A stretch of 64,000 nucleotides of DNA from an uncultured Verrucomicrobiota bacterium (lineage in GTDB: Bacteria; Verrucomicrobiota; Verrucomicrobiia; Palsa-1439; CAZOTB01). The stretch is taken from NCBI GenBank assembly GCA_964582645.1, contig CAZOTB010000001.1, positions 2,845-66,844 of the forward strand. The letters are read 5' to 3'. The notes under the pieces were generated by a model, which worked only from the letters and a program-made list of their open reading frames with translations, had not been told where the DNA came from and made no database searches. The number at the start of each line of letters is the position of its first letter. Positions within the stretch are counted from its first letter, which is position 1. Below, piece after piece: positions 1 through 64,000 of the stretch. The translations under genes and the position numbers were made by a program.

Positions 1-826
1 CGCCGTCCGGGAGGTTTGCGAGCGACAGGGTGGCGTAATAATTCCATTGTGCCACTGCCTTCTCTAGATCGGCCACGGCGCTCGCGTCGCCAAACTTCTG
101 CAACGTTTCGAAGAGCGGACTCACATCCTTGCCGTCCCACTGCCCACTGGAGGCCAGCGCCAAGGCCTTGCGCGCCGCCTCGAGCGCCTGCTGCCGGTAC
201 TGCTCGGGATATTGCTCGTCGAGAACGCGCGACAACAGCGCAATCTCCAACGGATCGGTGGTCGCCTGAAGCGTCTGCAGCGCCGTCTGCACGGCCTCGT
301 CGCCGCCCACCTGGAGCAACACATCGAGCATCCCGATTCGCAACGACGCGTAATCCACTTCGTTCCCGCCGTTGAGGCTGTCGAAATTGACATCGCGGTT
401 CTGTTCCAGAAACTCGCGGATGGCCGGCACCGCCGCGAGGCCCTGCTCGGCGAGTTGCTGGAGCAGCGCGTTGATCTCCGCCGCCTGTGCTTTCGTGATG
501 CCCCGGCTCAAATCCATCTGCTGCAATTGCCCGAGCAACTGCTGCGCGTGCGAGGTCGAGCCCACGCGCTGGGAGGCCGGGCGCGGTTGCGCGGTACGCG
601 ACGCGGTTGCGCGCGGTTTTTCCGTCTGCTCCCAGAGCCCCACCTCACGCGGTGCCGGAGTGGATTGGGCCTTGCGGATGCGAGGCGGCTTGGGTGAGGG
701 AGGAGTGACGCGTGTCTGTTTCGGCGACGGCGGGGGCGGCGGTGTCTCGAACGCGAAATACATCAAAACCGCGATCACGGCGACAAACGCCGCGACCACG
801 CCCACGATGGAAAAATACTTTTTCAA
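1..826 (-). CDS. Partial (C-terminus outside window) membrane-anchored protein: one N-terminal TM helix, a Pro-rich linker, then alpha-helical HEAT/TPR-like repeats
   Basis: Manual minus-strand translation from ~826 gives (L/M)KKYFSIVGVVAAFVAVIAVLMYFAFETPPPPPSPKQ... with no stop down to window edge. Start codon uncertain (TTG at 826-824 or upstream). Not in ORF track because it is open at the window edge. Confidence 0.5.
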   Translation of the reverse strand, partial: MKKYFSIVGVVAAFVAVIAVLMYFAFETPPPPPSPKQTRVTPPSPKPPRIRKAQSTPAPREVGLWEQTEKPRATASRTAQPRPASQRVGSTSHAQQLLGQLQQMDLSRGITKAQAAEINALLQQLAEQGLAAVPAIREFLEQNRDVNFDSLNGGNEVDYASLRIGMLDVLLQVGGDEAVQTALQTLQATTDPLEIALLSRVLDEQYPEQYRQQALEAARKALALASSGQWDGKDVSPLFETLQKFGDASAVADLEKAVAQWNYYATLSLANLPDG

Positions 827-911
827 ATGCGATGTTCCTGGTTGATCAAACCTCCACGCTCGGCGTGCAGCGAACCGGATCCGTGTAGCACGCACAGCGC
901 TCGAACTGCTT

Positions 912-982
912 GCGTTTGCAGTTCAAGCTTCAGCTTGTCTGGTGTTCGCGTCCCGAAGCAAGCTGAAGCTTGAACTCCAAGC
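912..982. repeat. REP-like extragenic palindrome, family A (inverted copies of GGAGTTCAAGCTTCAGCTTG)
   Basis: Arms CGTTTGCAGTTCAAGCTTCAGCTTG and CAAGCTGAAGCTTGAACTCCAAGCG are reverse complements. Lies at the 3' end of the 1077..1571(-) gene. Related copies at 4962, 12729 and 23864. Confidence 0.6.
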
Positions 983-1076
983 GAGAGCCACGATCATGCT
1001 CACCACGTCCAGCGAACGCCGACCGTCACAAACCATTATGCACCGGTACCCCCTCAATTTCCAACGCTTCTCCTTT

Positions 1077-1571
1077 CTATTCCTTTTCCATCCCTTCGGC
1101 CAATTCCATCACCTGCTTGAGCGTGCCCATCTGGCGTCCGTCCACCGTGAGCAACTCGATTTCGGTTACCAGCCATTGTTTGCCGCGTTTGTCGAGCCGC
1201 AGTCGCCATGCCGTGCTCGATGCCGGCAACGAACTGCCTTGTGCCGGCTGGGTGAAGATCTTGAACTTCACGTCCGCCGTCTCGCCGTCAATCTGGATGT
1301 GTTTGTTCCGCATGATCGTCGTCGGGAACTGACTGCGGCGAAAAATCCTGGACGCCTTCTCTCGCAATGTCTCCCAGGACAGATCCTGATACTGATAATC
1401 GCGCGCCACATTCGCCAGAATGCCGTCAGCGTCGGCGTTGCGGAGGGACTGTTCGCAGGCTTGCAGCACCCGGTTCACCCGCTTCGAGTCGGTGACGATG
1501 AACTGCGCGATCACGAGGATCAACACGAGCAGGCCGACCCAGGCCAACAGCAGTCGTTTGAGGGTGCTCAT
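1077..1571 (-). CDS. Hypothetical membrane-anchored protein (164 aa, N-terminal TM helix)
   Basis: ORF track 1077..1571(-). Hydrophobic N-terminus LLLAWVGLLVLILVIAQFIV and coding-like composition. No family recognised. Confidence 0.5.
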   Translation of the reverse strand: MSTLKRLLLAWVGLLVLILVIAQFIVTDSKRVNRVLQACEQSLRNADADGILANVARDYQYQDLSWETLREKASRIFRRSQFPTTIMRNKHIQIDGETADVKFKIFTQPAQGSSLPASSTAWRLRLDKRGKQWLVTEIELLTVDGRQMGTLKQVMELAEGMEKE

Positions 1572-1651
1572 CGCGGTGCGACCTCATTAACCATTTACTT
1601 GGATCGTTGTCACTTGATTTCCTCCCGCGCGTTGGGAACACTGGCGGCGGC

Positions 1652-2683
1652 ATGAATTTCATCACGTCCATCATAGACAAGCTGCAGCGCCATCCCAAAC
1701 GGATCGTGTTTCCCGAGGGTGACGAACCGCGCGTGATCCAGGCCGCCCGGCAGTTTTATGCGATGCGTCTCGGCGTTCCGATTCTGCTCGGCGATCCCGA
1801 GAAGATTAAACGGGTCGCCGAGGGACTCAAAGTGCCGCTCGATCATGTCGGCCTCATCAACCCGGCCGTGGCCGATGACCTGCCGGACTTCGCGAAGCGC
1901 TTCGAAGTATTGCGCCGCTACAAGAAAATCAGTGGACCCGAGTCCATCGAGACGATGAAGAACCCGCTCTACTTCGGCGCCATGATGCTCTGGACGAACC
2001 AGGTGGACGGCCTCGTCGCGGGCGCGAGCCACACCACCGGCAGCGTGTTGCGGCCGCTGTTTCAGGTGATCAAGCCGGCGCCGAATGTGAAAATCTGTTC
2101 GAGCTGCATGATCATCGAGACGAACGACATGTCGCTGGGCGACAACGGCGTTCTGTACTTCGCCGACTGCGGCGTCATCCCGGACCCGAACGTCGAGCAA
2201 CTCACCGACATCGCGATTTCCACGGCGCAGCTCGCGCGTCAGCTCACCGGCATCCGTCCCCGGGTGGCGATGCTGTCGTTTTCCACCAAGGGCAGCGCGC
2301 AGCACAAGATCGTCGGTAAAATGGAAGCCGCCGCGGCGCTCACGAAGCAACGCGCGCAGCAGCAGAACCTCGAGCTGGACGTGGACGGCGAGTTGCAGGC
2401 CGACACCGCGCTCGTCGCCGAGATCGCGAAGGCAAAGGCGCCCGAGAGCTATGTTGCGGGTCGCGCCAATGTGTTGATCTTCCCCGATCTCAACGCCGGC
2501 AACATCGCCACCAAGCTCGTCCAGCGTGTAGGCAAGGCCAACGCGTTTGGTCAGATCATCCTCGGTTTGTCGCGTCCCGCGGCCGATCTGTCGCGCGGTT
2601 GTTCGTACTACGACATCCTCGGCGTCGCCGCCGTGGTCGGTCTCCAAGCAATCGCGTACCGGCAGTTGTATCCGCAGAAATGA
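1652..2683 (+). CDS. pta: Phosphate acetyltransferase (phosphotransacetylase, catalytic domain only)
   Basis: ORF 1607..2683. Pta-like N-terminus MNFITSIIDKL...RIVFPEGDEPRVIQAA and the whole ORF matches PTA_PTB domain patterns. ATG at 1652 preferred over the upstream TTG. Confidence 0.85.
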   Translation: MNFITSIIDKLQRHPKRIVFPEGDEPRVIQAARQFYAMRLGVPILLGDPEKIKRVAEGLKVPLDHVGLINPAVADDLPDFAKRFEVLRRYKKISGPESIETMKNPLYFGAMMLWTNQVDGLVAGASHTTGSVLRPLFQVIKPAPNVKICSSCMIIETNDMSLGDNGVLYFADCGVIPDPNVEQLTDIAISTAQLARQLTGIRPRVAMLSFSTKGSAQHKIVGKMEAAAALTKQRAQQQNLELDVDGELQADTALVAEIAKAKAPESYVAGRANVLIFPDLNAGNIATKLVQRVGKANAFGQIILGLSRPAADLSRGCSYYDILGVAAVVGLQAIAYRQLYPQK

Positions 2684-2795
2684 CGGAAGGTGCAACAATG
2701 GAAGACGGGAAGAATCAGGGCACGATGCTCGCGTCCATTCAAGGTGCGAATCCGGCCTTCCACCCTTCCATGCTTCCACCCTTCCATCACCTCCC

Positions 2796-3905
2796 ATGCC
2801 TTCCAACCTGACCACCAACCGAGTCTTCATCGCCGCGACGCGAATGAACGACGGCAAAACCACGGTCTCGCTCGGGTTGACGGCGGCGCTGCGCAAACAT
2901 TACCCGCGCATCGGTTACATCAAACCGGTCGGCCAGCGGTTTGTCGAAATCGAGGGCGCGAAAGTGGACGAAGACAGCGTGCTGATGGGACAACACCATC
3001 GCATGGACATCCCGCTCGCCGAGATGAGCCCGGTGGCGGTCGAACCGGATTTCACGCGGCGGTTTCTCTCGGGCGGCGTCGCCAACGACGCGCTCGTCCG
3101 CCGCATCGAGAAGGCGTTCGACCGGTGCGCGTGGGAAAAGGATTTCGTCATCATCGAAGGCACCGGCCACGCCGGCGTGGGCTCGGTGTTCGACCTCTCC
3201 AATGCGCGCGTCGCCAGCTTCCTCAAATCGAAAGTGATCCTCGTCACGCTCGGCGGCGTCGGGCGTCCCGTGGACGAGATCGCGTTGAACAAGGCGCTGC
3301 TCGACCAGATGGGCGTCGAGGTGATCGGCGTCATCGTCAACAAGGCGCTGCCCGACAAGGTCGAGATGGTCGCCGACTTCTGCCGACGCGGCTTCAAACG
3401 GCTCGGCCTCGACCTGCTCGGCGTGATTCCCAGCCAACCGACGCTTACCCAACCGACCGTCGAACAGGTGTGCGAAGTATTGAAAGGCGAGTTCCTGAAC
3501 GGCGACAGCAACAAGAGTTCTCGCGTCTCGCGCGTAGTGATCGGCGCCATGCGCCCGCAGAACGTGCTCGAGAACTGCGACAAAGGCGTCCTCATCATCA
3601 CCCCCGGCGACCGCGACGACCTGATCCTGGCCGTGTTGAGCAGTAGCGTGCTCGGCAACGACTCGCGCGATCGCATCGCCGGGATCGTGTTGACGCGCGA
3701 CATCACCCCGCCGAAAAACATCCTCCAGCTCGTCGGCAAGACGGACATCCCGTTGATCCTCGCCCGGGAAGGAAGCTACGCCGTGGCGAGCAAAGTGCAC
3801 GACATGACCGTCAAGACCACTGCCGGCGACACCGACAAGATCGAGTTGATCGAGCGGATTTTCGAGAAACACATTGCGACGGACAAGATTTTGGCCAAAC
3901 TATAG
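2796..3905 (+). CDS. DRTGG/AAA-type (CobQ/MinD-like) domain protein, equivalent to the N-terminal regulatory half of long Pta enzymes, encoded as a separate gene
   Basis: Frame of ORF 2547..3905. MPSNLTTNRVFIAATRMNDGKTTVSLGL (P-loop-like) ... IITPGDRDD (DRTGG motif). ATG at 2796 follows the pta stop after a short intergenic gap. Confidence 0.7.
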   Translation: MPSNLTTNRVFIAATRMNDGKTTVSLGLTAALRKHYPRIGYIKPVGQRFVEIEGAKVDEDSVLMGQHHRMDIPLAEMSPVAVEPDFTRRFLSGGVANDALVRRIEKAFDRCAWEKDFVIIEGTGHAGVGSVFDLSNARVASFLKSKVILVTLGGVGRPVDEIALNKALLDQMGVEVIGVIVNKALPDKVEMVADFCRRGFKRLGLDLLGVIPSQPTLTQPTVEQVCEVLKGEFLNGDSNKSSRVSRVVIGAMRPQNVLENCDKGVLIITPGDRDDLILAVLSSSVLGNDSRDRIAGIVLTRDITPPKNILQLVGKTDIPLILAREGSYAVASKVHDMTVKTTAGDTDKIELIERIFEKHIATDKILAKL

Positions 3906-3921
3906 CGACGAAGTTTTTCCC

Positions 3922-4896
3922 ATGACCTACACCCATCTCGGACGCAGCGGATTGAAAGTCAGCCGGCTCTGTCTCGGCACAATGAACTTCGGCCCCGTCA
4001 CCAACGAAGCCGACAGCCACGCCATCATGGACAAGGCGCTTGAAGTCGGCATCAACTTCTTCGACACCGCCAACATCTACGGCGGCAAACCGGGCGAAGG
4101 TTGGACCGAACAGATCATGGGCCGATGGTTCGCCAAGGGCGGCGGACGACGCGACAAGGTCGTGCTCGCCACCAAGGTCTATAACCGGATGGGCGAGTGG
4201 CCGAACGAATCGCGCCTGTCCGCGTTGCACATCCGCAAGGCGTGCGACGACAGCTTGCGCCGGCTGCAGACCGATCGCATTGATCTCTATCAGTTCCATC
4301 ACATAGACCGCGAGAGTCCGTGGGAGGAAATCTGGCAGGCGATGGAACAACTCGTCCAGGCCGGCAAGATCATCTACGCCGGCAGCAGCAACTTCGCAGG
4401 CTGGCACATCGCGCAGGCACAAGGCGCGGCGCAGGCCCGGCATTTCATGGGACTCGTTTCCGAGCAATGCCGCTACAACCTCACCGTGCGCCAGCCCGAG
4501 ATGGAAGTGTTGCCGGCCTGTCGTGGCTACGGTCTCGGCGTCATCCCGTGGAGTCCGCTCGCCGGTGGCCTGCTCGGTGGACGCGAAAAGACCGACGCGG
4601 GACGCCGCGTGTCGGCTTCGAAGCAAGACCCGCAGTTCTTCGAGAAGTACAAGACTCAACTCGACGCCTACGAGGCGCTCTGCCGCGAACTCGGCGAGAA
4701 ACCGGCCGACGTGGCGTTGGCGTGGCTGCTTCACAACCCCGTCGTCACTGCCCCGATCATCGGCCCGCGTACCAACGAGCAACTTAACGGCAACCTCCGC
4801 AGTCTCGAAATCAAGTTGAGCGCCGAAGTGATGAAGCGGCTCGACACCATCTGGCCCGGCCCCGGCGGCGAAGCGCCGGAGGCGTTTGCGTGGTGA
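3922..4896 (+). CDS. Aldo/keto reductase family oxidoreductase
   Basis: MTYTHLGRSGLKVSRLCLGTMNFG...IDLYQFHHID...AGSSNF is a classic AKR signature. ATG at 3922 within ORF 3874..4896. Confidence 0.85.
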   Translation: MTYTHLGRSGLKVSRLCLGTMNFGPVTNEADSHAIMDKALEVGINFFDTANIYGGKPGEGWTEQIMGRWFAKGGGRRDKVVLATKVYNRMGEWPNESRLSALHIRKACDDSLRRLQTDRIDLYQFHHIDRESPWEEIWQAMEQLVQAGKIIYAGSSNFAGWHIAQAQGAAQARHFMGLVSEQCRYNLTVRQPEMEVLPACRGYGLGVIPWSPLAGGLLGGREKTDAGRRVSASKQDPQFFEKYKTQLDAYEALCRELGEKPADVALAWLLHNPVVTAPIIGPRTNEQLNGNLRSLEIKLSAEVMKRLDTIWPGPGGEAPEAFAW

Positions 4897-4961
4897 TGCG
4901 CACGAGGGGGTGCTCAGAGGGGAGCCTTCAAGCTCTCCGTCCGGCAGCGCGGGCACTGACT

Positions 4962-5029
4962 CAAGCTGAAGCTTGAACTCCAAACGCAAGCTTCGTGAGG
5001 CTCACGTTCGGAGTTCAAGCTTCAGCGTG
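4962..5029. repeat. REP-like extragenic palindrome, family A
   Basis: CAAGCTGAAGCTTGAACTCCAAACG ... CGTTCGGAGTTCAAGCTTCAGCGTG are inverted arms around an 18 nt loop. Lies downstream of the AKR gene. Confidence 0.65.
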
Positions 5030-5123
5030 TTCGTACGCGTTCAACGGAAGGAATTCGGACAAACAGCTCAGAGGTGCGATGAGTTCTCTGAATTGTCTTT
5101 CCGCGACGAGGTACTGCTCGGAC

Positions 5124-5153
5124 TTGATTCCCGCGAATCATCTGCACTAAGAT
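5124..5153 (+). promoter_or_regulatory. Candidate sigma70-type promoter (TTGATT-N18-TAAGAT) for the 5172 gene
   Basis: -35 TTGATT at 5124-5129 and -10 TAAGAT at 5148-5153; GGAG RBS before the ATG at 5172. Confidence 0.3.
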
Positions 5154-5171
5154 GCGCGTGGAGATTGCCAT

Positions 5172-5651
5172 ATGAACCATGCCACATTCACTCTCTTTGC
5201 TGCGATGATTCTCGTCACCACCACGGACGCCGGCGATTACTCGACCAAGCGCGGCAACGCCACGCTCACCGTCACGACGGCTACGCGCGCGAAAGGCGTG
5301 CTCCAACTCCAAGCCGAACTGCAGCCGCGCAACTACGCCCGGATTGACCGCGTTTATCTCGTCACGCCCTCGGGCAAGAAACTGAAGCCGAGCGACAAGA
5401 CGACGTTCGCCGAGCAGAAGATCGAGAAGGGCGACGGCGGCAAGGAGCAGGTCGAACTCGGCGCCCAGCAGACGTCCGGCACCTATCTCTCCAACGCCTA
5501 CCTGTTCGAGTTGCCCGAGAATGAAAAGAAGGGGCGCTGGTTCTTCTACACGCAGGGCGCCGGCGCGCGCGGACAGGAGTCCGGCTTCCGCGTCGAGATT
5601 CCCGCCAAGGACATCGAGGCAGCGATGAAGGGCGACGCGGTGCCGAACTAG
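5172..5651 (+). CDS. Hypothetical secreted protein (signal peptide)
   Basis: ORF track. N-terminal MNHATFTLFAAMILVTTTDA looks like a signal peptide. No family recognised. Confidence 0.5.
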   Translation: MNHATFTLFAAMILVTTTDAGDYSTKRGNATLTVTTATRAKGVLQLQAELQPRNYARIDRVYLVTPSGKKLKPSDKTTFAEQKIEKGDGGKEQVELGAQQTSGTYLSNAYLFELPENEKKGRWFFYTQGAGARGQESGFRVEIPAKDIEAAMKGDAVPN

Positions 5652-5682
5652 TACATCGAATCATAAGTTCGTAGCAGGTTTT

Positions 5683-6381
5683 TCATGCTGCAATTGGAAG
5701 CGATTTTGCCATGTGTCGCCGCAGATCGGCTACCGTATAGCTCCACTGAACCGGCCGAGGATGCCGGTTACGCTCCTCGAAAAAGCCCAGCACTCGCTCT
5801 CTCAGTTCCTGCCGATCCCGAAAATGATTCGGAGTCAGCGCCCTCCTCTGCAGCGGTGAAAACACAATCTCCACTTGATCCAACCACGAGGCATTGATCG
5901 GCAACCAATGGATCTTCACCGCAAGGGACAGGTGCTGGGCCTCGATCCACGATTCAATCTGCTTCGGCGCGTGGGTCGGGCCGTTGTCCATGATCAAATG
6001 CAACACCGCGATCTCCTCGCACCACAGACTGCCAAAGAGCATCGACCGAAAGCTCGCAAAGTCCACAAAGCGTTTCCGCTCGCAGCAGCGTGCGATCGTC
6101 TGCCCGCTGTGAACAAACAAGGCAAGGAACAAGTGCAGGATGCCCTGACGACGATAGCGGCAGCCGACGCGCAACGGACGGTGCGCTTGCGCCGCCACCA
6201 CGCCGCCGGTCACGGTGAGCGCCTGCATACAAGTCTTCTCATCGGCACAGACGACGATCTCTCCGCGCGAAGCCAAGCCGGCGGCCTGTTCGTACAGCTT
6301 CAGCACGACGGTCGCTTTCTCCAGAAAGCGTGGATCGGTCGGTTTCTGCCAGGAGCGAACCTGCCAGGGTTTGATGCGCAC
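5683..6381 (-). mobile_element. IS630-family (DDE_3) transposase remnant, missing the N-terminal HTH region
   Basis: RSWQKPTDPRFLEKATVVLKLYEQ...VVCADEKTCMQAL...IMDNGPTHAPKQIESWIEAQ...IHWLPINASWLDQVEIVF matches the IS630/Tc1-like DDE_3 core. The same frame hits a stop ~30 codons upstream of the listed start, so roughly 100 aa of N-terminus are absent. Confidence 0.75.
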
Positions 6382-7051
6382 TTGCTGCCACCAGCGGCGG
6401 CCAGCGCACCAGAAAGTCGCACGCCATCGGCGTGACCAGGTCTTCGCCCGCCCAGTCGAGTGCCTGCGGATAGTAGGCTTTCAACGCCGCGATGAGCTGC
6501 TGCTTGCAGCCGGTGGCCTGATTGACCCGGCGGCGACGATGTTCGCACAACAGCCCGACCTGGCGCGCGACCACGGTGTCCGGCCGCCAGGGGCGCAGAT
6601 GCTCGCGATGGGCCACGAGCAACTCGTGCAGCAGGCGCGCGTCCGGCGGATCGTCCTTGGCGCCGCTGGGAGCGAACGCCTCGCGATAGCGTGTGGCGGT
6701 CATCGGGGCCACTGGATAGAGCACCAGGAAGTCGGCTTCCATCAGCTTGTGAATCAGACCGCCGCGGGATTGTTCCAGAGCGATGGCGACGGGTCGCCCG
6801 CCGAAGCGCGTGCGCAGCGTGGCGATGAACTCGGTGAGCGATTCGGCCGAGTGTGTGAGGGTGAACTCTTCGAGCGCGGCACTGCCGGCGACACTGAGGC
6901 AGACGGCGTGCTCCTGGTCGGCCCAGTCCATGCCGACGAACGCCGCCAGTGCGGCCGGGGGCGCGGGCGCCGAGGGACGCGGCGAGGGGGTTGGGTTTGG
7001 GGATTGCGTCATGGGTGTGTACTCCTTAAGGTTTGGGTTATGCGTTGCCAC
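6239..7051 (-). mobile_element. IS110-family transposase N-terminal (DEDD_Tnp_IS110-like) fragment; Transposase_20 C-terminal domain absent
   Basis: FVGMDWADQEHAVCL...RPVAIALEQSRGG...LVLYPVAPMTATRYREAFAPSGAKDDPPDARLLHELL...LRPWRPDTVVARQVGLLCEHRRRRVNQATGCKQQLIAALKAYYPQAL follows the IS110 N-domain pattern. Its 3' part (6239-6470) overlaps the IS630 fragment in another frame; the true junction is probably near 6380-6480. Confidence 0.6.
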
Positions 7052-7788
7052 GCGGACCGGGGCGCTACAGCGAAGTTCTTATCGAAGAGCTGAAGTGGCT
7101 CGTCCTCTGAGTATTCGTTCGAGCGTCCCGGCGAGGCGGCCTGGCGCGAGCGCCTCCGAGAAACGTCGTGCGTTAAGGGCGGCGATTCGTTGCCAGGCCG
7201 TCGCGTGGAATCGGTGGGGAGCATGGCAGAGAGGACCAAGATATTCACGGGGCAAATGTTTTTTTGGGCGGAGTTATTCACCGTCGGCGGGGCTACTGGT
7301 AAGCGTGCGACCGCTCTCCCCGCCGCCGGATGAACAACTCCGGACCAGCAATAAGGGCGGCGTTCCTTCCCAGCGACTTTCCAAACACGCGCTTGGGAAG
7401 TGTGCCTTGTCGGTTTGAGGTGGCGCTTCCCGCTCCAGAACGTGAAAGGGTGGACGAAAAGTCCCCATTCATGTGCGTCAGCGATCTGTGCGCTGGGATC
7501 CTGAGAGCGGGCATCTTGATCATCTCTTTCGGGTTTGTGCTGGGCCTCACTCTGCCGGACCCCATGGGTACGGACCAGAACTTTGCATGCTTGCGAAGTC
7601 GGCTCCACCTTCACGAATCAGACCCCTGCCGAGTGACTGCTCGGCCCTGTGAGCAAGTATGCTCAAGCCAGGTCACCAAGTTTCTGGGTCAATAAAGTCA
7701 CTGTAGAGGAAAGCCCCATCGAGGGGGCGATTGAGGTTTGACTCTTTCCCGGCGACTGGCCTAGAGTACGCGCCTGTTTTTCAGGGCG

Positions 7789-10581
7789 ATGATCCAGCGT
7801 TTTCTTAAGACCAGCGCGATCTCCCTCTGTTTGCTGCTCGCAGCCACTCTCATGTGTCGCGGAGCAGACAACGAGGAGGACAAGATCCTTCTCAAGGTCA
7901 CCGGCCTCTGGGGCGGAAGCGTCACGCCGCGCAAGGATGCGCGCACGCCCTCCGACAAGGCCAGCGCCGAAATTCTCGACGCCTTCCTCAAGAAGTTCCC
8001 GCAATATGGTTTCCAGCCGACGCGGACGATCCGTTTGCCCGCGGGCAGCAAGGCGCAGGAATCGGCGTTGCTGATGGCGATGGCGGGACGCACCGCGGGC
8101 GACATCATCTACGTCAACTTCCGCGTGGTGGATAACTGGGTGCGGCAGAACTTCCTCGTCCCGCTCGATTCGTTCGTGATCGAGTACGCGGAGCAGGAAT
8201 GCAAGCGGCTCGGCATTGATTATCCCAAACCACTCACGCTCGACAAGGTGGACCCGGCATGGGTCGGCATCAACCCACAGACATGGGACACCATCTACCG
8301 CCCTGACACGAAGGGCAACTGGCACGTCTGGTCGTGGCCGTACTACGAGGTGGCCATGGCGATGTATTACCGCAAGGACGTGCTGCAGGAGAAGGCACCT
8401 GCGCTCAAGGCTGCCGGGCTGGAGGTGCGGCCGCCGCGCACCTGGGAAGAAGTCATCGAATATTGCAAGGCGCTCACCGACCCGACGAAGGGCGAGTTCG
8501 GTTTCCAAAACACCACGTACGCTGGCTGGTATTTTGCAGACCTGTTGTGGCAGGGCGGCGTCGAGATCGTCGAGCGCGATACGAATCTGCAATGGCACGT
8601 CACGTGGGATTCGCCCGGCACGATTGACACGGTCCGGTTCTGGCGGGAGCTGACCAACACCGAGGTGACGAAGGACGGGAAAACGAGTTTTGTCGCGATG
8701 GACTCCGCGCGTTCCGCCACGCGCATGGGTTTCGGCGAAGGCAAGGCGGCTTTCATGTGGGCGTACTCTTCCGAGTTGAGCCTCGGCGGTTATCAGAACC
8801 TCGACCCGGAGGTGCTGGGCGCGGTGCCGTTGCCGGCCGGTCCCGTGCAGACGACGGAGGGAAAATCGCCCGAGGAATTGCTGGCGAAATACCCGCACCC
8901 GAACAAGAAGGGCTGGATTCTCTTCCCCAACGGTCGCCAGGCGCCGGCGAAGTCGCTGGTGAACTTCGGCGACGGCTGGCGCATTCGCGGCAACGAAATC
9001 AATGCGGCCATGTGGGGCATCTGCTCGCTCTGCACCGATCCGAAACGCCAGCGCGCAGCGTGGGAGTGGCTGAAATTCCAGAACAGCGACGAAGCTCGGC
9101 GCATCCGCACCACCGTGTTGGTCGAGAACGGCAGCGCCATCAGTGTGCGTCCCGACCTGCTCAAGCGGTACGGGTTCGAGGAATACTACGAGCAGGTGCC
9201 GAAAGATTGGCGCGAGGCGAACGAGGACGTGTTCCGCACCGGCCGTCCCGAGCCGAACGGGAAAAACTGCCAGTACGTTTATGATTTCATCGAGATGCCG
9301 GCGCGCGATGCGGCGGAGTTCGCTTCCCTGCCGAATCGTCGCGCCCGGATGAACAATCCGATCGTCCGTGAATCCTGGCGCAAAGCGATGGGTGGCAACG
9401 ACGACGCACTGGTGGCCAAGATGCGTTCCGAGGGCGAGGTGAAGGAGTCCGACATCGCGTTGCTCAAGCAGGACACCGCGGAGATTCAGTCCAACGTCTT
9501 GCAGAGTCTCGAACGCGCCAAGCGCCGCATGCTCGATCAACTCCCCGAGGAGGAACTCTCGAAGTATCGCAAGTACGCCGTGCTCATCGTGATCGTGGTG
9601 ACGTGCATGTGCATCTTCGGTTTGTGGGCGATCCTCCGCTTTTACGGGAAGGATGCGAAAGGCCGAATGATCGAGCAGCCGCAGCCCTCCCGGGTGCATC
9701 TGACGGCGTGGTCGTTCATGGGGCTGGCGGTGTTGAGCGTGTTGGTCTGGAACTACTACCCGCTCGCGCGCGGCGCGGTCATTGCCTTCCAGAATTACCA
9801 GATCATGGGCGGCAGCGAGTTCGTCGGTCTCGACAACTTCGTCAAAGTTTTCATCGAACCGCTCTTCACCAAGGCGGTGATCAACACGCTCCTCTGGGTC
9901 GCGCTGCAACTGGGGCTGACGTTCTTCCCGCCGATCTTTCTCGCGATCATCCTGGACGAAATCCCCAAGGGGAAACTGTTCTTCCGCATCATCTTTTATC
10001 TGCCGGCGGTCATGAGCAGCCTGGTCGTTGCGTATCTCTGGCTGTGGATGTTCTCGCCGAACCCGGACGGCCTGCTGAACTCGCTTCTGATCAAAATGCA
10101 CCTGGTCAAACCGAGCGAACCGATGGCGTGGCTGACCCGGTCACCGATTCTGGCGATGATCTGTGTGATCATTCCCGGCATCTGGGCGGGCATCGGGCCG
10201 GGCTGCATCATCTACCTCGCGGCGCTCAAAAGCATTCCTGAGGATATCTACGAGGCGGCCGACCTGGACGGCGCAAGCACGTGGCGGAAAGTGTTCGGGA
10301 TCACGCTCCCGTACCTCAAACCGCTGGTGATCATCAATTTCGTCGGTGCGTTCATCGGCGCGTTCCGCAGTTGGGAGGGCATTTTCGTGATGACGGGCGG
10401 CGGTCCGAACGACGGCACCCATGTCATCGGCATGGAAGTCTGGTACAACGCGTTCGCCTATTTGCGTTTCGGCTACGCGACCGCCGTCGCCTGGATCATC
10501 GGCGCCGCGCTGGTGGGATTCACCGTGTATCAGTTGCGAATTTTGCGCAATGTCCGGTTCACAACAGCGAAGAGGGATTGA
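7789..10581 (+). CDS. ABC importer component: signal peptide and extracellular solute-binding (family-1-like) domain fused to a MalF-type inner-membrane permease
   Basis: ORF track, 930 aa. N-terminal signal MIQRFLKTSAISLCLLLAATLMC, ~550 aa SBP-like region, then a 6-TM permease with EAA motif IYEAADLDGASTWRKVFGITLPYLKP. Paralog of 15778..18186. Confidence 0.8.
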   Translation: MIQRFLKTSAISLCLLLAATLMCRGADNEEDKILLKVTGLWGGSVTPRKDARTPSDKASAEILDAFLKKFPQYGFQPTRTIRLPAGSKAQESALLMAMAGRTAGDIIYVNFRVVDNWVRQNFLVPLDSFVIEYAEQECKRLGIDYPKPLTLDKVDPAWVGINPQTWDTIYRPDTKGNWHVWSWPYYEVAMAMYYRKDVLQEKAPALKAAGLEVRPPRTWEEVIEYCKALTDPTKGEFGFQNTTYAGWYFADLLWQGGVEIVERDTNLQWHVTWDSPGTIDTVRFWRELTNTEVTKDGKTSFVAMDSARSATRMGFGEGKAAFMWAYSSELSLGGYQNLDPEVLGAVPLPAGPVQTTEGKSPEELLAKYPHPNKKGWILFPNGRQAPAKSLVNFGDGWRIRGNEINAAMWGICSLCTDPKRQRAAWEWLKFQNSDEARRIRTTVLVENGSAISVRPDLLKRYGFEEYYEQVPKDWREANEDVFRTGRPEPNGKNCQYVYDFIEMPARDAAEFASLPNRRARMNNPIVRESWRKAMGGNDDALVAKMRSEGEVKESDIALLKQDTAEIQSNVLQSLERAKRRMLDQLPEEELSKYRKYAVLIVIVVTCMCIFGLWAILRFYGKDAKGRMIEQPQPSRVHLTAWSFMGLAVLSVLVWNYYPLARGAVIAFQNYQIMGGSEFVGLDNFVKVFIEPLFTKAVINTLLWVALQLGLTFFPPIFLAIILDEIPKGKLFFRIIFYLPAVMSSLVVAYLWLWMFSPNPDGLLNSLLIKMHLVKPSEPMAWLTRSPILAMICVIIPGIWAGIGPGCIIYLAALKSIPEDIYEAADLDGASTWRKVFGITLPYLKPLVIINFVGAFIGAFRSWEGIFVMTGGGPNDGTHVIGMEVWYNAFAYLRFGYATAVAWIIGAALVGFTVYQLRILRNVRFTTAKRD

Positions 10582-10587
10582 GAATGT

Positions 10588-10690
10588 TGTTACTCGTTAT
10601 TGGTTATTGGTTATTGGTTATTGGGAAAGCAAAAGGCCAATCACGAAGAACCAATAACAAATAACGGATAACTAATAACCCATAACCAAC
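10588..10690. repeat. Palindromic element, family B (GTTATTGG repeats), 'empty' copy between the two permease genes
   Basis: Left arm GTTACTCGTTATTGGTTATTGGTTATTGGG, right arm CCAATAACAAATAACGGATAACTAATAACCCATAACCAAC (imperfect inverted repeat); loop ~25 nt. Confidence 0.6.
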
Positions 10691-10691
10691 A

Positions 10692-12614
10692 GTGCCCGTA
10701 ATCAGTAAAGTCGGACGTTCATCGCCGGGAGTGAGGCTCACCCTCACTCTCATGTACCTGCTTTTGGTGGCCGGGTCGGTCACCATGATCGGGCCGTTCC
10801 TGATGATGCTCTCGTCCTCCATCAGCAGCGAGGCGGACATCTCCGACTATCGTATCGTCCCGAGGTTTCTGACCGAGGAGGATGCGTTGTTCGCCCGGTT
10901 CCTCAACGACAAGTACAATGGCAACCTTTGGTCCATCAAAGACCTCTTCGGCTACGACCTTTCCCGCGTGGACGTGCGCACGCGCACCGTTTCCGAAATG
11001 GTAAATGAACTCCGGCTCCGCGATCAGGTGGCCGACCCCGGCCGGCGAGCACTCGTGAAGGAGTACGGTGAGTTTCTGGCCACCGGCATCCCGGACGATC
11101 TGTACATGACCGGCTTCATCCTGCGCGGCGGATTGATCGGCCCCGTCAACAAACTCTATCAGGAGTGGCTGAAGGCGAAGTTCGGTACCGTCGAGGCGAT
11201 GAACAAGGCGTACGACGACCAATACACCTATTGGGCGGAGGTGGGGGTGCCGCCTGAGGCAGTCTATGCGCGGGATTGGGCGCCCGTGTACCACAAGCGG
11301 TACCGCGACTTCCTCGATTTCAAGAAGACCCTGCCGGCCTGGCAGCGTGTGCCCTACGAAGGGGAACGCAAATGGGTCGAGCATCTGAAACTTGTCAGCG
11401 ACGCCAACATCGAGAAGCTCAATGCGTTGCTCGGCACGAAGTACAAGGATTTCTACGACGTACCAATGCCCCTTGCCGCACCGTCCGACCCCAAGGTCCT
11501 CAAACTCTGGGAAGACCTGGTGCGCCGCAAGTGGCCGCTGCGGTTGATCGTGCCGAACGAGGCGGGTGTGCGCGAGTACCGGACGTTCCTCGAAGCGCGC
11601 CGAAAAACCATCGCCAAGGTCAACGAAGCCTACGGCACGAGTTACACGAGCTTCGACGAGGTGCCGTGGCCGCGCGACGACATGTTCGAGGGAATGCGCC
11701 AGAGCGACTTCCTCGATTTCCTCAAGAGCGAAACCGCGGGCGCGCCCCGTCTGACGATCCAGAACGTGACGTTGCGCACGACCGGCGGCGAGTTCCACAA
11801 ATGGCTGCAGGCCCGCCACGGCGGTTCGCTCGACGGGATCAACAAGGCGCTCGGGACGAAATTCGCCAGCCTCGATGAGATCGGCCTTCCGCAGGCAGCG
11901 TGGGAGTGGACTCTCGTGATGTCGGACACCGGCCACTGGCGCTGGGAGTTCGTGAAGAGCAACTACTTCGAGGTGGTCTCGTTCATCCTCACCAAGGGGC
12001 GCGCCCTGAGCAACACCGTCATCTTTATTCTTCTTTCCATCCTCATCCATCTCACGATCAACCCACTCTGCGCATATGCATTGTCGCGGTTCAACATTTC
12101 CTACTCGTACAAGGTGCTGCTCTTCCTGCTCGCGACGATGGCGTTCCCTGGAGAAGTGACCATGATCCCGAACTTCCTCCTCCTCCGCGATTTCGGGATG
12201 CTCAACACCTTCGCCGCGCTGATCCTCCCCGGCATGGCCAACGGATTCAGCATCTTCATCCTCAAAGGATTCTTCGACACGCTCCCGAAGGAGCTGTACG
12301 AAGCCGCGCAACTCGACGGCGCCGGCGAGTTGCGGATGTTCTACCAGATCACCGTGCCGCTGTGTCAGCCCGTGTTCGCGTACACCGCGTTGATCACGTT
12401 CACCGGCGCGTACGGCGCGTTCCTGTTCGCGTTGACCGTGTGCCAGGACCCGAACATGTGGACGATCATGGTCTGGTTGTACGACCTGAACGCCACGTCC
12501 CCCGAGCACATCAAAGTCGCCGCCCTGGTGATTGCGATGATCCCGACGCTGATTGTGTTCGTGACATGTCAGCGAGTGATCATGCGGGGCATCGTGCTGC
12601 CTCAGATGAATTAG
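10692..12614 (+). CDS. ABC importer MalG-type permease with ~400 aa periplasmic loop between TM1 and TM2 carrying four internal repeats
   Basis: ORF track, 640 aa. TM1 TLTLMYLLLVAGSVTMIGPFLMML; loop repeats such as VNEAYGTSYTSFDEVPWP and INKALGTKFASLDEIGLP; C-terminal permease EAA motif LYEAAQLDGAGELRMFYQITVPL. Paralog of 18719..20590. Confidence 0.8.
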   Translation: MPVISKVGRSSPGVRLTLTLMYLLLVAGSVTMIGPFLMMLSSSISSEADISDYRIVPRFLTEEDALFARFLNDKYNGNLWSIKDLFGYDLSRVDVRTRTVSEMVNELRLRDQVADPGRRALVKEYGEFLATGIPDDLYMTGFILRGGLIGPVNKLYQEWLKAKFGTVEAMNKAYDDQYTYWAEVGVPPEAVYARDWAPVYHKRYRDFLDFKKTLPAWQRVPYEGERKWVEHLKLVSDANIEKLNALLGTKYKDFYDVPMPLAAPSDPKVLKLWEDLVRRKWPLRLIVPNEAGVREYRTFLEARRKTIAKVNEAYGTSYTSFDEVPWPRDDMFEGMRQSDFLDFLKSETAGAPRLTIQNVTLRTTGGEFHKWLQARHGGSLDGINKALGTKFASLDEIGLPQAAWEWTLVMSDTGHWRWEFVKSNYFEVVSFILTKGRALSNTVIFILLSILIHLTINPLCAYALSRFNISYSYKVLLFLLATMAFPGEVTMIPNFLLLRDFGMLNTFAALILPGMANGFSIFILKGFFDTLPKELYEAAQLDGAGELRMFYQITVPLCQPVFAYTALITFTGAYGAFLFALTVCQDPNMWTIMVWLYDLNATSPEHIKVAALVIAMIPTLIVFVTCQRVIMRGIVLPQMN

Positions 12615-12728
12615 GTGGGCGCTCCGGGACCGATCTGGAGCGACGCGGGAACGTGTGCAGATTCCATTGCAGCCGGCGCGGGCTGCATCTCCGTTGGCGA
12701 CCACCCTTCACGGCACACGCAACCCGGC

Positions 12729-12798
12729 AGGCTGAAGGCTGTACTCCAAACGCGAGCTGTTCGAAGGCTCTGGTTCGGAGTACAAGCTTCAGCTTGGT
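12729..12798. repeat. REP-like extragenic palindrome, family A
   Basis: GCTGAAGGCTGTACTCCAAACGC ... GGTTCGGAGTACAAGCTTCAGCTTGG are inverted arms; downstream of the permease gene. Confidence 0.55.
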
Positions 12799-13598
12799 CA
12801 GATGCACCCAAATCTTGATTGGCCGGGATTTGGGCCTGGCTGGCTGGCAGGAAGTGGTTACCGTTTACCGACGAATCGACGCCGTGCCGCCAAAGCCAAA
12901 TTCTGGCGCGCCGTCATGTGAATGTGGTTAAGCATCGAGCCTCGTTTTGGCTGGTCCTGGTCGTGGCGATCGCGCTGCTCTTTCTGGTCTCCACCGCATT
13001 ATGTTTCGTGATCCTGACGGAGATGGTTGACCGGTGCTTCTGGGCCGACTTTTCGGTTGCGCCCGTTTGGTTTCTTCCACTGTGTTACGTGGTATCGCCA
13101 TCGGTGGGAATCGTCGTCACCTTCATCCTTGGGTGGAACGTGAGAAAATGAAGGCTAGACCAAACGGTTTGATGCAGGGTCGCACGAGGATCGGAAGATG
13201 CCCGTCATGCCGCCGACCATCGAATTGAGACGACCGGCAGTCGCCCTTCGCTGCGACGGTCCGTGGCCAACCAGCGGAACAAATGGAAGAGCCGAACCCA
13301 TATGACAAGTTGATCGTTGGACTATCCGTGTTGGCCTGCCTCGGCATCGGTGGTGGTCTCTCGCAGAGGAGTGCTGGCATTTCTCCGAGGGGTTGTGGTG
13401 GTTGTCGTGCATGCATGGTACTTCAGCTTACGCCATGGTATTCCCGAGATGGGCGGGCTCTGCTAGGTCTCTGTTGGAGGCATTGTGGCTCTTGGGCTTT
13501 TCTACATCAAGAAGTGGATAGTCGAATTCCGAGAGAGCCGCACGTGCGAGAGGCCGAACAAAACGTCTGAGGCAGACCGGTAGGAGGATTGAGGAGTA

Positions 13599-13886
13599 AT
13601 GGATAAGAAGGAAGCACAGAAAATTCTGGAGGCGCAGTTGCGCCGGTACCGCAGCCGGTCGTACGCTGGACTGGTGGCGCTGGTCGAAGCCAAGGAGGTT
13701 AAGACGCTTCAAGTCATAGGAGCCACCGGCGCAGAGTACCAACTGGAGGTCCAATTCTTCTGGGATGCCAAACCTAACGGTGACATCAGAGTCGCCGCGT
13801 CCGTTGACGATGGCAGCCTGCGCGCCTACTTCCCCTTGACGGACAGCTTCATCCTCAGTCCACAGGGGGCTTTTATCGGCGAATAG
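13599..13886 (+). CDS. Hypothetical protein (95 aa) in lower-GC islet
   Basis: Strong SD GGAGGATTGAGGAG 6 nt before the ATG; coding-like composition; no recognisable family. Confidence 0.45.
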   Translation: MDKKEAQKILEAQLRRYRSRSYAGLVALVEAKEVKTLQVIGATGAEYQLEVQFFWDAKPNGDIRVAASVDDGSLRAYFPLTDSFILSPQGAFIGE

Positions 13887-13957
13887 CCAAATGGTCCCTC
13901 TTCAACCAGTGAAGCAAACTTGCGCTCGTGGCTTCGTCGTTGGTCTGCCTCGGGGAT

Positions 13958-14389
13958 ATGGCCGCCATGCGTCGCGACTTTGAGATTATCAACGGCATCT
14001 ACCTGTCGCAGCCACCACACGTGCTCGACCTGCACAACGACTTCGATTTCCACGATTTGCGCTACTCGATACGTGACCGGATTCTCTCGCTGCACTGGCG
14101 GCGTTCCAATCGCAAGTCGGTTCCTGCTAACACCCCGGCGTCGGTGTGCGTGGCGTTTCGCGAGGTCAGCGAGTTCCGGTTCCATCCTCGCGATCCGAAA
14201 CAGCCTTTCACCGAGGATGACTGCATGAACACGTTTGGATTCTGGACGGACGAGGACTGGGCAGATGGCGTCATCGTCCCTGACCGAAACCAGACGCCTG
14301 AACCGAGTTGGCTTACAGCGGTCGATTTCATGTCGGGCGCAATCATCTTGGTGCAAACAGCGTCCGCCCATGCCCGAATCGAGTCATGA
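13958..14389 (+). CDS. Hypothetical protein (~143 aa) in lower-GC islet
   Basis: Frame of ORF 13928..14389; the internal ATG at 13958 (MAAMRRDFEIING...) is preferred. Acidic Trp-rich C-terminal half (FGFWTDEDWADG). Family unknown. Confidence 0.4.
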   Translation: MAAMRRDFEIINGIYLSQPPHVLDLHNDFDFHDLRYSIRDRILSLHWRRSNRKSVPANTPASVCVAFREVSEFRFHPRDPKQPFTEDDCMNTFGFWTDEDWADGVIVPDRNQTPEPSWLTAVDFMSGAIILVQTASAHARIES

Positions 14390-14418
14390 TGCCCGGCACG
14401 CTCCCGCCAGAACCAGAG

Positions 14419-15657
14419 CTATTTCGATCCCGGCGGGCCCTCCAGCAGGAAATCTTCCCAAGGCCGGCTCCGGACTCCGGCGGCCTGCGCCACCGCCTCC
14501 CGCGCACGGTCGCAAACGACCAATGGTTGAAACCGTGGATTCCGCCGGCAGAATTCCAGGAGCGCGGAAAGGTCGCGAGCCGAGTACGCGCCGGTCTTGA
14601 CTTCGATGGCCCAATTCCCCCAGGAGCCTTCGGTGACAAAGTCCAGTTCGAGCGGTTCCTCGCGCCAATAGTGGACCTGCTGGCTGCAGTTCCACGCCAG
14701 CGCGCCACAGGCGTTTTCGACCCATCGTCCCCAGCGCTCCGCATCACGATCGGGAGACGGCAGGACATTCGTGGTCGCTCCCAGGAACGCGTTGTTCAGC
14801 GCGATCAACTTGGGCGGAGCGGCGCGTTGCCGGAGCATCTTGCCGGAGTACTTGCGCAGTGCGACCGCCAGACAAGCTTCTTCCAGCAACTCCAAATAAT
14901 GTGCCACCGTCTCCAGTGCGCCGCTGGAACCGAGTTGGCCGCAGATTTTCTGAAGCGAAATGATTTCCGCAGGGTGTCCCGTGACAATGGCAAATACTTG
15001 CCGAAGCAGCGCCGGCTTCCGAATCGCTTCCACCGCCAGCATGTCCCGGCCGATCGCCGGCTCGATGATGCTGTCTCGCACGTAGCTGCGCCAGCGGATG
15101 AGGTCGTCCAGCAGCGGCACCGCCCCGGGATAGCTTCCCTGCCCGACGGTCCGGCGCGCGGCAACCAGCGGATCGAGTCGAAAACAACGCACCACTTCCG
15201 AAGCCGGCCAATGCAGCAACCGCAATCTCTCAAATCGGCCTGCCATGGTCTCACGGCTGCCGTGACCAAGCCCAAGCGCTGAGGACCCGGTGGCGACCAC
15301 ATGAAGCGGCAGCCGCGCGCGTTTCAGTTGGTCCATCTTGCTCTTCAGCAAGCGCTGCCAGTTGTCGAGGTACTGGATTTCATCGAGCAACAACATTGCG
15401 GAACCGCCTGCCGCCAACTGCTGAGCCCGATGCCACAGGTTTTCCCACCATCCGGCCAATGCGGCCTCGGGAGTGTCTGCCGCTGCGTATAGGGCGCGTT
15501 CCCCTTTCTCGCTGGCCAGTGCCAGCAGCAACGTGGTTTTTCCAACCTGACGCGGCCCGGTCAGTAGTTGCGCGCGGTGGGACGGTTCGGCGTTCAGTCT
15601 CTTCCGCAGTTCGGCGAGCACGGTGTCATAGGCGTGCGGCCCGATGAATTCGTCCAT
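14419..15657 (-). CDS. AAA+ superfamily ATPase with C-terminal DUF4143-like domain
   Basis: Walker A GPRQVGKTTLL, Walker B LLLDEIQ, C-terminal WAIEVKTGAY; architecture as in the AAA_14 + DUF4143 predicted-ATPase family. Confidence 0.8.
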   Translation of the reverse strand: MDEFIGPHAYDTVLAELRKRLNAEPSHRAQLLTGPRQVGKTTLLLALASEKGERALYAAADTPEAALAGWWENLWHRAQQLAAGGSAMLLLDEIQYLDNWQRLLKSKMDQLKRARLPLHVVATGSSALGLGHGSRETMAGRFERLRLLHWPASEVVRCFRLDPLVAARRTVGQGSYPGAVPLLDDLIRWRSYVRDSIIEPAIGRDMLAVEAIRKPALLRQVFAIVTGHPAEIISLQKICGQLGSSGALETVAHYLELLEEACLAVALRKYSGKMLRQRAAPPKLIALNNAFLGATTNVLPSPDRDAERWGRWVENACGALAWNCSQQVHYWREEPLELDFVTEGSWGNWAIEVKTGAYSARDLSALLEFCRRNPRFQPLVVCDRAREAVAQAAGVRSRPWEDFLLEGPPGSK

Positions 15658-15777
15658 GGTCGAATCATTATTCGATTACGTCCGAAAATCAATCTCGGTC
15701 GCCGAAATCGTTTCCATCAGGCTGAAAATGGCTCGACAGGCAGTGTCGGGTTCCTAACAGTGTTGCGAGACAGTCTG

Positions 15778-18186
15778 ATGATTTTGCACAAACGATTCGC
15801 CGCCTTTTCTATCCTCGCCGTGAGCTTGTGGTTGCAGTCAAGCCCGTCTGGCGCCGCCCCCGCTCCGACCGACAAAGTGATAGTCCGGATCAGCGGCATG
15901 CCGAGCAAACGGGCCAACTCGCCGCGCGAGATCGCCAGCTACCGGGTCGTCGAACGATTCCAGCAATTGTATCCCGACATCGAAATCCGGGGCACGACCG
16001 CGCTGGAAATCCAGAACATCGGCAGCGAAGCGGCGACGCTCATGTCCATCGCGGGCGGAACGGCGCCGGACATTCTCGTCGTCAACTTCCGCCAGTCCGA
16101 CACCTACCTCAGCGAAGGTTTCCTGGCGCCGCTGGATGAATACATCATGGCGATGGACCCGGCCGAACGCGAAGATCGCATTCCTGCCCCGGTTCGTCCG
16201 GTCGTGTACCGCGAAGGTCCCGACGGACAGAAACATTACTGGATGATCCCGCAATACATCGGCGCCAAGGTGCTGATGTATCGCCGCGATCTCCTCGCAG
16301 CGGCGGGACTCGATCCCGATCGTCCGCCGAAGGACTGGGACGAACTGCGGGAGTACGCGCGGAAGGTGGCCGATCCGTCGCGCGGCATTTATGGGCTCGG
16401 TTTCTACTCGGGCATTCACGCGTCGTGGTCCATGTACACGTACCTTGTCAGCACGGGCGCGCAGGCGATGAAGCAACTGCCCGATGGCCAATGGCGGGCG
16501 GCATTCGATTCCGACGAGGCGGTCACGGCGTATGAGTTCGTGGATGATCTGCTGAAAGAGCAGGTCGAGAAAGCCGGCAAGTCCGGCCCCATGGCGTACC
16601 GCGGGGCGGACTTCGGTCAGAAATGGACGGACGGGAAAGTGGCGATGCAGTTCTCGACGCTGCAGAGCAAGGAACTCGGCGATATCAATCCGCAGTTGAT
16701 GGGCATCGCGCCAATCCCGAAGGGGCCGACGGGCATCGCGAGCTCCGAAGTGAATTGTCCGATGTACGCGATCTTTGCCGGGCAGAAGGACAAACGCGTT
16801 CGCGACGCGGCGTGGAAGTACATCTGGTTCACCGACAGCGTGGAAGCACGGAGGATTTTCGTGCAGACAATGGTCGAGCAGGGCGCCGCGCGCACGTTGC
16901 GTCCGAAGCTCTTGCGGCAATTTGGATTCTCGGAATTGGCCGACCTGGCGATTCCCGGCCTCGAGGAAGCTTACGAAACCGCTCTCGCCCAGGGCACGCC
17001 CGAGCCGTACGGCAAAAACTGCCAGTTCGTCTATGCGTACATGACCAAGCCCATGGACGCGGCCTACTACTTCGATTTCAAGGGCATGACCCGGCAACAG
17101 AAGCGCGCGAAGATCAAGGAATTCCTCCGCAAGGCCGTGGACGAAGCCAACGAACAGATGATCGGTATCGTGCCCGAACCTGTCCGCAAGAAGCGCAATG
17201 GCATCGCGTGGGTCGTCGCCGTCGTCGTCCTCCTGAGTTTCGTCCTGCTGTTGCGACAGGTCTTTCGCTGGATGAGCCAGGGATTCGCGCCCTCGACGGA
17301 GCCGGCTTCGGGCTACAAGAATCGCATGGCGGTCGCGCTGATCGCGCCCGCGCTGCTTCTGATCCTGCTCTGGCAGTACTATCCGCTCGTGCGCGGCTCG
17401 CTGATGGCGTTTCAGGATTACAGCATCATGGGCGGGTCACCGTGGATCGGCATTGATAACTTCGCGGACGTCCTGTTCGACAAGAATTTCTGGCTCGCGT
17501 TGAAGAACGCGGTGTATTTCTGCGCGTTGTGGATGCTGATGGGTTTCCTGCCGCCGATGGCGTTGGCGATCATCCTGCAGGAAATCCCGCTCGGCAAACT
17601 GCTGTTCCGAATTCTCTTCTACCTCCCACATCTCGTGTCCGGCATCGTCATCTATTTCATGTGGCGCGGGTTTTACGACGTCTCGCCCGACGGCATCCTG
17701 AACCGCATCCTGGCGGTATTCAACATCCCCGCGCAGAAGTGGCTCGACGACCCGAACATCGCGATGATCTGCGTCGTGTTTCCGATTGCCTGGTCGCACC
17801 TCGGCGCCGGGTGCATCATCTACCTCGCCGCGCTCAAGGGCATCCCGGATGAACTGTACGAGGCAGCCGACATTGACGGCGCATCGTTCTTTCAAAAGTT
17901 GCGCTTCATCGTCTTTTCGTATCTCAAACCGCTGATCGTGATCAACGCGGTCGGCGCCACGATCTTCGGCTTCAAATCCGCCGACGCAGTTCTTGCGATG
18001 ACGGGCGGAGGTCCAAACGGCGCGACACAGGTCATCGGGTACGAAATCTGGCAGCGTTCGTTCATGTTCCTGCATTTCAGTCAGGCCACCGCGATGGCGT
18101 GGATTCTGGGAGTGTTGTTGCTCTCGTTCACGGCGTATCAACTCCGCATTTTGAACAAGGTGGAGTTTCGCACAACCGGCAAGTGA
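15778..18186 (+). CDS. ABC importer component: solute-binding domain fused to a MalF-type permease (paralog of 7789..10581)
   Basis: Within ORF 15568..18186. Start at ATG 15778 (MILHKRFAAFSILAVSLWLQSSPSGAAPA, signal peptide), because the longer ORF overlaps the convergent ATPase gene. EAA motif LYEAADIDGASFFQKLRFIVFSYLKP. Confidence 0.8.
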   Translation: MILHKRFAAFSILAVSLWLQSSPSGAAPAPTDKVIVRISGMPSKRANSPREIASYRVVERFQQLYPDIEIRGTTALEIQNIGSEAATLMSIAGGTAPDILVVNFRQSDTYLSEGFLAPLDEYIMAMDPAEREDRIPAPVRPVVYREGPDGQKHYWMIPQYIGAKVLMYRRDLLAAAGLDPDRPPKDWDELREYARKVADPSRGIYGLGFYSGIHASWSMYTYLVSTGAQAMKQLPDGQWRAAFDSDEAVTAYEFVDDLLKEQVEKAGKSGPMAYRGADFGQKWTDGKVAMQFSTLQSKELGDINPQLMGIAPIPKGPTGIASSEVNCPMYAIFAGQKDKRVRDAAWKYIWFTDSVEARRIFVQTMVEQGAARTLRPKLLRQFGFSELADLAIPGLEEAYETALAQGTPEPYGKNCQFVYAYMTKPMDAAYYFDFKGMTRQQKRAKIKEFLRKAVDEANEQMIGIVPEPVRKKRNGIAWVVAVVVLLSFVLLLRQVFRWMSQGFAPSTEPASGYKNRMAVALIAPALLLILLWQYYPLVRGSLMAFQDYSIMGGSPWIGIDNFADVLFDKNFWLALKNAVYFCALWMLMGFLPPMALAIILQEIPLGKLLFRILFYLPHLVSGIVIYFMWRGFYDVSPDGILNRILAVFNIPAQKWLDDPNIAMICVVFPIAWSHLGAGCIIYLAALKGIPDELYEAADIDGASFFQKLRFIVFSYLKPLIVINAVGATIFGFKSADAVLAMTGGGPNGATQVIGYEIWQRSFMFLHFSQATAMAWILGVLLLSFTAYQLRILNKVEFRTTGK

Positions 18187-18187
18187 G

Positions 18188-18714
18188 GGTTATTGGTTAT
18201 CAGTTATTCGTTACTGACTGACCGGAGGCAAAGATATGAGCGAGAAGATCATGACGCTCGAGGATTTGAAATGCTGGCAGGCTTGTCGGGCCTTGCGATT
18301 GTTTGTGACCCGCGAAGTCGTACCTCTCTTGCCGAGGGCGGAACGATATCGCTTGATTGATCAGCTCGTCCGTGCGGCGCGTTCGACGACCTCCAATATC
18401 GCGGAAGGCTACGGACGATTTCATTATCTCGACAACGCCAAGTTCTGTAGCAACTCGCGCGGCTCCTGCTGGGAAGTGCTCGACCATTTGATCGCAGGTC
18501 GCGACGAGGGATTGATTTCCGAGGAAATGCTCGCCAAGGGCCGCCAGTTGGTCGGCGACGCGGTCAAGTTACTCAACGGCTACATGAACTACCTCAAAGC
18601 CGCCGGCGATCGCCCTCAAGGCATCGCCCGCGAAGCCCAATCCGAGTATTACGTAACTCACGTGACGAACGCCCAGCCGGAGAACGAGTAACCAATAACC
18701 AATAACCAATAACG
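18188..18714. mobile_element. Candidate MITE-like family-B palindromic element carrying a passenger gene
   Basis: Left arm GGTTATTGGTTATCAGTTATTCGTTACTGA (18188-18216) and right arm CCAATAACCAATAACCAATAACG (18690-18714) are inverted repeats of the same family as 10588..10690 and 59349..59436. They bracket the four-helix-bundle gene exactly at the position where the paralogous locus has only an empty palindrome. Confidence 0.45.
18236..18691 (+). CDS. Four-helix-bundle protein (TIGR02436 / '23S rRNA intervening-sequence protein' family)
   Basis: 151 aa; the NIAEGYGR motif, size and helical character are typical of this family. Confidence 0.75.
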   Translation: MSEKIMTLEDLKCWQACRALRLFVTREVVPLLPRAERYRLIDQLVRAARSTTSNIAEGYGRFHYLDNAKFCSNSRGSCWEVLDHLIAGRDEGLISEEMLAKGRQLVGDAVKLLNGYMNYLKAAGDRPQGIAREAQSEYYVTHVTNAQPENE

Positions 18715-18718
18715 ATCC

Positions 18719-20590
18719 GTGCCGATTCTAAGCCCCATCCAAAAACGTTCCCCCGCCGGTCGGGTGTTGGTCGCGGCGATGTACGTCATCTGCATCGTCG
18801 GGTCGGCGTGGATGGTTTATCCGTTCCTGCTCATGGTCAGCGGCTCGGTCAAGAGCGAGGTGGATATGCGCAAGTTCGACATCTTCCCGCGCTACGTCCA
18901 CGACGACGTCATCTTGTTCCGCAAATTCGAGGAGCAACGCTACGGCGGACAGCTCGATGCGTTCACGGCTGCCTGCCGGTATTCGGACACCAACGCGCGG
19001 CCGCTGTCGTCCTTCGAGTTCCTGCCAACCCCAACTGATCCGCCGACGGCCGTGCTCGCGGATTGGAATGAATTCACCCGGGACTGCCGGTCATGGCCGC
19101 GCCACTACCTGCAGCTCGGCCACAATTTCGGCTACAAGACGTTCCCCGAGGTCACGCTTGAATACCAGCACCGGCTCTGGGAAGCGTTCCCCGATGTTCC
19201 GAAGATTCAACTCGCCACCGCGCCACAACGTCTCCTGATCCAGGAAAAATGGCAGACGCGCGCCTACCAATCCGTGCAAGGTCCGTATGCGCCAATCTAC
19301 GACAAACTGCGCAGCGACCTGCCCGACCGCTATTTCATTCCCACCGCGATCGAGGGCACGTTCGTCACCACGCTCCTGCAATCCCGGTACGGCACGGGCA
19401 CCAACGGAGTCGCCAAGCTGAACAAGAAATGGGGAACGAACTTCGCCAGCGTGTTCGACGCCTCGCTCAACGTCACGCCGCCGACACAAGCCGGGCAACG
19501 CGACGACTGGTGGGAGTTCGTGCGCACCAGTCTCTCGGCGCGGTTCATCCGGCTGGATGACGCGTCGCTGCTGAAGTTGCGGGAATTTCTCCGGGAGAAA
19601 TACAAGGACATCGCCAAGCTGAACACGATCTACGGCGCTGCGTATCCCGATTGGAGCGCGATCCACTTCGAGCCGACCCGCGCGCCGATCGCCGCCTACG
19701 CCGACGTCGAGGGATTCGTGCAGACGCTCGCATCGCCGGAAGGCCTTTCGCTCGACGGTCCCGAGTTTCGCTGGCGTGAGTTTGTGAAGACGAAGTACGG
19801 CGATCTCGCGGCGTTCAATCAAGCGCATGGGACAGACTACACGTCATTCGATCACGTCAAGATGCCCCTGCTCGCCGCCGATTGGGCGATCATGAAAGCC
19901 AACCGCTGGCCAATCGTCCGCGAGTACCTGACCCGGAACTACCGGGTGGTGTGGGATTACCTGTCGGTGCAGGGCCGCGCCGTGCAGAACACGATCATCT
20001 TTGTGGTGCTCAACATTGTGACCGCGCTGATCGTCAACCCGCTCGCTGCGTACGCGTTGTCCCGCTTCCAACCGCGGTGGAGTTACAAAGCGTTGTTTCT
20101 CCTGATGGCAACGATGGCGTTCCCGGGCGAAGTGACGCAGATCCCCGCGTTCCTCCTGCTGCGCGACCTTGGTTTCCTCAACACGTTCGCCGCGCTGGTC
20201 ATCCCCGCCGCCGCCAACGGGTACTCGATCTTCCTGCTCAAAGGTTTCTTCGACAGCCTGCCGAAGGACCTCTACGAATCCGCCACGCTCGACGGGGCCG
20301 GGGAGTTTCGCGTGTTCTTCACCATCACCATGCCGCTCTCCGCGCCGATCCTTGCCGTGATCGCGCTCGGGGCGTTCACCAGCGCGTATGGCGCGTTCAT
20401 GTTCGCACTGCTGGTCTGCCAGAAGCAGACAATGTGGACGATCATGGTCTATATCTACCAGTTGCAGCAGCTCTACAACGTTCCGATCGTCTTCGCCTCG
20501 CTTGTGATCGCCGCCATCCCGACGCTGATCGTCTTTACGCTGTGCCAGAACGTAATCATGCGCGGGATTGTGGTGCCGGTGGAGAAATAG
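18719..20590 (+). CDS. ABC importer MalG-type permease with large repeat-containing periplasmic loop (paralog of 10692..12614)
   Basis: ORF track, 623 aa. TM1 AAMYVICIVGSAWMVYPFLLMV; loop repeats LNTIYGAAYPDW and FNQAHGTDYTSFDHVKMP; EAA motif LYESATLDGAGEFRVFFTITMPL. Confidence 0.8.
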   Translation: MPILSPIQKRSPAGRVLVAAMYVICIVGSAWMVYPFLLMVSGSVKSEVDMRKFDIFPRYVHDDVILFRKFEEQRYGGQLDAFTAACRYSDTNARPLSSFEFLPTPTDPPTAVLADWNEFTRDCRSWPRHYLQLGHNFGYKTFPEVTLEYQHRLWEAFPDVPKIQLATAPQRLLIQEKWQTRAYQSVQGPYAPIYDKLRSDLPDRYFIPTAIEGTFVTTLLQSRYGTGTNGVAKLNKKWGTNFASVFDASLNVTPPTQAGQRDDWWEFVRTSLSARFIRLDDASLLKLREFLREKYKDIAKLNTIYGAAYPDWSAIHFEPTRAPIAAYADVEGFVQTLASPEGLSLDGPEFRWREFVKTKYGDLAAFNQAHGTDYTSFDHVKMPLLAADWAIMKANRWPIVREYLTRNYRVVWDYLSVQGRAVQNTIIFVVLNIVTALIVNPLAAYALSRFQPRWSYKALFLLMATMAFPGEVTQIPAFLLLRDLGFLNTFAALVIPAAANGYSIFLLKGFFDSLPKDLYESATLDGAGEFRVFFTITMPLSAPILAVIALGAFTSAYGAFMFALLVCQKQTMWTIMVYIYQLQQLYNVPIVFASLVIAAIPTLIVFTLCQNVIMRGIVVPVEK

Positions 20591-20699
20591 TGTGGCGCCG
20601 TAGCCGCGAGCGTAAGCGAGTGGCCGAACCGCTCGCTTGCGCTCGCGGCTACAATCGCAGTTGACCTTTCCTTCGTTCCACTCTTTCTTCTGAAGTTGC

Positions 20700-21827
20700 A
20701 TGAAGCGCTGGCTCATCGTCCTTCTGATCCTTGCCATCGCGGGTGGGACCTGGTTTGGCGTCCATCGGCTGCGTACCGCCGCGCTCACATCAAAGGAGAA
20801 GGTTACGCCCACGAGCACGGCGGAGATTCGCACCATTCAGGAAACCGTCAGCATCGTTGGCGAAATCGCCTCGGCGCTTTCCATTGAGATCAAATCCGAG
20901 GTCAGCGGACAGATCACGCAGGTCCGCGTCGGCAACGGCTCCGCCGTCACCAACGGACAGGTGCTGCTCACGCTCGACCGGTCGCAGCTTGAAAGCCAGC
21001 GTCAGGAAATCGAAGCCGCCATCCAGTCGGCGTCGTTGCGGATGGAGAAAGCGAAGAACGATGCCGACCGGCTCGCGCCGTTGCACAAGAGTGGGCTGGC
21101 GACGGACAAGGATTTCACCAACAGCCGACTCGACCAAGCCATCGCCGAGAACGACCTCAAGCTGCAGCGGGCGAAACTCCAGACGCTGGAACAGCAGCTT
21201 TCCAAGACGGTGATCTACGCGCCCTGCGACGGCATGATCATCCAGTGCGACGCCCGCCCGGGCCAGGTCATCGTGGGGGCGTCGTCCGTGTCGCAGGGCA
21301 CCGTGTTGATGAAGATCGTCCAACTCGACCGCCTGCTGGTGAAGAGCAACGTCAACGAAGTGGACGCGCTCAAGCTGACCAAAGCCATGAAAGCTGCCAT
21401 CACGTTTGATTCGATCCCGGGCTTGAACCTCGAAGGCACGGTCGTGAGCGTCTCGCCCTCCGCGCAACAAACTGACGGCAAGGACGGCAGCAAAGAATCG
21501 CTCAAGCAGTTTCCCGTCGAGATCGCCTGTGCGCAGACCGACCCGCGCATCAAGCTCGGCATCAGCGCCAACGTCAAGATTCCCATCGCCGAAGTCAAAG
21601 ACGTCGTCGCGGTCTCGGTCGCCGCGGTGTTCACCGACACCACCAACAAGATCGCGTTTGTGAAGAATGGCGCCGCCTTCGCGAAACGCCCGGTCACCGT
21701 GGGCTTGAGCGACGCGCTGCATGTCGAGATCAAGAATGGTCTCGCCAAGGGTGATGTCGTTGCCACCGCCTATCCGCCCGAGTTTCAGCCCGCGAAGGAA
21801 AAGAAGAAGGACGACGATGATTGGTGA
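20700..21827 (+). CDS. Efflux-transporter periplasmic adaptor subunit (HlyD/MacA family membrane-fusion protein)
   Basis: N-terminal TM, coiled-coil region (LESQRQEIEAAIQSASLRMEKAKNDADRL...), beta-barrel/lipoyl-like segments; directly upstream of the FtsX permease and ABC ATPase. Confidence 0.8.
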   Translation: MKRWLIVLLILAIAGGTWFGVHRLRTAALTSKEKVTPTSTAEIRTIQETVSIVGEIASALSIEIKSEVSGQITQVRVGNGSAVTNGQVLLTLDRSQLESQRQEIEAAIQSASLRMEKAKNDADRLAPLHKSGLATDKDFTNSRLDQAIAENDLKLQRAKLQTLEQQLSKTVIYAPCDGMIIQCDARPGQVIVGASSVSQGTVLMKIVQLDRLLVKSNVNEVDALKLTKAMKAAITFDSIPGLNLEGTVVSVSPSAQQTDGKDGSKESLKQFPVEIACAQTDPRIKLGISANVKIPIAEVKDVVAVSVAAVFTDTTNKIAFVKNGAAFAKRPVTVGLSDALHVEIKNGLAKGDVVATAYPPEFQPAKEKKKDDDDW

Positions 21828-21829
21828 TC

Positions 21830-21916
21830 CAAGTTTGTAGTCGAGCGCTTCAGCGCGGTCTTGATGACTCGCATACCAATGTGCAGACCGCGCTGAAGCG
21901 CTCTACTACAAACTGT
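21830..21916. repeat. Perfect 29 bp inverted repeat hairpin between adaptor and permease genes
   Basis: AAGTTTGTAGTCGAGCGCTTCAGCGCGGTC ... GACCGCGCTGAAGCGCTCTACTACAAACT with a 25 nt loop; it shares the GCTTCAGC core with family-A palindromes. Confidence 0.55.
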
Positions 21917-21921
21917 CCCGT

Positions 21922-23157
21922 ATGAAAACCCTGCACGGTATTCTCAATGGACTCCGCCAGATCGGGGCGCACAAAGTTCGCTCTGCGCTCACCGTGCTGG
22001 GGATCGTGCTGGGCGTGGCGGCCACGGTGGCAATGATCGGATTGATCCAGGGCATGTTCGCCAACTGGCAACGCTGGATCGTGATGCAGGGCGGCATCGA
22101 GAAAATCGCGATCCTGAAACAAGCGCCGCCCGTCGCACAGAAACATCTCGCCAGCCTGTCGCCCGGTCGCACGTTGCGCGACGCCGACACGATCCGCCAG
22201 ACCTGCCCGCTCGTTACCCACGTCTCACCCGAGGTGGATCTGCCGAACCCGGTCCTCGAACGCGGCGGAAAACAGTGTCGCGTCACAGTGCAAGGAGCAA
22301 CACGCGACATCCTTGCCGTCAACGCCCACGAACTCGGTCACGGGCGATTTCTGAGCGATCTCGACGTCGAGCAATTCAAGCGCACCGCGGTGATCGGCAC
22401 GACGGTGCGGGAGGAATTGTTCCGCAGGGACGAAGACCCGATCGGCCAGCAGATTCGGATCAACGGCCAGCCGTTCACCGTCGTCGGTGTGCTCGCGCAT
22501 TACGAGCAGATGAGCGGCAAACGAAACATCCTGGAATTCCGAAACAAGATCGCGTTCATCCCGGTCAGCACGGCGCTCAAGACCTTCATGGGCAACGACC
22601 AGCTCACCTGGCTCAACGTCCGCGTCGCCAGCGCCGCGCATCTTGACGACGTGGTCGGCCAGTTGACGCGGACGTTGTTGCACACCCACCGCGGCATCGA
22701 GGATTTCAAGATTGATACCAAGGAGGAAATGCTCGCGCGCTTCGCCAGCGTCCGGCAGTCGTACATGTTCACGCTCGGCGGGATTGCCGGCATCTCGCTC
22801 CTGGTCGGCGGCATCGGCATCATGAACGTCATGCTCGCCTCGTTGAACGAACGCGTGCGTGAGATCGGCATCCGCAAAGCGGTCGGTGCGCGGAATTACG
22901 ACCTGTTCATTCAGTTTCTCTGCGAAGCTGTAACGCTGGCGGTGCTGGGCGGATTGCTCGGAATCATCGCGGGCACGTCGCTCGTGTACGCGCTGCAAAC
23001 CGCCGCCGTCCTTGGCGGCTCCGGCGCGCCGGAGTTCTCGGCGGGAGCAATGGTGATTGGATTTATATTCAGCGTGGTCGTCGGCATCGTCTCCGGCATC
23101 TATCCCGCCATCCGGGCCGCCCGGTTGGATCCGATCGTGGCGTTGCGATACGAATGA
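21922..23157 (+). CDS. ABC transporter permease, MacB/FtsX-like (periplasmic domain plus 4 TM)
   Basis: 411 aa. N-terminal TM ALTVLGIVLGVAATVAMIGLI, large periplasmic domain, C-terminal FtsX-like TMs. Confidence 0.85.
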   Translation: MKTLHGILNGLRQIGAHKVRSALTVLGIVLGVAATVAMIGLIQGMFANWQRWIVMQGGIEKIAILKQAPPVAQKHLASLSPGRTLRDADTIRQTCPLVTHVSPEVDLPNPVLERGGKQCRVTVQGATRDILAVNAHELGHGRFLSDLDVEQFKRTAVIGTTVREELFRRDEDPIGQQIRINGQPFTVVGVLAHYEQMSGKRNILEFRNKIAFIPVSTALKTFMGNDQLTWLNVRVASAAHLDDVVGQLTRTLLHTHRGIEDFKIDTKEEMLARFASVRQSYMFTLGGIAGISLLVGGIGIMNVMLASLNERVREIGIRKAVGARNYDLFIQFLCEAVTLAVLGGLLGIIAGTSLVYALQTAAVLGGSGAPEFSAGAMVIGFIFSVVVGIVSGIYPAIRAARLDPIVALRYE

Positions 23158-23161
23158 ACGT

Positions 23162-23854
23162 ATGCCACTCGCCGAATTCAGGCAGGTCCGGAAACTCTAC
23201 CGCGTGGCGGGTGAGGAAGTGCGCGCGCTCGACGGTGTGGATCTCGACATCGCAGAGGGCGACTTCGTGGCGATCATCGGACCCTCCGGCAGCGGCAAGT
23301 CCACGCTCATGCATCTTCTTGGTTGTCTGGACACGCCCACCGAAGGCAGCATCAAACTCGAAGGCGTCGAACTGAGCAAGGCCGGGTCGAATCAACTGGC
23401 CGATATCCGCAATCGCAAGATCGGGTTCGTGTTCCAGTCGTTCAATCTTCTGCCGCGGTTGAGCGTATTGCAGAATGTGGAGCTTCCACTGATCTACATG
23501 GGATCAGCCAACCGCTCTCGCCGAGAAAGTGCCATGCGAACCCTCGAACAAGTGGGTATCGCGGATCGGGCCAGGCACGCGCCGACCCAACTCTCCGGTG
23601 GTCAGAGCCAGCGCGCCGCCATCGCCCGCGCGCTCGTCAACGATCCGAAGATTCTGTTGGCCGACGAACCCACCGGCAACCTGGACAGTCACACCGGTGA
23701 AGCCATTCTCGAGCTGTTCCGCGATCTCAACCGCAAAGGCCGCACCGTTGTCATCGTGACCCATGATCCCAAGATCGCCGCGCAAGCCAATCGTCGCATC
23801 GAGATCCGGGATGGGAGGATTGTGGATCCGGCTCGCCGTTCGACTCCGGAGTGA
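23162..23854 (+). CDS. ABC transporter ATP-binding protein (MacB/LolD-type)
   Basis: Walker A GPSGSGKST, signature LSGGQSQR, Walker B ILLADEPT. ATG at 23162 lies 5 nt after the permease stop. Confidence 0.9.
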   Translation: MPLAEFRQVRKLYRVAGEEVRALDGVDLDIAEGDFVAIIGPSGSGKSTLMHLLGCLDTPTEGSIKLEGVELSKAGSNQLADIRNRKIGFVFQSFNLLPRLSVLQNVELPLIYMGSANRSRRESAMRTLEQVGIADRARHAPTQLSGGQSQRAAIARALVNDPKILLADEPTGNLDSHTGEAILELFRDLNRKGRTVVIVTHDPKIAAQANRRIEIRDGRIVDPARRSTPE

Positions 23855-23863
23855 CTCACCGCA

Positions 23864-23934
23864 CAAGCTAAAGCGTGAACTACCAACGCTTCGCCAAGTG
23901 GGGCGCCAGCGTTCGTAGTTCAAGCTTTAGCTTG
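23864..23934. repeat. REP-like extragenic palindrome, family A, between convergent genes
   Basis: CAAGCTAAAGCGTGAACTACCAACGC ... GCGTTCGTAGTTCAAGCTTTAGCTTG; overlaps the 3' end of the thioesterase gene. Confidence 0.6.
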
Positions 23935-24345
23935 CCGTTCCAGCGCTACGCGCAATGTTTCCGGCAAACCCTGTGGCTTCTCCTGCAAGTCCGTGCATGC
24001 GTGAATCGTCCTGGCGGTCGCGATCAGTTTTCCACCCGCCGCGCGCACGACGCGATAGTCAAACGTGAGCTTCACTTTCCCAATTTCGACTACCACAACC
24101 TCGATTTGCACCTCGTCGTCGTAGCGCGCAGCGCCCTTGTAGTCCACGTGGCAGGCGATCACCGGGAGCATGACGCCCTGCTCGATGAGCGATTGAAACG
24201 TCACGCCGATGTGGCGAAAGAATTCGTTGCGCGCCCGTTCAAGCCAGTCCACGTACCGCGCGTAATAGACATGGTTGCCGACTGTGCAGTCGGAATAGGG
24301 GACGCGATAGGTGATGGAGAATGGGGAATTGGATGCGGGGTTCAT
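23920..24345 (-). CDS. Acyl-CoA thioesterase, YbgC/4HBT hotdog family
   Basis: 141 aa; FSITYRVPYSDCTVGNHVYYARYVDWLERARNEF matches the 4HBT hotdog fold. Confidence 0.75.
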   Translation of the reverse strand: MNPASNSPFSITYRVPYSDCTVGNHVYYARYVDWLERARNEFFRHIGVTFQSLIEQGVMLPVIACHVDYKGAARYDDEVQIEVVVVEIGKVKLTFDYRVVRAAGGKLIATARTIHACTDLQEKPQGLPETLRVALERQAKA

Positions 24346-24369
24346 GGTTCAGCGTTCCGGGTTCAAGGT

Positions 24370-25293
24370 TCAGGGCTCGATGACTACGGGCGTTCCGATT
24401 TCGAGCAACTTCGCCAACGCCTCGACGTTCCAGTTGGCGAGCCGGAAACAACCGTGGCTCTCGGTCTTGCCAATGTCCTCGGGTTTGGGCGTGCCGTGGA
24501 TGCCGTAGCCGGTACGGTCGAGGCCGATCCAGTACACGCCGACCGGATTGTTCGGGCCGGGCGGAAGGATGAGTTTGCTGGTGATGGTCTTCGATTCAGG
24601 TGATTCGGCAAACACGGCGGGGTCCCACGTGAAGTTCGGGTTCGGCGCGAAGGTTTTCACCTTGAGTTCGCCCACGGGACGCCGCTCCTTGTCTTTGCCG
24701 ATGGAGCAGGGGAAAAATCCGATGATCCGGTCTCGATCGCCATACGCGATGATGACCTTGCGACCGAGCTTGATGCGCACCACGTTCGCCTTCTCGGCGG
24801 GGCGGGAGACGAGCACGTTGGGCACATTCAACGTCTGCCCCGCTTTCGCGCGCGCGAAGTCCACCTCGGAATTCAACGCCTGGAGGAACTGCTCCGCGCA
24901 ATGAAACCGTTCCGCGATCCGTTCGAGCAACGTCTCGTGGGAGAGCGACGTCTGTTCCGACTTGCCCTTCCACGTCAGTGGCACGGGAGCGAGATCCGTC
25001 AGGTCGTCCTCCGTGACCGTGTACGTGGTGAACCAGTCCGTGTTCGTGCCGAGCAAGGCCCGCTCCGTTTCCGGGCCCATCGTGCCATCCACCCGCAGGC
25101 TGTGCGTCTCCTGCCATGCCATGATTGCCTGCTTGGTCCGGCTGCCGAACTTTCCGTCCACGCAGCCGGGCGAGAACCCTTGCCGGTCGAGCGCGATCTG
25201 CCACTCGGCGAGCGGCGACGCGACCTGTGCGTCCAGCGGAATGAGCACAGAGCATGAAAGGCAGAGGTTCGCGATCCAGAGCGCCGGTCGCAT
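24370..25293 (-). CDS. L,D-transpeptidase (YkuD domain) with N-terminal peptidoglycan-binding domain
   Basis: Signal peptide; PG-binding-like QGFSPGCVDGKFGSRTKQAIMAWQ; catalytic motif HGCFRLANW. Confidence 0.8.
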   Translation of the reverse strand: MRPALWIANLCLSCSVLIPLDAQVASPLAEWQIALDRQGFSPGCVDGKFGSRTKQAIMAWQETHSLRVDGTMGPETERALLGTNTDWFTTYTVTEDDLTDLAPVPLTWKGKSEQTSLSHETLLERIAERFHCAEQFLQALNSEVDFARAKAGQTLNVPNVLVSRPAEKANVVRIKLGRKVIIAYGDRDRIIGFFPCSIGKDKERRPVGELKVKTFAPNPNFTWDPAVFAESPESKTITSKLILPPGPNNPVGVYWIGLDRTGYGIHGTPKPEDIGKTESHGCFRLANWNVEALAKLLEIGTPVVIEP

Positions 25294-25325
25294 ACGCGCG
25301 TGGCTTTATAGCGCGTGTCGCCTCG

Positions 25326-25354
25326 TTGACAATCAATTTTGGCATCGCTAAAGT
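25326..25354 (+). promoter_or_regulatory. Candidate sigma70-type promoter TTGACA-N17-TAAAGT in the divergent intergenic region
   Basis: TTGACA at 25326-25331 and TAAAGT at 25349-25354, 7 nt upstream of the ATG at 25362. Confidence 0.4.
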
Positions 25355-25361
25355 CGTGTTA

Positions 25362-25841
25362 ATGAAAATGGCCTGGGTCTGGATGCTCGTGTGTTGTCTC
25401 GGACTGCCCGCGTGCGCCGAGGTTGCACCGAAGGCAGTGAAAATCACCAAGGTGCAGCACGACACCTATCCGCAGAAACAGGAGTCAGCGCTGGCTCGAG
25501 AGATCGGCCCGAATGAAACGGGCAAATTCAAGGAACTGCGCGAAGATTTCAAACCTCAGCCGGACGGCGAATATTTCACCGTGATTTGGAAATCACTCGC
25601 ACGCGAGCCGCTCAAGAACGTGACCGTGACACTGCAATATCGGCAGGCAAACAGCCCGAAGCTGCAGTCCACGACCGTGCAACTGGCGGAAGTGCGCCGG
25701 GGAACGACCATTTCAAAGTTTCGCGTGGTGGGCGAGGAATATACCAAAGGCGGCGCCGTCACTGCTTGGAAGACGGAAGTGTCCGGAGAAGGCCGGACGC
25801 TCGATTCATTCCATTCGTTTCTCTGGAAAGACCCGAGCTGA
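25362..25841 (+). CDS. Hypothetical secreted protein
   Basis: Within ORF 25254..25841; ATG at 25362 gives a signal peptide MKMAWVWMLVCCLGLPACA. Confidence 0.5.
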   Translation: MKMAWVWMLVCCLGLPACAEVAPKAVKITKVQHDTYPQKQESALAREIGPNETGKFKELREDFKPQPDGEYFTVIWKSLAREPLKNVTVTLQYRQANSPKLQSTTVQLAEVRRGTTISKFRVVGEEYTKGGAVTAWKTEVSGEGRTLDSFHSFLWKDPS

Positions 25842-25873
25842 ACTGCGGCGGGCTACGCAAGCCGGGAGACGCT

Positions 25874-27355
25874 ATGACGTTGGTGGAACTATTCGAGAAG
25901 TCGGTGGCGGCGCACCCCAACCGCACCGCCATCTTCTTCGGAGATCAGAAGTTCACCTATCGCTCGCTCTCCGATCAGAGCGCGGCAGTCGCGGCAACGC
26001 TCACAGGCAAACTCGGCGTCGCACCGAACGACCGCGTGGCGATCCTCCTCAAGAACTGTCCCGAGTATATCCCGTCGCTGTTCGGCATTTTCTCCGCGGG
26101 CTCGACTGCGGTCCCGATCAACAACTTTCTCAAGGAGCCCGAGATCGAGTTCATCCTGCGCGACTCGGGGGCAACGGTGTTGATCACGTCGGATGACTTC
26201 AAGGAGATGCTTCCAAAACTCCAGTCAGCACTGCCTTCGCTTAAAGTATGGAATGTCGCCTCACTGGCAACGCCGGTCACGCTCGACCCGCCCCGCCCCC
26301 CGCTCCACGATTCCTCTCTCGCCGTCATCGTCTATACCAGCGGCACCACCGGCAAACCGAAAGGCGCGATGCTCACCCACGGGAATCTCGTCTCGAACGT
26401 GCAAAGTTGCACCGAATTGCTCCACGCAAACCCGCGCGATCGGTTCACGCTGATGCTGCCCATGTTTCACAGCTTCATGTTGACCGTCTGCATTCTCACA
26501 CCTCTGAGCATGGGCGCGGGAGTCATTCTGGTGCGATCGCTGCAACCGTTCAAACCCGTGCTGCAGGAGTTCATCAAGCGCCGCGCCACCATCTTCATCG
26601 GCATCCCGCAGATCTTCACCGCGATGGCCCACGCCCACGTCCCGTTCTGGGTGCACTGGTTGTTCAGTTTCCGTCTGGCCGTGTCGGGTTCGGCACCGCT
26701 CTCGATGGAAACGTTCACCAACTTCTCGAAGAAGTTTCGTTTCCCACTGTGCGAAGGTTACGGCCTGAGCGAAGCTTCTCCCGTCGTCAGTTTCAACCCG
26801 ATCAACGGCGAACGGAAACCCGGCACGGTCGGATTGCCCCTCGCAAAGGTGGAGGTGAAAATTGTTGACGATCAGGAGCGGGAGTTACCCGTGGGGCAGG
26901 TCGGCGAGATCGTTGTGCGCGGGCCAAATGTAATGCGTGGATACTGGAATCAACCCGAGGAAACCGAGAAGGCGCTCCGAAACGGCTGGCTGCACACGGG
27001 TGACCTGGGCAAACTCGACGGCGACGGTTATCTCACCATCGTGGATCGCAAGAAGGAAATGCTCATCGTTCACGGCATGAACGTCTATCCGCGCGAGATT
27101 GAAGAAGTGCTGCACAACATCGAAGGAGTCAAAGGCGCGGCGGTCGTGGGCAAGGCGGCACCGCAGGGCGAGTTGCCGATCGCGTTCGTGGAGACGGTCG
27201 AAGGAGTGCAACTCGATGCACGTTCGATCCAGAAGCACTGCCGGCAGCAGTTGGCGGATTACAAAGTGCCTCGCGAGGTGCGAATTGTGCAAAGCCTCCC
27301 GCGCACTGCGACCGGCAAGATCGCCAAACTGGAACTGAAGAAGCAGGTGGGGTAG
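25874..27355 (+). CDS. Long-chain-fatty-acid--CoA ligase (AMP-binding family)
   Basis: AMP-binding motif IVYTSGTTGKPKGAMLTH; LHTGDLG; C-terminal PRTATGKI. ATG at 25874 within ORF 25586..27355. Confidence 0.85.
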   Translation: MTLVELFEKSVAAHPNRTAIFFGDQKFTYRSLSDQSAAVAATLTGKLGVAPNDRVAILLKNCPEYIPSLFGIFSAGSTAVPINNFLKEPEIEFILRDSGATVLITSDDFKEMLPKLQSALPSLKVWNVASLATPVTLDPPRPPLHDSSLAVIVYTSGTTGKPKGAMLTHGNLVSNVQSCTELLHANPRDRFTLMLPMFHSFMLTVCILTPLSMGAGVILVRSLQPFKPVLQEFIKRRATIFIGIPQIFTAMAHAHVPFWVHWLFSFRLAVSGSAPLSMETFTNFSKKFRFPLCEGYGLSEASPVVSFNPINGERKPGTVGLPLAKVEVKIVDDQERELPVGQVGEIVVRGPNVMRGYWNQPEETEKALRNGWLHTGDLGKLDGDGYLTIVDRKKEMLIVHGMNVYPREIEEVLHNIEGVKGAAVVGKAAPQGELPIAFVETVEGVQLDARSIQKHCRQQLADYKVPREVRIVQSLPRTATGKIAKLELKKQVG

Positions 27356-27536
27356 GCGGGGCGTTGCGGTCAAGTCCACACAGGCCGAAGCCATGCATCT
27401 TCCATTGCATGTGGCAATGGTAGGGGCACACCCGGCTTTCGCGCCCCACCAAAAGCAGAAGAGGGAAACAGTCCCCGCAGCGCGGAACCGCTTCCCTCGT
27501 CGTGTGTGACTTCCAGCGATGTGTCGAGCTACCAGC

Positions 27537-27995
27537 TCAGGCAACCTTGATGTCTATCGCTTTCGGCTGGGCTTTCTCGCTCTTGGGCAGATGGACTCGC
27601 AGCACGCCGTCTTTGAAGTCGGCGGTCACCTTGCCACTGTCCGCATCGTCAGGGACGCTGAAGCTGCGCACGAAACTGCCATAGGCGCGCTCGATGCGAT
27701 GATACTTCCTGCCTTTCTCTTCCTTCTCGAATTTGCGCTCGCCGGTCAGCGTCAGCACGCCGCGCTCGACCGTCAGCTTAACTTCCTCCTTCTTCACTTG
27801 GGGAAGTTCCGCAGTGATCAGGTACTCCTTCTCGTCTTCGGCGATGTCCACCAACGGTGTCCACTCGGCCACCGTCATGGTTTCTTCTTTGCCACCGTCA
27901 CCCCTCCGGCTCGGTAGGCGACCAAAGAGGCGCTCGAGACGACTGTGCATCTCATCCAGTTCACGAATTGGATCCCAACGAGTAATGCTGTTCAT
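27537..27995 (-). CDS. Hsp20/alpha-crystallin family small heat-shock protein
   Basis: 152 aa; PLVDIAEDEKEYLITAELPQVKKEEVKLTVERGVLTLTGER...GVLRVHLPK is a typical ACD signature. Confidence 0.9.
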   Translation of the reverse strand: MNSITRWDPIRELDEMHSRLERLFGRLPSRRGDGGKEETMTVAEWTPLVDIAEDEKEYLITAELPQVKKEEVKLTVERGVLTLTGERKFEKEEKGRKYHRIERAYGSFVRSFSVPDDADSGKVTADFKDGVLRVHLPKSEKAQPKAIDIKVA

Positions 27996-28286
27996 GTCGT
28001 TTTTCCTCTACCGGCGGTTGATTCTGTTCCGCTCGCACCAACGAACCGCCTGTCGCACCGCTGGGCGAGCCCTGCCCCCTGTCATCGCAGGGGAGATGCC
28101 GGACATAAGAATGCTCGATTTCTTATAAACATTGAACATTTCAAACCAAACAGTGGGCTACTCTGACACAGCAGACCATGCCTTGGTACGGTCTGGTGTG
28201 ACAGACTTGCGTGGTCTTACAACCGGCGCTTCAGCGAGTGCAACGCCTCTCGAATGCACTGAACCGCGAGTGTTGAACACCCTTGG

Positions 28287-28784
28287 TTACCAGCGAACCA
28301 TGAACGGAATCATCGGATCGTCACCCAACTCGCGCGTCAACTCCGCGACGGTTCGTGTTTGCCCCGGCAGAATCAGATCGGGCGACAGATCCGCCAACGG
28401 CTGGAGCACGAACCGCCGCAAGTGCGCTCGCGGATGCGGCACGACAAGCTCGGGGGTGTCCACTCGCAGCGCGCCGCAATAGATCAAATCGAGATCAACT
28501 GGCCGCGGTTCGTTGTGGATCTTCTTTGGCTTGCGTCCGAGCTTTGTCTCGATGCCCTGCAACTTGCGCAACAACGCCAGCGGTGAGGTGTGCTCGTCCA
28601 CGTCGAGTTCGACGACGGCGTTGAGAAATTTCGGCGACCCCGGCGGGCAATCCACCGGCGAAGTCTCGTACACCGTGGATTTTCGCAGTGGCTTGCTGCT
28701 GAACACCTCGAGCTCCCGACAGGCCGCCTGCAGAGTGGCGAGCCGGTCACCGAGATTGCTACCCAGGGCAACGACGGCTTTCAC
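28287..28784 (-). CDS. folK: 2-amino-4-hydroxy-6-hydroxymethyldihydropteridine diphosphokinase (HPPK)
   Basis: VKAVVALGSNLGDRLATLQAA...VDLDLI is the HPPK signature. A GTG start at 28784 avoids a 60 nt overlap with dapB that the longer ORF (to 28841) would create. Confidence 0.75.
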   Translation of the reverse strand: MKAVVALGSNLGDRLATLQAACRELEVFSSKPLRKSTVYETSPVDCPPGSPKFLNAVVELDVDEHTSPLALLRKLQGIETKLGRKPKKIHNEPRPVDLDLIYCGALRVDTPELVVPHPRAHLRRFVLQPLADLSPDLILPGQTRTVAELTRELGDDPMIPFMVRW

Positions 28785-29521
28785 CGCAGCCCCAGCACAT
28801 CCTGCATGTCGTACAACCCGGGCTTCTGACCAACAATCCATTTGGCGGCACGAAGTGCGCCTTTGGCAAACGTGTCGCGGCTGCTGGCTTTGTGGGTTAA
28901 CTCCACCCGCTCACCGATGCCGGCATAGATGACCGTATGATCCCCGATGACGTCTCCGCCGCGAATGGCGTGGATGCCGATCTCGCTCGAAGTGCGCTCG
29001 CCGACGATTCCCTCGCGCCCGTGCCGGGCGAGTTTCTTCAGCTCTTCCTTCTTGACCTCGGCGAGAATCTCCGCGAGGCGCGCCGCGGTGCCGCTCGGAG
29101 CATCCTTCTTGAGTCGGTGATGCATCTCGACCACTTCCTGGTCGTAACCGTCGCCCAACACCTCTGCCGCTTTGCGGGTGAGCGCAAAGAGGAGGTTGAC
29201 GCCGACGCTGAAGTTGGCGGCCCAGACGATGGGAATGTGTGATTTGTGGTTTTTGATTTTGAATTTCTCGTCGTCGGAGTGGCCCGTCGTGCCGATAACG
29301 ATGGCTTTACGGTTCTTGGCTGCGGCCTCGACAATCGCCAGCGTGGCGGAATGAAAGCTGAAATCAATCACCGCGTCCGCGTTGCCGATGCAGGCATTGA
29401 TGTCGTCGCCGAGATCCACCTGACCAACGACCTTCAGCTCAGGGTCTTTCGATGCCAGCCCGATGATGGTCTGGCCCATCCGGCCTTTCGAGCCGGTGAC
29501 GATGATGCGTGTGGGATTCAT
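28781..29521 (-). CDS. dapB: 4-hydroxy-tetrahydrodipicolinate reductase
   Basis: 246 aa; MNPTRIIVTGSKGRMGQ...IGTTGHSDDE...HHRLKKDAPSGTA is canonical DapB. Confidence 0.9.
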   Translation of the reverse strand: MNPTRIIVTGSKGRMGQTIIGLASKDPELKVVGQVDLGDDINACIGNADAVIDFSFHSATLAIVEAAAKNRKAIVIGTTGHSDDEKFKIKNHKSHIPIVWAANFSVGVNLLFALTRKAAEVLGDGYDQEVVEMHHRLKKDAPSGTAARLAEILAEVKKEELKKLARHGREGIVGERTSSEIGIHAIRGGDVIGDHTVIYAGIGERVELTHKASSRDTFAKGALRAAKWIVGQKPGLYDMQDVLGLR

Positions 29522-29982
29522 GTTTTTCGCCTTGCGAGGCGACGAGAACAGCGAAGCACTTTTTGCCGCATGGGTAAAGTCGCAATATCCTTCTCACGTC
29601 CCGAAGCTTTCTTGCTGGCAATCACTCGATCCAGCGGAAGCAGTCGCACAGGCTGCCCTTCGATACGGCAGAGCGTGCATCGCTTGTATTCCGCCTCGAA
29701 GGATCGGAGGCCATCGGGCCTGAAGATTGCGTTCACCTGGATTCCGTTGGGCAACTCATACATCGTGCGGGCCAAAATCTTCCCTCCGAGTCGATGTACG
29801 ATGGTCAGCAGTCGCACGTACTGCCGTTCGGGGAGTCGTACCCAGAAATCATAGTCCCACGTCGTGGCCGTCGCGCCGTGGCGTACGGCTGCCATCATCC
29901 CGATCAGGCTGCCATCTATCCCTTCTTGACGGAGGGCCTTGATGGACTCACCGAGCGGGCGGCTGCGAGGCTGATTCGGCAT
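29518..29982 (-). CDS. Hypothetical protein, possible minimal nucleotidyltransferase-fold protein
   Basis: IDGSLIGMMAAVRHGATATTWDYDFWV resembles the hG[GS]...D.D nucleotidyltransferase motif. Lies between dapA and dapB. Confidence 0.4.
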   Translation of the reverse strand: MPNQPRSRPLGESIKALRQEGIDGSLIGMMAAVRHGATATTWDYDFWVRLPERQYVRLLTIVHRLGGKILARTMYELPNGIQVNAIFRPDGLRSFEAEYKRCTLCRIEGQPVRLLPLDRVIASKKASGREKDIATLPMRQKVLRCSRRLARRKT

Positions 29983-30154
29983 CGTTCCTCCGGCGTCTTT
30001 GAGAAACTAAGTGCAAACCCCCAGCGTTCGTGGTCGTCCAAACCGCGAACTGTTTTGAGTTTGCGATAGATTCGCCTGACTTTTGCCAAGTTTGTCCCGG
30101 TGCGCCAAGCTGAGCGTCGGATGTTGGATGTTGAATGCGGGACGTTGGACGCTT

Positions 30155-31045
30155 TCACGTTCGCATCCCCGCCTTCTGCATCGCTGCGCGCAAGACCTCT
30201 CGGTTCTTTTCGCTGATTCGGCAGAGAGGAAGGCGATAGATTTCCTCGATCATGCCCAGCATCGCCATCGCAGCCTTGACCGGAATAGGATTGGTCTCGA
30301 CGAACAAATCTTTGAACAACGGATAGAGTTTCAGATGCAACGCCTGCGCCTCGTCCACTTTGCCCGAGAGGGAACAACGCACCATCGTGCTCACTTGTTT
30401 CGGGATGACGTTGGTTGCGACGCTAATCACGCCTTCCGCGCCCACGCTCATGAACGGCAGCGTCATCGAATCGTCGCCCGAGAGGATCAGGAAGTTCTCC
30501 CCACACGCGAGTCGAAGCTGGCTGACGCGGTCGGGCGTGCCACCGGCTTCTTTCACGCCAACGATGTTCTTGCAGTCGGTGTGCAGTCGTCGCATCGTCT
30601 CGACGCCGATCTCGATCCCGCAACGGCCGGGAATGCTGTAGAGCACCAGCGGCAGGCGCGTACATTTTGCGATGGCTTTGAAATGTTGATAGAGCCCTTC
30701 CTGTGTCGGCTTGTTGTAGTACGGCGACACGAGCAAGCACGAGTCCGCGCCCACCTTTTCCGCTTTGCGGGTCAATGAGATCGCTTCGTCGGTCGAGTTC
30801 GAGCCCGTACCCGCCATGATGTGGCAGCGCTGCTTCGCCGCTTTGACCGCGACCTCGATGACGCGAATGTGTTCGGCGTGCGAAAGCGTCGGCGATTCGC
30901 CGGTAGTGCCGACGGGCACGATGCCGTCAATCCCGTTCTTGATCTGGAACTCGACCAGTTCCGCGAGTTTTTTCTCGTCCACGCGGCCTTTCCGGTTGAA
31001 CGGCGTGACGATGGCGGTGTAGGTGCCTGCTAATGGAGTATTCAT
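30155..31045 (-). CDS. dapA: 4-hydroxy-tetrahydrodipicolinate synthase
   Basis: 296 aa; TAIVTPF...GIVPVGTTGESPTLS...YNKPTQEGLYQHF...K161 region is canonical DapA. Confidence 0.9.
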   Translation of the reverse strand: MNTPLAGTYTAIVTPFNRKGRVDEKKLAELVEFQIKNGIDGIVPVGTTGESPTLSHAEHIRVIEVAVKAAKQRCHIMAGTGSNSTDEAISLTRKAEKVGADSCLLVSPYYNKPTQEGLYQHFKAIAKCTRLPLVLYSIPGRCGIEIGVETMRRLHTDCKNIVGVKEAGGTPDRVSQLRLACGENFLILSGDDSMTLPFMSVGAEGVISVATNVIPKQVSTMVRCSLSGKVDEAQALHLKLYPLFKDLFVETNPIPVKAAMAMLGMIEEIYRLPLCRISEKNREVLRAAMQKAGMRT

Positions 31046-31101
31046 GGCTGTGACTCAGGGCGGCCAGCATAGCATAACGCCCCGGGCTGGCAAGCGTGCG
31101 A

Positions 31102-32055
31102 CTACGAACCTTTTTTGAGATTCCTCGCGAAAAATGAAATCACCGCCCGCTGAATGTCCTGATAGCTCGGCTCGATCGGGCTTCCGTTGGCGGATTGAAA
31201 TGAATGGTTGGCGTTCTTGACGCGAATGAATGTCACTTCGGCGCCTGCCTGACGCAGCGCGGCGTCGAGTCGCTCGCTTTGCGAGATCGGAACCTCGGGA
31301 TCGGAGTCGCCGTGCACGAGCAGAAACGGCGGTGCGTCCTTGGTGACGTAGGTCACGGGGCTCGCGCGCCGATACAGCTCTGGTTTCGCCGCGTAGGTCG
31401 CGCCAAGGAAGTTGGAGAGGATCTCGCGTTGACGCTCGTCGTCGTCCACCGACGGCTCCCATTGCGTGGGTGGGAAGAACGCGCACACGGCTTGGACGCG
31501 ACTCGATTGCCCCGTGTGCCCGCCGGTGCCGTCAAACTCGCGCCGGTCGCTGGTGAGTCCGACCATGGCGGCGAGATGCCCGCCCGCTGAAGCGCCCCAA
31601 ACGCCGATGCGGTCCGGGTTCACGTGCATTGTCGCGGCGTTGGCGCGGAGCCAACGCACGGCGCACTTGGCATCTTCGAGCGCCGCCGGGAACTTGTTAA
31701 GTGGCGCGAGCCGGTAATCAATACTGACCACAAAATAGCCGTAGTACGCGAGGAACGCTGCGAGCGGATTCTCCTTGTCGCCGTACGCCCAGGCGCCGCC
31801 GTGGATCCACACCACGGCCGGCATCGGCTCTTTGGGCATCGTCTTCGGGCGATAGACGTCGAGCAACAGATCGGCGTCGCCGACTTTGCCGTAGCGGACA
31901 TTCTTGACGATGTCGAGTGGAGGGAGGACACCCTGCCCGAGCGACGTATAGGCAGTGGCAATCAGCAGCGCGAGCGAAACGATCGTTCTCGTCCTCGCCC
32001 TCGTACTCGAAATCGAGGACGACGACGAGGACGAGGACGAGGACGACAAATTCAC
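31102..32055 (-). CDS. Alpha/beta-hydrolase (esterase/lipase-like) with poly-Ser N-terminal tract and signal-like segment
   Basis: HGGAW (HGG oxyanion motif), GASAGG (GxSxG), DPEVP. The listed ORF (to 32226) overlaps lysA by 174 nt, so the start is more likely the GTG at 32055 overlapping the lysA stop (GTGA) or the TTG at 32049. N-terminus (M)NLSSSSSSSSSSSISSTRARTRTIVSLALLIATAYTSLG. Confidence 0.7.
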   Translation of the reverse strand: MNLSSSSSSSSSSSISSTRARTRTIVSLALLIATAYTSLGQGVLPPLDIVKNVRYGKVGDADLLLDVYRPKTMPKEPMPAVVWIHGGAWAYGDKENPLAAFLAYYGYFVVSIDYRLAPLNKFPAALEDAKCAVRWLRANAATMHVNPDRIGVWGASAGGHLAAMVGLTSDRREFDGTGGHTGQSSRVQAVCAFFPPTQWEPSVDDDERQREILSNFLGATYAAKPELYRRASPVTYVTKDAPPFLLVHGDSDPEVPISQSERLDAALRQAGAEVTFIRVKNANHSFQSANGSPIEPSYQDIQRAVISFFARNLKKGS

Positions 32056-33305
32056 TTCAACCACTTCGGAATGATCTCGCCGCGGATGAGGTCGGCGCGC
32101 GTCTCGCGTTCGCGGACGACGCTCCACTCGTCTCCATGCACGAGCACCTCGGCGGGGCGGCCCCGCGAGTTGTAGTTCGATGCCATCACGAACCCGTACG
32201 CGCCGGCGCTGAGTATGGCGAGACAACTCATCGGGTCGGCGTGCTGAATGCGGCGGTTCTGGGCGAAGAAATCGCCCGACTCACACACGGGGCCGACGAT
32301 GTCGGCCACGATCGGGCGGTGCCTGGTTTTCTTGACGGGCACGATGCTGTGGTACGAGCCATAGAGCGAGGGGCGGATCAGGTCGTTCATGCCCGCGTCC
32401 ACGATCACGAACCGTTTGTGCGGCGTTTTCTTGATGTACTGCACCTGCGTCAACAGCGCGCCGGCGTTCCCGACGAGAAACCGTCCCGGCTCCAGCAGGA
32501 TGCGCAGGCCGAGCGGTTTGAGCAGCGGCACGACGGCGTCGGCGAACTGCGGCGGCGTGGGCGGCTTCTCATTGTGGTAGGTGATGCCGATGCCGCCGCC
32601 AATGTCGAAGAATTCCAGGTTCGGGCAGAGCAGTTTGAGTCGCTCGATCAGCGGACGCATCTTGCGGATGGCTTTGACGTACGGCGCCACAGAGGTGATC
32701 TGCGACCCGATGTGCATCTGGATGCCGCGGACGAAGACATTGTTGAACTGCCGCGCCACGGTTGTCACCGCCATCGCCCGCTCGAAGCTGATCCCAAACT
32801 TGTTCTCGCTCTTGCCGGTCGAGATGTAATGGTGCGTGTGGGCGTCCACGTTGGGGTTCACGCGCACGGCGACGGGCGCGATGATCCCCATCTCGGCGGC
32901 GACGAGGTCAATGCGGTAGAGTTCCTCCTCGGACTCGCAGTTGAAGCAATAGATACGGCTCTCGATTGCCAGCTCGATCTCACGAATGGTTTTGCCAACT
33001 CCCGCGAAGATAATCTTCGACGGGTCGCCCCCGGCTTTGAGCACGCGATGCAGTTCGCCCGCGCTGACGATGTCGAACCCGGCGCCGCACGCGGCGAGCG
33101 CGCGCAGGATGGCGAGGTTCGAGTTCGCTTTGACCGCGAAATGGATCTGGTGGTTGAGCGGGGCGAGCGCCTTGTGGAGCGCCCGGTAGTTGTCCGTGAT
33201 GGACTGATAGCTATAGACGTACAGCGGCGTGCCCAACTCGGCGGTGAGTTTCTCCAGTGCGACGCCTTCGCAGTACAAATCGTTTCCGCGATATTGAAAT
33301 GGCAT
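32052..33305 (-). CDS. lysA: Diaminopimelate decarboxylase
   Basis: PLP-binding FAVKAN, CESGD, typical LysA length; the internal ATG (MPFQYRGNDLY) is preferred over the longer ORF start. Confidence 0.9.
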   Translation of the reverse strand: MPFQYRGNDLYCEGVALEKLTAELGTPLYVYSYQSITDNYRALHKALAPLNHQIHFAVKANSNLAILRALAACGAGFDIVSAGELHRVLKAGGDPSKIIFAGVGKTIREIELAIESRIYCFNCESEEELYRIDLVAAEMGIIAPVAVRVNPNVDAHTHHYISTGKSENKFGISFERAMAVTTVARQFNNVFVRGIQMHIGSQITSVAPYVKAIRKMRPLIERLKLLCPNLEFFDIGGGIGITYHNEKPPTPPQFADAVVPLLKPLGLRILLEPGRFLVGNAGALLTQVQYIKKTPHKRFVIVDAGMNDLIRPSLYGSYHSIVPVKKTRHRPIVADIVGPVCESGDFFAQNRRIQHADPMSCLAILSAGAYGFVMASNYNSRGRPAEVLVHGDEWSVVRERETRADLIRGEIIPKWLK

Positions 33306-33382
33306 AATGAACCTCGTTCTTTCGATGAGCGCGGAGTGTAACAGGAACAGCCGGGGATGCAACGGCGCATCTGACGCCATAC

Positions 33383-33739
33383 TTACCGCTCAGTTACTGA
33401 AGCGGCGCCGTGGGTGCGCGAACGGTACAGGCTCACTCCCGCGGTGAGCAGCCAACCCGCGATGAACACGAGATACATCCGGCCGGTGCAGAGGATATTG
33501 TCCGTGGTGCACTTGTGGACGTGCTGGAAGCACCCTTCGGCAATCAGGTCGAACGCAGCGGCAATGCAATAGAACTTCGTCATCGCCATGCGCAGCCGCC
33601 GCCATTCAAACACCAGCCACACCACCAGCAGCGACGTCATCGCCACCGCGCTCGCCACAAAAATCCAGTACTCCGTGACCCGATTCCAGAACAGATGCGC
33701 GGCCACGTTGGCCAGGCAAAACCCAAGCGCGACCCACAT
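33383..33739 (-). CDS. Small integral membrane protein (~118 aa, 3-4 TM)
   Basis: C-terminal portion of ORF 33383..34141 starting MWVALGFCLANVAAHLFW...; the upstream part of that ORF overlaps the TfoX gene and looks non-coding. Confidence 0.4.
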   Translation of the reverse strand: MWVALGFCLANVAAHLFWNRVTEYWIFVASAVAMTSLLVVWLVFEWRRLRMAMTKFYCIAAAFDLIAEGCFQHVHKCTTDNILCTGRMYLVFIAGWLLTAGVSLYRSRTHGAASVTER

Positions 33740-33782
33740 GTCCCGTTTACCAATCAACGGTCTGGTTCCTTGCTCCACGCGC

Positions 33783-34199
33783 TCACGATAGCCGTCTGCG
33801 CCTGTTCTGGCAAACGTCTGATTTGCGGTCTGTGCGCAGCTTGCTGGTGTCTTCGGGTGCGCGGCGGCGTTCCTGATTCCGAGCGGAGGACCCGCTCTGC
33901 GCGATGGCTTCTTGCGCCCACTCAATGATCCGTGCCCGGTCTTCGAGCACCTCGACCGGCACAGCGTAGAAGCTACGCAGTGTCTGTTTCTTGCCGGGCC
34001 GAAACGGACCCATCCCGGCGGCGCGATAGTCCTCGATCGTTGCGCTGCCCACTTTGAAGTACAACGCCCCGCGGTAAATGATTCCGAAAAACGCAGCGCC
34101 CGAGTACAACCCGTAGCCACCAAACATTCCCCGACAGTCAAAGTCCGGTAGCGCTTCGAGTTGATCCACCACGAAATCCTTGAACGAGTCGTTTTTCAT
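33783..34199 (-). CDS. TfoX/Sxy N-terminal domain protein
   Basis: FKDFVVDQLEALPDFDCRGMFGGYGLYSGAAFFGIIYRGALYFKV matches the TfoX_N domain pattern. Confidence 0.6.
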   Translation of the reverse strand: MKNDSFKDFVVDQLEALPDFDCRGMFGGYGLYSGAAFFGIIYRGALYFKVGSATIEDYRAAGMGPFRPGKKQTLRSFYAVPVEVLEDRARIIEWAQEAIAQSGSSARNQERRRAPEDTSKLRTDRKSDVCQNRRRRLS

Positions 34200-34298
34200 G
34201 CTGAAGCGAATGGTAGCAGATGAGGCATCTGCCGCCGACAGCGAAACTCAGCAAGAATCGGGTGGTTCTGTTCGTCGAGGAGCGGTACGTTCCTCCAC

Positions 34299-35261
34299 AT
34301 GAAATCGAACGGTGACCAACAGAGGACCGCCTCCGAAATGGATCAGGCATCCATGGACTACGCCCGCATCGAGCGGGCGATCGGGTTCCTGTTGTCGCAC
34401 CATCTCGACCAACCGGACCTGGCCTCGGTCGCGCGCCATGTGCATCTGAGCGAATATCACTTCCAGCGACTCTTCTCGCGTTGGGCGGGGATCAGCCCGA
34501 AGCGGTTCTTGCAGTGCCTGACGGTCGAGCACGCAAAGCAGCGGTTGGCAGAATCGAAAGCGCTCCTCGATGTGACGCTCGAATCGGGACTCTCCAGTCC
34601 GAGCCGGCTGCATGACCTGTTCGTCTCGGTCGAGGCCATGACTCCGAATGAGTTCAAGCAGCGTGGCACAGGCCTCCGCATCCGGTACGGCCTGCATCCG
34701 AGTCCGTTCGGGACATGTCTGCTGGCGACCACGGACCGGGGCGTGTGCGGTCTTTCGTTCGTGGACCACGGCCGGGACTCGGTCGCTGTGCAGGAATTAC
34801 ACTCAACCTGGAGTGACGCTCGTCTCGAAGAGCATCCCGGAACCACTGCTCCCATTGCGTCGCAGATCTTTGATCCGTTGAGCCGGGGACGCCGCCCGGA
34901 CCTCAGCCTCCTGTTGAAGGGCACGAACTTTCAACTCAAAGTCTGGAGGGCGCTGCTGCAAATTCCGCCCGGCGCGGTTGTCTCGTACGACGCAGTAGCA
35001 CGCTGGATTGGTGAATCGCGCGCCGCGCGCGCCGTGGCGAACGCCGTTGGCTCGAACCCGATCGCCTACCTGATTCCCTGCCACCGCGTCATCCGACAAA
35101 CGGGCGTCATCACCGGCTATCGCTGGGGGACAACCCGCAAGCGAGCAATCCTGGCCCGGGAAGCGGTGGACGAATTCAATTCCGAGGCTTGCGCTTCCGC
35201 TTTCCGCAGTCCATCATATCGGCACGGTGCGAACGCATCCCGCGTTCGCATGGGAGCATGA
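34299..35261 (+). CDS. Ada-like bifunctional protein: AraC-type HTH plus methylated-DNA-[protein]-cysteine S-methyltransferase
   Basis: AraC HTH ...LSEYHFQRLFSRWAGISPKRFLQ...; MGMT active site LIPCHRVI with the helix-turn-wing. Confidence 0.8.
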   Translation: MKSNGDQQRTASEMDQASMDYARIERAIGFLLSHHLDQPDLASVARHVHLSEYHFQRLFSRWAGISPKRFLQCLTVEHAKQRLAESKALLDVTLESGLSSPSRLHDLFVSVEAMTPNEFKQRGTGLRIRYGLHPSPFGTCLLATTDRGVCGLSFVDHGRDSVAVQELHSTWSDARLEEHPGTTAPIASQIFDPLSRGRRPDLSLLLKGTNFQLKVWRALLQIPPGAVVSYDAVARWIGESRAARAVANAVGSNPIAYLIPCHRVIRQTGVITGYRWGTTRKRAILAREAVDEFNSEACASAFRSPSYRHGANASRVRMGA

Positions 35262-37189
35262 CAGAGCACGCAACAGATCCGCGACCCGGCCTCGATGAGG
35301 ACGTCGCGCTGCGAAGAATCCTCGAAGGCACCGCGGGGGAGACGGGCGAACAATTCTTCGTCGCGCTCGTACGCAATCTCGTGCAAAGACTTGAGGTGTA
35401 CGCTGCTTGGGTAACCGAATACCTGCCCGAACAACGACGACTGCGGGCCCTGGCATTCTGGTTCGGCGACCGGTTCATCCCTCACTTCGAATACGACGTG
35501 GCAGGGACACCGTGCGAGTCGGTCATTAACTGCGCGCGGCTCATCCACTTTCCTGACGGCTTGGTTCAACTCTTCCCCCACGACGACGACCTGAAAAAAG
35601 CGCACATCGCCAGTTACATGGGCGCTCCGATGTTCGACACGGATGGACGAATCATCGGCAATCTCGGTGTCATGGATACGAAACCGATGCAGGACGTCGC
35701 CCCTTGCCAGACGTTGATCCGCGTCTTTGCGGCGCGGGCAGCCGCGGAATACCGGCGACTCCAGGCCGAGGCAAAAGTGCGCGAACGCCAGGAGCAACTC
35801 GGTCGGCTCCTCGACAGCGCAATGGATTCGATCGTCGAACTCGATCGCGACTTGCGCGTGACGCTTATCAACCCGGCCGCCGAAAAAGTGTTCGGGTGCA
35901 ATGCGGCAACTGCGGTCGGAAAGGATTTCCGTCCCTTCCTCTCCGACGAAAGCGCTCGGAAACTCGCCACGTTAATCGGCGAACTCGGCGCGCGGCCCGG
36001 TGGCCGACAACATTTCTGGATTCCAGCCGGGCTGGAAGCGCGGACGGCGAAGGGTCAGATGTTTCCGGCTGAGGCGACGCTGTCGCGGTCGGAGAAGGAT
36101 GGCGCGCCCTTCTACACCGTCATCCTGCGCGACTTGAACGAACGAGTCGAAGCCGAGCAGAAGATCCGGGCGCTGACGGACGAAGCTGAATACCTCAGGC
36201 AGGAAATCAAGGAGCTTCATAACTTTGACGAGATCATTGGTCAGAGCCAGCCGCTGTTGCGCGTGCTGCGCGACGTGAAACAGGTGGCGCAGACAGATGC
36301 GACAGTGTTGTTGCAGGGCGAAACCGGCACGGGCAAGGAATTGATCGCCCGCGCGATCCACAGCGCCAGCCGTCGCCACGACAAGCCGTTGATCAAGGTC
36401 AACTGCGCGGCGATCCCGGCGACATTAATCGAGAGCGAGTTCTTCGGACACGAACGCGGCGCGTTCACCGGCGCGACCGGGAAACGCGAGGGACGATTCG
36501 CCCTGGCGGACAAAGGCACGATCTTCCTCGACGAGGTCGGCGAGATTCCACTCGACCTGCAATCGAAGCTGTTGCGCGTGTTGCAGGAGGGCGAGTTCGA
36601 GCCGGTGGGCAGTTCTCAGACGCGCAAAGTGAACGTGCGCGTGATCGCCGCCACGAACCGCGACCTGCAGCAGGCGGTGAAGGACGGAAAATTCCGCGAT
36701 GATCTGTACTACCGGCTCAACGTGTTCCCGATTCGCATCCCGCCGCTGCGCGAACGCCTCGACGACATCCCGTCGCTGGCATCGAGTTTTGTGAAACGAT
36801 TCGCCCAGCAACTTGGCCGCAAGATCGAGCCATTGACCGCGAGCGATGTGTTGCGGTTGAAAGCCTACACGTGGCCCGGCAACGTGCGCGAGTTGGAGAA
36901 CGTGATCGAGCGCGCTGTCATCACCGCGCAGAACGGCCGCCTGAATCTCGACCGCGCGTTACCGGAGGCCAGCGCAGTCTCGTCCCCCAAACCTGCTGCG
37001 ACAGAGGAAGCAAGTGATTCGATCCGCACGGTGGCCGAGATGGAAGCGTTGGAGCGCATGAACATCGTGCGAGCGCTCGAAGCCACGAACGGACGCGTCG
37101 CAGGAGACAACGGCGCAGCCCGGTTGCTCGGCATGAAGCCCTCGACGCTCAGCTCCCGCATGAAAGCGTTGGGGATCAAGAAGGCTTAG
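35258..37189 (+). CDS. Sigma-54-dependent Fis-family transcriptional activator with N-terminal GAF and PAS sensor domains
   Basis: AAA+ sigma54 interaction domain LLQGETGTGKELIARAIH, GAFTGA loop, ESEFFGHERGAFTGA, C-terminal Fis HTH. Start at ATG 35258 overlaps the upstream stop (ATGA). Confidence 0.9.
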   Translation: MTEHATDPRPGLDEDVALRRILEGTAGETGEQFFVALVRNLVQRLEVYAAWVTEYLPEQRRLRALAFWFGDRFIPHFEYDVAGTPCESVINCARLIHFPDGLVQLFPHDDDLKKAHIASYMGAPMFDTDGRIIGNLGVMDTKPMQDVAPCQTLIRVFAARAAAEYRRLQAEAKVRERQEQLGRLLDSAMDSIVELDRDLRVTLINPAAEKVFGCNAATAVGKDFRPFLSDESARKLATLIGELGARPGGRQHFWIPAGLEARTAKGQMFPAEATLSRSEKDGAPFYTVILRDLNERVEAEQKIRALTDEAEYLRQEIKELHNFDEIIGQSQPLLRVLRDVKQVAQTDATVLLQGETGTGKELIARAIHSASRRHDKPLIKVNCAAIPATLIESEFFGHERGAFTGATGKREGRFALADKGTIFLDEVGEIPLDLQSKLLRVLQEGEFEPVGSSQTRKVNVRVIAATNRDLQQAVKDGKFRDDLYYRLNVFPIRIPPLRERLDDIPSLASSFVKRFAQQLGRKIEPLTASDVLRLKAYTWPGNVRELENVIERAVITAQNGRLNLDRALPEASAVSSPKPAATEEASDSIRTVAEMEALERMNIVRALEATNGRVAGDNGAARLLGMKPSTLSSRMKALGIKKA

Positions 37190-37199
37190 CCGCTACGGC

Positions 37200-37255
37200 T
37201 CACGAAATTTCGCGAACGTCGCTCACGAATTCTCGTGAACCACGAAATGTCGTGA
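37200..37255. promoter_or_regulatory. Three tandem 16 bp inverted repeats (TCACGA-N4-TCGTGA), candidate upstream activator/operator sites
   Basis: TCACGAAATTTCGCGA (37200-37215), TCACGAATTCTCGTGA (37223-37238), CCACGAAATGTCGTGA (37240-37255). They lie in the 202 bp gap between the sigma54-activator gene and the SBP56 gene. Confidence 0.45.
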
Positions 37256-37391
37256 CGCTCCCGTCAGTGCCCGACTTTCACGGAAGCCCCGTCTTTATTG
37301 GCGAATCCGCACTTTCGCTCCCGCTGGCACGATGCGTGTTAATGGTCTTTGCCGGAGCATGAACGAAACAAAACAAAGAAAGGAAAGTGTC

Positions 37392-38726
37392 ATGAATCAG
37401 CCCCTTGTTTGGAAACGGATCGGAGCAACGCGCGCACTCGGCTTCGCGATTCTCGCTGCCGCTTTCATCGCTCAACCATCACTTCTCCGCGCCGACGAGA
37501 CGTGCATGTCGCCGTACATGGCGAAGATCACCGGCCAGGAGGATTACGTGTATGTCTGGACGCTCGGCGTCGAAGGACTCGGCGACGGCTCGGACAAACT
37601 GGTCACCATTGATGCGCACCCCGCCTCGCCGACGTACGGCAAGGTGATCCACAGCGTGTCGGTGGGCGGACGGCACGAGGCGCACCACGGCGGGTTCACC
37701 GATGACCGCCGGCTGTTCTGGCTGTCGGGTCTCGACACAAGCCGCATTTTCATCTTCGACATTCGCACCGATCCCGGCAAACCGAAGCTCATCAAGACGA
37801 TTACAGATTTCACGAAAGCCACCGGCGGCGCGGTCGGGCCGCACGGCATCTACGCCATGCCGGGGCGCGTGATCATCCCGTGTCTCTCGAACGACAAGGA
37901 TCGAAACGGACGCACCGCTTTCGTCGAGTACACCAACGAGGGCAACTACATCGCCACGCACTGGATGCCCACCGACGACAACCCGCGCGGCGCGAAGATC
38001 GAAAAGGTTGCCGACGGGTACGGCTACGACCTGCGCGTGTTGCCGCGAAAAAACGTCATGCTCAGTTCGTCATTCACGGGTTGGAACAACTACATGATGG
38101 ACTTTGGCAAGATGCTCGCCGACCCGGAGGCGATGAAGCGGTTCGGGCAAACGATGGTGCTCTGGAATCTGCACACGCGCCAACCGCGCCAGGTGTTCCA
38201 CGTGCCCGGCGCGCCGCTCGAAGTGCGTTGGGCGTGGGGTGCGCGGAACAATTACGCGTTCACTGCCGCGGCGCTCACGGCGAAGCTCTGGCTCGTCTAT
38301 GAAGATACCGACGGCGAGTGGAAAGCGAAGGCCGTCGCGGACATTGGCGATCCGGCCAAAATCCCGCTCCCCGTGGACATCAGCATCAGCGCCGACGACA
38401 AGACGCTGTTTGTGTGCACGTTCATGGACGGCAAATGCCGTGTGTTCGACGTGTCCGACCCGCATCAGCCGCGACAGACTTACGAGGAAGTGATCGGCAA
38501 ACAGGTCAACATGGTTTCGCAAAGCTGGGACGGCAAGCGGCTGTACTTCACCACTTCGCTGCTCGCCAATTGGGACAAGAAGGGCGCGGACAACGACCAG
38601 TTCATCAAAGCGTACGATTGGGACGGCAAGAAGCTCACGCAGCGGTTCGCGATCGATTTCACTGAAGCCAAGCTCGGCCGCGCTCACATCATGCGGTTCG
38701 GCGCGAAGAGTCTTTATGCGGATTAA
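37392..38726 (+). CDS. Selenium-binding-protein (SBP56) family protein, secreted; methanethiol-oxidase (MtoX)-like
   Basis: Signal peptide, then TCMSPYMAKITGQEDYVYVWTLG...HHGGF...YDWDGKKL, typical of the SBP56 beta-propeller family. ATG at 37392 with AAAGGAAAG RBS. Confidence 0.8.
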   Translation: MNQPLVWKRIGATRALGFAILAAAFIAQPSLLRADETCMSPYMAKITGQEDYVYVWTLGVEGLGDGSDKLVTIDAHPASPTYGKVIHSVSVGGRHEAHHGGFTDDRRLFWLSGLDTSRIFIFDIRTDPGKPKLIKTITDFTKATGGAVGPHGIYAMPGRVIIPCLSNDKDRNGRTAFVEYTNEGNYIATHWMPTDDNPRGAKIEKVADGYGYDLRVLPRKNVMLSSSFTGWNNYMMDFGKMLADPEAMKRFGQTMVLWNLHTRQPRQVFHVPGAPLEVRWAWGARNNYAFTAAALTAKLWLVYEDTDGEWKAKAVADIGDPAKIPLPVDISISADDKTLFVCTFMDGKCRVFDVSDPHQPRQTYEEVIGKQVNMVSQSWDGKRLYFTTSLLANWDKKGADNDQFIKAYDWDGKKLTQRFAIDFTEAKLGRAHIMRFGAKSLYAD

Positions 38727-38818
38727 GGAGGAACGAACCATGTACCAGCTCATTACATCGCTCATGTCGCTCCCGCAGTGCGCCGTAGCGGCAATCAAAG
38801 ACTCCCCCTCACCTTTAT

Positions 38819-38893
38819 CCTCTCCCCCGGTGGGGAGAGGAAACAACCACGAGCACGCATTCGAGATGATCTCCTCTCCCCTTGGGGGAGAGG
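38819..38893. repeat. Two tandem copies of hairpin CCTCTCCCC-loop-GGGGAGAGG downstream of the SBP56 gene
   Basis: CCTCTCCCCCGGTGGGGAGAGG (38819-38840) and CCTCTCCCCTTGGGGGAGAGG (38873-38893); no U-tract follows either. Confidence 0.4.
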
Positions 38894-39060
38894 GCAGGGT
38901 GAGGGGTGCTGCTCGAAGTCCTCGCAGCTCACAAATCAACTCAGAGGTAGCCGGCCAGATGCGTCGCAACTCCGTTAGGAGCGTAATGTTTATAGCACGT
39001 CGTCTATCAGAATGGTCCAAGCCCCGTCAGGGGCGGCATGTGAAGCGCCACACGCAATCC

Positions 39061-39882
39061 ATGTCGCTCCATACGGAGCTTCAACCGGCGTTGCGCGGAC
39101 AAACCATAAACAGGTCGCCCCTGACGGGGCTCGTGCGATCGGTGCGGTGGGTCGCCGTTTGGTTCGTGGCGATCTTCTCCGCACTGGGCATGTTGGCATC
39201 GGGTGAGCAGAATCAGAAAGCCAACGCGCTTCCGGAGTTGGCCTTGGGTCGCACAGTCCTGCACGACTACGATCCGCCGAAGCCGGGCAGCTACGAGTTG
39301 CCCGCGATCAAGCTCGCGGCCGACGGCGCGATCCTCGGCGAAGACGGCAAGGCGCACCGGCTCCGCGAGATGTTCGACGGCAAGATCAGTGTGCTGGCGT
39401 TCATCTACACGCGTTGCACCGATCCGCGCGCGTGCCCGTACGCGACGCGCGTGCTGTACCAACTCCACCAGGTCAGCGGCGAAGACCCGGTCCTCGCCAA
39501 GAACCTGCACCTGGTCACGATGAGCTTCGATCCCGCGCATGACACGCCCGAGGTGATGTCGAAGTTCAAGAATCGCTACGAGCCGGAGCGACCGGGCGCG
39601 AAGTGGTCGTACCTGACCACCCAGCGGGCCGAGGACATCAAGGCGATCCTCGACGCGTATGGCCAGGCCGTGGATCGAAAGAAGAATGCAAACTCAGAAT
39701 CTGGCCCGTTCTTCCATCAACTGCGGGTGTACCTCGTGGACCGCAAGGGGATGATCCGCAACATCTACAGCTACGAGTTGCTCGATCCCCGGCTGGTCGT
39801 GACGGACATCCGCACGCTGTTACTGGAGGAACAGGCCAAGACAAGCGTGGCCGCAATGCGCCACGAGAACTACATAAAATAA
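39061..39882 (+). CDS. SCO1/SenC-family thioredoxin-like copper chaperone (membrane-anchored)
   Basis: C-terminal part of ORF 38716..39882: TM WVAVWFVAIFSALGMLASG, then ISVLAFIYTRCTDPRACPY (Cys pair, C-x5-C variant) ... HLVTMSFDPAHDTP. Start uncertain (ATG 39061 or a downstream GTG); the upstream part of the long ORF is hairpin-rich and probably non-coding. Confidence 0.65.
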   Translation: MSLHTELQPALRGQTINRSPLTGLVRSVRWVAVWFVAIFSALGMLASGEQNQKANALPELALGRTVLHDYDPPKPGSYELPAIKLAADGAILGEDGKAHRLREMFDGKISVLAFIYTRCTDPRACPYATRVLYQLHQVSGEDPVLAKNLHLVTMSFDPAHDTPEVMSKFKNRYEPERPGAKWSYLTTQRAEDIKAILDAYGQAVDRKKNANSESGPFFHQLRVYLVDRKGMIRNIYSYELLDPRLVVTDIRTLLLEEQAKTSVAAMRHENYIK

Positions 39883-39903
39883 CAACCAGAAAGGAATGCA
39901 GTC

Positions 39904-40473
39904 ATGACAACACAGAAACAAGTCAACGGCGTCAACGTGGAGCAATTGTTCCAGACGATTGATGCCATCAAGGTCACGCCCAAGATCGCGAAGTTCAAGT
40001 TCAGTGCGAAGAACCAGTGGCAGGGCGGCGGCCACAATCGCACCACCATCAACGAGTTCGAGGGCGCTTGCCAGCGGCACGCGCGGAAAGAGCCGTTCGT
40101 GTTGGACAATGACGAGCCGCCCGTCCTGCTCGGCAAGGACATCGGCGCGAACCCGGTCGAGCAGGTCTTGCACGCGCTCGCCGGTTGCCTGACGAGTTCG
40201 CTCGTCTATCACGCCGCCGCGCGCGGTATCAAACTCGACGAGGTCGAGTCCACCTACGAAGGCGACCTCGATCTGCACGGTTTCCTCGGACTCGATCCGA
40301 AGGTGCGCAACGGCTACGAGCAGCTCCGCGTCACGTTCAAAGTGAAAGGCGACGCGCCGCCGGAGAAGCTGCAGGAACTCGTCGAGCTCGCGCAGAAGCG
40401 TTCGCCGGTCTTCGACATCGTCACCCACGGCGTGCCGGTCAAGGTCACGCTGGCGAAAAGAAACTCGCAATGA
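39904..40473 (+). CDS. OsmC/Ohr-family peroxiredoxin-like protein
   Basis: 189 aa; [19 protein letters not shown] and the C-terminal pattern are typical of OsmC. RBS AAAGGAATG. Confidence 0.8.
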
Positions 40474-40886
40474 AGAACATGGCCATCGTGGTTCGCGACG
40501 ACGGGTTCGACAAGCTGCTCACGCCGCTGACGTTCGCATTCGTCCAGGCACGAAAGGGCGTCCAGGTGGACATCCTTTTCGTGCTCTGGGCAGTGCGGGC
40601 GTTGACGGAAGCTGGGTTGCGGTCGCTCAAAGTGAGTGGCTCGCATGCTGCCGAGGAAGCGTGGCTCAAGGAGAAGCTGGCGCGGGAGGGCGATCCGACC
40701 GACATCCACGAGTTCCTCAAGCTGCTCAAGAGCACGCGCAACGTGAGGCTTTATGGTTGCCGGTTGGCGGCCGCTACGTTCGAGGTCAATGAGTCCAACC
40801 TGATCCCCGAAGCAGATGGCATCGTGGACTCGGGTTGGTTCTTGAACGAGAAAGCGGTCCCGGCAGACCACTGCCAGTACTTCTGA
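40470..40886 (+). CDS. DsrE/DsrF-like (YchN-fold) sulfur-relay family protein
   Basis: ATG 40470 overlaps the osmC stop (ATGA). [45 protein letters not shown] resembles DsrE-family proteins. Confidence 0.6.
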
Positions 40887-40893
40887 ACAGGCA

Positions 40894-42195
40894 ATGACGG
40901 AGGATCATCCCATGCAAGCAACTCAACTCCCACCCGGCTTCAATGACCTGATGAAGTTCGGCTTGGTCGAAGCCCTCCTCGGACGCCGCTCGCGGCGATT
41001 CTTTCGCGGCGCGGAAATCCCGGATGGGCCGTTGGCATACAAATCCAAGCATCCGCCCATGCCGTTGTCTGAGTTGGAAAAACAACTCGTCGTCATGGCG
41101 TGCGGCGGCAACACCGGCTGGCACGACATGATCTACCGGGCCCAGCGTTACGCGCCGCACCTCTCGAACTACTCCGGCGCGGCGGGCGGGCGGGCGTTTC
41201 CCTCGGCGGCGGGATTCCACACCAGCAAAACGTTCTTCACGGACGACGACGGCGTGTACGTGCTCGACGTCCGCGACGAACCCGCGCAGGCGGAACGCGA
41301 TGAGGATGGATCGCTCGATCTGGAGACGCTGCTCGCAGCGAACCGTCGCCACATCCGCAAACTATGGGACGGTCGGCTCGGCCTCCCGGCGGAAGTGCCG
41401 TTCACCGAGGCGCACAACACCTGGGTGGCGAACCAGCCGGGAACGCTGCTGGTCATGCCCGTGGGAGATTTGTCGCAGCACGTGCTGCTCGCAATCTGTT
41501 ACATGCTCCAAAACGGACTGGTTCTTACCGATGACATCAATCGCCGTTCCATCCCGGGCATCGAGAAGTTCAGTGGTATCGTGGACGTGAGCAAGACGTG
41601 GCCGATCACGTTCGTCGAACAATGGTCGCTGGCCGAGTTGACGGTCGAACTCGGCACGAGCTGTTACGCGGGTGCGCTCGTGCTGCAATCCATGGGGCTC
41701 GGTGGCTGGATGTTCAACGGACTCGATCCATGGTCGGTGCTCGGCGCGAGCGGCGACCCGCGCGTGCCCGGATTGAAATTCCGCTACGACACCAACGACC
41801 GCTGGCCGTACCCGAACCCGACCGGCCTCGCGGGCGTGATGGAAGGATACTGTCCGCCGCATTACCCGAATATGCGCGCGGCGGTGGACGCGCTGTGCGA
41901 GCGCAAATTCGGCAAGGGCGGCCCGTTCCACGCCGGGACGCCCGGCCCGTGGAAGGATTCGGCAGGCGTTCGCTCCTCGGCGCAGGTCCACAGCGAGGAA
42001 TTTCGGGAATGCGTGGCTCTCCAGGCGCAGTATATCTACGACACCTTCGGCAAATTCCCCGGCACCGTCGCATCCATGTTTGTGATCATGTACCTCCAGG
42101 CGCATCATCTCGACCTGGAGTTCTACGACAAGTTCTACAAACCCGGCTCATACCTGCGGACGCATGCCGAGCACATGGAGCGATGGCACTCATAG
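40894..42195 (+). CDS. Nitroreductase-superfamily protein, SagB-type dehydrogenase-like
   Basis: RRSRRFF ... GRAFPSAAGFHT (SagB-like R..PSAG motif) ... second half SCYAGALVLQSMGLGGWMFNG (nitroreductase-like). Function unknown. Confidence 0.5.
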   Translation: MTEDHPMQATQLPPGFNDLMKFGLVEALLGRRSRRFFRGAEIPDGPLAYKSKHPPMPLSELEKQLVVMACGGNTGWHDMIYRAQRYAPHLSNYSGAAGGRAFPSAAGFHTSKTFFTDDDGVYVLDVRDEPAQAERDEDGSLDLETLLAANRRHIRKLWDGRLGLPAEVPFTEAHNTWVANQPGTLLVMPVGDLSQHVLLAICYMLQNGLVLTDDINRRSIPGIEKFSGIVDVSKTWPITFVEQWSLAELTVELGTSCYAGALVLQSMGLGGWMFNGLDPWSVLGASGDPRVPGLKFRYDTNDRWPYPNPTGLAGVMEGYCPPHYPNMRAAVDALCERKFGKGGPFHAGTPGPWKDSAGVRSSAQVHSEEFRECVALQAQYIYDTFGKFPGTVASMFVIMYLQAHHLDLEFYDKFYKPGSYLRTHAEHMERWHS

Positions 42196-43113
42196 CGGTG
42201 GCGGCGGGCGACCCGGACCTCCCCGGCCGCGCGGCGGACCGTGCTTGAAAAAACTTTCGTCGGGCGTGCCTTTCCACTGGCGCGGGATGAACGGGAACGT
42301 ATCCGTCACGTGGTAGTGATAGTTCCCTTGCGGAAACTCGGGCGTGACACCAAAGCGCCCGTTGCATTCGTCGAGGTCGCCCGCACCGGCAGCGTACTCG
42401 TAGTCGGCAACGAACGATCCGTCGTATTTGCCACCGGGGCCGCCGGAGCGCTGGCCGCTCTTGAGCCGGTAGCTCGATCTCACCTTCGTGAGTGGACTCT
42501 TGGCGTCCTTCGCATCGCTGTAACCCCACTGGGCGTAGATCGGAAACCCATCGGCAGCCCAGCCGATGAGCACCATCCTCGGTTGACCGCCCGTGAGTTT
42601 GGTGATGAGCCCGGTCGGCACGCCATGATAGTGATACGCGCCGGTCGGTTGCACGTGGGCGTTGTTCTGGTCAATGCCGAGCGGCACCGCGCCGGACATC
42701 GCCTCGTATTGCCAGCCCGAACTCCGATCGTTGTGCCACCATTCCGCGGCGCCGGGATCGAATACGACTCCGTTCAGCGCGACGCCGAACAATTGCATCC
42801 GCAACGGCGTCGGCTTCGACGCGACCTTGGGGTTGGTCATCACGCGGAAGGTGTACTGCTGTGGCGCAATCCGGTTTGGATTGCCGCGATTGGGAAACTG
42901 TCCCGTCTCGTGATCGGGAATACCGTTCGAGCGAATCACTCGCTGGTCGCCCTGAATCGTGATCGAAACCTGGTTTCGCGCGCTCGTTTCCGCCGGGGTT
43001 ATAATTGTCGGGTCCGTCGGGTCGTCATCGTGACCGGGGTGTGCGAACCCTCGGACTGCGCCGATGCAGAGATGGATTGCGACGGAGTAATGAAGCAAGT
43101 GAGCGGTGCGCAT
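42190..43113 (-). CDS. YHYH-domain secreted protein (predicted metal-binding)
   Basis: Motifs GAYHYHG and GNYHYHV; signal peptide from the internal ATG at 43113 (MRTAHLLHYSVAIHLCIGAVRGFA). The upstream extension of the listed ORF looks non-coding. Confidence 0.7.
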   Translation of the reverse strand: MRTAHLLHYSVAIHLCIGAVRGFAHPGHDDDPTDPTIITPAETSARNQVSITIQGDQRVIRSNGIPDHETGQFPNRGNPNRIAPQQYTFRVMTNPKVASKPTPLRMQLFGVALNGVVFDPGAAEWWHNDRSSGWQYEAMSGAVPLGIDQNNAHVQPTGAYHYHGVPTGLITKLTGGQPRMVLIGWAADGFPIYAQWGYSDAKDAKSPLTKVRSSYRLKSGQRSGGPGGKYDGSFVADYEYAAGAGDLDECNGRFGVTPEFPQGNYHYHVTDTFPFIPRQWKGTPDESFFKHGPPRGRGGPGRPPPPL

Positions 43114-43219
43114 GGCGTTTGCCTCTTTGTGCCATTCCCACCGATCGTAGGTCGAGCAAATCTGATCGCCAACCCGGCACATCTCATGTAAGGAAACCTC
43201 GGAGACGGATACTAATAGG

Positions 43220-45598
43220 TTGCGCATCGAAAAGGTGATGACGATCCTCAAACCGTTTGTCCGCTACATGCATTGGTTGCACACCCGCTGGCCCGCGGGC
43301 GGGGTCGAAAGACTGCCCGAGGTCGGCGAAGACGGGGCCACCTCCGTACCGGGCGTGCGCATCGTCGGCGATCTGACCGGCGTCCCGCTGTTGAAATTCT
43401 CCGCCGACACGGGTGCGCGTGCGGTGCAAGCCATCGTGAGGGAGATGCAGAAGGATGGAAGTGTGGAAGAATGGAAGGATGCGGGGGGCCAATCTTCCCC
43501 CCTCGATCTCGCCATCATCGGCGCCGGCGTCTCCGGCATCTCGGCGGCGCTCGAGGCGAAGAAAGCAGGCTTGCGTTTCCAGGTGTTCGAGGCGGTGCAG
43601 AATTTCTCCACCATCGTCAACTTCCCAAAAGGCAAACCGATCTACACCTACCCGACCGAGATGAAGCCGGCAGGGGAAATGAAGTTGAGCGCGAATGTGA
43701 AGGAGGCGTTGCTCGAGGAACTCGACGCGCAACGAAAGGCTGCCGGCATCGAACCGGTGCGTCAACGAATCGAGCGGATCGAGCGCAAGAGCGGGGAGCT
43801 GCTGTTGGTTGTAGCGGCCGCCGGCCCTGGCGGCAGGGGGAAAGACAATGCCACCGGGACGGCTGCTACTACAACTGTCCGCGCGCGCCACGTCATCGTC
43901 GCCATTGGACGCAGCGGCAACTACCGCAAGCTCGGCGTTCCGGACGAACAACTCGACAAAGTCTATAATCGCCTCTACGACCCGAAGGAGTACGCCGGCA
44001 AGCACGCCCTCGTCGTGGGCGGCGGCGATTCGGCCATGGAAACCGCCATCGCCCTCGCGACCTGCGGTGCGCACGTCGTGTTGAGCTATCGCGGCAAGGA
44101 GTTCTCGCGTCCCAAGCCCGGGAACATCGAGAAGATTCGCATGCTGGAACAAAATCCCTCGGCCGAAGTTGCGGTCGAGCGTCCTAGCTCCGACCGCGTC
44201 ACCACGGCTGCCGGCTCGCAGATGCGCGGAGACAAGCCTGCCGGCTCGTTGCGGTTGATGCTCGGCTCGAATGTGAAAGAAGTCCGCTCTGATACTGTCA
44301 CGATCAAGGACGCCGACGGACGGGAAGCCCCGCTCAATAACGATGTCGTCTTTATCATGATCGGCCGGGAAGCCCCGCTCGATTTCTTCCGTCGCTCCGG
44401 CATCGCCATCCGCGGGGAATGGACGGCGAAACGGTGGATCAGTTTCGGTCTCTTTTTTGCCGCGTGCGTGTTCCTCTACAACTGGAAGTCGGGCGGCGAC
44501 CTCAATCAACTGTTCAAAACCCGCCATTGGTTTCCGTACAACCTCGCATCGGTCACGCTGAGCGAGCCGGGCTTCTACTACTCACTGGCGTACTGCACGT
44601 GCGTGGTGCTGTTCGGGCTGGATCGGATGCGCCGACGCAAGACGCCGTACATCAAAGCCCAGACAGTGACGCTGATGGCGGTACAACTGATCCCACTGTT
44701 TCTGTTGCCCTACTTCATCCTGCCGGCAATGGGCTACGCAGGCTGGTTCGATACCGGCCTCGGCAAGACCATCGCGGACAATCTGTTCCCCGCGGCCAAC
44801 TACGGCCACGGCCGGGAATACTGGCGTGCGTTCGGCTTCATCCTCGCATGGCCGTTGTTCATCTGGAACTTCTTCACCTACCAACCGATGTGGTGGTGGC
44901 TCGTCATCGGGTTCGTCCAGACGTTCGTGATCATCCCCTTGATGATCTGGCGCTGGGGCAAAGGCGCGTATTGCGGCTGGGTCTGTTCCTGTGGCGCGCT
45001 GGCGGAAACGCTCGGCGACCGGCATCGCACCAAGATGCCCCACGGCCCACTCTGGAATCGGCTCAACATGATCGGCCAGATCGTGCTCGCCGTCGCGCTG
45101 CTATTGTTCGCGCTGCGGATCGTCGGTTGGATTTGGCCGGGCGGCAGAGCGGATCAAATCTATGGCGGACTGCTCTCGGGTTGGTCGCTGCTCGGCGTTC
45201 AACTCAACTACTATCACGTCGTGGACATCTTCCTGGCGGGCATCGTTGGAGTGGGGATGTATTTCTGGTTCAGCGGACGCGTCTGGTGCCGGTTCGCCTG
45301 TCCGCTCGCGGCGCTGATGCACATCTACGCGCGGTTCTCGCGTTTCCGCATCTTCCCCGAGAAATCGAAGTGCATTTCCTGCAACGTTTGCACCAGCGTC
45401 TGCCATCAGGGCATTGACATCATGAATTTCGCGAACAAGGGCCTGCCGATGCAGGACCCGGAGTGCGTGCGTTGCTCAGCCTGCGTGCAGGAATGCCCCA
45501 CCGGCACGCTGGCATTCGGACGGTTCGGTGACGACGGAAAAATCGTCTTGGACCACATCGCCGCTTCTCCCGTGCGCATGCGGGAAATGAAGAGATGA
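43220..45598 (+). CDS. Fusion protein: cytoplasmic FAD/NAD(P)-binding pyridine-nucleotide-disulfide-type oxidoreductase (YpdA/TrxB-like) plus C-terminal NapH/MauN-like membrane domain with two 4Fe-4S ferredoxin motifs
   Basis: DLAIIGAGVSGISAALEA and ALVVGGGDSAMETA (two Rossmann GxGxxG/A); then ~8 TM with CGWVCSCGA; then CISCNVCTSVCHQG and CVRCSACVQECPTG (CxxCxxCxxxCP). Confidence 0.7.
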   Translation: MRIEKVMTILKPFVRYMHWLHTRWPAGGVERLPEVGEDGATSVPGVRIVGDLTGVPLLKFSADTGARAVQAIVREMQKDGSVEEWKDAGGQSSPLDLAIIGAGVSGISAALEAKKAGLRFQVFEAVQNFSTIVNFPKGKPIYTYPTEMKPAGEMKLSANVKEALLEELDAQRKAAGIEPVRQRIERIERKSGELLLVVAAAGPGGRGKDNATGTAATTTVRARHVIVAIGRSGNYRKLGVPDEQLDKVYNRLYDPKEYAGKHALVVGGGDSAMETAIALATCGAHVVLSYRGKEFSRPKPGNIEKIRMLEQNPSAEVAVERPSSDRVTTAAGSQMRGDKPAGSLRLMLGSNVKEVRSDTVTIKDADGREAPLNNDVVFIMIGREAPLDFFRRSGIAIRGEWTAKRWISFGLFFAACVFLYNWKSGGDLNQLFKTRHWFPYNLASVTLSEPGFYYSLAYCTCVVLFGLDRMRRRKTPYIKAQTVTLMAVQLIPLFLLPYFILPAMGYAGWFDTGLGKTIADNLFPAANYGHGREYWRAFGFILAWPLFIWNFFTYQPMWWWLVIGFVQTFVIIPLMIWRWGKGAYCGWVCSCGALAETLGDRHRTKMPHGPLWNRLNMIGQIVLAVALLLFALRIVGWIWPGGRADQIYGGLLSGWSLLGVQLNYYHVVDIFLAGIVGVGMYFWFSGRVWCRFACPLAALMHIYARFSRFRIFPEKSKCISCNVCTSVCHQGIDIMNFANKGLPMQDPECVRCSACVQECPTGTLAFGRFGDDGKIVLDHIAASPVRMREMKR

Positions 45599-47949
45599 CC
45601 GCGGAAGAGATCAGATTGGCGGAAGACTCCCGCCGCGAGAAGAACTGGAAACGCTGGGGGCCGTATCCCTCCGAACGGCAGTGGGGGGACCGTGCGCGAA
45701 GATTATTCCGAGCGGGGCGACTCCTGGCATCATCTGTCACACGATCACGCGCGCAGCCGGGCCTATCGCTGGGGCGAGGACGGCCTTCTCGGGATCACCG
45801 ACCGGGAATGCCGCCTCTGTTTCGCCCTCGCATTGTGGAACGGCAAAGACCCGATCCTCAAAGAGCGGCTGTTCGGCTTGACCGGCCCCGAGGGAAATCA
45901 CGGCGAGGACGTGAAGGAGTGTTACTACTACCTCGACTCGACGCCGACGCACTCTTACATGAAGGCGCTCTACAAATATCCGCAGGCGGAATTCCCCTAC
46001 GCGCGGCTCGTCGAAGAAAACCGACGCCGTGGCAAGAACGAACTCGAATTCGAACTTACCGACACGGGCGAGTTCGACAACAACCGCTATTTCGACGTGA
46101 TCGCTGAGTACGCCAAGGCGGGCCCGGATGACATCCTCATTCGCGTCATCGTCGCCAATCGCGGCGCCGAGCCGGCGACACTGCACTTGTTGCCCACGCT
46201 CTGGTATCGCAACACATGGGTCTGGGGCTGCAAACACGACGGTTGCTGGATCAAACCGACGATCCGACAGGAAAACGACTCTACACTGGTCGGAGAGCAC
46301 GTCAGCTTCGGCAGACACCACCTGGTTGTGGACAGAGGTCCGGACGGCAAGCTTCCGCAATTCCTGTCCACCGAAAACGAAACCAACACGCGCAAGCTCT
46401 ACGGCGTGGATAACTGGACTTCGTACGTCAAGGATGCATTCAATGAATACCTGATCCACGGCAAGGCCGATCCGATCAATCCGAAGCACACCGGCACGAA
46501 GGTGGGCGCGCATTACCGGCTCGACGTGCCTGCGGGCAAGGAGGTCATGGTGAGGCTGCGGCTGTTTGCCGGTGCCGGCTTGGAGGGCCCGGCTCCGTCC
46601 GAGCCGCTTTCCAAGACCCGCGGCGCGGCAGGAGCCGCGCCCTCCAGCCTCCTTGACAAGGACTTCGATCGCATCTTCGCCGAGCGCAGCCGCGAGGCAG
46701 ACGAATTCTACACAGCGAGGCTTCCGAAAGACCTCACCACCGAAGAACGCCGCGTCGCTCGCCAGGCGTACGCGGGGCTGCTGTGGAGCAAACAGTTCTA
46801 TCATTACATCGTCCGCGACTGGCTCGAAGGTGATCCGAACCAACCGCCGCCGCCCGCCAGCCGAATGAATGGTCGCAACGCGGAGTGGCTGCACCTCTAC
46901 AACCGCGACGTGATCTCGATGCCCGACAAATGGGAGTATCCGTGGTTCGCGGCGTGGGACCTCGCATTCCACCTGATTCCATTCGCGACGGTGGACCCGC
47001 AATTCGCAAAGGACCAACTCACACTCTTCTTGCGCGAATGGTACATGCACCCGAACGGTCAGATCCCGGCCTACGAGTTCGCGCTCGGCGACGTGAACCC
47101 GCCCGTCCATGCGTGGGCTTGCTGGCGCGTGTACAAGATGACAGGCGCGCGCGGCGAACGCGACCGGCTGTTCCTCTCGCGCACGTTTCAAAAGCTGATC
47201 ATCAACTTCACGTGGTGGGTCAATCGCAAGGACGCCGACGGCAAGAACATATTCGGCGGCGGTTTCCTCGGCCTCGACAACATCGGTGTGTTCGACCGCA
47301 GCAAGCCGCTCCCAACGGGCGGCCATCTCGAACAAGCCGACGGCACCGCGTGGATGGCGTTCTATTGCGCGACGATGCTTTCGATGGCGCTCGAGCTGGC
47401 GAAAGACAACCCGGCCACCGAGGACATGGCCAGCAAATTCTTCGAACACCTCGTCGCGATCACCGACGCGATGAACACCCTCGGCGGTCACGGCCTCTGG
47501 GACGACGAGGACGGGTTCTCCTACGACCAACTCCACGTCAACGGTACTCACATCCGCTCAAGGTGCGCTCGATGGTGGGGCTGCTGCCGTTGATCGCGGT
47601 GGAAATCCTCGACGAGGAGACGCTGGCGAAACTGCCCGGCTTCCGCAAGCGGATGCAGTGGTTTCTCGAAAATCGCAAGGACCTCGCGAAGCACATCTCG
47701 TACATGGATTGTGAAGGCGGGAACGGTCACGGCTACCGGCTGCTGGCGATCCCGTCGCGTGAACGCCTGCAGCGCGCACTCCGCTACATGCTCGATGAGA
47801 ATGAATTCCTCTCGCCCTACGGCATCCGCGCCTCCGAGCCGGTGGTCGTTTTCCGCCAAGAACCGCCTCGGAGGGCAGCGTTCCTTCCGGCAAAAGCACG
47901 CGGCGAGCGACTTTCCAAACACGCTCTCAGATCGCTTTCCAATCTGTGA
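45595..47949 (+). pseudogene. Glycoside hydrolase family 63 (YgjK/processing-glucosidase-like) gene disrupted by at least two homopolymer frameshifts
   Basis: Three ORFs in three frames (45595.., 45692..47593, 46885..47949) together read as one GH63-like protein: [31 protein letters not shown] | [13 protein letters not shown]...[17 protein letters not shown] | [17 protein letters not shown].... Frame switches fall in a G6 run (45683-45688) and a C-run (~47554). Confidence 0.65.
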
Positions 47950-49477
47950 GGAGTTCCACCACCAACCGCACCCCAAACGCGGTGCCGCCGCGCGGGAGAT
48001 ACGGCTTTTCTTCGGTGGTCCACGCCGTGCCGGCGATGTCGAGATGCGCCCAGGGGACATCGCCGACGAATTTCTGCAGGAACGCCGCGGCCGTGATCGC
48101 GCCGCCGTAGCGTCCGCCGGTGTTCTTGATGTCGGCCACGGGGCTCTTGATCATCTCATGGTACTCCTCCCAGAGCGGAAACGGCCAGACACGGTCGCCC
48201 GTCGCCTCACCGGCAGCGCGGACGCGTTCGGTAAGCTTCTCGTTGTTGCTGAACAACCCCGCCGCGAACGGCCCGAGCGCCACGACACAGGCGCCGGTGA
48301 GGGTCGCGAAATCCAAGATGGCCTGTGGCTTGAACCGCTTGGCGTACGCCAGCGCGTCTCCGAGCACAATGCGGCCTTCGGCGTCGGTGTTGAGCACTTC
48401 GATGGTCGTCCCAGAGTAGGTGGTAACGATGTCGCCGGGGCGATAGGAAGTGGAGCTGGGCATGTTCTCGGCGGCGGCGATGAGGCCGACGACGGGAATC
48501 GGCAGCTTGAGCGCAGCGATGGCACGCATGGCACCGAGGACGGCCACGCCACCGCATTTGTCGAACTTCATCTCGTCCATCTTGTCGGAGGGTTTGATCG
48601 AGATGCCGCCGCTGTCGAACGTGATCGCCTTCCCTACCAGAACAACCGGCCGCGCCGCTGCTCGGCCACGCGGCTGGTATTCGATCTGAATGAATCGCGG
48701 GTCGCGCTTGCTCCCGGTGCCAACGGCGAGGATGCCGCCGAAGTGTTCCTTCTCCAGCTTCGCCCGATCCCACACTTTGACGCGCAAGCCGTATTTGCGT
48801 CCGAGCTGGATTGCTTCTTCCGCCACTTTCTGCGGATAGATGACATTGCCGGGCAGATTGGCGATCTGGCGTGCGTAATTGACCGCCTCGGCGAGCGTTT
48901 GGGCGTCTCCGATTGCTTGCTGGGAATGCTTGTGCTCGCTCTTGCCGGCAAACAGCACGACCTCCTGTAGCGGCCTGCTCCCGTTGTCGTTCGACGACGC
49001 TTTGAACTGATCAAAGTTGTACGCGCCGATCAGCACGCCTTCTGCGATGGCGGCGCATTGTGCGGAAATAGACATCGCGCTCGCGCTCTTTGGCGAAATC
49101 CACACGGCGACCCGCTTGCAGCCCGACTTCGCGGCGCGGCGACACGCAGCGGCGGCGGCGCGACTGAGGAGAGGTCGCGTTACTTCCTTTGCTGCGCCGA
49201 GCCCCACGAGAAGCACCTTCGCCCAAGGTAGCTGTCCCCAGGTATGAAGCATCGCGATTTCGAGCTTTTTCCCCCTGTATTCTCCCGACTCGCGAATTGC
49301 ATGGATCATGCGCTGCAACACGGGTTTGGGCACGAAGTCTGGTGGCAGAGAAGCTGCTAAATTTATGTCAAGGAACAGCACGAGCGAGTCGGTTTGCCTC
49401 AGTTGTGACGCCGCAGTAGCGAGGCGCAACCGGGGCGGAGTCCGTGGGACACTGCGATGGGTATCGGTTGAGTTCAT
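47927..49477 (-). CDS. pepA: Leucyl aminopeptidase (M17 family)
   Basis: NTDAEGR, GKAITFDSGGISIKP, VVGLIAAAENMPS are M17 signatures. N-terminal start uncertain. Confidence 0.85.
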   Translation of the reverse strand: MNSTDTHRSVPRTPPRLRLATAASQLRQTDSLVLFLDINLAASLPPDFVPKPVLQRMIHAIRESGEYRGKKLEIAMLHTWGQLPWAKVLLVGLGAAKEVTRPLLSRAAAAACRRAAKSGCKRVAVWISPKSASAMSISAQCAAIAEGVLIGAYNFDQFKASSNDNGSRPLQEVVLFAGKSEHKHSQQAIGDAQTLAEAVNYARQIANLPGNVIYPQKVAEEAIQLGRKYGLRVKVWDRAKLEKEHFGGILAVGTGSKRDPRFIQIEYQPRGRAAARPVVLVGKAITFDSGGISIKPSDKMDEMKFDKCGGVAVLGAMRAIAALKLPIPVVGLIAAAENMPSSTSYRPGDIVTTYSGTTIEVLNTDAEGRIVLGDALAYAKRFKPQAILDFATLTGACVVALGPFAAGLFSNNEKLTERVRAAGEATGDRVWPFPLWEEYHEMIKSPVADIKNTGGRYGGAITAAAFLQKFVGDVPWAHLDIAGTAWTTEEKPYLPRGGTAFGVRLVVELLTDWKAI

Positions 49478-49551
49478 GGTTGAGCGCGGGTTGGATTATC
49501 ACATGCCCCCCGGTGCGTCAATCCATGCACGCGTGAGCGCGACTGGCGAGT

Positions 49552-51948
49552 GTGCTGCGGACGACCATGGGTGCGATTGACACACGACAATTGTTCGACC
49601 TGTTGAACCTGTACTTTCCGCCGGAATGGCTGAAGGCCGCCCTGGTTCTCTCCATCATCAGCACGTGGGTGCTGGTCGCCTTGTTCGCCTACCTCAACCA
49701 ATATACCCAGCGCCGCTACTTCAGTCTCTGGACGACGGCGTGGCTGTTCTACGCATTGTGGCTGACTGCCTCGATCAACCTCCTCGATTCGCCCGAATCG
49801 AAGCTCGGCATGATGCTGACGCAAGCCTGCATCGGCATCTGCGCGCTGTTCCTGTTCTGTGGCAACGTCAGCATCCTGCGTCACAGCGTGGATCAACGCT
49901 ACATGATGGGCGGCGTCACCATCGTGCTGCTCTGGGCCTACATCGGCATCTACCAACTCGACAACCGGTTCTGGCTTCAGTTGCCCATGTTCGTCCTGCT
50001 CGGCGCATCGAGCCTGTTCACGGCGCACCTGTTCCTTCTGCGGCGAAGGCAGCGGCGGTACATCGGCGCGAGCATCCTGGCAGTGGGATTTGGGCTGTGG
50101 AGTTTGTACCTCGTCGGCTATCCGTTCCTGTATGCGCGGATCGAATTCGTGCCGTCCGCCTTCCTGCTCTCTGCCGTGCTGCAAATGATCATCGCCTTCG
50201 GCATGATCGTGCTGGTCCTCGAGGAGGTGCGTTATGAAAGCCGCACCGTACGCGCCCGGCTGCGACAGGACGTGCGACGGACGCGCGTTCTGGAGAAGGA
50301 GGTCGTGGCGACCGAGGACAAGTACCGCAACCTGTTCAACAACGCGAGCGAGGCGATGTTCATTGTGGACGTGCACACGTTTGCGATCCTCGAAACCAAC
50401 GAAGCCGCCTCGAACCTGATCGGCCTGAGCATGGACGCGCTCACGAAGAAGAGTTTTCTCGATGTGTGCCCGTCGTTGCAGCCGCACAGCAACAGCCTGC
50501 GCGGCGACGTGCCGAAGTTCCGCGAACTGCTCGAATCGGCGGAGAAGTGGAACGTCCCGCGCGTGGATGGCCTCGGCACAACCGTCGAGGCGCGCGCGAT
50601 GCCCGTCCAATACTCCGGCCGCGCCGCGATGCAGATCAGCCTCCGCGATTTGTCGGAGCGCGCGAAGCTCGAGCAAAAGCTGCGTCAGGCCGAGAAGCTC
50701 TCTGCGTTGGGCCAGCTCATCTCGGGCGTGGCACACGAGCTGAACAACCCGCTGGCGATCATCATGGGACGCGCGCAGTTGATCATGTCCCGCGAGACGC
50801 TCGATCCGAAGGTGAAGAGCGACATCTCTCTGATGAGCCACGAAAGCGAGCGAGCGAGCCGCATCGTGCAGCGATTGCTGGCATTCGCGCGGCCGCAGCC
50901 GCCGGAGAAGAAGTACATTCAACTCAACCATGTCATCACGCAGGTGGCCGATCTGCTCAAGGTGGACATCAACAAGAGCCGGATCCGCCTGGAGCTCGAA
51001 CTCGATCCGGGCCTGCCGCACACCATGGCCGACGCGCACCAACTCGAGCAGGTGTTGATGAACCTCACCCAAAACGCCAAGCACGCCATCAGCGATATCC
51101 AGGACGGCCGCCAGGGGGTGGTGCGGATTCGGACCGAGACCCGGACCAATTCCATCCGCATCTCGGTCACGGACAACGGGCCCGGCATCCCGCCGCAACA
51201 TCTCGGGAAAATTTTCGATCCGTTCTTCACGACCAAGCCCATGGGCGTCGGCACCGGCTTGGGGCTCTCGATTTGTTACAGCATTCTCGCGGAGCATGGC
51301 GGCAACTTGTTCGTCCAGAGCGAAGTCGGTCGCGGCGCGAGCTTCATCATGGAACTGCCCATCGTTGCCGAGCCGGCGCCGTCTGCTGCGGTCGCTCCCA
51401 CGCCGAAGCAATCCACTCCCGAGATGTCTTCGGCGCCAGCAACTCGGCCCGAACCGGTCCCTGCGCCAGCCATCGCATCAGTGCCTGTTCCCGCTCCGTC
51501 GGTTCCGTCTGCGCCCAAAGGAAACGGACCCTCCCATCCGATCAAGCCCACGCCCCCCGGAGTCCGCGCGAAGAAGCCGCGCATCCTGCTGGTGGACGAT
51601 GAACCCGCAATCTCAGGGGTTTTGAGTGAGCTGCTGTCGGCGAGCGATTACGAAGTGGACACGGCCATGAATGGAAGCGAGGCGCTGAAGCTCATCGGCA
51701 ATCGTCCGCCCGATTTGATCATCTCCGATCTCAAGATGCCAGTGATGGATGGGCGCGAGTTCTACAAGAACCTCCAGCAACGATTCCCGCCGCTGGCCAA
51801 GCGCATCATTTTCCTGACCGGCGATACCGTCAGTGGCGACACGCGCGAGTTTCTTGACGGCTTGAGCACTCCATGGCTGTCGAAGCCCTTCAACATCTGC
51901 GAAGTCGAGGACACCGTTCGCTCGTCGCTGGCATCAACCGCCGTCTAG
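49552..51948 (+). CDS. Hybrid sensor histidine kinase: multi-TM sensor, PAS, HisKA, HATPase_c, Pro-rich linker, C-terminal receiver
   Basis: H-box [14 protein letters not shown]; N/G boxes in ...[10 protein letters not shown]...DNGPGIP...GTGLGL; receiver ILLVDDEP...[14 protein letters not shown]. Confidence 0.85.
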
Positions 51949-52036
51949 GGAGCGATCCCATCCCGGTCGCCGGGGTCCCGCCGATCGCCATTACAATTAG
52001 CTCGTATTTTCTGCGCCTTTCCTGAAATCTTGGGAC

Positions 52037-53206
52037 ATGAGATTTCCGATCTTCATCGTGCTTGCAGTGGCCGGGAGCGTTTTCTTGATCTCCACGCCCG
52101 TCGAAGCAGAACAACATCGCGCCACCCGGCTCGGCAATCCAGCCACTCGTTTCGCGCCACCGATTGTGACGCCCGAGGACTTGCGGGCGCGCTTTCGTGA
52201 TGAGGGACTCAAGCCCGACATCGCCTCGATTCTGGAACAATGGGGCTGGCGCGGAAACCTGGACGACCTCCACCGTGCCGCTCAGAGCAACGAACTCGTC
52301 GAGGTGAAAATCCCCGTGGGCGACACCATGCCGTTCATGTCGTCGCGCGAAAACGGCAATCCCATCTGTCTGCGCAACGTGCTCTGGGCCGGCAAGGAGC
52401 CGATCTCGGCCCTCGCATTCACCTTCAGCTCCAACGGCCGGCGTTACCGATGTGTCACGCCGAAACCATGCAGCAATTTCTTCATCGAAGACCTTGGACC
52501 CGAACCTCGGTCTGGACTTTCGCTCGAGTGCAGCGCTCCCGCTCAGGTCTTGGTCGGCCGCCCCGTGAATGTATGTCTGACGATCCGCAATACGGGGAAT
52601 GTCCCCGAGCCCAAAGCCATCCTCACGCTGCCGGTCCCGGCGGGCGCGGTCGTCACCGCCGCCACCGAGGGATTCCACGTCACCGACCGCCGCGTGACGT
52701 GGGAGGTGGCCGAACTCGCGCCAAATGCAGCCAGCCAGTTCTGTGCAGTCCTTACAATGCGCCAGCCCGGGGCGCTCACGTTCAATCCGACCGCAAGCAG
52801 CGCGAGCGTCACCCCGGTACAAAGCGCCTGCGACACGGTGATCGCCGGCCTTCCCGCCATTTTGCTGGAAGTCGTGGATCTGGAGGACCCGGTCGAGGTC
52901 GGCAAGCAGGTGACGTATGAAATCCAGGTCGTCAACCAGGGTTCAGCCGCCGACAGCAACGTCCGCCTCGTCTGCGCGTTGCCCGAGAGCCAGGAGTTCG
53001 TTTTCGGTTCGGGCGCGACGGCGGTGCAAGCCCAGGGCGGCACCGTCACCACGGAAGCTCTGCCCAGTCTCGGCCCCAAAGTGGCGGCAGCGTGGCGGGT
53101 GACGGTGAAGGCAGTGCACGCGGGTGACGCTCGATTCAAAGTGGAACTGCGCAGTGGCCAGTTCGAGCGGCCCATCCTTGAAGAAGAAGCCACCCAGCAG
53201 TACTGA
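52037..53206 (+). CDS. Secreted DUF11 (conserved repeat domain) protein
   Basis: Signal peptide; repeated motifs V..C.LTIRNTGNVPE and VTYEIQVVNQGSAADSNVRLVCALPE are typical of DUF11 repeats. Confidence 0.65.
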   Translation: MRFPIFIVLAVAGSVFLISTPVEAEQHRATRLGNPATRFAPPIVTPEDLRARFRDEGLKPDIASILEQWGWRGNLDDLHRAAQSNELVEVKIPVGDTMPFMSSRENGNPICLRNVLWAGKEPISALAFTFSSNGRRYRCVTPKPCSNFFIEDLGPEPRSGLSLECSAPAQVLVGRPVNVCLTIRNTGNVPEPKAILTLPVPAGAVVTAATEGFHVTDRRVTWEVAELAPNAASQFCAVLTMRQPGALTFNPTASSASVTPVQSACDTVIAGLPAILLEVVDLEDPVEVGKQVTYEIQVVNQGSAADSNVRLVCALPESQEFVFGSGATAVQAQGGTVTTEALPSLGPKVAAAWRVTVKAVHAGDARFKVELRSGQFERPILEEEATQQY

Positions 53207-53208
53207 AA

Positions 53209-54045
53209 TCACGCTCTGATCGCGTTGGTGCGGAGGGCGGCAATGAACGACTCCGCGTCGAAGACGAAACCGTAGCCGGTGGAAACACGCCACAATCCCT
53301 CTTCCTTGTGCGCTTCCGTCTGGGCGGATTCCTTGTTCTCCACCGCGGTGGTGGCTTCGCGGATGGTCGAACAGAAATACCAACGCCGGGCCATATCGCG
53401 CATCCCGCCAGCGGAGGTGAGCAGACACCAGTTGATGGCGAAACCGATGTAGACCAGGTGACTGACACCGCGCTCCCGGCACAACGCATTGAGCTGGGCG
53501 CCATTTTCCGCGATGCCCTCTCCCTCGAGCGGCACCGCCTGTGGCGCGAAGTCCACATGAAATCCTTCGGCTGCCATCGCCTCACGACTACCGGCATCCT
53601 GACCGTTGTGTTGCGCCTTCAACGCGCGGAACCGGATATTCGCGTCACTGTGCGGCGCGTCGCCCGTGAATTCCGGATCCGCTCCCGCCAACTGCACGGC
53701 GTGTTGGTAGGCCGGCAGATGCTGGTAGTAGTTGCCGCCGCCCACCACGTGCAACACCGTCATGCCGGCCGACCGCGCCGCGGACAACAGGGGCGGAAAG
53801 ACGGTCTCCAGGATGCGGCGCGCGCGCGGCAGATATTCCGTCACCTGGCACGCGAGCGGATGCTGCTCCGGGGTCGCGCAACTCCAGGCGTGCATGCTCA
53901 CCAGCGCCGTCTCGGCCAGCGGCAGTTCCACCGGCACCTTCGTCCAGCCTCCGAACCCATCGGCGGGCACCTCGCGCGAATGGTCGGCGGGGAAATTGCG
54001 ATAAATGTGGGCGTTGAGTTTGAGGCGGACGGGGTTCGCGGTCAT
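53209..54045 (-). CDS. Hypothetical protein, possibly isochorismatase-like cysteine hydrolase
   Basis: Coding-like ORF; LVYIGFAINWCLLTSAGGMRDMARRWYFCS loosely resembles the isochorismatase core (G..tn.CV..T.rdA). Weak. Confidence 0.4.
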   Translation of the reverse strand: MTANPVRLKLNAHIYRNFPADHSREVPADGFGGWTKVPVELPLAETALVSMHAWSCATPEQHPLACQVTEYLPRARRILETVFPPLLSAARSAGMTVLHVVGGGNYYQHLPAYQHAVQLAGADPEFTGDAPHSDANIRFRALKAQHNGQDAGSREAMAAEGFHVDFAPQAVPLEGEGIAENGAQLNALCRERGVSHLVYIGFAINWCLLTSAGGMRDMARRWYFCSTIREATTAVENKESAQTEAHKEEGLWRVSTGYGFVFDAESFIAALRTNAIRA

Positions 54046-54082
54046 AGCGAGGCGCTTCTTTGCTACGCGATCCTTGGTCCTG

Positions 54083-56047
54083 CTACTTGGCGGCTGCGGG
54101 CGGCGCGTTGGTGGTGGCGGGTTTTTCTTCCGGCCTCGTCACGAAATTGCTCGCCAGCTTTTCGAACTCGGAGTTGGCCAACTCGAACACGAGCGTCCCC
54201 CCCTTGAGCATGGCGAACCGATTCTTGTCCGGCGTCTCCTTGCCCACGAGCAGGGTGTGGGTCTGCGCCGGGGCGTTTGTCGCCGCGATGCTTGTGAACG
54301 TGGCGGTCAACGCGGCCGGCTCCAGGCCGTACGGCGCGAGACCCACAGGATTCTCAGCCACGAGCTTTACGGCTTTGATGTCGCCGAGCGCGGTGATGGC
54401 GTCCTCGACCGCATCTTCACCGAGTACCCCTTGCGTGGGCGGCAACAGCTTCCATTCCTGGCGTTCGACCTGATTGGTGTCTCTGACGGTGACCTTCTCG
54501 GCGGCAAACGTCATGGCCCCGCGAGTGATCTCCAGTTTGTGGATCGTCGAGGAATCGAGGCTGAGGATGTGGCGGTCGCGCAGATCAAGCACGGTCGTCG
54601 GCAGATCGGCCACGAAATTGGTCTCGAGCCCGTACACGAAGGCCTCGTCCGCGCGCTTGACGTACACCAGCGCTTTGGCGGCGTCGGTCTTCCCCACCTG
54701 GATCGTCACAAACGGAACGAGGTTGGTGGTTGAGGTCGTCTGCGTAACCGGCACGACGGTGTTGGTGCCCGTCGCTTCCTTGGGGGGCGCGCTGGTGGTG
54801 GCGACGGTGACAACCTTTTCCTTCTTGAGCGTGAGTTCAAACCCCGGCTTGTCGAGTCCGTAGGGTGCGAGATCGGTGACGACGTCGGCGACAAATTCCT
54901 TGATCTGGGCGCCGTGGAGGTCGGAAACGAGATCGTCGCAAACGCTATTCTCGGCTTTGAACTTGGCGGGTTCGAGGATGTGCCAGTCGTTCGTCGGTTG
55001 CTGCGAGAGGAGCACCTTCTGGCTGCCCAGCACCAGGTCCACCGCCTTGACCTGATCGGTTTCAAACTCGACCAGCGTGCGGTCGCGGAGGTCGTTCACC
55101 TGCACGATGAGATTGGTCAGGATGTCGTTCTTGACGAGATAGACGGAATTCGCGCCCTTGCGTTTGGCGTAGGTCTTCGTCGTGTCGTTGGTGGGCGACC
55201 CGCCGAATTGCACGATCTTCGCGCCTTCCGTGCCCTTGGTGAACAACGTCGCTTCCTGTGCGGGCTCGTCGAGGCCGTAGAGCTTCAGGTCCTTTGGATC
55301 TTCGGTGACGAATGTGTCCACCTTCAGACCTGCGAGTTTGTCGGCGATGCCGGTGATGCGGTCCTTGCTGGCGCGGGCATTGATCGGGCGTGTGATGCGC
55401 CAGCTTTCCGTGTCGTCCTCGGCGTTCTCGGTCTTCGTCAACTCGATCTGTCGGGTACCGGCTTTGAGTTCGAGTTTGGTTAACTCACCCGCGTTGAACT
55501 CGACCACACTGCGGTCGCGCAGGTCATCCACCGTCTTTCCGAGTTTACCGGCCAACGTCTTGGCGATGACATATACCTCCGGTCGTCCGGCCACGCTGGC
55601 GTAGAGTTTGTCGCCGAGCTTGCTTTCGTTGCCGAGACGGATCGTGTTCGTTCCGCCTTTTGCGATGAACGTCGCTTCGATCCGGGGCTTCTCGAGACCG
55701 TAACTGGCGAGTGTGGCGTTTTCCTGCTGCAGGTCTTTCGGCGTCAGTACGCGATCGGAGTCGAGAAACTCGAGGTCGGTCAGGATGCTGTCCACCTCGC
55801 TCTTGCTGGCGCGGACGTCGAACGGCTTCTTCATGTTCCACTTGTCACCGGCTTTCTCGACGGTAATCAGGCCGTTGGTGTTGGTGATGTCGAGCCGGGT
55901 GATGTCGCTCGACTTGAGGTCCTTGAACAAGCGTTTGGCCTGTTCTTCGACCACCTTGGTCTCCTTGAAAAACTTGTGGTCCACCCACAGGAACACGCCG
56001 ATGAGCACCGCGACGATGAAAAGAATGAGTGTCGTTTTCGGTTTCAC
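54083..56047 (-). CDS. DUF4340 domain repeat protein (auxiliary component of GldG-type ABC-2 systems)
   Basis: N-terminal TM; repeated ~100 aa modules containing LDLRDR..VEF and V..VDL motifs, as in DUF4340. Confidence 0.65.
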   Translation of the reverse strand: MKPKTTLILFIVAVLIGVFLWVDHKFFKETKVVEEQAKRLFKDLKSSDITRLDITNTNGLITVEKAGDKWNMKKPFDVRASKSEVDSILTDLEFLDSDRVLTPKDLQQENATLASYGLEKPRIEATFIAKGGTNTIRLGNESKLGDKLYASVAGRPEVYVIAKTLAGKLGKTVDDLRDRSVVEFNAGELTKLELKAGTRQIELTKTENAEDDTESWRITRPINARASKDRITGIADKLAGLKVDTFVTEDPKDLKLYGLDEPAQEATLFTKGTEGAKIVQFGGSPTNDTTKTYAKRKGANSVYLVKNDILTNLIVQVNDLRDRTLVEFETDQVKAVDLVLGSQKVLLSQQPTNDWHILEPAKFKAENSVCDDLVSDLHGAQIKEFVADVVTDLAPYGLDKPGFELTLKKEKVVTVATTSAPPKEATGTNTVVPVTQTTSTTNLVPFVTIQVGKTDAAKALVYVKRADEAFVYGLETNFVADLPTTVLDLRDRHILSLDSSTIHKLEITRGAMTFAAEKVTVRDTNQVERQEWKLLPPTQGVLGEDAVEDAITALGDIKAVKLVAENPVGLAPYGLEPAALTATFTSIAATNAPAQTHTLLVGKETPDKNRFAMLKGGTLVFELANSEFEKLASNFVTRPEEKPATTNAPPAAAK

Positions 56048-56072
56048 GCTGCCACGCTCCTACGCTCCGCGA

Positions 56073-57614
56073 TCATTTCCGCCGACGCCACCAGACAACG
56101 ATGCCGGCGACCGCGACGACGCCCGGCATGCCAAACACCACGAACAACCGCAGCGTTTGCTCCTGCACTTCGTCCAGGCTCAATCGAAACTCCCGGGGCG
56201 CTTTCGGGCTGATGCCGGTCACGCGGCCCTCCCGCTCGCCAATGAGCCAGGTGACCATGTTCAGGAACAGATCGAGGTTCGACTCGTCCATCGCGGCGTT
56301 GGCGACGAAACCGGAACTGCCCGTCACCACCATGCGGGTCGAAGGCAGATCCACGCCCGTGCCCGGCACGTTGCCGGATTCGACGGCGGCAGCGAGGATC
56401 AGCGGGCCGGCTTTGTCGGTCTTCTCGTCGAATTGGATGTCATCGGTGTTGGACAGGTCTGATTCGCCCCAGAATGCCTTGTGACTCCTGGCAAGCCAAG
56501 TCGCTCGCGGCAGATCGGGCGCGCCCCGGGGCGGCTGCTCGACCACTTCGAGCGAACGGGACAGCGGGAAGCTGGTGTTCTTGCCCTTCATCTTCTGCAC
56601 GATCGGATGCCCACTGTACTCGAATGCAATCGCGCTCGCGCTCAACTGCGAAGAGATGCCCAGCACCGACACGATTCCGACCACGGTGTCGTTGTTCGCC
56701 TTGACGCCCCAGCGGGCAAGCAACTCTTCCAAGCCAGAGTTTTTGTGCGCATCGAGCATCACGAGCACCCGACCCTTGTTCTGCACGTACTGTTCGATGA
56801 TGGCCAGCTCCGGTTTCGAGATCGGCACCGTCGGTCCCGCGATCACGAGCACGCTGTCCTCGGACGGGATGGCGTTGGTGGTGGCGAGATTGATGGTGGC
56901 AACCTTCAGGTTCTCGCGTTTGAGCGCGGTGGCAAGCGATGAATAACCCCGACGCTCGTCGAAGTCTTCCGGGTCATGCTCGCCATGGCCGGTGAGAAAC
57001 CAGACCGTGGGCTGTTTCGATTCGAGGACGTTCTGGATCGCGGAAGTGAACGCCTGCTCTCCCTTGAAGGCCTTCTTCCTCGGCGGACCGCCGAACATCC
57101 CGCCGCCGTAATCCATCTCGACGATCTCGGAGACGTTTACGTACTTGCTCTTCTTGTTCGTGCCCTCGCCGCGGACGAAGATGACGCCGTTGGGCGTGTT
57201 GATGTCGTACTCCTTCACGAGCTGTTCGACGCGTGCGAAGTTGCGGTCGGGGTCCACGTACTCGATGGTGAAATTCTTCGGGTTCAAGTCCTCGTACTCG
57301 CGGAGCAGGTTGCGGACATCGTCAAAAATTTCCTGCGTGGGCTGGAAGAACACGATGCAACGCATCGGTTCCTTGAGCGACTTCACAATCTCGGCCGTCT
57401 TGTCCGAGATCGAGAAGTACTGCGCCTTCGTCCAATCCATCCGCTTGTAATGGCGGATCGAAAGGTAATTGATCATGCCCACGATCGCCGCCGCCAGGAC
57501 GATCACGGCAAGCGTGTTCAGGCTGATGGCAAACTTGCGCGCCGTGCGGAATCCACGGTGGCGCGGCGCCTCTTCGGGAGTTGGGTTCTGTTTCTCGGAA
57601 TCTTCGTTAGCCAT
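56073..57614 (-). CDS. GldG-family ABC-transporter auxiliary protein (ABC_transp_aux)
   Basis: N-terminal TM; large periplasmic region with VFFQPTQ, VWFLTGHGE, VLVIAGP; C-terminal TM. Confidence 0.7.
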   Translation of the reverse strand: MANEDSEKQNPTPEEAPRHRGFRTARKFAISLNTLAVIVLAAAIVGMINYLSIRHYKRMDWTKAQYFSISDKTAEIVKSLKEPMRCIVFFQPTQEIFDDVRNLLREYEDLNPKNFTIEYVDPDRNFARVEQLVKEYDINTPNGVIFVRGEGTNKKSKYVNVSEIVEMDYGGGMFGGPPRKKAFKGEQAFTSAIQNVLESKQPTVWFLTGHGEHDPEDFDERRGYSSLATALKRENLKVATINLATTNAIPSEDSVLVIAGPTVPISKPELAIIEQYVQNKGRVLVMLDAHKNSGLEELLARWGVKANNDTVVGIVSVLGISSQLSASAIAFEYSGHPIVQKMKGKNTSFPLSRSLEVVEQPPRGAPDLPRATWLARSHKAFWGESDLSNTDDIQFDEKTDKAGPLILAAAVESGNVPGTGVDLPSTRMVVTGSSGFVANAAMDESNLDLFLNMVTWLIGEREGRVTGISPKAPREFRLSLDEVQEQTLRLFVVFGMPGVVAVAGIVVWWRRRK

Positions 57615-57623
57615 GGCAGTCGG

Positions 57624-58376
57624 TTATTTCCACTTGCGCGATTCAACGACCTTCTGCGTCACAAACAGCATGAACACCGTGAGGCTCACGTAGAGCACGA
57701 TGCGCCGGCTGTCCACCATCCCGCGCGCGAACTCCCGCATGTGCTCGATGGAACTGGTGTACTCGACGATCTTCTGCTGCCAGCCCGAGCTGTCCAGGAA
57801 CGACAGAAAGCCCAGGAAAAACGCCACCGAGATCAATGCGAACGCAATCACCGCCGCGATGATCTGGTTGCGCGTCAGCGACGAAGCGAACAGGCCGATC
57901 GAAAGGTACAGCGAGCCGATCAGCAACACGCCCGTGAATGCGCCCAGCACAGGGCCGAGCTCGAACGGCGTCGTGTCCTTTGACACCCAGCGCAGCAGGA
58001 AGACATACCCCGCCGTCGGCAGCCAGAGGATGATGTAGAACACCAGCGCGGCGAAATATTTCGCCAGCACCACGGCCGTGTCCGACACGGGCGCGGTCAT
58101 CAAGGTTTCAATTGTGCCCTGGCGCTTCTCGTCGGCCAGCAAGCGCATCGTCAGAATCGGGATGATCAGGATCAGCGCGTACCAGAACAACGAGGTCTGG
58201 AAAAACACCTCCGTCACGCTGACTTCGGTCGGTCCCTTGGCGTTGTTGAACACGGCCACCAGGATCGAGAAATACACGCCGGTGATGACCAGGAACAGCA
58301 TCAGCACCACGTACGCAATCGGCGACACGAAATACGCGCTCAACTCCCGCCGCAGCAGAGTCCAGATTCCGCTCAT
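57624..58376 (-). CDS. ABC-2 type transporter permease (GldF-like)
   Basis: 250 aa, 6 TM; LRRELSAYFVSPIAYVV is a typical ABC-2 N-terminus. Confidence 0.8.
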   Translation of the reverse strand: MSGIWTLLRRELSAYFVSPIAYVVLMLFLVITGVYFSILVAVFNNAKGPTEVSVTEVFFQTSLFWYALILIIPILTMRLLADEKRQGTIETLMTAPVSDTAVVLAKYFAALVFYIILWLPTAGYVFLLRWVSKDTTPFELGPVLGAFTGVLLIGSLYLSIGLFASSLTRNQIIAAVIAFALISVAFFLGFLSFLDSSGWQQKIVEYTSSIEHMREFARGMVDSRRIVLYVSLTVFMLFVTQKVVESRKWK

Positions 58377-59335
58377 GCTTCCTCTTCCTCCTCATGCTGC
58401 TTGGCGGCGCGGGTGAGCTCGACGAAAATGTCCTCGAGCGATTGCTTTTGCCGGCTCAACTCGCGGATCGTCCAGCGATTCGAGATGGCCTTCTCGAACA
58501 CCGCCTCCCGCAAATCGCTGTTGCCGTTCGGATGGATCGAGCAGCGGACGTATCCTTCATCCACCCGCTCGGTATGGATCGCTTGCACGCCCGGGATGCT
58601 CCAGAACTGTTTCTCCACCACATCGGGGTTCAATCCTTTGACCTCGACCACGGTCGCGCCGCCGCTCTTGAGGGTCTTGGTCAGGTTTGCAGGCGTGTCC
58701 GAGGCGACCACCTTGCCTTTGTGAATGATGATGACCCGATTGCAGGTCATCTCCACTTCCGGCAGGATATGCGTCGAGAGCAGAATGGTGTGTTGTTTGC
58801 CGAGGCTCTTGATCAATTCGCGCACCTGCCGGATTTGATGCGGGTCGAGTCCGATGGTCGGCTCGTCGAGAATCAGCAGATCGGGGTCATGCACCAGCGA
58901 ATCGGCGAGGCCGACGCGTTGTTTGTAGCCTTTCGAGAGCTGGCCGATGATCTTGCGCTCGACATCGTTGAGCCCGCACTGCTCTTTGACGCGTTCGACG
59001 CGTTCCTTGCGGAGCTTGCGGGGCACTTGCTTCAGGCGCGCCCGGTAGTTCAGGTACTCGTTGACGCGCATCTCGAGGTAGAGCGGGTTGTTCTCCGGCA
59101 TGTAGCCAACGCGTTTCCGCACTTCCTGCGATTCGTCGAACACATCGAACCCGGCCACGGAGACGCGCCCCGAGGTGGCGGGCATGAAGCACGACAAGAT
59201 GCGCATCGTCGTGCTCTTCCCCGCGCCGTTGGGCCCGAGAAAGCCGACGATCTCGCCCCTCTGCACCTCGAAGCTCACGTTGTCCACCGCGGTGAATCCC
59301 GCGTAGCTCTTTGTCAGGTTTGCGACTTTGATCAT
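58373..59335 (-). CDS. ABC transporter ATP-binding protein (GldA-like)
   Basis: MIKVANLTKSY...GPNGAGKST (Walker A), LSKGYKQR (signature), LLILDEPT (Walker B). The internal ATG at 59335 is preferred; the upstream ORF extension runs through the family-B palindrome. Confidence 0.9.
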   Translation of the reverse strand: MIKVANLTKSYAGFTAVDNVSFEVQRGEIVGFLGPNGAGKSTTMRILSCFMPATSGRVSVAGFDVFDESQEVRKRVGYMPENNPLYLEMRVNEYLNYRARLKQVPRKLRKERVERVKEQCGLNDVERKIIGQLSKGYKQRVGLADSLVHDPDLLILDEPTIGLDPHQIRQVRELIKSLGKQHTILLSTHILPEVEMTCNRVIIIHKGKVVASDTPANLTKTLKSGGATVVEVKGLNPDVVEKQFWSIPGVQAIHTERVDEGYVRCSIHPNGNSDLREAVFEKAISNRWTIRELSRQKQSLEDIFVELTRAAKQHEEEEEA

Positions 59336-59348
59336 GGATACGGAGTTG

Positions 59349-59436
59349 CTGGTTATTCGTTGTTGGTTATTGGTTGTTCGCAAACGACACCACCGGCCCG
59401 ACGCCCATTCACGAGTAACCAATAACCGAGAACCAA
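59349..59436. repeat. Palindromic element, family B (GTTATTGG), empty copy
   Basis: GGTTATTCGTTGTTGGTTATTGGTTGTTCG ... GAGTAACCAATAACCGAGAACCAAC are inverted arms; located between the htrA 3' end and the gldA start. Confidence 0.55.
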
Positions 59437-59438
59437 CT

Positions 59439-60773
59439 TCACTGCGTCGTCACGGACACGACAGACAACTGCTCGAAAACGGCGTTTCCCTGCCGTGTGC
59501 TGGAAATGACGAGCAGCGTCAGGCTGACGTTGCGGGGCACATCCTCAAGAACTCGCCCCACATCGTCAAGACTATTTACATCGCTGCCGCCCACGCGCGC
59601 AATCACATGACCGCGGCGCAGCCCGGCCCGCCATGCGGCGCTGTTGCGTTCCACGTCCGACACCACCACGCCGCGCTGGGAACTCAACGCCAGCGCCCGC
59701 ACCAGGTCGGGTGTCAGTTCCTGCAGCGTCACGCCCAACCGTTGCCGGGCCAGTTCACTGGCCGAATACTTCGGCAGGGCCGCCAACTGGACTTCGACAG
59801 CGCCGAGCCGGGCATCGTTGAACTCAAATTTGACCCTTTCTCCCGCCTCCTTGTGCAACAAGTACCGCTGCAACTCCACCACCGACTTGACTGGGTTCCC
59901 GTCGCAACGCACCACCTCCAGGCCGGCACGAAGGCGCGCCCGGGCCGCCGGGCTGTCCGGCTGCACCTCGGCGATGGTAACCGCCTCGCACGTCTGCTTC
60001 CATTTCACTCCGAACCAGATGCGTTTGCGTTTTTCCAGACTCAGCCATTCGCCCAGAAGCTCGGCGACGCGCTTGACCGGGACGGCGAATCCGATGTTCT
60101 GCGCCTGCTCGATGATGGCGGTGTTAATACCGACCAGCTCGCCCTTGAGATTAACCAGCGGGCCGCCGGAGTTGCCGGGATTGATCGCGGCGTCGGTCTG
60201 GAGGACGCCCTCGATCACCACGTTGCCGTTTTGGTCCACCGCCTGGCGTTCTTTCGAGCTGATAATCCCCCGCGAGACGCTGTTGCCGAACTGGAAGGGA
60301 TTGCCGATGGCGATCACGGTTTCGCCCAGATACACGTCGTCGTCCTTGCCCAGTTCCACAAACGGGAACGGTTTGTCCCGCGAGACCTTGACCAGTGCCA
60401 GGTCGTTCTCAGGGCTGCCCGCGATGAACTTGCCTTCGAATTGCGAGCCGTCGGCGAGCAGGACCGTGATCTTCGATGCGCGCTGGACGACGTGGAAGTT
60501 GGTGATGAGATACCCCGATTCATCCACGAGCACGCCCGAACCCAGGCTGCGCTGCGTCCCGCGGCGGTGATACGGGGCGAAAAACTGGGAGAACACCTCC
60601 GAGTACGGATCGCGGTACTCGACGATCCGTTCGGTGGCGATGTTGACGACGGCGGGCGCGGCCTTCTCGACCGCCAACACCACCGCATCACGACGGATGT
60701 CCGGCGGTTCCGTCGCGAGCACGGAACAGGCGGCCACGGCCGAGGCGATGAAAATCAGGCGATGTAAGTTCAT
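59439..60773 (-). CDS. htrA: HtrA/DegP-family periplasmic serine endoprotease with PDZ domains
   Basis: Signal peptide from the internal ATG at 60773 (MNLHRLIFIASAVAACSVLA). Catalytic triad context HVV...D...GNSGGPL; two PDZ-like regions. Confidence 0.9.
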   Translation of the reverse strand: MNLHRLIFIASAVAACSVLATEPPDIRRDAVVLAVEKAAPAVVNIATERIVEYRDPYSEVFSQFFAPYHRRGTQRSLGSGVLVDESGYLITNFHVVQRASKITVLLADGSQFEGKFIAGSPENDLALVKVSRDKPFPFVELGKDDDVYLGETVIAIGNPFQFGNSVSRGIISSKERQAVDQNGNVVIEGVLQTDAAINPGNSGGPLVNLKGELVGINTAIIEQAQNIGFAVPVKRVAELLGEWLSLEKRKRIWFGVKWKQTCEAVTIAEVQPDSPAARARLRAGLEVVRCDGNPVKSVVELQRYLLHKEAGERVKFEFNDARLGAVEVQLAALPKYSASELARQRLGVTLQELTPDLVRALALSSQRGVVVSDVERNSAAWRAGLRRGHVIARVGGSDVNSLDDVGRVLEDVPRNVSLTLLVISSTRQGNAVFEQLSVVSVTTQ

Positions 60774-60899
60774 CTGGACACTTCGACAGCGTTCGTGGGG
60801 ATTTGTTCTAATGCATCGCTTCGCGCTTGGGAAGAGGCAACTTGCGTTTTTCGGACGCCCTCTGTTATCCTGTGGCGAAACCCGAACTGCGGAGCCCGC

Positions 60900-61295
60900 A
60901 TGCAACTCGCAAAACAACTCGCCATCTTCCTGGAGAACAAACCCGGCACGCTCGCTCGCGTCACCGGTATGTTCGCAAAAGAGAAAATCAACATCCTGGC
61001 GCTGACGATTTCCGACACGGTGGACCACGCGGTGTTGCGCGTGGTGGTGGATAACCCTGACCGCGCCACCCACCTGCTGGAGACCAGCGGCGTCCTCGTC
61101 GTCGAACGCGAGGTGATCGTGATCGAAGGCGGCGCGCGTCCCGGCGACCTGGCAAAGATCGCGCAACGGCTCGCCGCCAACAGCATCAACATCGAATACA
61201 CTTACGGAGCGGTCAGCCCCGGCGCAAAGAAGGGACTGCTGGTCCTGCGCGCGACCGACAACCGACGCGCCATCAAGGTCATGAATCGTCGGTAG
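60900..61295 (+). CDS. ACT domain-containing protein
   Basis: MQLAKQLAIFLENKPGTLARVTGMFAKEKINILALTISDT... is a pair of ACT-like beta-alpha-beta-beta-alpha-beta units. Confidence 0.65.
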   Translation: MQLAKQLAIFLENKPGTLARVTGMFAKEKINILALTISDTVDHAVLRVVVDNPDRATHLLETSGVLVVEREVIVIEGGARPGDLAKIAQRLAANSINIEYTYGAVSPGAKKGLLVLRATDNRRAIKVMNRR

Positions 61296-61331
61296 GTCGC
61301 GGCCCCACCGCGTTATTGGAACGAACTACCG

Positions 61332-62615
61332 ATGAGTCAGCCCCACATCCTGTTCCTGGTCGCGGACAGCCTGCGCGCAGACAAGTTCTTCGCCGCCGTC
61401 CAGAACTCGCGGCTCGACGCGGGCAAACTCATCCGGGAACGCGGCGTATCGTTCGAGAACTTCTATGCCGTCGCCAGCACGACCACGCCGTGCTTTGGAA
61501 GCATCCTGACCGGACTCTATCCCACCCGCAACGGTCTGCGCGCCCATCGCGGCGACAAACTCGGCCATCACGTCCAGACGGTGGCGCATTGGCTGCAGCA
61601 AGCGGGGTATCAAACCGCCGCGCACGTCACCGGCCCCCTCGGGCCCGAGACCGATCTCCACCGCGGGTTCGACCTGTATGAGTTTCGCAATCGCCGCGAG
61701 ACCGAGTACACCGCCTTCGCCAGCCGGATCCGCAAGCGGCTTCACTCGCTGCAATCGAGCCAGCAACCCTGGTTCGAGTTCATTCACTTCTGGCTGCTGC
61801 ACCGCACGCGGCGGTACTCGTTTCTGTATCGCTCGCTGATGCGGTCCCAGCGCGCTTGGTGGCAGAACAGCGCGTCGCTCCTCGACGGACTTCTCAGCCG
61901 CACGATCCAATGGCAGAACGCCGAGCGCACTTACGATCGCTCCCTCGAAGCGCTGCTGTTCTACCTCGACCTGCTGTTCCTCGAATTGGACCTCGACCGC
62001 ACCGTCGTGGTCATCATGGGCGACCACGGCGAATACATCGGCGCCGAGCACGACAGATATCCGTCTCACAATTTCTTCCCTGCGAACCGCGACCATGCGT
62101 TTCACGTCTCCGAGTTCCTTGTAAAAATTCCGTTTGTCGTGATCGCCCCCGAAGTAAAATCGGCCGTGCGCGTCATGGACGTCTGCAGCCAGGTGGACAT
62201 CGCGCCCACCTTGCTCGATCTCGCCGAGTACCGCGTGCTCTCGGACTTCCAGGGATTCAGTTTGCGCCCGCGATTCGGCGGCCAGCGGTTGCCCGACCGT
62301 CCCATCTTCTTCGAGGCCGTCGGCGGCAAGAATTTGCAGCCGGAGAAGCTGATCTCGGGCGTCCGGTTCGACCGATGGAAGTACGTCTGCGCCCCCAACT
62401 CGACGGCGTTCGCACCTGAATTGTTTGACCTTCAGGCCGATCCACACGAGGAGACCAACCTTGCCGCCCAGCAGCCGGATGTCGTCACGCGGGCGCGGTC
62501 GCTCCTGGAGGCGCACTACAACGACTCGCTCTCTCCCGAAGCGCGGCTAAAGATGACCCCCGAGGAGGAGGCGGTTGTCACCGAGCGTCTCAAAGACCTT
62601 GGTTACATCGAGTAG
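61332..62615 (+). CDS. Sulfatase-like (alkaline-phosphatase superfamily) hydrolase/transferase lacking the canonical C/S-x-P-x-R motif
   Basis: ILFLVADSLRAD...ASTTTPCFGSILTGLYP...MGDHGE are sulfatase-fold hallmarks. The formylglycine motif position reads TPCFG rather than CxPxR. Confidence 0.65.
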   Translation: MSQPHILFLVADSLRADKFFAAVQNSRLDAGKLIRERGVSFENFYAVASTTTPCFGSILTGLYPTRNGLRAHRGDKLGHHVQTVAHWLQQAGYQTAAHVTGPLGPETDLHRGFDLYEFRNRRETEYTAFASRIRKRLHSLQSSQQPWFEFIHFWLLHRTRRYSFLYRSLMRSQRAWWQNSASLLDGLLSRTIQWQNAERTYDRSLEALLFYLDLLFLELDLDRTVVVIMGDHGEYIGAEHDRYPSHNFFPANRDHAFHVSEFLVKIPFVVIAPEVKSAVRVMDVCSQVDIAPTLLDLAEYRVLSDFQGFSLRPRFGGQRLPDRPIFFEAVGGKNLQPEKLISGVRFDRWKYVCAPNSTAFAPELFDLQADPHEETNLAAQQPDVVTRARSLLEAHYNDSLSPEARLKMTPEEEAVVTERLKDLGYIE

Positions 62616-64000
62616 CCCGCGTTGCCCCCACAGGCGGTTGGGAGAAGCACACGGCTGTGTCCCCTTGCGGATGATCCATTAATTCCTTCGGGCGCACCGC
62701 CGTGCGCCCCTACGCCGCGGACGTTACCGGGCACCCCCGTGCCCCCGGCGTCATCGGCGGTTCATTTCACCGCAGAGACTCCGAGAGAAGGGCCGCGAAT
62801 ATCAGGTTTGGACACGAATTTCGTCGCAATCATTCCGCCTTCCCTGACTTTGTGCCTTTGCGTCTTGGCGGTTCAACATTCTTTCCCGCCTGTTGCCGAC
62901 CCGACCGGAAAAACCATCGGATCGCCTCCTTCCACAACTCCAACTGCGACCGGGCCAGCGACCGCTCCCGTTCCGTGCGCGCCATGAACTCCCGCGCGGA
63001 CGGCACGGTGGCTCGCTGCCCGGTATCCTTGCAATGGCGCAGATGGCTGATGATGGCGGTCCGATACTCTTTCTGGTGAATGGCTGGCAGGCGTTCCCGG
63101 GCGAGCACCTCGCTCCAGCGCGGAAACCAAATCCAATCTTGCATCGTGCACTTCTCCACGAAAACGACCCCGGCAAAGAACAAACTCACTTTGTCCTTTG
63201 CCCGATCGCGGCACGAGCCAGAGCTGACCATTCCCTGTCCTGAGTGTCAATGGGAATATCCTCCCAGGGTTCAATCAATTCTTTTGGCAGCGAAGAAGGT
63301 GAGGGACTAGTTTTCAGACTGTGGACGGGACCGCAATGCAGTTTGTTTTCTCGGAGAAAATCCTGTCCCATTACGAATGATAGGCTGATATGAAGAAGTG
63401 GTTCAAAGACTGGTCGCCCCTTCCAGCGGACATGCTGATTCAGGTGTTGCTGCCGGTCATCTTCATCATTATCGGCGTGCTTGCTTCGATACTCCTTCCC
63501 GTGTTGCAGCGCGTCCGGCGCGCTGATTCGTGGAGTGTCTTTGGTGTCGCGGTTGCAGCGAGCATTGTCGGCGTTGTGCTTCTGTTTCTGGCGAGGTTGC
63601 CGCTGTATCGGCAGAGGCAGTTCTTCACTTTCGGGCCTCGCTTGTTGGATGCATCGCATCGGCGGCTGTACTGGTTGGCGTACATCTTCGTCGCAGTTTC
63701 GGTTTTTCTTCTGCTCAGTTTGTTGGCGGTGCTCCGATGAGAGAGCCTATCCATGCAGTGGAGCGAACCGCGAGCCAGCCGACCGGCCGGCAGGGTGAAG
63801 TCAGCGTCTGGGGCGGCTGGCTCGCGGTCGCTCACTTTTTACGTTGGGCTGAACCAGCATGAGAATCATTGCAGGAGGAAATCTCGGTCATAGGGTGCGC
63901 GAGCACGACACAAGACTCCTGAAGCACCTCGCTTCCCGCAGGCACGAGTGAGACGGCCTCAGGGGTCTCAGGCGGCTGACCGCCCGAATCAAGATCGAGG

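Follow-up and report, generated by a model that had tools for sequence, protein, structure and literature searches.

Two similar gene pairs on the plus strand of an uncultured Verrucomicrobiota bacterium raise the question of which kind of ABC transporter has its solute receptor fused to one permease, a giant periplasmic loop inserted in the other, and no ATPase gene beside them. The four genes, A1-A2 and B1-B2, are intact and lie in a 64-kb window, that is, the whole stretch of DNA that was analysed (Table 1). Our answer is a variant of sugar-uptake ABC transporter that is widespread yet undescribed, and of which the window carries two copies, modules A and B.

Table 1. Coordinates of the transporter modules, their parts and the genes between them
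Feature	Position	Strand	Description and evidence
A1	7789..10581	+	930 aa: signal peptide, solute-binding domain, extra TM helix, MalF-like permease
A1 periplasmic solute-binding domain	7876..9288	+	about aa 30-500, then linker up to aa 597
A1 extra TM helix	9580..9636	+	aa 598-616; strongest hydrophobic segment, 2.93 (hydropathy scan)
A1 MalF/UgpA/SugA-like six-TM core	9694..10536	+	aa 636-916; Pfam, PDB/NCBIfam matches, hydropathy
A2	10692..12614	+	640 aa, GTG start; MalG/UgpE/SugB-like permease, giant periplasmic loop after TM1
A2 periplasmic loop	10821..12002	+	aa 44-437; alpha/beta repeat domain aa ~44-402, then amphipathic helices into TM2
A2 half unit U0	10878..10985	+	aa ~63-98; C-terminal hairpin only; hhalign probability 94-97.6% vs units 1-4
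A2 unit 1	11043..11258	+	aa 118-189; unit HMM E 3.6e-16; hhalign probability 98-99%
A2 unit 2	11283..11474	+	aa 198-261; unit HMM E 3.1e-18; hhalign
A2 unit 3	11481..11675	+	aa 264-328; unit HMM E 1.8e-20; bears partial Pfam Glyco_hydro_42 match
A2 unit 4	11688..11894	+	aa 333-401; unit HMM E 8e-15; hhalign
A2 MalG-like TM2-TM6 core	12003..12611	+	EAA motif YEAAQLDGAG; invariant periplasmic stretch CQ...MWT.MVW.Y
AAA_14 + DUF4143 ATPase gene	14419..15657	-	between modules, not part of transporter; Pfam
B1	15778..18186	+	802 aa; paralogous SBP + extra TM + MalF-like permease fusion
23S_rRNA_IVP four-helix-bundle gene	18236..18691	+	between B1 and B2; Pfam E 6e-23
B2	18719..20590	+	623 aa, GTG start; paralogous loop-bearing MalG-like permease
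B2 units 2-4	19277..19870	+	aa 187-251, 255-317, 325-384; unit HMM E 1.8e-11, 1.2e-18, 9.7e-19

A probable carbohydrate importer with a fused receptor

All four proteins contain the BPD_transp_1 domain (Pfam), and their translations carry EAA coupling motifs: YEAADLDGAS in A1, YEAAQLDGAG in A2, YEAADIDGAS in B1 and YESATLDGAG in B2. Each module joins adjacent genes for a MalF-like subunit (A1, B1) and a MalG-like one (A2, B2). In profile, PDB-sequence and Foldseek comparisons, the transmembrane domains (TMDs) of A1 and B1 are nearest SugA, UgpA and MalF, and those of A2 and B2 nearest UgpE, MalG and SugB. The best partial NCBIfam matches are to UgpA/UgpE, GlcT/GlcU and MalF/MalG, with equivalog scores of 79-94 bits against cut-offs of 297-335; the modules are thus not orthologs of SugABC or UgpAEC. 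Going by their sequences, modules A and B are each best read as the membrane half of a carbohydrate ABC importer of type I and of the CUT1 type (MalFGK2/UgpAEC/SugABC-like).

The fusion of a solute-binding protein (SBP) to a permease, which had been put forward in the preliminary description, is real in both modules, as SBP_bac_1 and BPD_transp_1 are found by Pfam in one polypeptide in A1 (aa 86-371, E 2e-18, and aa 726-909) and in B1 (SBP_bac_1 E 1e-25). By their sequence profiles, the N-terminal domains of both belong to the carbohydrate-type SBP_bac_1/SBP_bac_8 families. That of A1 is nearest MalE3, SmoF and AbnE, and its TMD nearest SugA, AlgM1, UgpA and MalF (PDB sequences and NCBIfam). 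In a hydropathy scan of A1, the stretches aa 5-23 and 598-616 are hydrophobic and precede the six-TM core at aa 636-916; the extra helix of B1 is at aa 474-492. In A1, the extra helix (aa 598-616) would bring the chain back from the periplasm to the cytoplasm ahead of an N-in permease core. The predicted receptor is tethered, not free: a sugar-type SBP, exported by way of an N-terminal signal sequence, is followed by a linker and one further TM helix, which attach it to the MalF-like subunit at the N-terminal end of the latter.

In A2 and B2, BPD_transp_1 is confined to the last ~200 aa (aa 470-632 in A2), and ~390 aa separate TM1 from TM2. The part of the A2 model covering aa ~430-640 matches SugB, MalG and AlgM2 in Foldseek. 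The GTG start of A2 at 10692 is supported by the conservation of the N-terminus MPVISKVGR in homologues.

A close parallel is the E. coli maltose system, MalFGK2-MalE, which likewise has a MalF/MalG heterodimer with EAA motifs, a sugar-type SBP, one subunit with a large periplasmic domain and a MalK-type ATPase with an OB/TOBE domain, the latter being found in relatives of the window modules. It differs in that the maltose receptor is free, whereas that of the window is fused, and in that the window operon has no ATPase gene. Both TMDs find their best matches, in sequence as well as in structure, in mycobacterial LpqY-SugABC and E. coli UgpB-AEC, but in these systems the SBP is separate (a lipoprotein or free) and there is no giant loop.

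To our knowledge, receptor-fused importers have been confined to amino-acid and osmolyte families, mostly in monoderm bacteria. Fusions of substrate-binding domains to TMDs have been described for ABC importers (PMC3971661), and in GlnPQ the covalently joined binding domains are of cluster F (PMC8025302). A1 and B1 resemble GlnPQ and OpuA in having a binding domain and a TMD in one polypeptide. Those are amino-acid or compatible-solute systems with SBP_bac_3/OpuAC domains of cluster F on a homodimeric TMD, whereas in the window a carbohydrate-type SBP_bac_1/SBP_bac_8 domain is connected by an additional TM helix to the MalF-like subunit of a MalF-like/MalG-like heterodimer, the partner of which carries the repeat loop. 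While the described receptor-fused importers GlnPQ and OpuA serve amino acids and osmolytes (PMC8025302, PMC3971661), tethering would here extend to CUT1 carbohydrate importers, and to diderm phyla (Verrucomicrobiota, Kiritimatiellia, Lentisphaerae, Planctomycetota and Armatimonadota) that rank among the important degraders of polysaccharides in soil, sediment and the gut. A literature search for SBP-fused CUT1 systems or for the loop domain in PVC bacteria and Armatimonadota returned no relevant description. The rarity that had been ascribed to such fusions may hold among described carbohydrate importers; within their own family, fusion is the rule.

The repeat domain of the loop permeases

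The repeat-bearing periplasmic loop of the preliminary description was confirmed, and it is kept in the paralog and in homologues of several phyla. In A2 it consists of four ~70-aa units and an N-terminal half unit, with profile-profile E values between units of 1e-14 to 4e-21 (hhalign), and each unit is laid out as helix, short strand, helix, helix. The unit HMM finds three clear copies and a degenerate unit 1 in B2, and from 2 to 8 units among members of the family. The ~20-aa motif originally noticed four times does occur in A2 in all four quoted instances, but it is the best-conserved core of a true unit of ~70 aa. The repeats stand well above chance expectation, and homologues from several phyla retain them.

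Most of the A2 loop has pLDDT >90 in the full-length AF2 model. Since a Foldseek search with the full-length protein gave matches to the TMD alone, a loop-only model was built (pLDDT 88.4, pTM 0.85), for which no PDB match was found at E<=1e-3, the best TM-score being 0.15. As modelled, the ~360-aa repeat domain appears to resemble no solved structure.

The motif had been considered unrecognisable, which does not hold. In every unit, the conserved half forms a helix hairpin that also occurs, once per enzyme, in the TIM-barrel glycosidases of families GH42, GH14 and GH50. The shared module spans ~37 aa (Y..FL...YG.I..LN.AWGT.Y.SF.ev.lP) and matches GH14 3voc (1.4e-9), GH42 1kwg (4e-9) and GH50 4bq4 (1e-5) in hmmsearch. 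In Pfam, aa 294-345 of A2 match positions 152-207 of the 376 of the Glyco_hydro_42 profile, over the gathering threshold (E 3e-12, 47 bits). The enzymes have the hairpin inside the barrel, whereas in the loop it is joined by one more helix and a short strand and the whole is repeated 4-5 times, with neither barrel nor catalytic residues. We regard the loop as a clear case of a new domain built from repeats that have a piece in common with an enzyme barrel. It also flags a recurring mis-annotation, as at least one loop permease, the homologue P0012, bears the NCBI name 'beta-galactosidase'.

In the maltose system, the binding protein is held by the P2 loop of MalF, which has ~180 aa and lies between TM3 and TM4 of that subunit. 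The insert of the window differs from P2 in position and build, as it follows TM1 of the MalG-like subunit, ahead of TM2, and is made of ~360 aa of alpha/beta repeats with no fold match in the PDB.

Distribution, paralogy and the probable ATPase partner

Related loci were gathered with a full-length loop-permease alignment. The loop profile, which allows members of this importer family to be recognised, found 459 clusters (50% identity) at E<=1e-10, with the match nearly always starting at residue ~44. The gene pair is conserved in at least five phyla, and in 71 of the 79 assessable loci the fusion gene immediately precedes that of the loop permease. Among the carriers of the family are the cultured Victivallis vadensis DSM 14823 (L072) and, as a complete genome, Planctomycetes bacterium syqfu (CP087563.1, L070). 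At four loci (L016, L027, L050 and L057) no fused partner was detected in the vicinity of the loop permease, and one Armatimonadota locus has an additional, lone SBP-permease fusion, so that the pairing, though strong, has exceptions. The length of the loop correlates modestly with that of SBP plus linker (Spearman 0.43, p 2e-4, n=71 loci, kinship being ignored), which lends weak support to a relationship between loop and receptor. A large partner domain that accompanies tethering so regularly is an attractive structural target for learning how a tethered receptor sits on its translocator.

The two modules had been described as tandem duplicates with 50-55% identity. Pairwise alignments give lower values, namely 37% overall for A2 and B2 and, for A1 and B1, 50% in the TMD and 27% in the SBP part. 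Moreover, each module has its own orthologs, of 61-80% identity, in other Verrucomicrobiota, where each stands alone: those of module A at loci L007 and L008, and those of module B at L080 and L086 (63-66% for B1, 61-62% for B2). A2 is ~42% identical to Armatimonadota homologues, about as divergent as A2 is from B2. Both observations speak against a recent local duplication, and modules A and B are old paralogs. Paralogs with differing specificities may have come to sit side by side.

The stretch between the modules had looked like a foreign islet. Its GC content of 0.56-0.63 gives no compositional signal against ~0.60 for the window, and its only clear gene is the AAA_14/DUF4143 ATPase. A 23S_rRNA_IVP gene, on which the preliminary description was silent, splits module B; it is missing from both orthologous loci of that module. 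The other neighbours in the window are transposase genes, upstream of the modules, and an HlyD-MacB-ATPase exporter that adjoins them (20700-23854); glycosidases are not among them. Around other loci of the family, glycan genes are found: a GH78 rhamnosidase, a GH38 gene with a pectate-lyase-like gene, a DUF4838/GH67N gene in Victivallis vadensis, and GH-like and F5/8-type-C genes at L038. A scan of positions 7000-21000 for promoters and terminators gave none exceeding shuffled expectation.

No MalK-type ATPase is present in the 64 kb, in agreement with the earlier claim that no cognate ATPase is nearby; the only two ABC ATPases are the MacB-associated one (~23057-23854) and one of DrrA/ABC-2 type (58373-59422, minus strand). 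Since the window offers no partner, we infer the ATPase drive of modules A and B from their relatives. At two Kiritimatiellaeota loci (L038 and L041) a gene with ABC_tran, OB_MalK and TOBE_2 domains is immediately downstream of the loop permease, which supports the earlier suggestion of a MalK/MsmK-type ATPase encoded elsewhere; L038 thus carries all the genes of the set. The two-gene layout with no ATPase is the norm at the other loci. In MsmK and MsiK systems, one MalK-like ATPase encoded elsewhere serves CUT1 operons that lack an ATPase gene of their own, as most loci of the present family do. In the organism of the window, modules A and B may likewise rely on such a shared ATPase.

A possible mechanism and its alternatives

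Taken as a whole, we think it probable that the modules are ancient paralogs of a CUT1 glycan importer with a tethered receptor, a repeat loop that may act as its dock and a MalK/MsmK-type ATPase encoded elsewhere. The repeat domain would cover the translocator on its MalG side and form a dock or cradle that brings the tethered receptor into place at the pore, in the role that P2 has in MalF of E. coli but with an unrelated fold, and an ATPase dimer would drive the permease pair. The substrates may be oligosaccharides freed by neighbouring glycosidases, with the divergent SBP domains setting the specificity.

A more far-reaching proposal, which we advance tentatively and would not yet back in full, is that these systems are an architectural class of their own among type I ABC importers: self-contained receptor-translocators, which would serve as a major route of glycan uptake in PVC bacteria and Armatimonadota. 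Their new fold would have arisen from a tandemly amplified helix-strand-helix-helix unit, the hairpin of which recurs in, and perhaps stems from, the beta4-alpha4 region of clan GH-A TIM-barrel glycosidases, and tether and repeat domain would be mechanistically interdependent. The repeat domain would then guide or gate the docking of the tethered receptor, and alternative SBP-permease subunits could share one loop-bearing partner.

Instead of a protein-protein dock, the loop could be a CBM-like domain that captures glycans and feeds them to the receptor or the pore. The conserved hairpin is found elsewhere only in glycoside hydrolases of galactans, starch and agarose, conserved aromatic residues abound in the units, the variable unit number recalls tandem binding modules, and the gene neighbourhoods of the family are glycan-related. 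However, in the glycosidases, as GH42 structures show, the hairpin is a structural part of the TIM barrel, its alpha-4 region, and no known independent sugar-binding module; the conserved aromatics are at positions typical of a hydrophobic core, Pfam found no CBM family and the loop model has no structural match to any CBM in Foldseek. We judge this function unlikely.

Compared with the tethered-receptor importer, a link to the adjacent HlyD-MacB-ATPase exporter, by which the modules would take part in an envelope or secretion cycle and not in nutrient uptake, seems very improbable. An adaptor, ATPase and MacB trio does follow the module in one Planctomycetota locus, and ABC_membrane+ABC_tran half-transporters follow the loop permease at a distance of 25-58 nt in L023 and L063 and of 1.3 kb in L021. 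Nevertheless, no exporter is near the orthologs of B or A mentioned above, which is why we mostly reject HlyD-MacB as a part of the system; besides, these phyla abound in MacB systems, and the modules have the TMD fold and the EAA motifs that characterise type I importers.

Hardly any credence is due to the loop as an active or relict glycosidase, which the Pfam match and the name of P0012 might suggest: the match is limited to a part of the catalytic profile, a fragment repeated four times and not set in a barrel, Pfam detects neither Glyco_hydro_42M (the GH42 trimerisation domain) nor the C-terminal domain of GH42 beta-galactosidases, and Foldseek comparison with GH structures gave TM-scores <=0.15 and none at E 1e-3, for which reasons this candidate was rejected. 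We give just as little weight to the modules being decaying, functionless orphans among mobile elements, a picture drawn from the transposase genes, the two intervening genes and the missing ATPase, but opposed by four open reading frames that are full length against their homologues and keep the invariant residues, and by an ATPase-less layout that is normal in other genomes.

Gene architecture and membrane topology

Each module consists of a fusion of a solute-binding domain with a MalF-like permease (A1, B1) and a MalG-like permease with a large periplasmic loop (A2, B2), and all four reading frames are intact. The SBP-permease fusion of the preliminary description is confirmed, with SBP_bac_1 and BPD_transp_1 in one polypeptide in both A1 and B1. 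Pfam further detects a short stretch of Glyco_hydro_42 (profile positions 152-207 of 376) in both A2 and B2. For A2, the ORF tabulated here starts at the GTG at 10692 and is 20 aa longer than the JGI gene call (P0001); the conserved N-terminus MPVISKVGR favours the longer version.

Features of the importer modules and of other gene clusters in the window
Feature	Position	Strand	Remarks
PTA_PTB ORF	1607-2683	+	followed by overlapping AAA_26+DRTGG ORF
AAA_26+DRTGG ORF	2547-3905	+	overlaps PTA_PTB ORF
DDE_3 and IS110-family transposase genes	5683-7051	-	immediately upstream of module A
A1	7789-10581	+	930 aa; SBP_bac_1/SBP_bac_8 (E 2e-18), C-terminal BPD_transp_1
A2	10692-12614	+	640 aa, GTG start; BPD_transp_1 confined to final ~200 residues
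Weak ParB_N-like ORF	13826-14371	-	spacer between modules (12615-15777)
AAA_14 + DUF4143 ATPase gene	14419-15657	-	same spacer
B1	15778-18186	+	802 aa; SBP_bac_1/SBP_bac_8 (E 1e-25), C-terminal BPD_transp_1
23S_rRNA_IVP four-helix-bundle gene	18236-18691	+	151 aa; wedged between B1 and B2
B2	18719-20590	+	623 aa, GTG start; BPD_transp_1 confined to final ~200 residues
HlyD-MacB-ATPase	20700-23854	+	directly after importer module
DrrA-type ABC ATPase, ABC-2 permease, ABC_transp_aux/DUF7088	56073-59422	-	GldA/F/G-like cluster

A Kyte-Doolittle hydropathy scan of A1 gives a signal-like segment (aa 5-23), a long hydrophilic stretch, an extra, very hydrophobic helix (aa 598-616) and a six-TM core (aa 636-916). 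B1 likewise has an extra helix (aa 474-492) before its six-TM core, and its signal-like N-terminal segment, under the threshold of the scan, is seen in the translation only. A MalF/UgpA-type core starts in the cytoplasm, so that the chain has to cross the membrane once after a periplasmic binding domain; we infer that the extra helix supplies this crossing, which gives the fusion a consistent topology. In A2 and B2, TM1 (aa ~17-43) is preceded by K/R residues and the next TM starts far on, at aa ~438 and ~421, respectively, which places the ~390-aa insert in the periplasm. The EAA coupling motif is visible in all four translations. Moreover, the periplasmic stretch ahead of the final TM of the loop permease, CQ...MWT.MVW.Y (A2 aa 584-599, window 12441-12488), does not vary among the 42 sequences of the alignment, which span several phyla; its position is comparable to that of the P3 'scoop' loop of MalG, and it may be a conserved gate.

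The transmembrane domain of A1 matches SugA, AlgM1 and MalF, its binding domain matches MalE3, SmoF and AbnE, and ~205-230 residues of the AlphaFold2 model of A2 (pLDDT 85) superpose on SugB, MalG and AlgM2. NCBIfam matches are sub-threshold only (UgpA/UgpE, GlcT/GlcU, MalF/MalG). The proteins are thus subunits of a CUT1-type type I importer, orthologs of no characterised system.

The repeat domain

The ~20-aa motif previously noticed in four copies belongs to a longer unit, of whose C-terminal half it forms the core. Profile-to-profile comparison of slices from a segmented 42-sequence family alignment gives four ~70-aa units in the A2 loop (aa 118-189, 198-261, 264-328 and 333-401), which match each other with a probability of 98-99.4% (E 1e-14 to 4e-21), plus an N-terminal half unit (probability 94-97.6%). 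The repetition exceeds chance by far and is shared by homologues from several phyla. With a unit HMM, A2 has four units (E 1e-15 to 1e-20) and B2 three, the first unit of B2 being degenerate; per family member, the count is 2-8, mostly 4-5.

That the loop is not a recognised domain holds for the whole, which no Pfam or NCBIfam model covers, but not for the C-terminal, hairpin half of the unit (~37 aa, Y..FL...YG.I..LN.AWGT.Y.SF.ev.lP). Run against PDB sequences, a profile of the unit matches, through this half, TIM-barrel glycosidases: GH14 beta-amylase 3voc (1.4e-9), GH42 1kwg (4e-9), beta-1,2-glucosyltransferase 7vkx (4e-8), GH50 agarases (1e-5) and a GH167 enzyme. In the GH42 structure 1KWG the matched segment presumably comes after the beta-4 strand and the acid/base residue, and would thus be the alpha-4 region of the barrel. 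The hairpin occurs once per glycosidase, whereas the units of the loop are repeated. The NCBI name 'beta-galactosidase' of one loop permease (P0012) is a misnomer due to a Pfam match of the short (50-aa) GH42-like hairpin.

AlphaFold2 models the loop with pLDDT >90 within full-length A2, and with pLDDT 88.4 and pTM 0.85 alone, each unit consisting of helix, three-residue strand, helix and helix. Foldseek gives no PDB match to the loop-only model at E<=1e-3, the best matches being the same glycosidases (TM<=0.15), which makes the predicted domain as a whole a fold absent from solved structures.

Distribution, pairing and proposed role

A word-indexed search returns more than 1,391 relatives of A2; among the matches listed, named sources are Verrucomicrobia, Armatimonadota and Planctomycetota, and most proteins have ~625 aa. 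In a complete HMMER search of 1.84 billion cluster representatives, the loop profile matches 971 clusters at E<=1e-3, of which 459 reach 1e-10 and 186 reach 1e-30; almost every match starts at residue ~44-45, directly after TM1. GTDB species genomes contain at least 512 related loci, including Kiritimatiellia, Phycisphaerae, Fimbriimonadaceae, Firestonebacteria and Lentisphaerae/Victivallales, among the last the cultured Victivallis vadensis DSM 14823.

We scanned 85 non-redundant loop-permease loci with HMMs from the window's families. The SBP+MalF fusion lies directly upstream of the loop permease in 71; six loci end at a contig edge and fall outside the assessment, in two the SBP and MalF parts are split between frames, in one the gene order is reversed, and in four the scan detected no partner. 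Fusion and loop are therefore a conserved pair.

An Armatimonadota locus (L001) has, near a canonical pair, a second, lone fusion of 768 aa (13337-15643, - strand) without its own loop permease, adjoining a GH38 gene; alternative receptor subunits may share one loop-bearing partner.

Like the P2 loop of MalF, the repeat loop may serve as a dock or cradle that receives the tethered receptor. We favour this role for three reasons: fusion and loop occur together, the subunit that carries the loop is the one without the tether, and loop length tracks, modestly, that of receptor plus linker (rho 0.43, p 2e-4, uncorrected for phylogeny). The main rival is that the loop is a glycan-capture domain. 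Gene context points to glycans: neighbours include GH78 (module A orthologs), GH38 and a pectate-lyase-like gene (Armatimonadota locus) and, directly upstream of the V. vadensis module, a gene for a 1,427-aa DUF4838/GH67N protein. Binding domains diverge much faster than permease cores, as would be expected if the receptor determines specificity.

The machine itself is a recognisable CUT1 importer. What is new is the fixed, phylogenetically broad and undescribed combination of a tethered sugar receptor with a novel repeat domain, of which we found no description in the literature searched; reviewed receptor-fused importers are of the GlnPQ and OpuA type (PMC3971661, PMC8025302).

Motor, module history and neighbouring genes

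No MalK-type ATPase was found in the 64-kb window, as anticipated, its only two ABC ATPases being the one beside MacB and the DrrA-type one with ABC-2 permeases. An adjacent ATPase is missing in most related loci too. In many CUT1 systems, the MalK/MsmK-type motor is encoded away from the permease operon. Two Kiritimatiellaeota MAGs (L038, L041) carry an ABC_tran+OB_MalK+TOBE_2 gene (366-370 aa) a few bases after the loop permease, completing the operon (L038 5052-11033; L041 ~5604-6713). These operons support the type of motor previously presumed, MalK/MsmK, usually encoded elsewhere, and they offer a good entry point for structural or biochemical studies. In L038, GH-like and F5/8-type-C genes follow the ATPase gene.

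The modules had been taken for ~50-55% identical tandem duplicates around a foreign-looking islet. Identity is 37% between A2 and B2, and for A1 and B1 50% in the permease and only 27% in the binding domain; as Armatimonadota homologues are ~42% identical to A2, A and B are about as distant as inter-phylum relatives. Each has its own orthologs occurring singly, those of A (68-80% identity) in other Verrucomicrobiota beside a GH78 rhamnosidase and sugar-metabolism genes, those of B (61-66%) as a lone pair in L080 and L086. Thus, the adjacency does not reflect recent tandem duplication, and the upstream transposase genes suggest rearrangement. The GC of the spacer is unremarkable, and several small ORFs in it have no Pfam match. 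The 23S_rRNA_IVP gene is missing in L080 and L086, where there is no room between the two genes; hence, it was apparently inserted recently, without damage to B1 or B2.

The neighbouring HlyD-MacB exporter is unlikely to be functionally tied to the modules, as no exporter follows the module in orthologous loci, including the closest ones. Exporter genes do recur downstream in several other loci, probably by coincidence: HlyD-MacB-ATPase in a Planctomycetota locus (L005 12296-16226), and ABC_membrane+ABC_tran half-transporters 25-58 nt (L023, L063) or 1.3 kb (L021) downstream. The GldA/F/G-like cluster is unrelated to the modules. Pta proteins usually combine the PTA_PTB and AAA_26+DRTGG domains in a single chain and in the reverse order; the two overlapping ORFs may derive from a pta gene that was split or rearranged.

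Follow-up and report, generated by a model that had tools for sequence, protein, structure and literature searches.

We analysed a stretch of 64,000 nucleotides from an uncultured Verrucomicrobiota bacterium, referred to here as the window, which carries inverted arrays of GTTATTG heptamers at three intergenic sites, two of them with short loops and one enclosing a gene (Table 1). The first-pass annotation, made from the letters alone, had located three such elements, and repeat density, arms and period 7 all bear it out. A search with the 16-mer GGTTATTGGTTATTGG (3 mismatches or fewer) returned 19 matches in the window, every one within the three sites, compared with 0.07 in shuffled sequences, and Tandem Repeats Finder gave a period of 7 on all arms of the three sites. 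What the annotation took for the shared feature, the specific sequence GTTATTGG, is rather a hairpin made of 7-nt tandem repeats whose unit varies by copy; the three window copies have repeat units in common and loops that are not. The low complexity of the arms, and nothing else, would speak for chance low-complexity sequence or an assembly artefact. We rejected this candidate, and consider its chances practically negligible, in view of the excess of matches over shuffled sequence, of an identical element found in four further samples, on five independent contigs, and of the finished cultured genomes described below.

Table 1. Heptamer-hairpin elements of the window and the genes that surround the gene-bearing copy
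Feature	Coordinates	Strand	Details
Further intergenic tandem-repeat hairpin	2684..2795	+	unit GGAAGnn / CCTTCCAC, between two co-directional ORFs
Gene-less heptamer hairpin, ABC module 1	10585..10690	+	arms 10589-10624 / 10637-10689
Site 1 arms	10589-10624 / 10637-10672		36 nt, 83% complementary, 12 nt between arms
Upstream host gene: SBP-permease fusion, ABC module 2	15568..18186	+	Pfam SBP_bac_1 + BPD_transp_1
5' arm, four heptamers GGTTATT GGTTATC AGTTATT CGTTACT	18188..18215	+	pairs with 18687-18713 in minimum-free-energy RNA fold
Site 2 arms	18189-18215 / 18687-18713		27 nt, 89% complementary, 471 nt between arms
Shine-Dalgarno-like GGAGG, inside loop	18224..18228	+	7 nt ahead of the ATG of the ORF
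Four-helix-bundle gene, 151 aa, PF05635 / TIGR02436	18236..18691	+	sole ORF in 471-nt interval
3' arm, (CCAATAA)n array, TAA in all three frames	18683..18714	+	sequence, repeats, fold
Downstream host gene: second permease, ABC module 2	18719..20590	+	Pfam BPD_transp_1
Gene-less heptamer hairpin, site 3	59349..59436	-	HtrA-type protease stop (59439) to GldA-like ABC ATPase start (about 59335)
Site 3 arms	59356-59380 / 59412-59436		25 nt, 80% complementary, 31 nt between arms

The filled element (18188-18714) fits closely between its two host genes. The upstream stop codon, a TGA at 18184-18186, lies 1-2 nt ahead of the 5' arm, the 3' arm is followed after 4 nt by the GTG start codon of the downstream host gene, and the TAA stop of the enclosed ORF (18689-18691) is itself within the 3' arm. 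The annotation had described arms about 470 bp apart enclosing exactly one gene of 151 aa, which is accurate. It was also right in calling the sites at 10588 and 18188 paralogous, since both have an SBP-permease fusion gene on one side and a second permease gene on the other. At 10588 the gene-less hairpin occupies the whole spacer, from the stop codon at 10579-10581 to the GTG start at 10692; its arms had been put about 25 nt apart, a distance to be corrected slightly, to 12 nt by extension of the repeats or to roughly 26 nt left unpaired in the RNA fold. The third site is flanked by an HtrA-type protease gene and a GldA-like ABC ATPase gene, both on the minus strand. The closest named homologues of the host genes are from Verrucomicrobia or Verrucomicrobiae, and the window is contained in the 161-kb JGI contig Ga0394876_0000272.

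In the minimum-free-energy RNA fold of 18180-18722 the long-range stem is retained, and the short copies are predicted to fold as hairpins, with -35.2 kcal/mol and a z-score of -5.5 for the copy at 10588 and z-scores of -1.7 on the minus strand (that of the flanking genes) and -2.7 on the plus strand for 59349-59436. The further hairpin at 2684-2795 (z -2.3) belongs to the same structural class with another family of units, a unit type that recurs in one orthologue of the module 1 site (L211). In a scan of 17900-19000, promoter-like sites were absent, as were terminator-like sites within the element. An intrinsic terminator was considered for the hairpins and rejected: their stems are AT-rich, with no T tract. 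No Rfam family, rRNA included, matched anywhere in the window at gathering thresholds.

The 151-aa protein matches PF05635 (E 6e-23, 81.5 bits, cut-off 33.8) and TIGR02436 (E 4e-22, 78.4 bits, cut-off 24), which to our knowledge represent a large and widespread family of small proteins without known function. Its AlphaFold2 model (pLDDT 86) consists of four helices followed, past residue ~125, by a disordered tail. The top Foldseek matches of the model were 2GSC (Xcc0516) and 2RLD (BT_0352), and then Avd of diversity-generating retroelements (DGR). Superposition on 2GSC (TM 0.94, rmsd 1.0) indicates an Xcc0516-like four-helix up-and-down bundle. Structure comparison revealed neither a known nuclease or recombinase motif nor a transposase fold. 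The window contains no further copy of the gene detectable by tblastn, and no homologues were found in phage records.

Close homologues of this protein, with 60-84% identity, are present in several phyla. A scan of one genome per species provided 80 loci, mostly from Verrucomicrobiota and Kiritimatiellales, with others coming from Desulfobacterales, a Chloroflexi MAG and a Bathyarchaeia MAG. Nearly everywhere the gene has tandem GTTAnnn repeats just upstream and complementary nnnTAAC repeats at or past its stop codon, and the disordered C-terminal tail often continues into the downstream array (…ITDNQ*). The ORF always terminates in the 3' arm, and the ribosome-binding site of the homologues follows closely behind the 5' arm. 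Some copies are built on other, yet complementary, units (CGTTCAAA, GTAGCAA, GATATTGG, TTGATTn). Among 84 distinct genes the inverted-repeat score of a gene's own flanks had a median of 31.5, compared with 14 for random 450-bp intervals from the same loci and 19 when a flank was matched to the partner of another gene, and 77% of the genes exceeded the 99th percentile of the random-interval control. About 25% of the homologues have weak inverted flanks or none, and a few, such as L008 and L057, show the opposite arm order.

The arrays themselves are far from random. A total of 245 period-7 GTTA/TAAC arrays were counted in 726 kb, where shuffled sequence gave 2, and the spacing from GTTA to TAAC is bimodal, with ~30 pairs having loops of less than 100 nt and 58 pairs spaced at 350-600 nt. 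A co-oriented PF05635 ORF is contained in 57 of these 58 longer pairs. The link proposed between the palindrome and the four-helix-bundle family is thus very general, holding for 77% of the 84 genes and for nearly all the long pairs. Short hairpins with TAAC first and GTTA second were never found among the scanned loci, and 22 of the 24 tandem-armed short hairpins of related loci have period 7. A strict period-7 detector passes only 25-32% of all flanks, owing to variation in the last three bases of the unit; the GTTA-core detector is the better measure of arrays. The layout also occurs in finished genomes of cultured organisms: plasmid pNPUN02 of Nostoc punctiforme has (AGTCAGG)n and (CCTGACT)n on the two sides of an annotated four-helix-bundle gene, and in Riemerella anatipestifer a gene of this kind lies between (GGTTYAA)n and (AACCTTR)n. 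The arrangement of a gene inside a heptamer hairpin recurs in at least six bacterial phyla, beside gene-less hairpins.

The exact repeat (GGTTATT)3GG was also followed in an unbiased sample from metagenomes. Among 97 arrays located away from contig edges, 4 belonged to filled hairpins, 7 to empty hairpins and 86 were solo, so that the repeat alone has no predictive value for the gene. That most perfect (GGTTATT)n arrays have neither gene nor partner arm limits the idea of a palindrome that carries the gene. Many of the solo arrays are found immediately 5' of a start codon and next to further heptamer arrays. Hairpins and cassettes are a subset of a broader heptamer-repeat phenomenon.

PF05635 cassettes sit between co-directional operon genes. 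The host junctions include ABC permeases in the window, Wzm/Wzt (L006), V-ATPase subunits B and D, and two nuo junctions; PF05635 genes between cmr3 and cmr2 had been noted earlier (PMC3936711). The arms take up the spacer: the first GTTA is found at a median of 1-2 nt past the host stop codon and the last TAAC about 9 nt ahead of the host start, and in both respects empty (n = 32) and filled (n = 58) elements are alike.

Comparison of orthologous intergenic regions, which the annotation had suggested, revealed bare, empty and filled states. At the nuoI/nuoJ junction of Verrucomicrobiae, one genome is bare, with overlapping stop and start (TAATG), eleven have a gene-less hairpin and seven have a PF05635 cassette, and these seven differ in arm units and in protein lineage (40-64% identical to the protein of the window). 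Three orthologues of the module 1 site are bare, with a spacer of 2-3 nt, and two others hold hairpins of unrelated units. The module 2 site, filled in the window, contains a gene-less heptamer hairpin in all five orthologues (L212/L219 counted once), with units GGATGAG, AAATCCG and AAATTAG plus one short mixed hairpin, and the gene in none. The contrast between empty and filled paralogous sites that had attracted attention in the window thus extends to homologous sites, with bare sites in addition, and the module 2 spacer is a habitual home of heptamer hairpins.

One way to read these observations is that host regulatory hairpins turn over in place by repeat slippage, and that the PF05635 gene is a passenger that landed in a resident loop. 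Such a view would account for a hairpin with ever different units in each orthologue of the filled site and for the many unit families of gene-less hairpins; it also suits the predominance of solo (GGTTATT)n arrays next to start codons in metagenomes and the finding that, among the periodic repeats of prokaryotic intergenic DNA, tandem heptamers, of no known function, are the most frequent (PMC6344855). However, PF05635 genes are found mainly with GTTAnnn/nnnTAAC arms over six or more phyla, while the gene-less hairpins at orthologous sites have unrelated units, and a chance landing fits poorly with an ORF that always ends in the 3' arm and a ribosome-binding site close behind the 5' arm. One example is provided by two closely related Prosthecobacter MAGs at nuoI/nuoJ, of which one (L074) is filled and has GATATTGG-type arms and the other (L078) is empty and has GTTAnnn arms. 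In the window as well, the arms at 18188 are unrelated to those of the empty orthologues (L217-L221), which weakens the earlier suggestion that the hairpin serves as an insertion target. Since the arms of the filled copy are unlike those of the resident hairpins, they appear to have come with the gene and not from a resident hairpin, and we give the passenger reading only a small chance.

Of the systems known, the one nearest to the window element is the ORF-bearing intervening sequence (IVS) of 23S rRNA, a relative that does not appear in the first-pass annotation. The IVS of Coxiella burnetii measures 428-444 nt, has terminal inverted repeats that form a 28-bp stem, holds an S23p (PF05635) ORF in its loop, and carries three tandem heptamers (GACAGAT), in a number that varies by strain, ahead of the ATG (PMC4990558). 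The window element, with 527 nt, a stem of ~27 bp, a PF05635 protein encoded in the loop and tandem heptamers in the 5' arm just ahead of the ORF, matches all this anatomy except the rRNA location. Like the rRNA elements of Coxiella burnetii and Leptospira, it has ORF-less relatives and a sporadic distribution with signs of horizontal transfer. It differs in residing in an ABC-transporter operon and not in helix 9, 25 or 45 of 23S rRNA. Further, the window ORF is highly conserved and has a good Shine-Dalgarno sequence, whereas that of Coxiella seems to be in decay and not translated. RNase III has been shown experimentally to cut the Coxiella IVS at the start of the first repeat (PMC4990558).

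We therefore lean, at slightly better than even chances, towards 18188-18714 being an IVS-type, co-transcribed PF05635 cassette in a protein-coding operon, whose arms pair in the transcript and so keep host coupling. Having neither a promoter nor a terminator signal within it, the cassette would be co-transcribed with the ABC-transporter operon. The arms would then pair in the RNA into the ~27-bp stem and loop out the 471-nt insert, bringing the upstream host stop (1-2 nt before the stem) beside the downstream host start (4-9 nt past it); with stop and start juxtaposed, host translation could stay coupled. The stem would be a plausible substrate for RNase III, as in the homologous Coxiella rRNA element. 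The short-loop copies 10585-10690 and 59349-59436 would be the ORF-less form of the hairpin, comparable to ORF-less IVSs and to the STRR hairpins described below. Pairing, cleavage and coupling are what we infer from the Coxiella experiments and from the positions of the arms; the anatomy, its generality, the placing of the arms relative to host codons and the bare, empty and filled states were observed directly.

Several results count against the IVS-type model. Among the mismatches of 71 stems there is no excess of G.U over A.C (72 vs 102), and hence nothing in the sequence to indicate selection on the sense RNA; arm complementarity could be maintained at the DNA level. Co-variation between arms, which speaks for the model in the orthologous series of the two nuo sites (p = 0.01 and 0.04), was absent at the V-ATPase site. 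The homologues with weak flanks or opposite arm order also have to be counted here, and the model explains neither the period of 7 nor the route by which cassettes reach new sites.

Its main rival is a mobile element acting at the DNA level, in which the heptamer arrays would be terminal repeats, the PF05635 protein a factor for movement, either directly or by recruiting a host enzyme, and the gene-less hairpins internally deleted, MITE-like derivatives. The missing G.U bias suits complementarity kept in DNA, and the bare, empty and filled states at nuoI/nuoJ and at the two sites of the window itself, the occupation of one site, in different genomes, by distinct PF05635 lineages that differ also in their arms, arms that travel with the gene, and the spread of proteins 60-75% identical over distant phyla all agree with movement. 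At one locus (L079) two hairpins lie in frame within a DegT aminotransferase gene, which looks like insertion rather than local growth, and Ralph and McClelland had proposed a role in mobility for the IVS ORF (cited in PMC4990558). Also, empty loops trimmed by 4 nt on each side are similar in their 5' part to the 5' UTR of filled copies, to a degree reached in 0 of 300 shuffles; this is suggestive, though no more than that, of empty loops being remnants of deleted cassettes. On the 3' side the resemblance is weak after the same trimming, and this, like the unshared loops of the three window copies, goes against the rival.

A direct search for signs of movement gave little to this rival. No target-site duplication was seen when occupied and bare orthologous sites were compared (L064 vs L078 and others; L210, L213 and L214 vs the window), a comparison in which high divergence could hide short duplications. 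All-against-all blastn of 84 cassettes with 400-nt flanks showed no recent transposition: long matches corresponded to orthologous, vertically inherited loci only, and between cassettes from non-orthologous contexts DNA similarity was confined to the ORF core and reached at most 78%. Neither near-identical dispersed copies nor a transposase or RAYT gene were found in the 64 kb of this genome or among the related cassettes. The arm sequences vary between copies, unlike ends recognised by a transposase, and the protein, a small bundle of helices, contains none of the known nuclease or recombinase motifs. We judge a DNA-level mobile element unlikely, if with an appreciable chance. The MITE-like character that the annotation had proposed is not borne out by these searches. 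With MITEs, REP/BIME and REPIN sequences the elements do share the form of short intergenic palindromes, some of them in sugar-transport operons, and the existence of related long and short forms, but their arms are variable tandem 7-nt repeats with no conserved end. As a separate, post-hoc observation, the 11-mer CACGAAGAACC is common to the loop at 10588 and the 3' end of the ORF of another locus (L017).

The likeness to Avd adds a further possibility. The protein shares with Avd its fold and membership of a wider family (Foldseek matches 4DWL and 8UB7; PMC10053308), while sequence identity is only 4-8%. In the DGR particle an Avd pentamer is found together with RNA and reverse transcriptase (PMC10053308). 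No reverse transcriptase gene was seen in gene calls and scans around the ORF, where the neighbours are ABC transporter and efflux genes. A pentameric PF05635 toroid might recognise the 7-nt register of the arrays, in RNA or single-stranded DNA, and promote the spread or maintenance of the cassette in an Avd-like manner, an idea that we consider rather improbable. If true, PF05635 genes and heptamer hairpins would constitute a widespread, undescribed class of mobile element, and its gene-less derivatives would explain part of the excess of tandem heptamers in prokaryotic intergenic DNA.

Returning to the IVS-type cassette, the window and the 80+ related loci tie the PF05635 family to tandem heptamers, both of them very common features of prokaryotic genomes without known function. 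The gene lies almost always inside a heptamer-repeat hairpin, as it does in rRNA IVSs, and does so also in ordinary operons (ABC transporters, nuo, V-ATPase, Wzm/Wzt). In this light the rRNA IVS would seem to be a particular instance of a cassette of much wider occurrence. What is new is the occurrence in protein-coding operons of a PF05635 cassette of the rRNA-IVS type, together with its gene-less form, built on widespread heptamer repeats; in searches of full texts, which do not extend to subscription-only papers, we found no account of inverted heptamer arrays on either side of PF05635 genes outside rRNA. The connection makes both features experimentally approachable in cultured organisms such as Nostoc punctiforme and Riemerella.

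Two kinds of heptamer repeats described before resemble parts of this system. The STRR (short tandemly repeated repetitive) elements are hairpins of 7-bp repeats between operon genes of filamentous cyanobacteria, for instance hupS and hupL, for which a role in transcript stability or translational coupling has been proposed (PMC2670836). They match the two gene-less window copies in being tandem-repeat hairpins in the spacer of co-transcribed genes, and differ in their host, a heterocystous cyanobacterium and not a verrucomicrobium, and in that one hairpin of the window carries a PF05635 gene. As described, the STRR have no link to a cargo gene, yet it is arrays of this kind that flank the four-helix-bundle gene of Nostoc punctiforme, a link of which we found no earlier account. 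Direct intergenic repeats of TAACTGA, on the other hand, were reported from Beggiatoaceae, cyanobacteria and Bacteroidetes (MacGregor 2015, PMC4679880). These are direct arrays, with one inverted case only and no four-helix-bundle gene mentioned (PMC4679880), unlike those of the window. Nevertheless, TAACTGA is the reverse complement of TCAGTTA, a GTTAnnn variant present here, and the reported arrays lie a few nt upstream of start codons, as the 3' arms do.

Among the related loci that we compared with the window, the genes of the PF05635 family, to which the four-helix-bundle gene of the window belongs, vary in the order of their flanking arms, that is, of the inverted arrays of 7-nt tandem repeats. 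In L008 and L057 the TAAC-type arm lies upstream of the gene and the GTTA-type arm downstream, the reverse of the usual order. A further TAAC array follows the GTTA-type arm in both, so that a gene-less hairpin is formed immediately 3' of the gene. The homologue in L010, on a contig binned as archaeal, was either transferred between domains or assigned there by an error in binning.

Hairpins without a PF05635 gene occur in other genomes as well. In L043 and L073, two of them bracket nuoJ, and the next junction upstream holds a filled cassette, i.e. a hairpin enclosing a PF05635 gene. The hairpins of L080, built from a different unit family, occupy successive intergenic spacers at high density. 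Both hairpins of L079 are in frame and contain no stop codons; the protein would gain about 47 and 33 residues, respectively.

Features of the window and of related loci (L-numbers)
Feature	Location	Strand	Context
PF05635 gene, reversed arm order	L008 3920-4530; L057 2750-3310		Desulfovermiculus genome; Chloroflexi MAG
PF05635 gene, 66% identity to window protein	L010 1925-2383		contig binned as Bathyarchaeia
Gene-less hairpins	L043 7570-8330; L073 7255-8025		consecutive nuo operon junctions
(GAAACCT)n/(AGGTTTC)n hairpins, at least 4 in 6 kb	L080 579-6284		Lacunisphaera MAG
Two heptamer hairpins	L079 3585-3735, 4110-4180		within DegT/DnrJ-type aminotransferase gene, Candidatus Didemnitutus MAG
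Second intergenic hairpin family, common core CAAGCTGAAGCTTGAACTCCAAACGC	window 908-988, 4962-5029, 12731-12793, 23864-23934		
Strong palindrome, sequence other than CAAGCTGAAGCTTGAACTCCAAACGC family	window 21832-21914		
Intergenic hairpin, units GGAAGnn / CCTTCCAC	window 2684-2795		spacer of two co-directional ORFs
Solo heptamer array (TGAACCn)n	window 24338-24375	minus	flanked by YkuD L,D-transpeptidase and 4HBT thioesterase genes
154-aa ORF	window 29518-29982	minus	between dapA and dapB
Short (AACATCC)n array	window 30119-30149		ahead of 154-aa ORF
Solute-binding protein fused to first permease, 872-930 aa	window 7789-10581, 15568-18186		
Second permease, 623-640 aa	window 10692-12614, 18719-20590		

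Within the window, the family with the CAAGCTGAAGCTTGAACTCCAAACGC core is REP-like and not of the tandem-repeat type; for the copy at 900-995 the folding energy is -47.8 kcal/mol (z -5.3). The GGAAGnn / CCTTCCAC unit type also fills the spacer of the first ABC-transporter module in a related genome (L211 9860-10000). The (TGAACCn)n array, within which the start codon of the thioesterase gene falls, has no partner arm and forms no hairpin (fold z -0.3). The ORF wedged between dapA and dapB has no Pfam match and is possibly a further small gene carried as a passenger within an operon.

Both ABC-transporter modules of the window, each with a fused solute-binding protein and permease followed by a second permease, have an unusual architecture, and the second permeases begin with a large region that weakly resembles Glyco_hydro_42 at their N-terminal end.

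Follow-up and report, generated by a model that had tools for sequence, protein, structure and literature searches.

A conserved array of three dyads, putatively an enhancer, between a GAF-PAS sigma-54 activator gene and a methanethiol oxidase gene

Closest described systems and the locus

A multi-dyad enhancer (UAS) for a single-component GAF bEBP is a well-known kind of element. In E. coli, all three GT-N7-AC sites of NorR were needed for the hexamer, its ATPase activity and the open complex, and an IHF site was reported for norV (PMC2831303). PexR of M. xanthus, an H2O2-sensing GAF bEBP that controls ahpC and katB, has a UAS made of three tandem CACCG-n6-CGGTG dyads which are conserved together with the regulator (PMC12754779). 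The UAS of FhlA, another E. coli regulator, was described as being of the TGT-N10-12-ACA type (PMC6615313).

The methanethiol oxidase MtoX converts methanethiol to sulfide, formaldehyde and H2O2 (PMC5739008). In Ruegeria pomeroyi, the gene of an IclR-type regulator is situated directly upstream of mtoX-SCO1/SenC, and the operon is methanethiol-inducible (PMC5739008). The one regulator of mtoX found in the literature searched was of the IclR type, and no paper there linked methanethiol oxidase to sigma-54.

We analysed a 64-kb stretch of DNA (the window) in which three 16-bp dyads separate the gene of a sigma-54 activator from an SBP56-family gene. The dyads could be read directly from the sequence exactly where the initial annotation had placed them (37200-37255, with spacings of 23 and 17 bp), and its description of the two flanking genes agreed with the Pfam domains. 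The features of the locus are as follows.

35258..37189, plus strand: bEBP gene, 643 aa, with GAF, PAS, Sigma54_activat, AAA_lid_14 and HTH_8 domains (Pfam)
37200..37215, no strand: putative UAS site 1, promoter-distal dyad, TCACGAAATTTCGCGA
37223..37238, no strand: putative UAS site 2, middle dyad, TCACGAATTCTCGTGA
37240..37255, no strand: putative UAS site 3, promoter-proximal dyad, CCACGAAATGTCGTGA
37256..37324, no strand: putative enhancer-promoter spacer, 69 bp
37325..37340, plus strand: proposed sigma-54 promoter, TGGCACGATGCGTGTT, with the -24 GG at 37326-27 and the -12 GT at 37338-39
37392..38726, plus strand: mtoX, SBP56-family methanethiol oxidase with an N-terminal signal-like segment, first gene of the proposed operon
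39061..39882, plus strand: gene of a SCO1/SenC-domain protein (Pfam SCO1-SenC)
39904..40473, plus strand: gene of an OsmC-like protein, 189 aa, with a single conserved Cys (Pfam OsmC)
40470..40886, plus strand: gene of a DsrE-like protein, 138 aa (gene call with a weak Pfam DrsE_2 match)
40894..42195, plus strand: gene of a 433-aa protein (gene call), starting 7 nt past the DsrE-like gene

The 643-aa open reading frame of the regulator was also called independently on the source contig. Its Pfam match to Sigma54_activat had an E-value of 1.3e-74, the GAFTGA motif (residue 401) was intact, and Walker A was located at residue 354. The cysteine C86 of the GAF domain (motif GTPCE) was invariant in all 18 aligned regulator homologs. 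Two candidate sensor types were considered for the N-terminal domains and rejected. The PAS domain has a FixL-like sequence, yet a leucine stands where the heme-ligand histidine would be, which spoke against a heme sensor, and for a NorR-type iron centre the GAF domain gave a marginal alignment only (E = 0.13).

The closest characterised relative of the window regulator was E. coli FhlA, with 52% identity over the AAA+-HTH part. The recognition regions of the two proteins are very similar (TTLLSRMKRLGI compared to STLSSRMKALGI); however, the N-terminal sensory region of FhlA is unrelated and its targets differ. The FhlA model NF011958 was the top match in an NCBIfam scan, though with 404 bits against an equivalog cut-off of 830 and an alignment restricted to residues 305-642. 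Given this score and the unrelated N-terminus, the window regulator is not FhlA.

NorR, the AAA+-HTH part of which is 45% identical, resembles the window regulator as a single-component GAF bEBP with three tandem dyads upstream of a sigma-54 promoter. The dimensions are different: in the NorR array, as read from the E. coli genome, the centre-to-centre offsets are 21 and 24 bp, and 62 bp separate the last centre from the GG, compared to 23, 17 and 78.5 bp in the window. NorR has no PAS domain, unlike the window regulator, and its gene and the target are transcribed divergently. Nor was an IHF site, such as the one at norV, found in the window spacer. A matrix built from the window sites, which scored 18.6-19.9 at those sites, scored 5 or less in the E. 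coli norR-norV, hycA-hypA and pspF-pspA regions; thus the motif is a different one. Membership in the NorR regulon was rejected on account of the motif, the marginal GAF alignment, the extra PAS domain and an NCBIfam NorR score of 388, under the cut-off of 476.

PexR is similar in having three tandem interrupted palindromes for a GAF bEBP and in targets that include peroxide-defence genes. On the other hand, PexR lacks the PAS domain that the window regulator has, and it also represses a sigma-A promoter. Membership in the PexR regulon was rejected by comparison with the published description of PexR, since the motifs differ (CGA-N4-TCG versus CACCG-n6-CGGTG) and the PAS domain is additional. 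The R. pomeroyi locus is alike in that a regulator gene adjoins mtoX-SCO1/SenC, but the regulator family and the promoter class are entirely different from those of the window.

The product of mtoX scored 754 bits with the NCBIfam MtoX equivalog model NF052453 (cut-off 650) and matched Pfam SBP56 at 9e-48. A ribosome-binding site, AAAGGAAAG, precedes its ATG at 37392. The start of the SCO1/SenC gene was uncertain, with alternatives at 38716 and 38740, and the gene was called at 273 aa or 380 aa depending on the assembly; its product is presumed to be a copper chaperone for MtoX. The DsrE-like gene, which begins with a 4-nt overlap with the stop of the osmC-like gene, probably belongs to the same operon as that gene. 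The 433-aa protein had no family match in Pfam or NCBIfam, and its gene is possibly the last one of the operon. OsmC-like proteins are members of a peroxiredoxin-type family.

Dyads in the window and beside related regulators

The 16-bp dyads are offset by 23 and 17 bp, start to start as well as centre to centre. The array begins 11 bp past the regulator stop (37189) and ends 137 bp ahead of the mtoX ATG (37392). With respect to the GG at 37326, the dyad centres are located 78.5, 95.5 and 118.5 bp upstream, within the ~70-150 bp ahead of a -24/-12 promoter expected for a UAS.

A motif search of the kind proposed in the initial annotation was run on the 64-kb window with a degenerate pattern. 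For YCACGAANNNTCGYGA with at most one mismatch we observed 5 strand-hits, compared to 0.81 expected, all of them in the three dyads; none of 100 shuffles reached this number. A second inverted repeat, which the initial annotation had likened to the dyads, is indeed present at 15660-15675 (TCGAATCATTATTCGA). The kinship did not hold: this repeat has a different half-site and scored below the threshold of the site matrix, and we regard it as unrelated.

We searched the regulator protein in species-representative genomes and metagenome contigs and found full-length relatives at 42-65% identity; in the metagenome contigs, none was closer than about 65%. The relatives came from MAGs labelled as delta proteobacterium, Calditrichia, Blastocatellales/Blastocatellia, Ignavibacteria, Planctomycetota/Pirellulales, Nitrospiraceae and Binatia, as well as from unclassified contigs. 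In locus after locus, the motif TCACGA-N4-TCGTGA (with up to two mismatches) was found right behind the regulator stop, and the intergenic sequences showed the dyads arrayed in twos or threes.

The enrichment was measured with a matrix made of the three window sites only, a choice that guarded against circularity, at a threshold of 10 bits. The 300-bp regions past 18 homologous regulator genes (5.4 kb) were compared to the rest of the fetched DNA (~858 kb). There were 27 hits past the regulator genes, i.e., 5.0 per kb, compared to 0.105 per kb elsewhere, which is a ~48-fold enrichment (binomial p ~1e-35). Among all the loci, the window array had the top scores with the site matrix (18.5-22 bits).

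Three sites were present at 14 loci beside the window (L001-L003, L005-L008, L012, L088-L091, L093 and L096). These 14 loci represent about eight lineages, among Blastocatellia, Calditrichia, Ignavibacteria, a deltaproteobacterial MAG and unclassified metagenome contigs; with the window, the 15 triple-site loci make up about nine independent lineages, near-duplicates being allowed for. The regulator was the sole neighbour conserved across the triple-site loci. For example, the Ada-like AraC/methyltransferase gene that precedes the window regulator had no counterpart at the other loci, and the genes downstream differed, as follows.

L003, L005, L006 (truncated), L007, L008, L012, L093: OsmC-like protein gene first after the array; in L004 it is divergent
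Window, L090, L096/L097: MtoX gene after the array, in L090 and L096/L097 behind a small ORF
L088: gene of a distant SBP56 protein (27% identity) first after the array
L001: gene of an acyl-CoA-dehydrogenase-like protein first after the array
L002, L089: genes of unannotated proteins first after the array

In L091, an OsmC-like gene occurs ~1 kb downstream of the array and was not counted as the first gene. For the OsmC-like gene of L006, a selenocysteine was considered and dismissed, as the gene has an internal deletion and no recoded TGA. In the other lineages, an OsmC-like protein was the commonest target behind the same enhancer and promoter. Judging by these neighbourhoods, the conserved targets would be a one-Cys OsmC-like protein and/or SBP56/MtoX, and the window operon would hold both.

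Differences in the recognition helix of the regulator were accompanied by differences in the sites. In the triple-site clade, the helix is mostly (S/T)TLSSR(M/I/L)KAL, with the minor variants TLGSR, TLNSK and TLVSR. A clade with two dyads (L014, L015, L020-22, L024, L025) has an offset of 18-20 bp, sites of a CCACGA/TCGTGG flavour and mostly the helix NTLRSRMKKL, with the variants STLRSRMQKL and NTLRFRMKKL. Beside the Nitrospiraceae homologs, with the helix TTLEARMKKL, no such dyads were found. The recognition region of HTH_8 and the DNA motif vary together, and the binder of the window dyads is presumably the bEBP encoded at 35258..37189. The suggestion of the initial annotation that the dyads form a UAS array for the adjacent bEBP gained support from this co-conservation of the sites with the regulator orthologs across phyla.

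Conserved geometry and the promoter

The spacing within the array was nearly constant. From site 1 to site 2 the start offset was 22 or 23 bp, and from site 2 to site 3 it was exactly 17 bp, in 15 of 15 triple-site loci. The core nnnCGA-N4-TCGnnn was near-invariant across these loci, with an A/T-rich centre (AAWT); in site 2, the bases C4, G5, A6, T11 and C12 were the same in all 15. The outer arms varied and their complementarity was often lost, and at positions 1-2 pairing was kept in 5-10 of 15 pairs. A conserved core with variable outer arms fits recognition of half-sites by a protein, unlike an RNA stem.

The distance to the promoter was similarly restricted. At the 15 loci, 72.5-78.5 bp separated the site 3 centre from the GG of the best GG-N10-G[C/T] element; the search accepted C or T as the second -12 base and was therefore not biased to GC. 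In 14 loci, the spacers were 63-69 bp long while their GC content ranged from 17% to 64%, so that the length was kept and the sequence was not. No exact match to the IHF consensus was present in the spacers of 14 loci, including that of the window.

The locus with the divergent OsmC-like target (L004) provides a special case. Here the array points the other way, toward the target, with the promoter TGGCAGATCGATTGCA behind it, at an array-promoter distance of 65.5 bp, one helical turn below the other loci. This flipped layout indicates that the array goes with the promoter on which it acts rather than with the 3' end of the regulator gene.

In the window, the TGGCACG of the proposed promoter is perfect at -24 and the spacing is correct, while the -12 element reads GT (TGT). 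At the 14 orthologous loci, the -12 element is GC (TGC) without exception, and the window alone among the 15 has GT. In the window, the distance from the site 3 centre to the GG is 78.5 bp, which falls within the range of the orthologs. The initial annotation had noticed the TGGCAC at 37325 and had set it aside for want of a properly spaced GC. Its reading of the bases was literally right, since they are GT; the dismissal of the element as a -24 box was not borne out, as its position matches that in the 14 orthologs.

The sigma-54 promoter scan that had been suggested was run over the 64-kb window in the consensus form (TGGCAC-N5-TTGCW, up to two mismatches). It gave 29 hits, which is at the chance level (30.7 expected). 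The promoter call thus depends on position and not on the sequence match. For a match on the right strand within the 7-bp range to arise by chance, p is ~0.002 (29/128,000 per position x 7).

The GT itself is no assembly error, because the 202-bp intergenic region was identical in four independently assembled contigs, each of another sample (three of JGI metagenomes, one of a Logan assembly). These four contigs code for the same proteins and show 100% identity. The same GT at -12 is found in the pspA promoter of E. coli MG1655, which reads TGGCACGCAAATTGTA (TGGCACGCAAATTGTATT); pspA is a classical sigma-54/PspF promoter. The promoter class, left open earlier, was assigned on the strength of the position shared with 14 loci and of the pspA precedent: the window promoter would be a sigma-54 promoter whose -12 element departs from the consensus by one base. 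Transcription would then start near 37350, with a leader of ~40 nt to the ribosome-binding site and ATG.

Proposed mechanism, alternatives and meaning

From the sites, their conservation, their fixed geometry and their linkage to the regulator, we consider it very probable that the dyads are the UAS of the adjacent GAF-PAS-AAA+-HTH_8 activator and that this activator drives the mtoX operon from a sigma-54 promoter. Each dyad would be bound by one regulator dimer via the C-terminal HTH_8 domains, and three such dimers side by side, offset by 23 and 17 bp, would template one AAA+ hexamer. We infer this stoichiometry because three dyads match six AAA+ protomers; by analogy with NorR and PexR, such templating is likely.

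The GAF-PAS part would receive the signal, upon which the hexamer would contact the sigma-54 RNA polymerase at TGGCAC-N5-GTGT (37325-37340), ~78 bp downstream. ATP hydrolysis would open the promoter, and mtoX, the SCO1/SenC gene, the osmC-like gene, the dsrE-like gene and probably the 433-aa gene would be transcribed. Candidates for the signal are methanethiol or an oxidation product (sulfide/persulfide, H2O2), possibly acting via the invariant GAF cysteine. Since the recurrent targets include the one-Cys OsmC-like protein and the DsrE-like protein, and given the products of MtoX, a thiol, persulfide or peroxide would be a reasonable hypothesis for the inducer.

The most serious competitor accepts the enhancer as genuine and takes the promoter as crippled by the GC-to-GT change at -12, which would leave the operon weak, leaky or transcribed from elsewhere, e.g., by read-through from the regulator gene. 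The restriction of GT to one locus in 15 fits this reading. So does the gap between the regulator gene and mtoX, which has no terminator except for one weak hairpin call over the promoter; this was the single call in a promoter/terminator scan of 36900-37700, overlapping the -24/-12 element and within the shuffle expectation. Still, decay would hardly be expected next to the best-scoring dyads (18.5-22 bits) and with intact spacing, the sequence was unchanged in the four assemblies, and E. coli pspA shares the GT. We regard a crippled promoter as unlikely. The dyads could also be operators of another, sigma-70-type dimeric repressor or activator of mtoX, with the bEBP as a bystander, a variant of which (an operator array) the initial annotation had offered as its alternative. 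Tandem palindromes are indeed typical of repressor operators too, and Ruegeria mtoX is under an IclR-type regulator (PMC5739008). However, a sigma-70 scan of 36900-37700 found no -35/-10 promoter, no second regulator gene was conserved nearby, and the array follows the bEBP ortholog across phyla regardless of the downstream gene, at a constant distance to the -24/-12 element. Operators of this kind are therefore disfavoured and, in our estimate, very improbable.

Two further readings were weighed. As RNA, the palindromes could form 3' hairpins that terminate or stabilise the regulator mRNA, and the 81-nt stretch does fold better than its shuffles (-27.7 kcal/mol, z = -3.0). Naturally, palindromes fold anyway, and the good fold can be understood as a by-product. 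The stretch at 37200-37255 had neither a U-tract nor a terminator call, and an Rfam search of 37100-37450 (E <= 1) returned no match. What is conserved is CGA/TCG and the A/T centre while the outer pairing is often lost, the opposite of a stem, and the flipped array of L004 is away from the 3' end of the regulator gene; an RNA role thus appears extremely unlikely. A chance cluster or a dispersed repeat of the REP/MITE type has nothing in its favour other than the repetitive look of the array. The motif was confined to one location in 64 kb, where 0.81 hits were expected, and its position is conserved across phyla, which leaves this explanation practically negligible.

Returning to the enhancer with its adjacent activator, the motif, the regulator clade, and sigma-54 control over mtoX together with an OsmC-like gene appear to be undescribed in the literature searched, where the dyad motif was not printed in a relevant context. 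A broader reading, which we put forward tentatively and hold to be rather doubtful, is that the regulator represents a so far uncharacterised clade of GAF-PAS bEBPs, spread across phyla, which would be dedicated to sensing methanethiol or its oxidation products (sulfide/persulfide or H2O2) and would control SBP56/MtoX and one-Cys OsmC-like proteins. Its hallmarks would be the invariant GTPCE cysteine, the motif TnnCGA-AWWT-TCGnnA and three dyads with offsets of 22/23 and 17 bp, ~76 bp from the -24 element.

If true, this would be the first sigma-54-dependent regulon of methanethiol oxidation, and the distance between its enhancer and promoter would vary by no more than a few bp, apparently with no part played by IHF. 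Motif, site number, spacing and promoter together make up a cis-regulatory code, open to testing, for an organosulfur-cycle operon of uncultured bacteria. The invariant layout across spacers of 17%-64% GC is a natural data set on the assembly of bEBP hexamers and on polymerase contact through a short loop, and the pair of regulator and enhancer may serve as a biosensor part if the inducer becomes known. The main interest is in the strict cross-phylum geometry and in the handle that it would give on the regulation of methanethiol oxidation.

Variation of the enhancer array among homologous loci

The homologous regulator loci from other genomes and metagenome contigs (loci with L numbers) showed variation in the layout of the dyads as well as in their distance to the proposed sigma-54 promoter. 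At the locus L004 (3395-7470) two regulator paralogs, with 58% and 60% identity, lie in tandem and adjoin a divergent OsmC-like gene. The array of this locus is inverted, pointing at the target gene, and its last dyad lies 65.5 bp from the GG of the promoter, one helical turn closer than at the other loci. A further dyad pair (7544 and 7563) is located past the second paralog.

In a sister clade of the regulators (L014, L015, L016, L020/L022, L021, L024 and L025) we found just two dyads, 18-20 bp apart, with the helix-turn-helix sequence being mostly NTLRSRMKKL, with variants. The proposed sigma-54 promoter was situated 104-120 bp beyond these dyads (as mapped in L014, L015, L021 and L025). 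The targets in this clade include genes for a STAS protein and a molybdopterin oxidoreductase (L014) and for a zinc alcohol dehydrogenase (L015); the latter locus carries an extra dyad pair (5561 and 5581) upstream of the regulator.

The full array was missing at some loci. In L087 (2318-2700), a close relative of the locus L001, site 1 alone remained (TCACGAAAATTCGTTT); the remainder of the array, like the promoter, was apparently replaced, which suggests that this locus was rearranged or decayed. The dyads were also absent from the first ~150 bp past the regulator stop codon in the Nitrospiraceae homologs L009 and L011. The same ~150 bp contained runs of short GTCATCCGTCAA- or ACGTCATTCGTCAA-type repeats and, after them, an inverted copy, TTGACGAATGACGGATGACGGATGACG. 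These repeats may represent another binding motif or a hairpin.

Additional inverted repeats in the window

A simple terminator scan made a weak hairpin call (TGGCACGATGCGTGTTA with a T-rich tail) at window positions 37325-37341, exactly over the proposed -24/-12 element. This call was no more than shuffled sequences predict, and the orthologs had no hairpin; therefore, the call is probably meaningless.

The inverted repeat TCGAATCATTATTCGA at 15660-15675, which the initial annotation had likened to the enhancer sites, turned out to be unrelated to the enhancer motif. A CAT beside it may be the start of a gene on the minus strand.

Target genes and the mtoX cluster

Among the loci compared, the commonest first gene behind the three-dyad enhancer was OsmC-like. 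A gene of this type is present in the window:

39904-40473, OsmC-like gene (homologs in L003, L005, L007, L008, L012, L091 and L093)

The window protein and these homologs have one conserved cysteine, in the motif ALAGC or ALAAC. The position at which a second cysteine could be expected is occupied mostly by SPV(F/Y), with SMVY in L012 and SIVY in L007. Against the NCBIfam model 'OsmC-related (seleno)protein' the OsmC-like protein scored 64.8 bits, under the 95-bit cut-off. In L006 (an Ignavibacteriales MAG, 8171-8400) the OsmC-like gene has an internal deletion, with ~62 N-terminal residues joined to the C-terminal FPVSVSIEDEF; upstream of this gene, all three dyads are still intact, as is the promoter.

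The gene order described in Hyphomicrobium and others is mtoX-SCO1-mauG, whereas in the window mtoX cluster we saw no MauG-like gene, and OsmC-like, DsrE-like and 433-aa protein genes come next instead. The N-terminal ~200 residues encoded by the SCO1/SenC-domain gene (within 38716-39882) had no family match. At two loci, L090 (6137-6410) and L096 (~3520-3790), an ORF of ~90 aa (MPKYIIERKIPNAGKLSPKEL...) is located between the sigma-54 promoter and mtoX.

The regulator gene and its GAF-domain cysteine

Immediately upstream of the regulator there is the following gene:

34299-35261, Ada-like gene (AraC-type HTH fused to an O6-methylguanine-DNA methyltransferase domain)

Its stop codon and the regulator ATG at 35258 share a 4-nt overlap (ATGA), which suggests translational coupling of the two genes. 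The Ada-like neighbour was not kept at the other regulator loci compared.

In an alignment of 18 homologs one cysteine of the regulator GAF domain, residue 86, was invariant. It occurs in the motif G-T/S-P-C-E/Q/G, with the exceptions of H-P-C-E in L016 and E-T-P-C-G in L089, and is kept even in distant regulator clades with other DNA geometries. Residue 86 is a candidate for the sensing residue of the regulator.

Follow-up and report, generated by a model that had tools for sequence, protein, structure and literature searches.

The stretch of DNA that we analysed, a window of 64,000 nucleotides, carries a complete gene for a 792-residue protein in which an FAD- and NAD(P)H-binding module is joined to a membrane core of the NapH/NosR type, followed at the C-terminus by a 2x[4Fe-4S] ferredoxin domain (Table 1). 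The open reading frame starts with a TTG codon at position 43220, and the alternative ATG at position 43238 gives the 786-residue form used by NCBI. A scan for promoters and terminators around the gene returned nothing over the shuffled background.

Table 1. Position of the fusion gene in the window and of the domains and motifs that it encodes
Feature	Position	Strand	Residues	Basis or context
Fusion protein gene, complete	43220..45598	+	792 aa	Open reading frame and translation; same protein on three contigs; full-length homologues
N-terminal segment TSVPGVRIVGDLTG...ARAVQAIV, GD-motif strand and helix	43340..43438	+	41-73	De-permutation, deep-family conservation, model
FAD and NAD(P)H two-dinucleotide-binding module	43505..44419	+	96-400	Pfam, NCBIfam, solved relatives, Foldseek
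GxGxxG motif GAGVSG	43520-43537	+	101-106	
GxGxxA motif GGGDSA	44018-44035	+	267-272	
Arginine-rich stretch LSYRGKEFSRPKP	44081-44119	+		Inside flavin module
Membrane core, six predicted TM helices	44426..45274	+	403-423, 450-472, 476-506, 558-579, 610-638, 664-685	Two AF2 models, hydropathy, K+R distribution
AWPL motif, conserved	44846-44857	+		Periplasmic segment of short helices
Cys motif 1, CGWVCSC	44972..44992	+	585-591	Directly past TM4, predicted cytoplasmic face; Fer4_5 (569-605)
Cys motif 2, CRFACP	45287..45304	+	690-695	Directly past TM6, predicted cytoplasmic face; Fer4_5
C-terminal 2x[4Fe-4S] ferredoxin domain	45359..45508	+	714-763	Fer4_10 (714-760), Fer4_21, Fer4_9, Fer4_7
Ferredoxin cluster motif 1, CISCNVCTSVC	45371-45403	+	718-728	
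Ferredoxin cluster motif 2, CVRCSACVQECP	45464-45499	+	749-760	

The earlier note had described the locus as a flavoprotein fused to a NapH/MauN-type polyferredoxin membrane domain, and had named the junction as the place to look for an assembly frameshift. No such frameshift was found. The reading frame is uninterrupted in the list of open reading frames of the window, and three independent JGI metagenome contigs each encode the identical 792-residue protein. The same set of Pfam domains is found in at least 120 cluster representatives, which are 63-78% identical to the query and cover 97-100% of it (87% for one fragment). Full-length relatives are encoded by at least 571 GTDB species genomes, spread over some 10 phyla, and the residues at the domain junction (FFRRSG..RGEW) show no variation among close relatives. 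Given the continuous frame, the three identical copies and hundreds of full-length homologues with an invariant junction, an assembly or frameshift artefact joining two separate genes is virtually ruled out. We conclude that the fusion gene is real and intact, and that its family is widespread.

Profile searches bore out the proposed domain composition, including the flavoprotein fold of the N-terminal part. Residues 96-399 match two Pfam models, Pyr_redox_3 with 91 bits where 30 are needed and Pyr_redox_2 with 69.8 where 26.1 are needed, and the NapH/NosR-type module Fer4_5 (PF12801) matches two stretches at 33.1 bits, above its cut-off of 22. In the NCBIfam search no model reached its own cut-off; the best matches, YpdA (1e-30) and NapH/MauN (2e-15), were both far below their family cut-offs. 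Full-text literature searches yielded nothing relevant to such a fusion and no characterised member, in agreement with the view that the architecture has no characterised example.

Both Rossmann motifs on which the assignment had been based, GAGVSG and GGGDSA, are present, and their glycines are invariant among the 37 members of a deep family alignment spanning 26-59% identity. The arginine-rich stretch that follows them suggests, at the level of sequence, a preference for NADPH. The closest solved sequence and fold is that of YpdA/Bdr (7a76, 7a7b, 7apr; E 1e-27, Foldseek E 4e-15), followed by thioredoxin reductase (TrxR) and TrxR-type ferredoxin-NADP+ reductase (FNR), with sequence and Foldseek rankings in agreement. 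However, the fusion differs from YpdA/Bdr (TIGR04018) in that its score of 106.8 bits (111 bits with the module alone) stays below the cut-off of 339.9, in that its flavin module is permuted, and in that YpdA is soluble. Moreover, HMMER alignments to 7a76 and 7a7b pair the cysteine of the YpdA GGGPCG motif with the serine of GAGVSG, and the consensus of the fusion family has no cysteine at this position. The distance to thioredoxin-disulfide reductase (TIGR01292) is likewise large (55-66 bits vs 343), and the CxxC motif of TrxR is absent from the module. Across the family alignments, no cysteine of the flavin module is conserved, its sole cysteine (residue 282) included; no invariant cysteine precedes residue 416, and the invariant cysteines are confined to that residue and the four Fe-S/Cys motifs. 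The description "disulfide-reductase-like" thus holds for the TrxR/YpdA fold but not for the chemistry. Lacking a conserved cysteine, the module resembles instead the TrxR-type FNRs (3ab1, 3lzw, 6gar), which share the fold, likewise do without a CxxC disulfide and use NADPH to reduce Fe-S proteins. Although these FNRs are soluble and unpermuted, work with a separate ferredoxin and are less similar in sequence than YpdA, the flavin module has its best functional analogues in them.

In TrxR-type flavoproteins, the FAD domain is normally closed by a strand and helix carrying a GD motif. In the fusion protein, this GD motif lies at the N-terminus, ahead of GxGxxG, which points to a circular permutation. 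When the segment was moved to the C-terminus of the module, the match to TIGR01292 grew from profile positions 2-184 to positions 2-296 of 300, in effect the full length of the profile, and its score rose from 60.2 to 66.2 bits. All 37 deep family members retain the segment and, within it, an invariant glycine in the GD motif; AF2 models it as a strand (residues 40-44) and a helix (residues 52-72, both in the numbering of the 786-residue form). Judged from these comparisons of sequence, the flavin module is circularly permuted.

For the membrane part, two AF2 models concur in six long TM helices accompanied by short periplasmic helices, so that the initial count of about eight TM helices has to be lowered. 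The putative inside loops are rich in lysine and arginine, a signal peptide is absent, and the topology read from the models is predicted to have both termini inside. Six TM helices and a necessarily cytoplasmic N-terminus would put the 2x[4Fe-4S] domain, like the two Cys motifs, on the cytoplasmic side, and all cofactor sites are accordingly predicted to lie on the cytoplasmic face. The CGWVCSC segment is present as described and constitutes a variant (CxxxCxC) of the CX3CP motif of NapH and NosR; in the deep alignment its first two cysteines are invariant and the third is found in at least 90% of members, one of which has CxxxCP as its first motif. The second motif is a canonical CX3CP in which C, R, C and P are all invariant. 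The two expected CxxCxxCxxxCP ferredoxin motifs are both there, except that the first ends in CH rather than CP, and all eight ferredoxin cysteines are invariant in the 37 members. The ferredoxin domain, beyond which the protein extends for about 30 residues, has low pLDDT in both AF2 models, which were built without clusters.

Besides the dinucleotide motifs, the two Cys motifs and the eight ferredoxin cysteines, conservation in the deep family extends to the periplasmic WPL motif and to a few intramembrane residues, namely Gln489 in TM3 and Pro573 in TM4. That this pattern persists over 26-59% identity marks the redox chain as the conserved function. With the exception of WPL, nearly all periplasmic residues are unconserved across the deep family. 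Close orthologues, on the other hand, share strongly conserved periplasmic loops (D511, D520, F523-P524 and R532-R536 among others), which could equally reflect a periplasmic partner or a substrate. Searching the PDB by sequence with the membrane part gave no match, and Foldseek with a TM-only model gave none under E = 1, so that no PDB structure of the membrane fold turned up.

Among known membrane proteins, the C-terminal half is best matched by the NapH/MauN profiles, aligned from TM4 to the end of the protein. As in NapH/MauN, TM helices lead into a Cys motif at two places, with a 2x[4Fe-4S] domain at the C-terminus. Of these elements, the domain and the second motif, CRFACP, are there, whereas the first motif is CxxxCxC without the proline of CX3CP. 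Unlike NapH/MauN, the fusion protein has two additional N-terminal TM helices and the attached NAD(P)H flavoprotein, and its scores fall far short of the cut-offs (TIGR02163, 57 bits vs 213; NF007013, 40 vs 234). No member of the nap or mau families was found among the genes called within 10 kb on either side of the fusion gene, and nap/mau genes are not recurrent neighbours in related loci. NosR, NirI and PceC are likewise single polypeptides made up of a NapH-like membrane core, a flavin domain and a 2x[4Fe-4S] domain in the cytoplasm; JGI pipelines label homologues of the fusion protein as "NosR/NirI family", and its CGW.C..GAL.E motif presumably resembles the first motif of NosR. The flavin domain of NosR and PceC, however, binds FMN, sits in the periplasm and is flavinylated by ApbE (PMC8238504), in contrast to the predicted cytoplasmic FAD/NAD(P)H module of different fold in the fusion protein, which scores 22 bits against the NosR/NirI cut-off of 1000 (NF046105) and has no FMN_bind match in Pfam. 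CcoG, another member of the NapH superfamily, is a cupric reductase with two [4Fe-4S] clusters and two Cu sites, whose physiological electron donor is unknown (PMC7558416). Similar to CcoG/FixG/RdxA/YccM, the fusion protein is a membrane protein with predicted cytoplasm-facing [4Fe-4S] clusters and Cys-based sites. It lacks the periplasmic C-terminal Ig-like domain of CcoG, which in turn has no flavin module, and a CcoG profile at E <= 1 was seen neither among the best 25 of the 72 families matched by the C-terminal half nor among the three families matched by the membrane part alone.

With slightly less than even confidence, we favour the view that the protein is a single-polypeptide inner-membrane iron-sulfur flavoprotein that oxidises NAD(P)H, most likely as an NAD(P)H:quinone or membrane-acceptor oxidoreductase. 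For this reading we infer cofactor occupancy, the direction of electron flow and the acceptor as follows. The cytoplasmic permuted FAD/NAD(P)H module would take a hydride from NAD(P)H, probably NADPH, and because it has no redox-active cysteines it should behave as a TrxR-type FNR. Electrons would then leave the flavin one at a time for the C-terminal 2x[4Fe-4S] ferredoxin domain, which the six TM helices place on the same cytoplasmic side. From there, electrons would move to the two conserved Cys motifs where TM4 and TM6 of the NapH/NosR-type core reach the cytoplasm. These motifs would bind a further cluster or metal, and from them the electrons would finally reach an acceptor in or at the membrane. 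The quinone pool is our leading guess for this acceptor, made by analogy. The sole basis for naming a quinone is the distant NapH homology, at 57 bits against a cut-off of 213.

The genomic context of the family bears on the acceptor as well. The gene had been portrayed as standing next to periplasmic redox proteins, an arrangement that turned out to be a local coincidence: by tblastn, MtoX, SCO1, OsmC, the DsrE-like protein, a 433-residue protein and YHYH, encoded in the window between the mtoX cluster and the fusion gene but on the other strand, found no match in any of 80 related loci, and we rejected a conserved link to these neighbours. All-against-all clustering of open reading frames from the 80 loci revealed no constant neighbour gene, which we count in favour of stand-alone action. 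The largest real cluster of neighbours is an ECF sigma factor (22 of 81 loci), partly explained by lineage synteny. In several lineages the fusion gene lies downstream of an ECF sigma/anti-sigma pair; in a Chthoniobacterales clade, the sigma factor, anti-sigma factor and fusion genes follow each other on one strand with short gaps, and the arrangement in Desulfobacterota is similar. Going by this gene order, expression of the fusion gene appears to be under ECF sigma control in several lineages. Organoarsenical arsM-arsS clusters contain or adjoin the gene in eight of the 80 loci, representing about four independent lineages, which a binomial estimate puts far above chance expectation; clusters of arsM, arsS, DUF547 and glycosyltransferase genes with the fusion gene occur in Bacteroidota, Chthoniobacterales, Acidobacteriota and Latescibacterota. 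In several lineages, exported proteins are encoded beside the fusion gene: a DUF547 protein, which bears a signal peptide and an invariant C-x4-C-P motif, in nine loci, and a DUF3179-FlgD_ig fusion likewise in nine. A MOSC gene lies directly downstream in two loci (L001 and L029). These arsM-arsS, DUF547/DUF3179 and MOSC contexts point to acceptors other than quinone.

One such acceptor would lie on the far side of the membrane, as in the transmembrane electron conduit of the earlier note. Here, electrons from NAD(P)H would cross the NapH-like core to a periplasmic client protein, making the fusion a flavin/Fe-S counterpart of DsbD/CcdA, or of NADPH oxidase and STEAP-type reductases. For NapH-like proteins, electron transfer across the membrane to extracytosolic flavoproteins has indeed been proposed, although it is unproven (PMC8238504), and both the conserved periplasmic loops of the close orthologues and the exported proteins encoded alongside (DUF547, DUF3179-FlgD_ig and, in the window, YHYH) would fit a periplasmic client. 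We nevertheless consider this route unlikely: all predicted cofactor sites are cytoplasmic with no periplasmic haem, flavin or Cys motif, the loops are unconserved in the deep family, the recurrent neighbours include no FMN_bind or NapG-like partner, and the periplasmic neighbours seen in the window recur in none of the related loci. The likeness to DsbD/CcdA, which the earlier note had drawn, goes no further than the shared notion that reducing power from the cytoplasm is carried towards the envelope. DsbD relies on a thiol-disulfide cascade and TM cysteine pairs, with no flavin and no Fe-S, whereas Pfam detects no DsbD match in the fusion protein and none of its TM cysteines (residues 416, 459 and 461) is kept across the deep family. 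With the Cys motifs and the 2x[4Fe-4S] domain predicted in the cytoplasm and almost no periplasmic residue conserved in depth, a functional analogue of DsbD finds no direct support.

Alternatively, the acceptor could be a soft metal or metalloid bound by the cysteines at the cytoplasmic membrane face, for instance Cu(II), the substrate of CcoG, or a (methyl)arsenical in the pentavalent state, which the FAD and Fe-S chain, as a built-in electron donor, would reduce with NADPH. The cupric reductase activity of the superfamily member CcoG (PMC7558416), the three cysteines of motif 1 and the enrichment of arsM-arsS clusters are in line with such a role, and the reductase of MAs(V) still awaits identification (PMC13641113). 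On balance this seems rather improbable, since the profile searches listed no CcoG match, the third cysteine of motif 1 is not universal and metal-related neighbours are missing at most loci. Furthermore, in the reverse test, none of 80 ArsS loci from metagenomes contained the fusion gene, which is hence not a core arsenic gene; the window itself is without arsS and arsM. The idea of a core arsenosugar gene was dropped on account of these 80 loci; literature searches on the arsenosugar cluster turned up no mention of such a protein.

Similarly doubtful, in our estimate, is a membrane-anchored FNR-ferredoxin unit that feeds low-potential electrons to separate clients, for example the radical SAM protein ArsS or MOSC molybdoenzymes, with the membrane part acting mainly as an anchor or regulator. 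The order of an NADPH flavoprotein followed by 2x[4Fe-4S] would suit the needs of these clients, ArsS is adjacent in eight loci and MOSC in the two mentioned above, and variable neighbours are what a general donor would lead one to expect. However, the membrane core and its Cys motifs are conserved as well as the flavin module, which argues against a mere anchor, and the fusion gene is normally missing from ArsS loci. In bacteria, soluble flavodoxin or ferredoxin is the usual donor for such clients, and we counted this against a dedicated membrane-bound unit.

Membrane Fe-S proteins of the NapH, NosR and CcoG types serve nitrate, nitrous oxide and organohalide respiration and copper handling. 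The fusion bears on how their cytoplasmic clusters are supplied with electrons and on the passage of charge across the membrane, and it suggests a possible electron source for NapH/NosR-type membrane proteins, while hinting at what the donor of CcoG could look like. As a natural fusion with its own NAD(P)H/FAD donor, it is also a tractable object, with defined electron input into one polypeptide, and its flavin module adds a circularly permuted form to the TrxR fold. A more speculative thought, to which we assign only a low probability, is that the family is a "Rosetta stone" of the NapH/NosR/CcoG superfamily, in which cytoplasmic Fe-S domains are fed by a TrxR/FNR-type NADPH flavoprotein, and could be an NADPH-driven metalloid reductase of the membrane face. 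If so, it would be a candidate reductase of pentavalent methylated arsenicals, supplying trivalent substrates to ArsM and ArsS, and its repeated recruitment into arsM-arsS-DUF547-glycosyltransferase clusters would be explained. The links to organoarsenical clusters and ECF sigma factors suggest that the family takes part in stress or metalloid chemistry across abundant, poorly cultured soil phyla.

Translation of the fusion gene returned all the motifs named in the earlier note (Table), with the qualification that, of its two CxxCxxCxxxCP ferredoxin motifs, both exist and the first ends in CH, not CP. The NCBI version of the protein is a 786-aa form from an alternative ATG start at 43238. The Pfam matches were Pyr_redox_3 and Pyr_redox_2, which span aa 96-399, two stretches of Fer4_5, the module of NapH/NosR type, and, from aa 714 to 762, a 2x[4Fe-4S] domain, where Fer4_10, like the other three, exceeded its gathering cut-off; flavoprotein and NapH/NosR-type modules thus occur in one protein, as had been proposed. 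The top NCBIfam matches, YpdA (1e-30) and NapH/MauN (2e-15), score far under the curated cut-offs, which places the protein outside both families as they are defined. Among 5.8 billion proteins, 4358 matches were found, the best 120 of which share 63-78% identity, 97-100% query coverage (one 87% fragment excepted) and an identical domain set. When 1.84 billion cluster representatives were searched exhaustively with HMMER, 419 clusters passed E <= 1e-30, and full-length fused members reach down to 26-30% identity. The same fusion, sought in other genomes as the earlier note had suggested, was present at no fewer than 571 loci in a GTDB scan of one genome per species, nearly all carriers being metagenome-assembled genomes, from Verrucomicrobiota, Acidobacteriota, Planctomycetota, Myxococcota, Latescibacterota, Gemmatimonadota, Desulfobacterota, Bacteroidota/Ignavibacteria and Eremiobacterota. 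The fusion of flavin and membrane modules is real. A frameshift at about 44400-44500 joining two genes is excluded by the continuous ORF, by the identical protein, which is called on three JGI metagenome contigs independent of one another (one, of 161 kb, has the gene order of the window), by the full-length homologues and by the junction, FFRRSG.x.RGEW followed directly by TM1, which is invariant in the alignment of close relatives. An Ala/Gly/Thr-rich low-complexity insertion, AAAGPGGRGKDNATGTAATTT (window 43814-43876, aa 199-219), is missing from all aligned homologues and has a pLDDT < 50 in the AlphaFold2 (AF2) model.

Among solved structures, the flavin module is closest to YpdA/Bdr, which reduce bacillithiol disulfide (7a76, 7a7b; E 1e-27), and then to thioredoxin reductases (TrxR) and ferredoxin-NADP+ reductases (FNR) of TrxR type, a ranking that was the same by sequence and by fold (on a model with a mean pLDDT of 75.8). 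The earlier label "disulfide-reductase-like" fits these fold relatives but not the cysteines: the YpdA cysteine of GGGPCG pairs in the alignment with the serine of GAGVSG, the TrxR CxxC is absent, and alignments of 23 and 117 close homologues hold no invariant cysteine in the first 400 residues. The module is predicted to perform no thiol chemistry and, lacking conserved cysteines, should behave as the TrxR-type FNRs do and convert NAD(P)H input to one-electron output. After the second Rossmann motif comes an Arg-rich stretch, LSYRGKEFSRPKP, which suggests NADPH as the donor. The segment TSVPGVRIVGDLTG...ARAVQAIV (aa 41-73) comprises the GD motif and last helix, which ordinarily close the FAD domain in this superfamily and are N-terminal here; this order of motifs indicates a circularly permuted module. 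When aa 25-82 were placed behind aa 90-402 and rescored against profiles, the TrxR match grew from positions 2-184 to 2-296 of 300 (60.2 to 66.2 bits), and a lipoamide dehydrogenase profile then also spanned the moved segment. The N-terminal GD segment is present in 37 of 37 deep family members, and the permutation would leave the C-terminus of the module free to continue straight into TM1.

Two AF2 models, one of the full-length protein and one of aa 395-792 alone, give six long helices, fewer than the ~8 transmembrane helices claimed earlier; the hydrophobic stretch near AWPL (aa 534-550) forms short helices and no seventh span. Because the N-terminus lacks a signal peptide and bears the module that binds NAD(P)H, it must be cytoplasmic, and given the even number of spans, both Cys motifs and the ferredoxin domain must, on these models, lie on the cytoplasmic side. 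Lys and Arg are enriched on the predicted cytoplasmic loops, and the accepted topology of NapH and NosR agrees with this arrangement. Over the 37 deep family members (26-59% identity), the glycines of both dinucleotide motifs, Cys585 and Cys589, the W-C-R-x-x-C-P-L motif, 8 of 8 ferredoxin cysteines, the intramembrane Gly466, Gln489 and Pro573 and the periplasmic WPL motif are invariant; Cys591 is kept in at least 90%, and the G..AET.GD..R that follows the three cysteines is also among the invariant positions. Because the long periplasmic loops are well conserved only among close orthologues, the conserved core is the redox chain from the NAD(P)H site through FAD and the two [4Fe-4S] clusters to the membrane-face cysteines, predicted to lie wholly on one side of the membrane.

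The best-supported reading is that of a membrane Fe-S flavoprotein which is self-contained and oxidises NAD(P)H: the nucleotide would reduce the FAD, from which electrons would pass to the 2x[4Fe-4S] domain, then to the Cys motifs on the inner side of the NapH-type core and finally to an acceptor within the membrane or at its surface. We infer this acceptor and the physiological role; by distant homology, quinone is the most likely acceptor, since the core has its nearest characterised relative in NapH, which is considered to be the subunit that binds quinone in its complex (PMC8238504). The protein may instead conduct electrons across the membrane to a periplasmic client, which would match present, unproven thinking on NapH-like proteins and the long periplasmic loops, strongly conserved in the close orthologue group only, but no cofactor site is visible on the periplasmic side.

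Clustering of all ORFs in 80 related loci gave no constant partner of the fusion gene, and several recurrent partners span lineage boundaries. In a Bacteroidota locus (L077), the gene lies inside a tight same-strand arsenic-type cluster, and two Chthoniobacterales loci (L022:5927-15292 and L025) have nearly this gene set with an inserted arsM and an ECF sigma/anti-sigma pair. In the Acidobacteriota/Eremiobacterota loci L003, L004 (12413-14607) and L005, it is convergent with arsS-arsM across a gap of ~100 bp. Here, the ArsM proteins of L003:3539-4714 and L004:13432-14607, from a Baltobacteraceae (Eremiobacterota) and an Acidoferrum (Acidobacteriota) bin of the same study series, are 95% identical, by recent transfer or binning error, and these two loci are therefore not independent. 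In 8 of the 80 loci (the six above, L032 and L056), ArsS is no more than 10 kb away from the fusion gene; these loci represent about four independent lineages spread across the family tree, and this proximity is far above chance. The adjoining arsM-arsS clusters are organoarsenical, of arsenosugar type, and further contain DUF547, GT2, a PMT_2-like protein, TIGR04282 and TIGR04169. In the reverse test, none of 80 metagenome ArsS loci (37 of them at least 8 kb) held the fusion gene, while TIGR04169 occurred in 57, TIGR04282 in 21 and DUF547 in 6; the gene is ruled out as a core member of arsM-arsS clusters and is an occasional recruit to them. The protein may alternatively reduce a metal or metalloid at the cytoplasmic face, and this linkage and the three-cysteine motif make arsenicals a candidate substrate. 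CcoG reduces Cu(II) and has two [4Fe-4S] clusters and two Cu sites, its donor being unknown (PMC7558416); the enzyme that reduces MAs(V) is likewise unknown (PMC13641113).

Among the 80 loci, GT2 occurs in 12, DUF547 in 9 and TIGR04282 in 4. The DUF547 neighbours carry N-terminal signal peptides; their C-x4-C-P motif (HxAxxCAxxxCP) is invariant and could form a dithiol or metalloid-binding site in the periplasm. In a Chthoniobacterales clade, an ECF sigma and an anti-sigma gene (DUF3379-like, zf-HC2 or RskA type where found beside the fusion gene) stand immediately before the fusion gene on its own strand, -3 to 126 bp apart, and related arrangements occur in Desulfobacterota, which suggests ECF-controlled, stress-linked expression in those lineages. 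Exported DUF3179-FlgD_ig proteins mark nine loci of Latescibacterota and Gemmatimonadota, two of them with an alginate-export-type porin downstream. A MOSC gene adjoins the fusion gene in two Verrucomicrobiota, one with the closest relative of the window's gene; in L001, a glutamate dehydrogenase gene overlaps the fusion gene start by 3 bp. On a further reading, the protein may be a membrane-anchored FNR-ferredoxin that serves ArsS or MOSC enzymes.

Table. Features of the fusion protein, the window and related loci (L handles) carrying homologues of the fusion gene
Feature	Source	Position	Strand	Remarks
Fusion ORF, uninterrupted	window	43220-45598	+	792 aa from TTG start
GAGVSG	fusion protein	aa 101-106		
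GGGDSA	fusion protein	aa 267-272		
CGWVCSC	fusion protein	aa 585-591		
CRFACP	fusion protein	aa 690-695		
Two ferredoxin motifs	fusion protein	aa 718-728, 749-760		
Six long helices	fusion protein	aa 403-423, 450-472, 476-506, 558-579, 610-638, 664-685		both AF2 models agree
MtoX methanethiol oxidase, SCO1/SenC, OsmC, DsrE-like, 433-aa protein	window	37332-42195	+	same-strand cluster upstream of fusion gene
433-aa protein	window	40894-42195	+	no Pfam or NCBIfam match
YHYH-domain protein	window	42190-43113	-	PF14240, E 1e-74; probable signal peptide
GH63/MGH1-like glycosidase, split	window	45692-47949	+	downstream of fusion gene
633-aa ORF of glycosidase	window	45692-47593	+	
125-aa ORF of glycosidase	window	47572-47949	+	other frame; 22-bp overlap with 633-aa ORF
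Arsenic-type cluster	L077	6287-15384		genes 1-8 below
ArsS, radical SAM	L077, gene 1			TIGR04167, 423 bits, cut-off 300
284-aa protein	L077, gene 2			no family match
DUF547	L077, gene 3	8987-9892		
Fusion gene	L077, gene 4			
GT2 glycosyltransferase	L077, gene 5			
PMT_2-like protein	L077, gene 6			
TIGR04282	L077, gene 7			199 bits, cut-off 134
AhpD-like TIGR04169	L077, gene 8			162 bits, cut-off 120
ECF sigma + anti-sigma	L021, L022, L023, L026, L037, L061	about 8000-10000	as fusion gene	upstream
ECF sigma/anti-sigma	L029; L046; L055	4709-5011; 6120-7583; 8645-9328	as fusion gene	upstream
DUF547 proteins	L077; L046; L050, L062, L035, L022, L025, L029, L079	8987-9892; 9125-9889		beside fusion gene
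Exported DUF3179 fused to FlgD_ig	L060; L069; 7 further loci	8295-9869; 8486-9985	as fusion gene	just upstream
MOSC	L001; L029	12283-12852; 7278-7817		directly downstream, gap 0-3 bp

In the window itself, which contains no arsS or arsM, MtoX matched NF052453 with 754 bits, above the cut-off, and the DsrE-like assignment is a weak match; their cluster resembles a unit for detoxifying methanethiol or sulfur. On the source contig, a sigma-54 activator gene lies upstream of it. The YHYH gene and the fusion gene are divergent, with about 106-124 bp between them, a pairing found in 0 of the 80 related loci. Apart from one GH63-like match, these loci have no homologue of any window neighbour within 10 kb of the fusion gene; the location "next to periplasmic redox proteins", to which the earlier note had given weight, is a local coincidence, because MtoX, SCO1, OsmC, DsrE-like, 433-aa and YHYH proteins are not retained there. 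The glycosidase split is shared by two independent contigs (L081, L082) and is therefore a real frameshift or pseudogene, not an assembly error.

By membership tests, the fusion protein falls outside YpdA, TrxR, NapH/MauN, NosR, CcoG and DsbD, and it satisfies the broader Pfam definitions Pyr_redox_2/3 and Fer4_5; public annotations are generic. It would work like a TrxR-type FNR combined with a NapH/NosR-type polyferredoxin. The nearest architectural precedent is NosR, which likewise unites flavin, NapH-like core and ferredoxin in a single polypeptide, whereas its flavin domain is periplasmic, FMN-binding and of another fold. Full-text literature searches gave no paper on this fusion, in keeping with the earlier view that the architecture is not a characterised one. 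According to these data, known modules are combined here in a way that is new, conserved and widespread, and the flavin module is permuted. The links of the family to organoarsenical clusters are intriguing, and for experiments on the electron-supply problem of NapH/NosR/CcoG proteins it offers a good handle.
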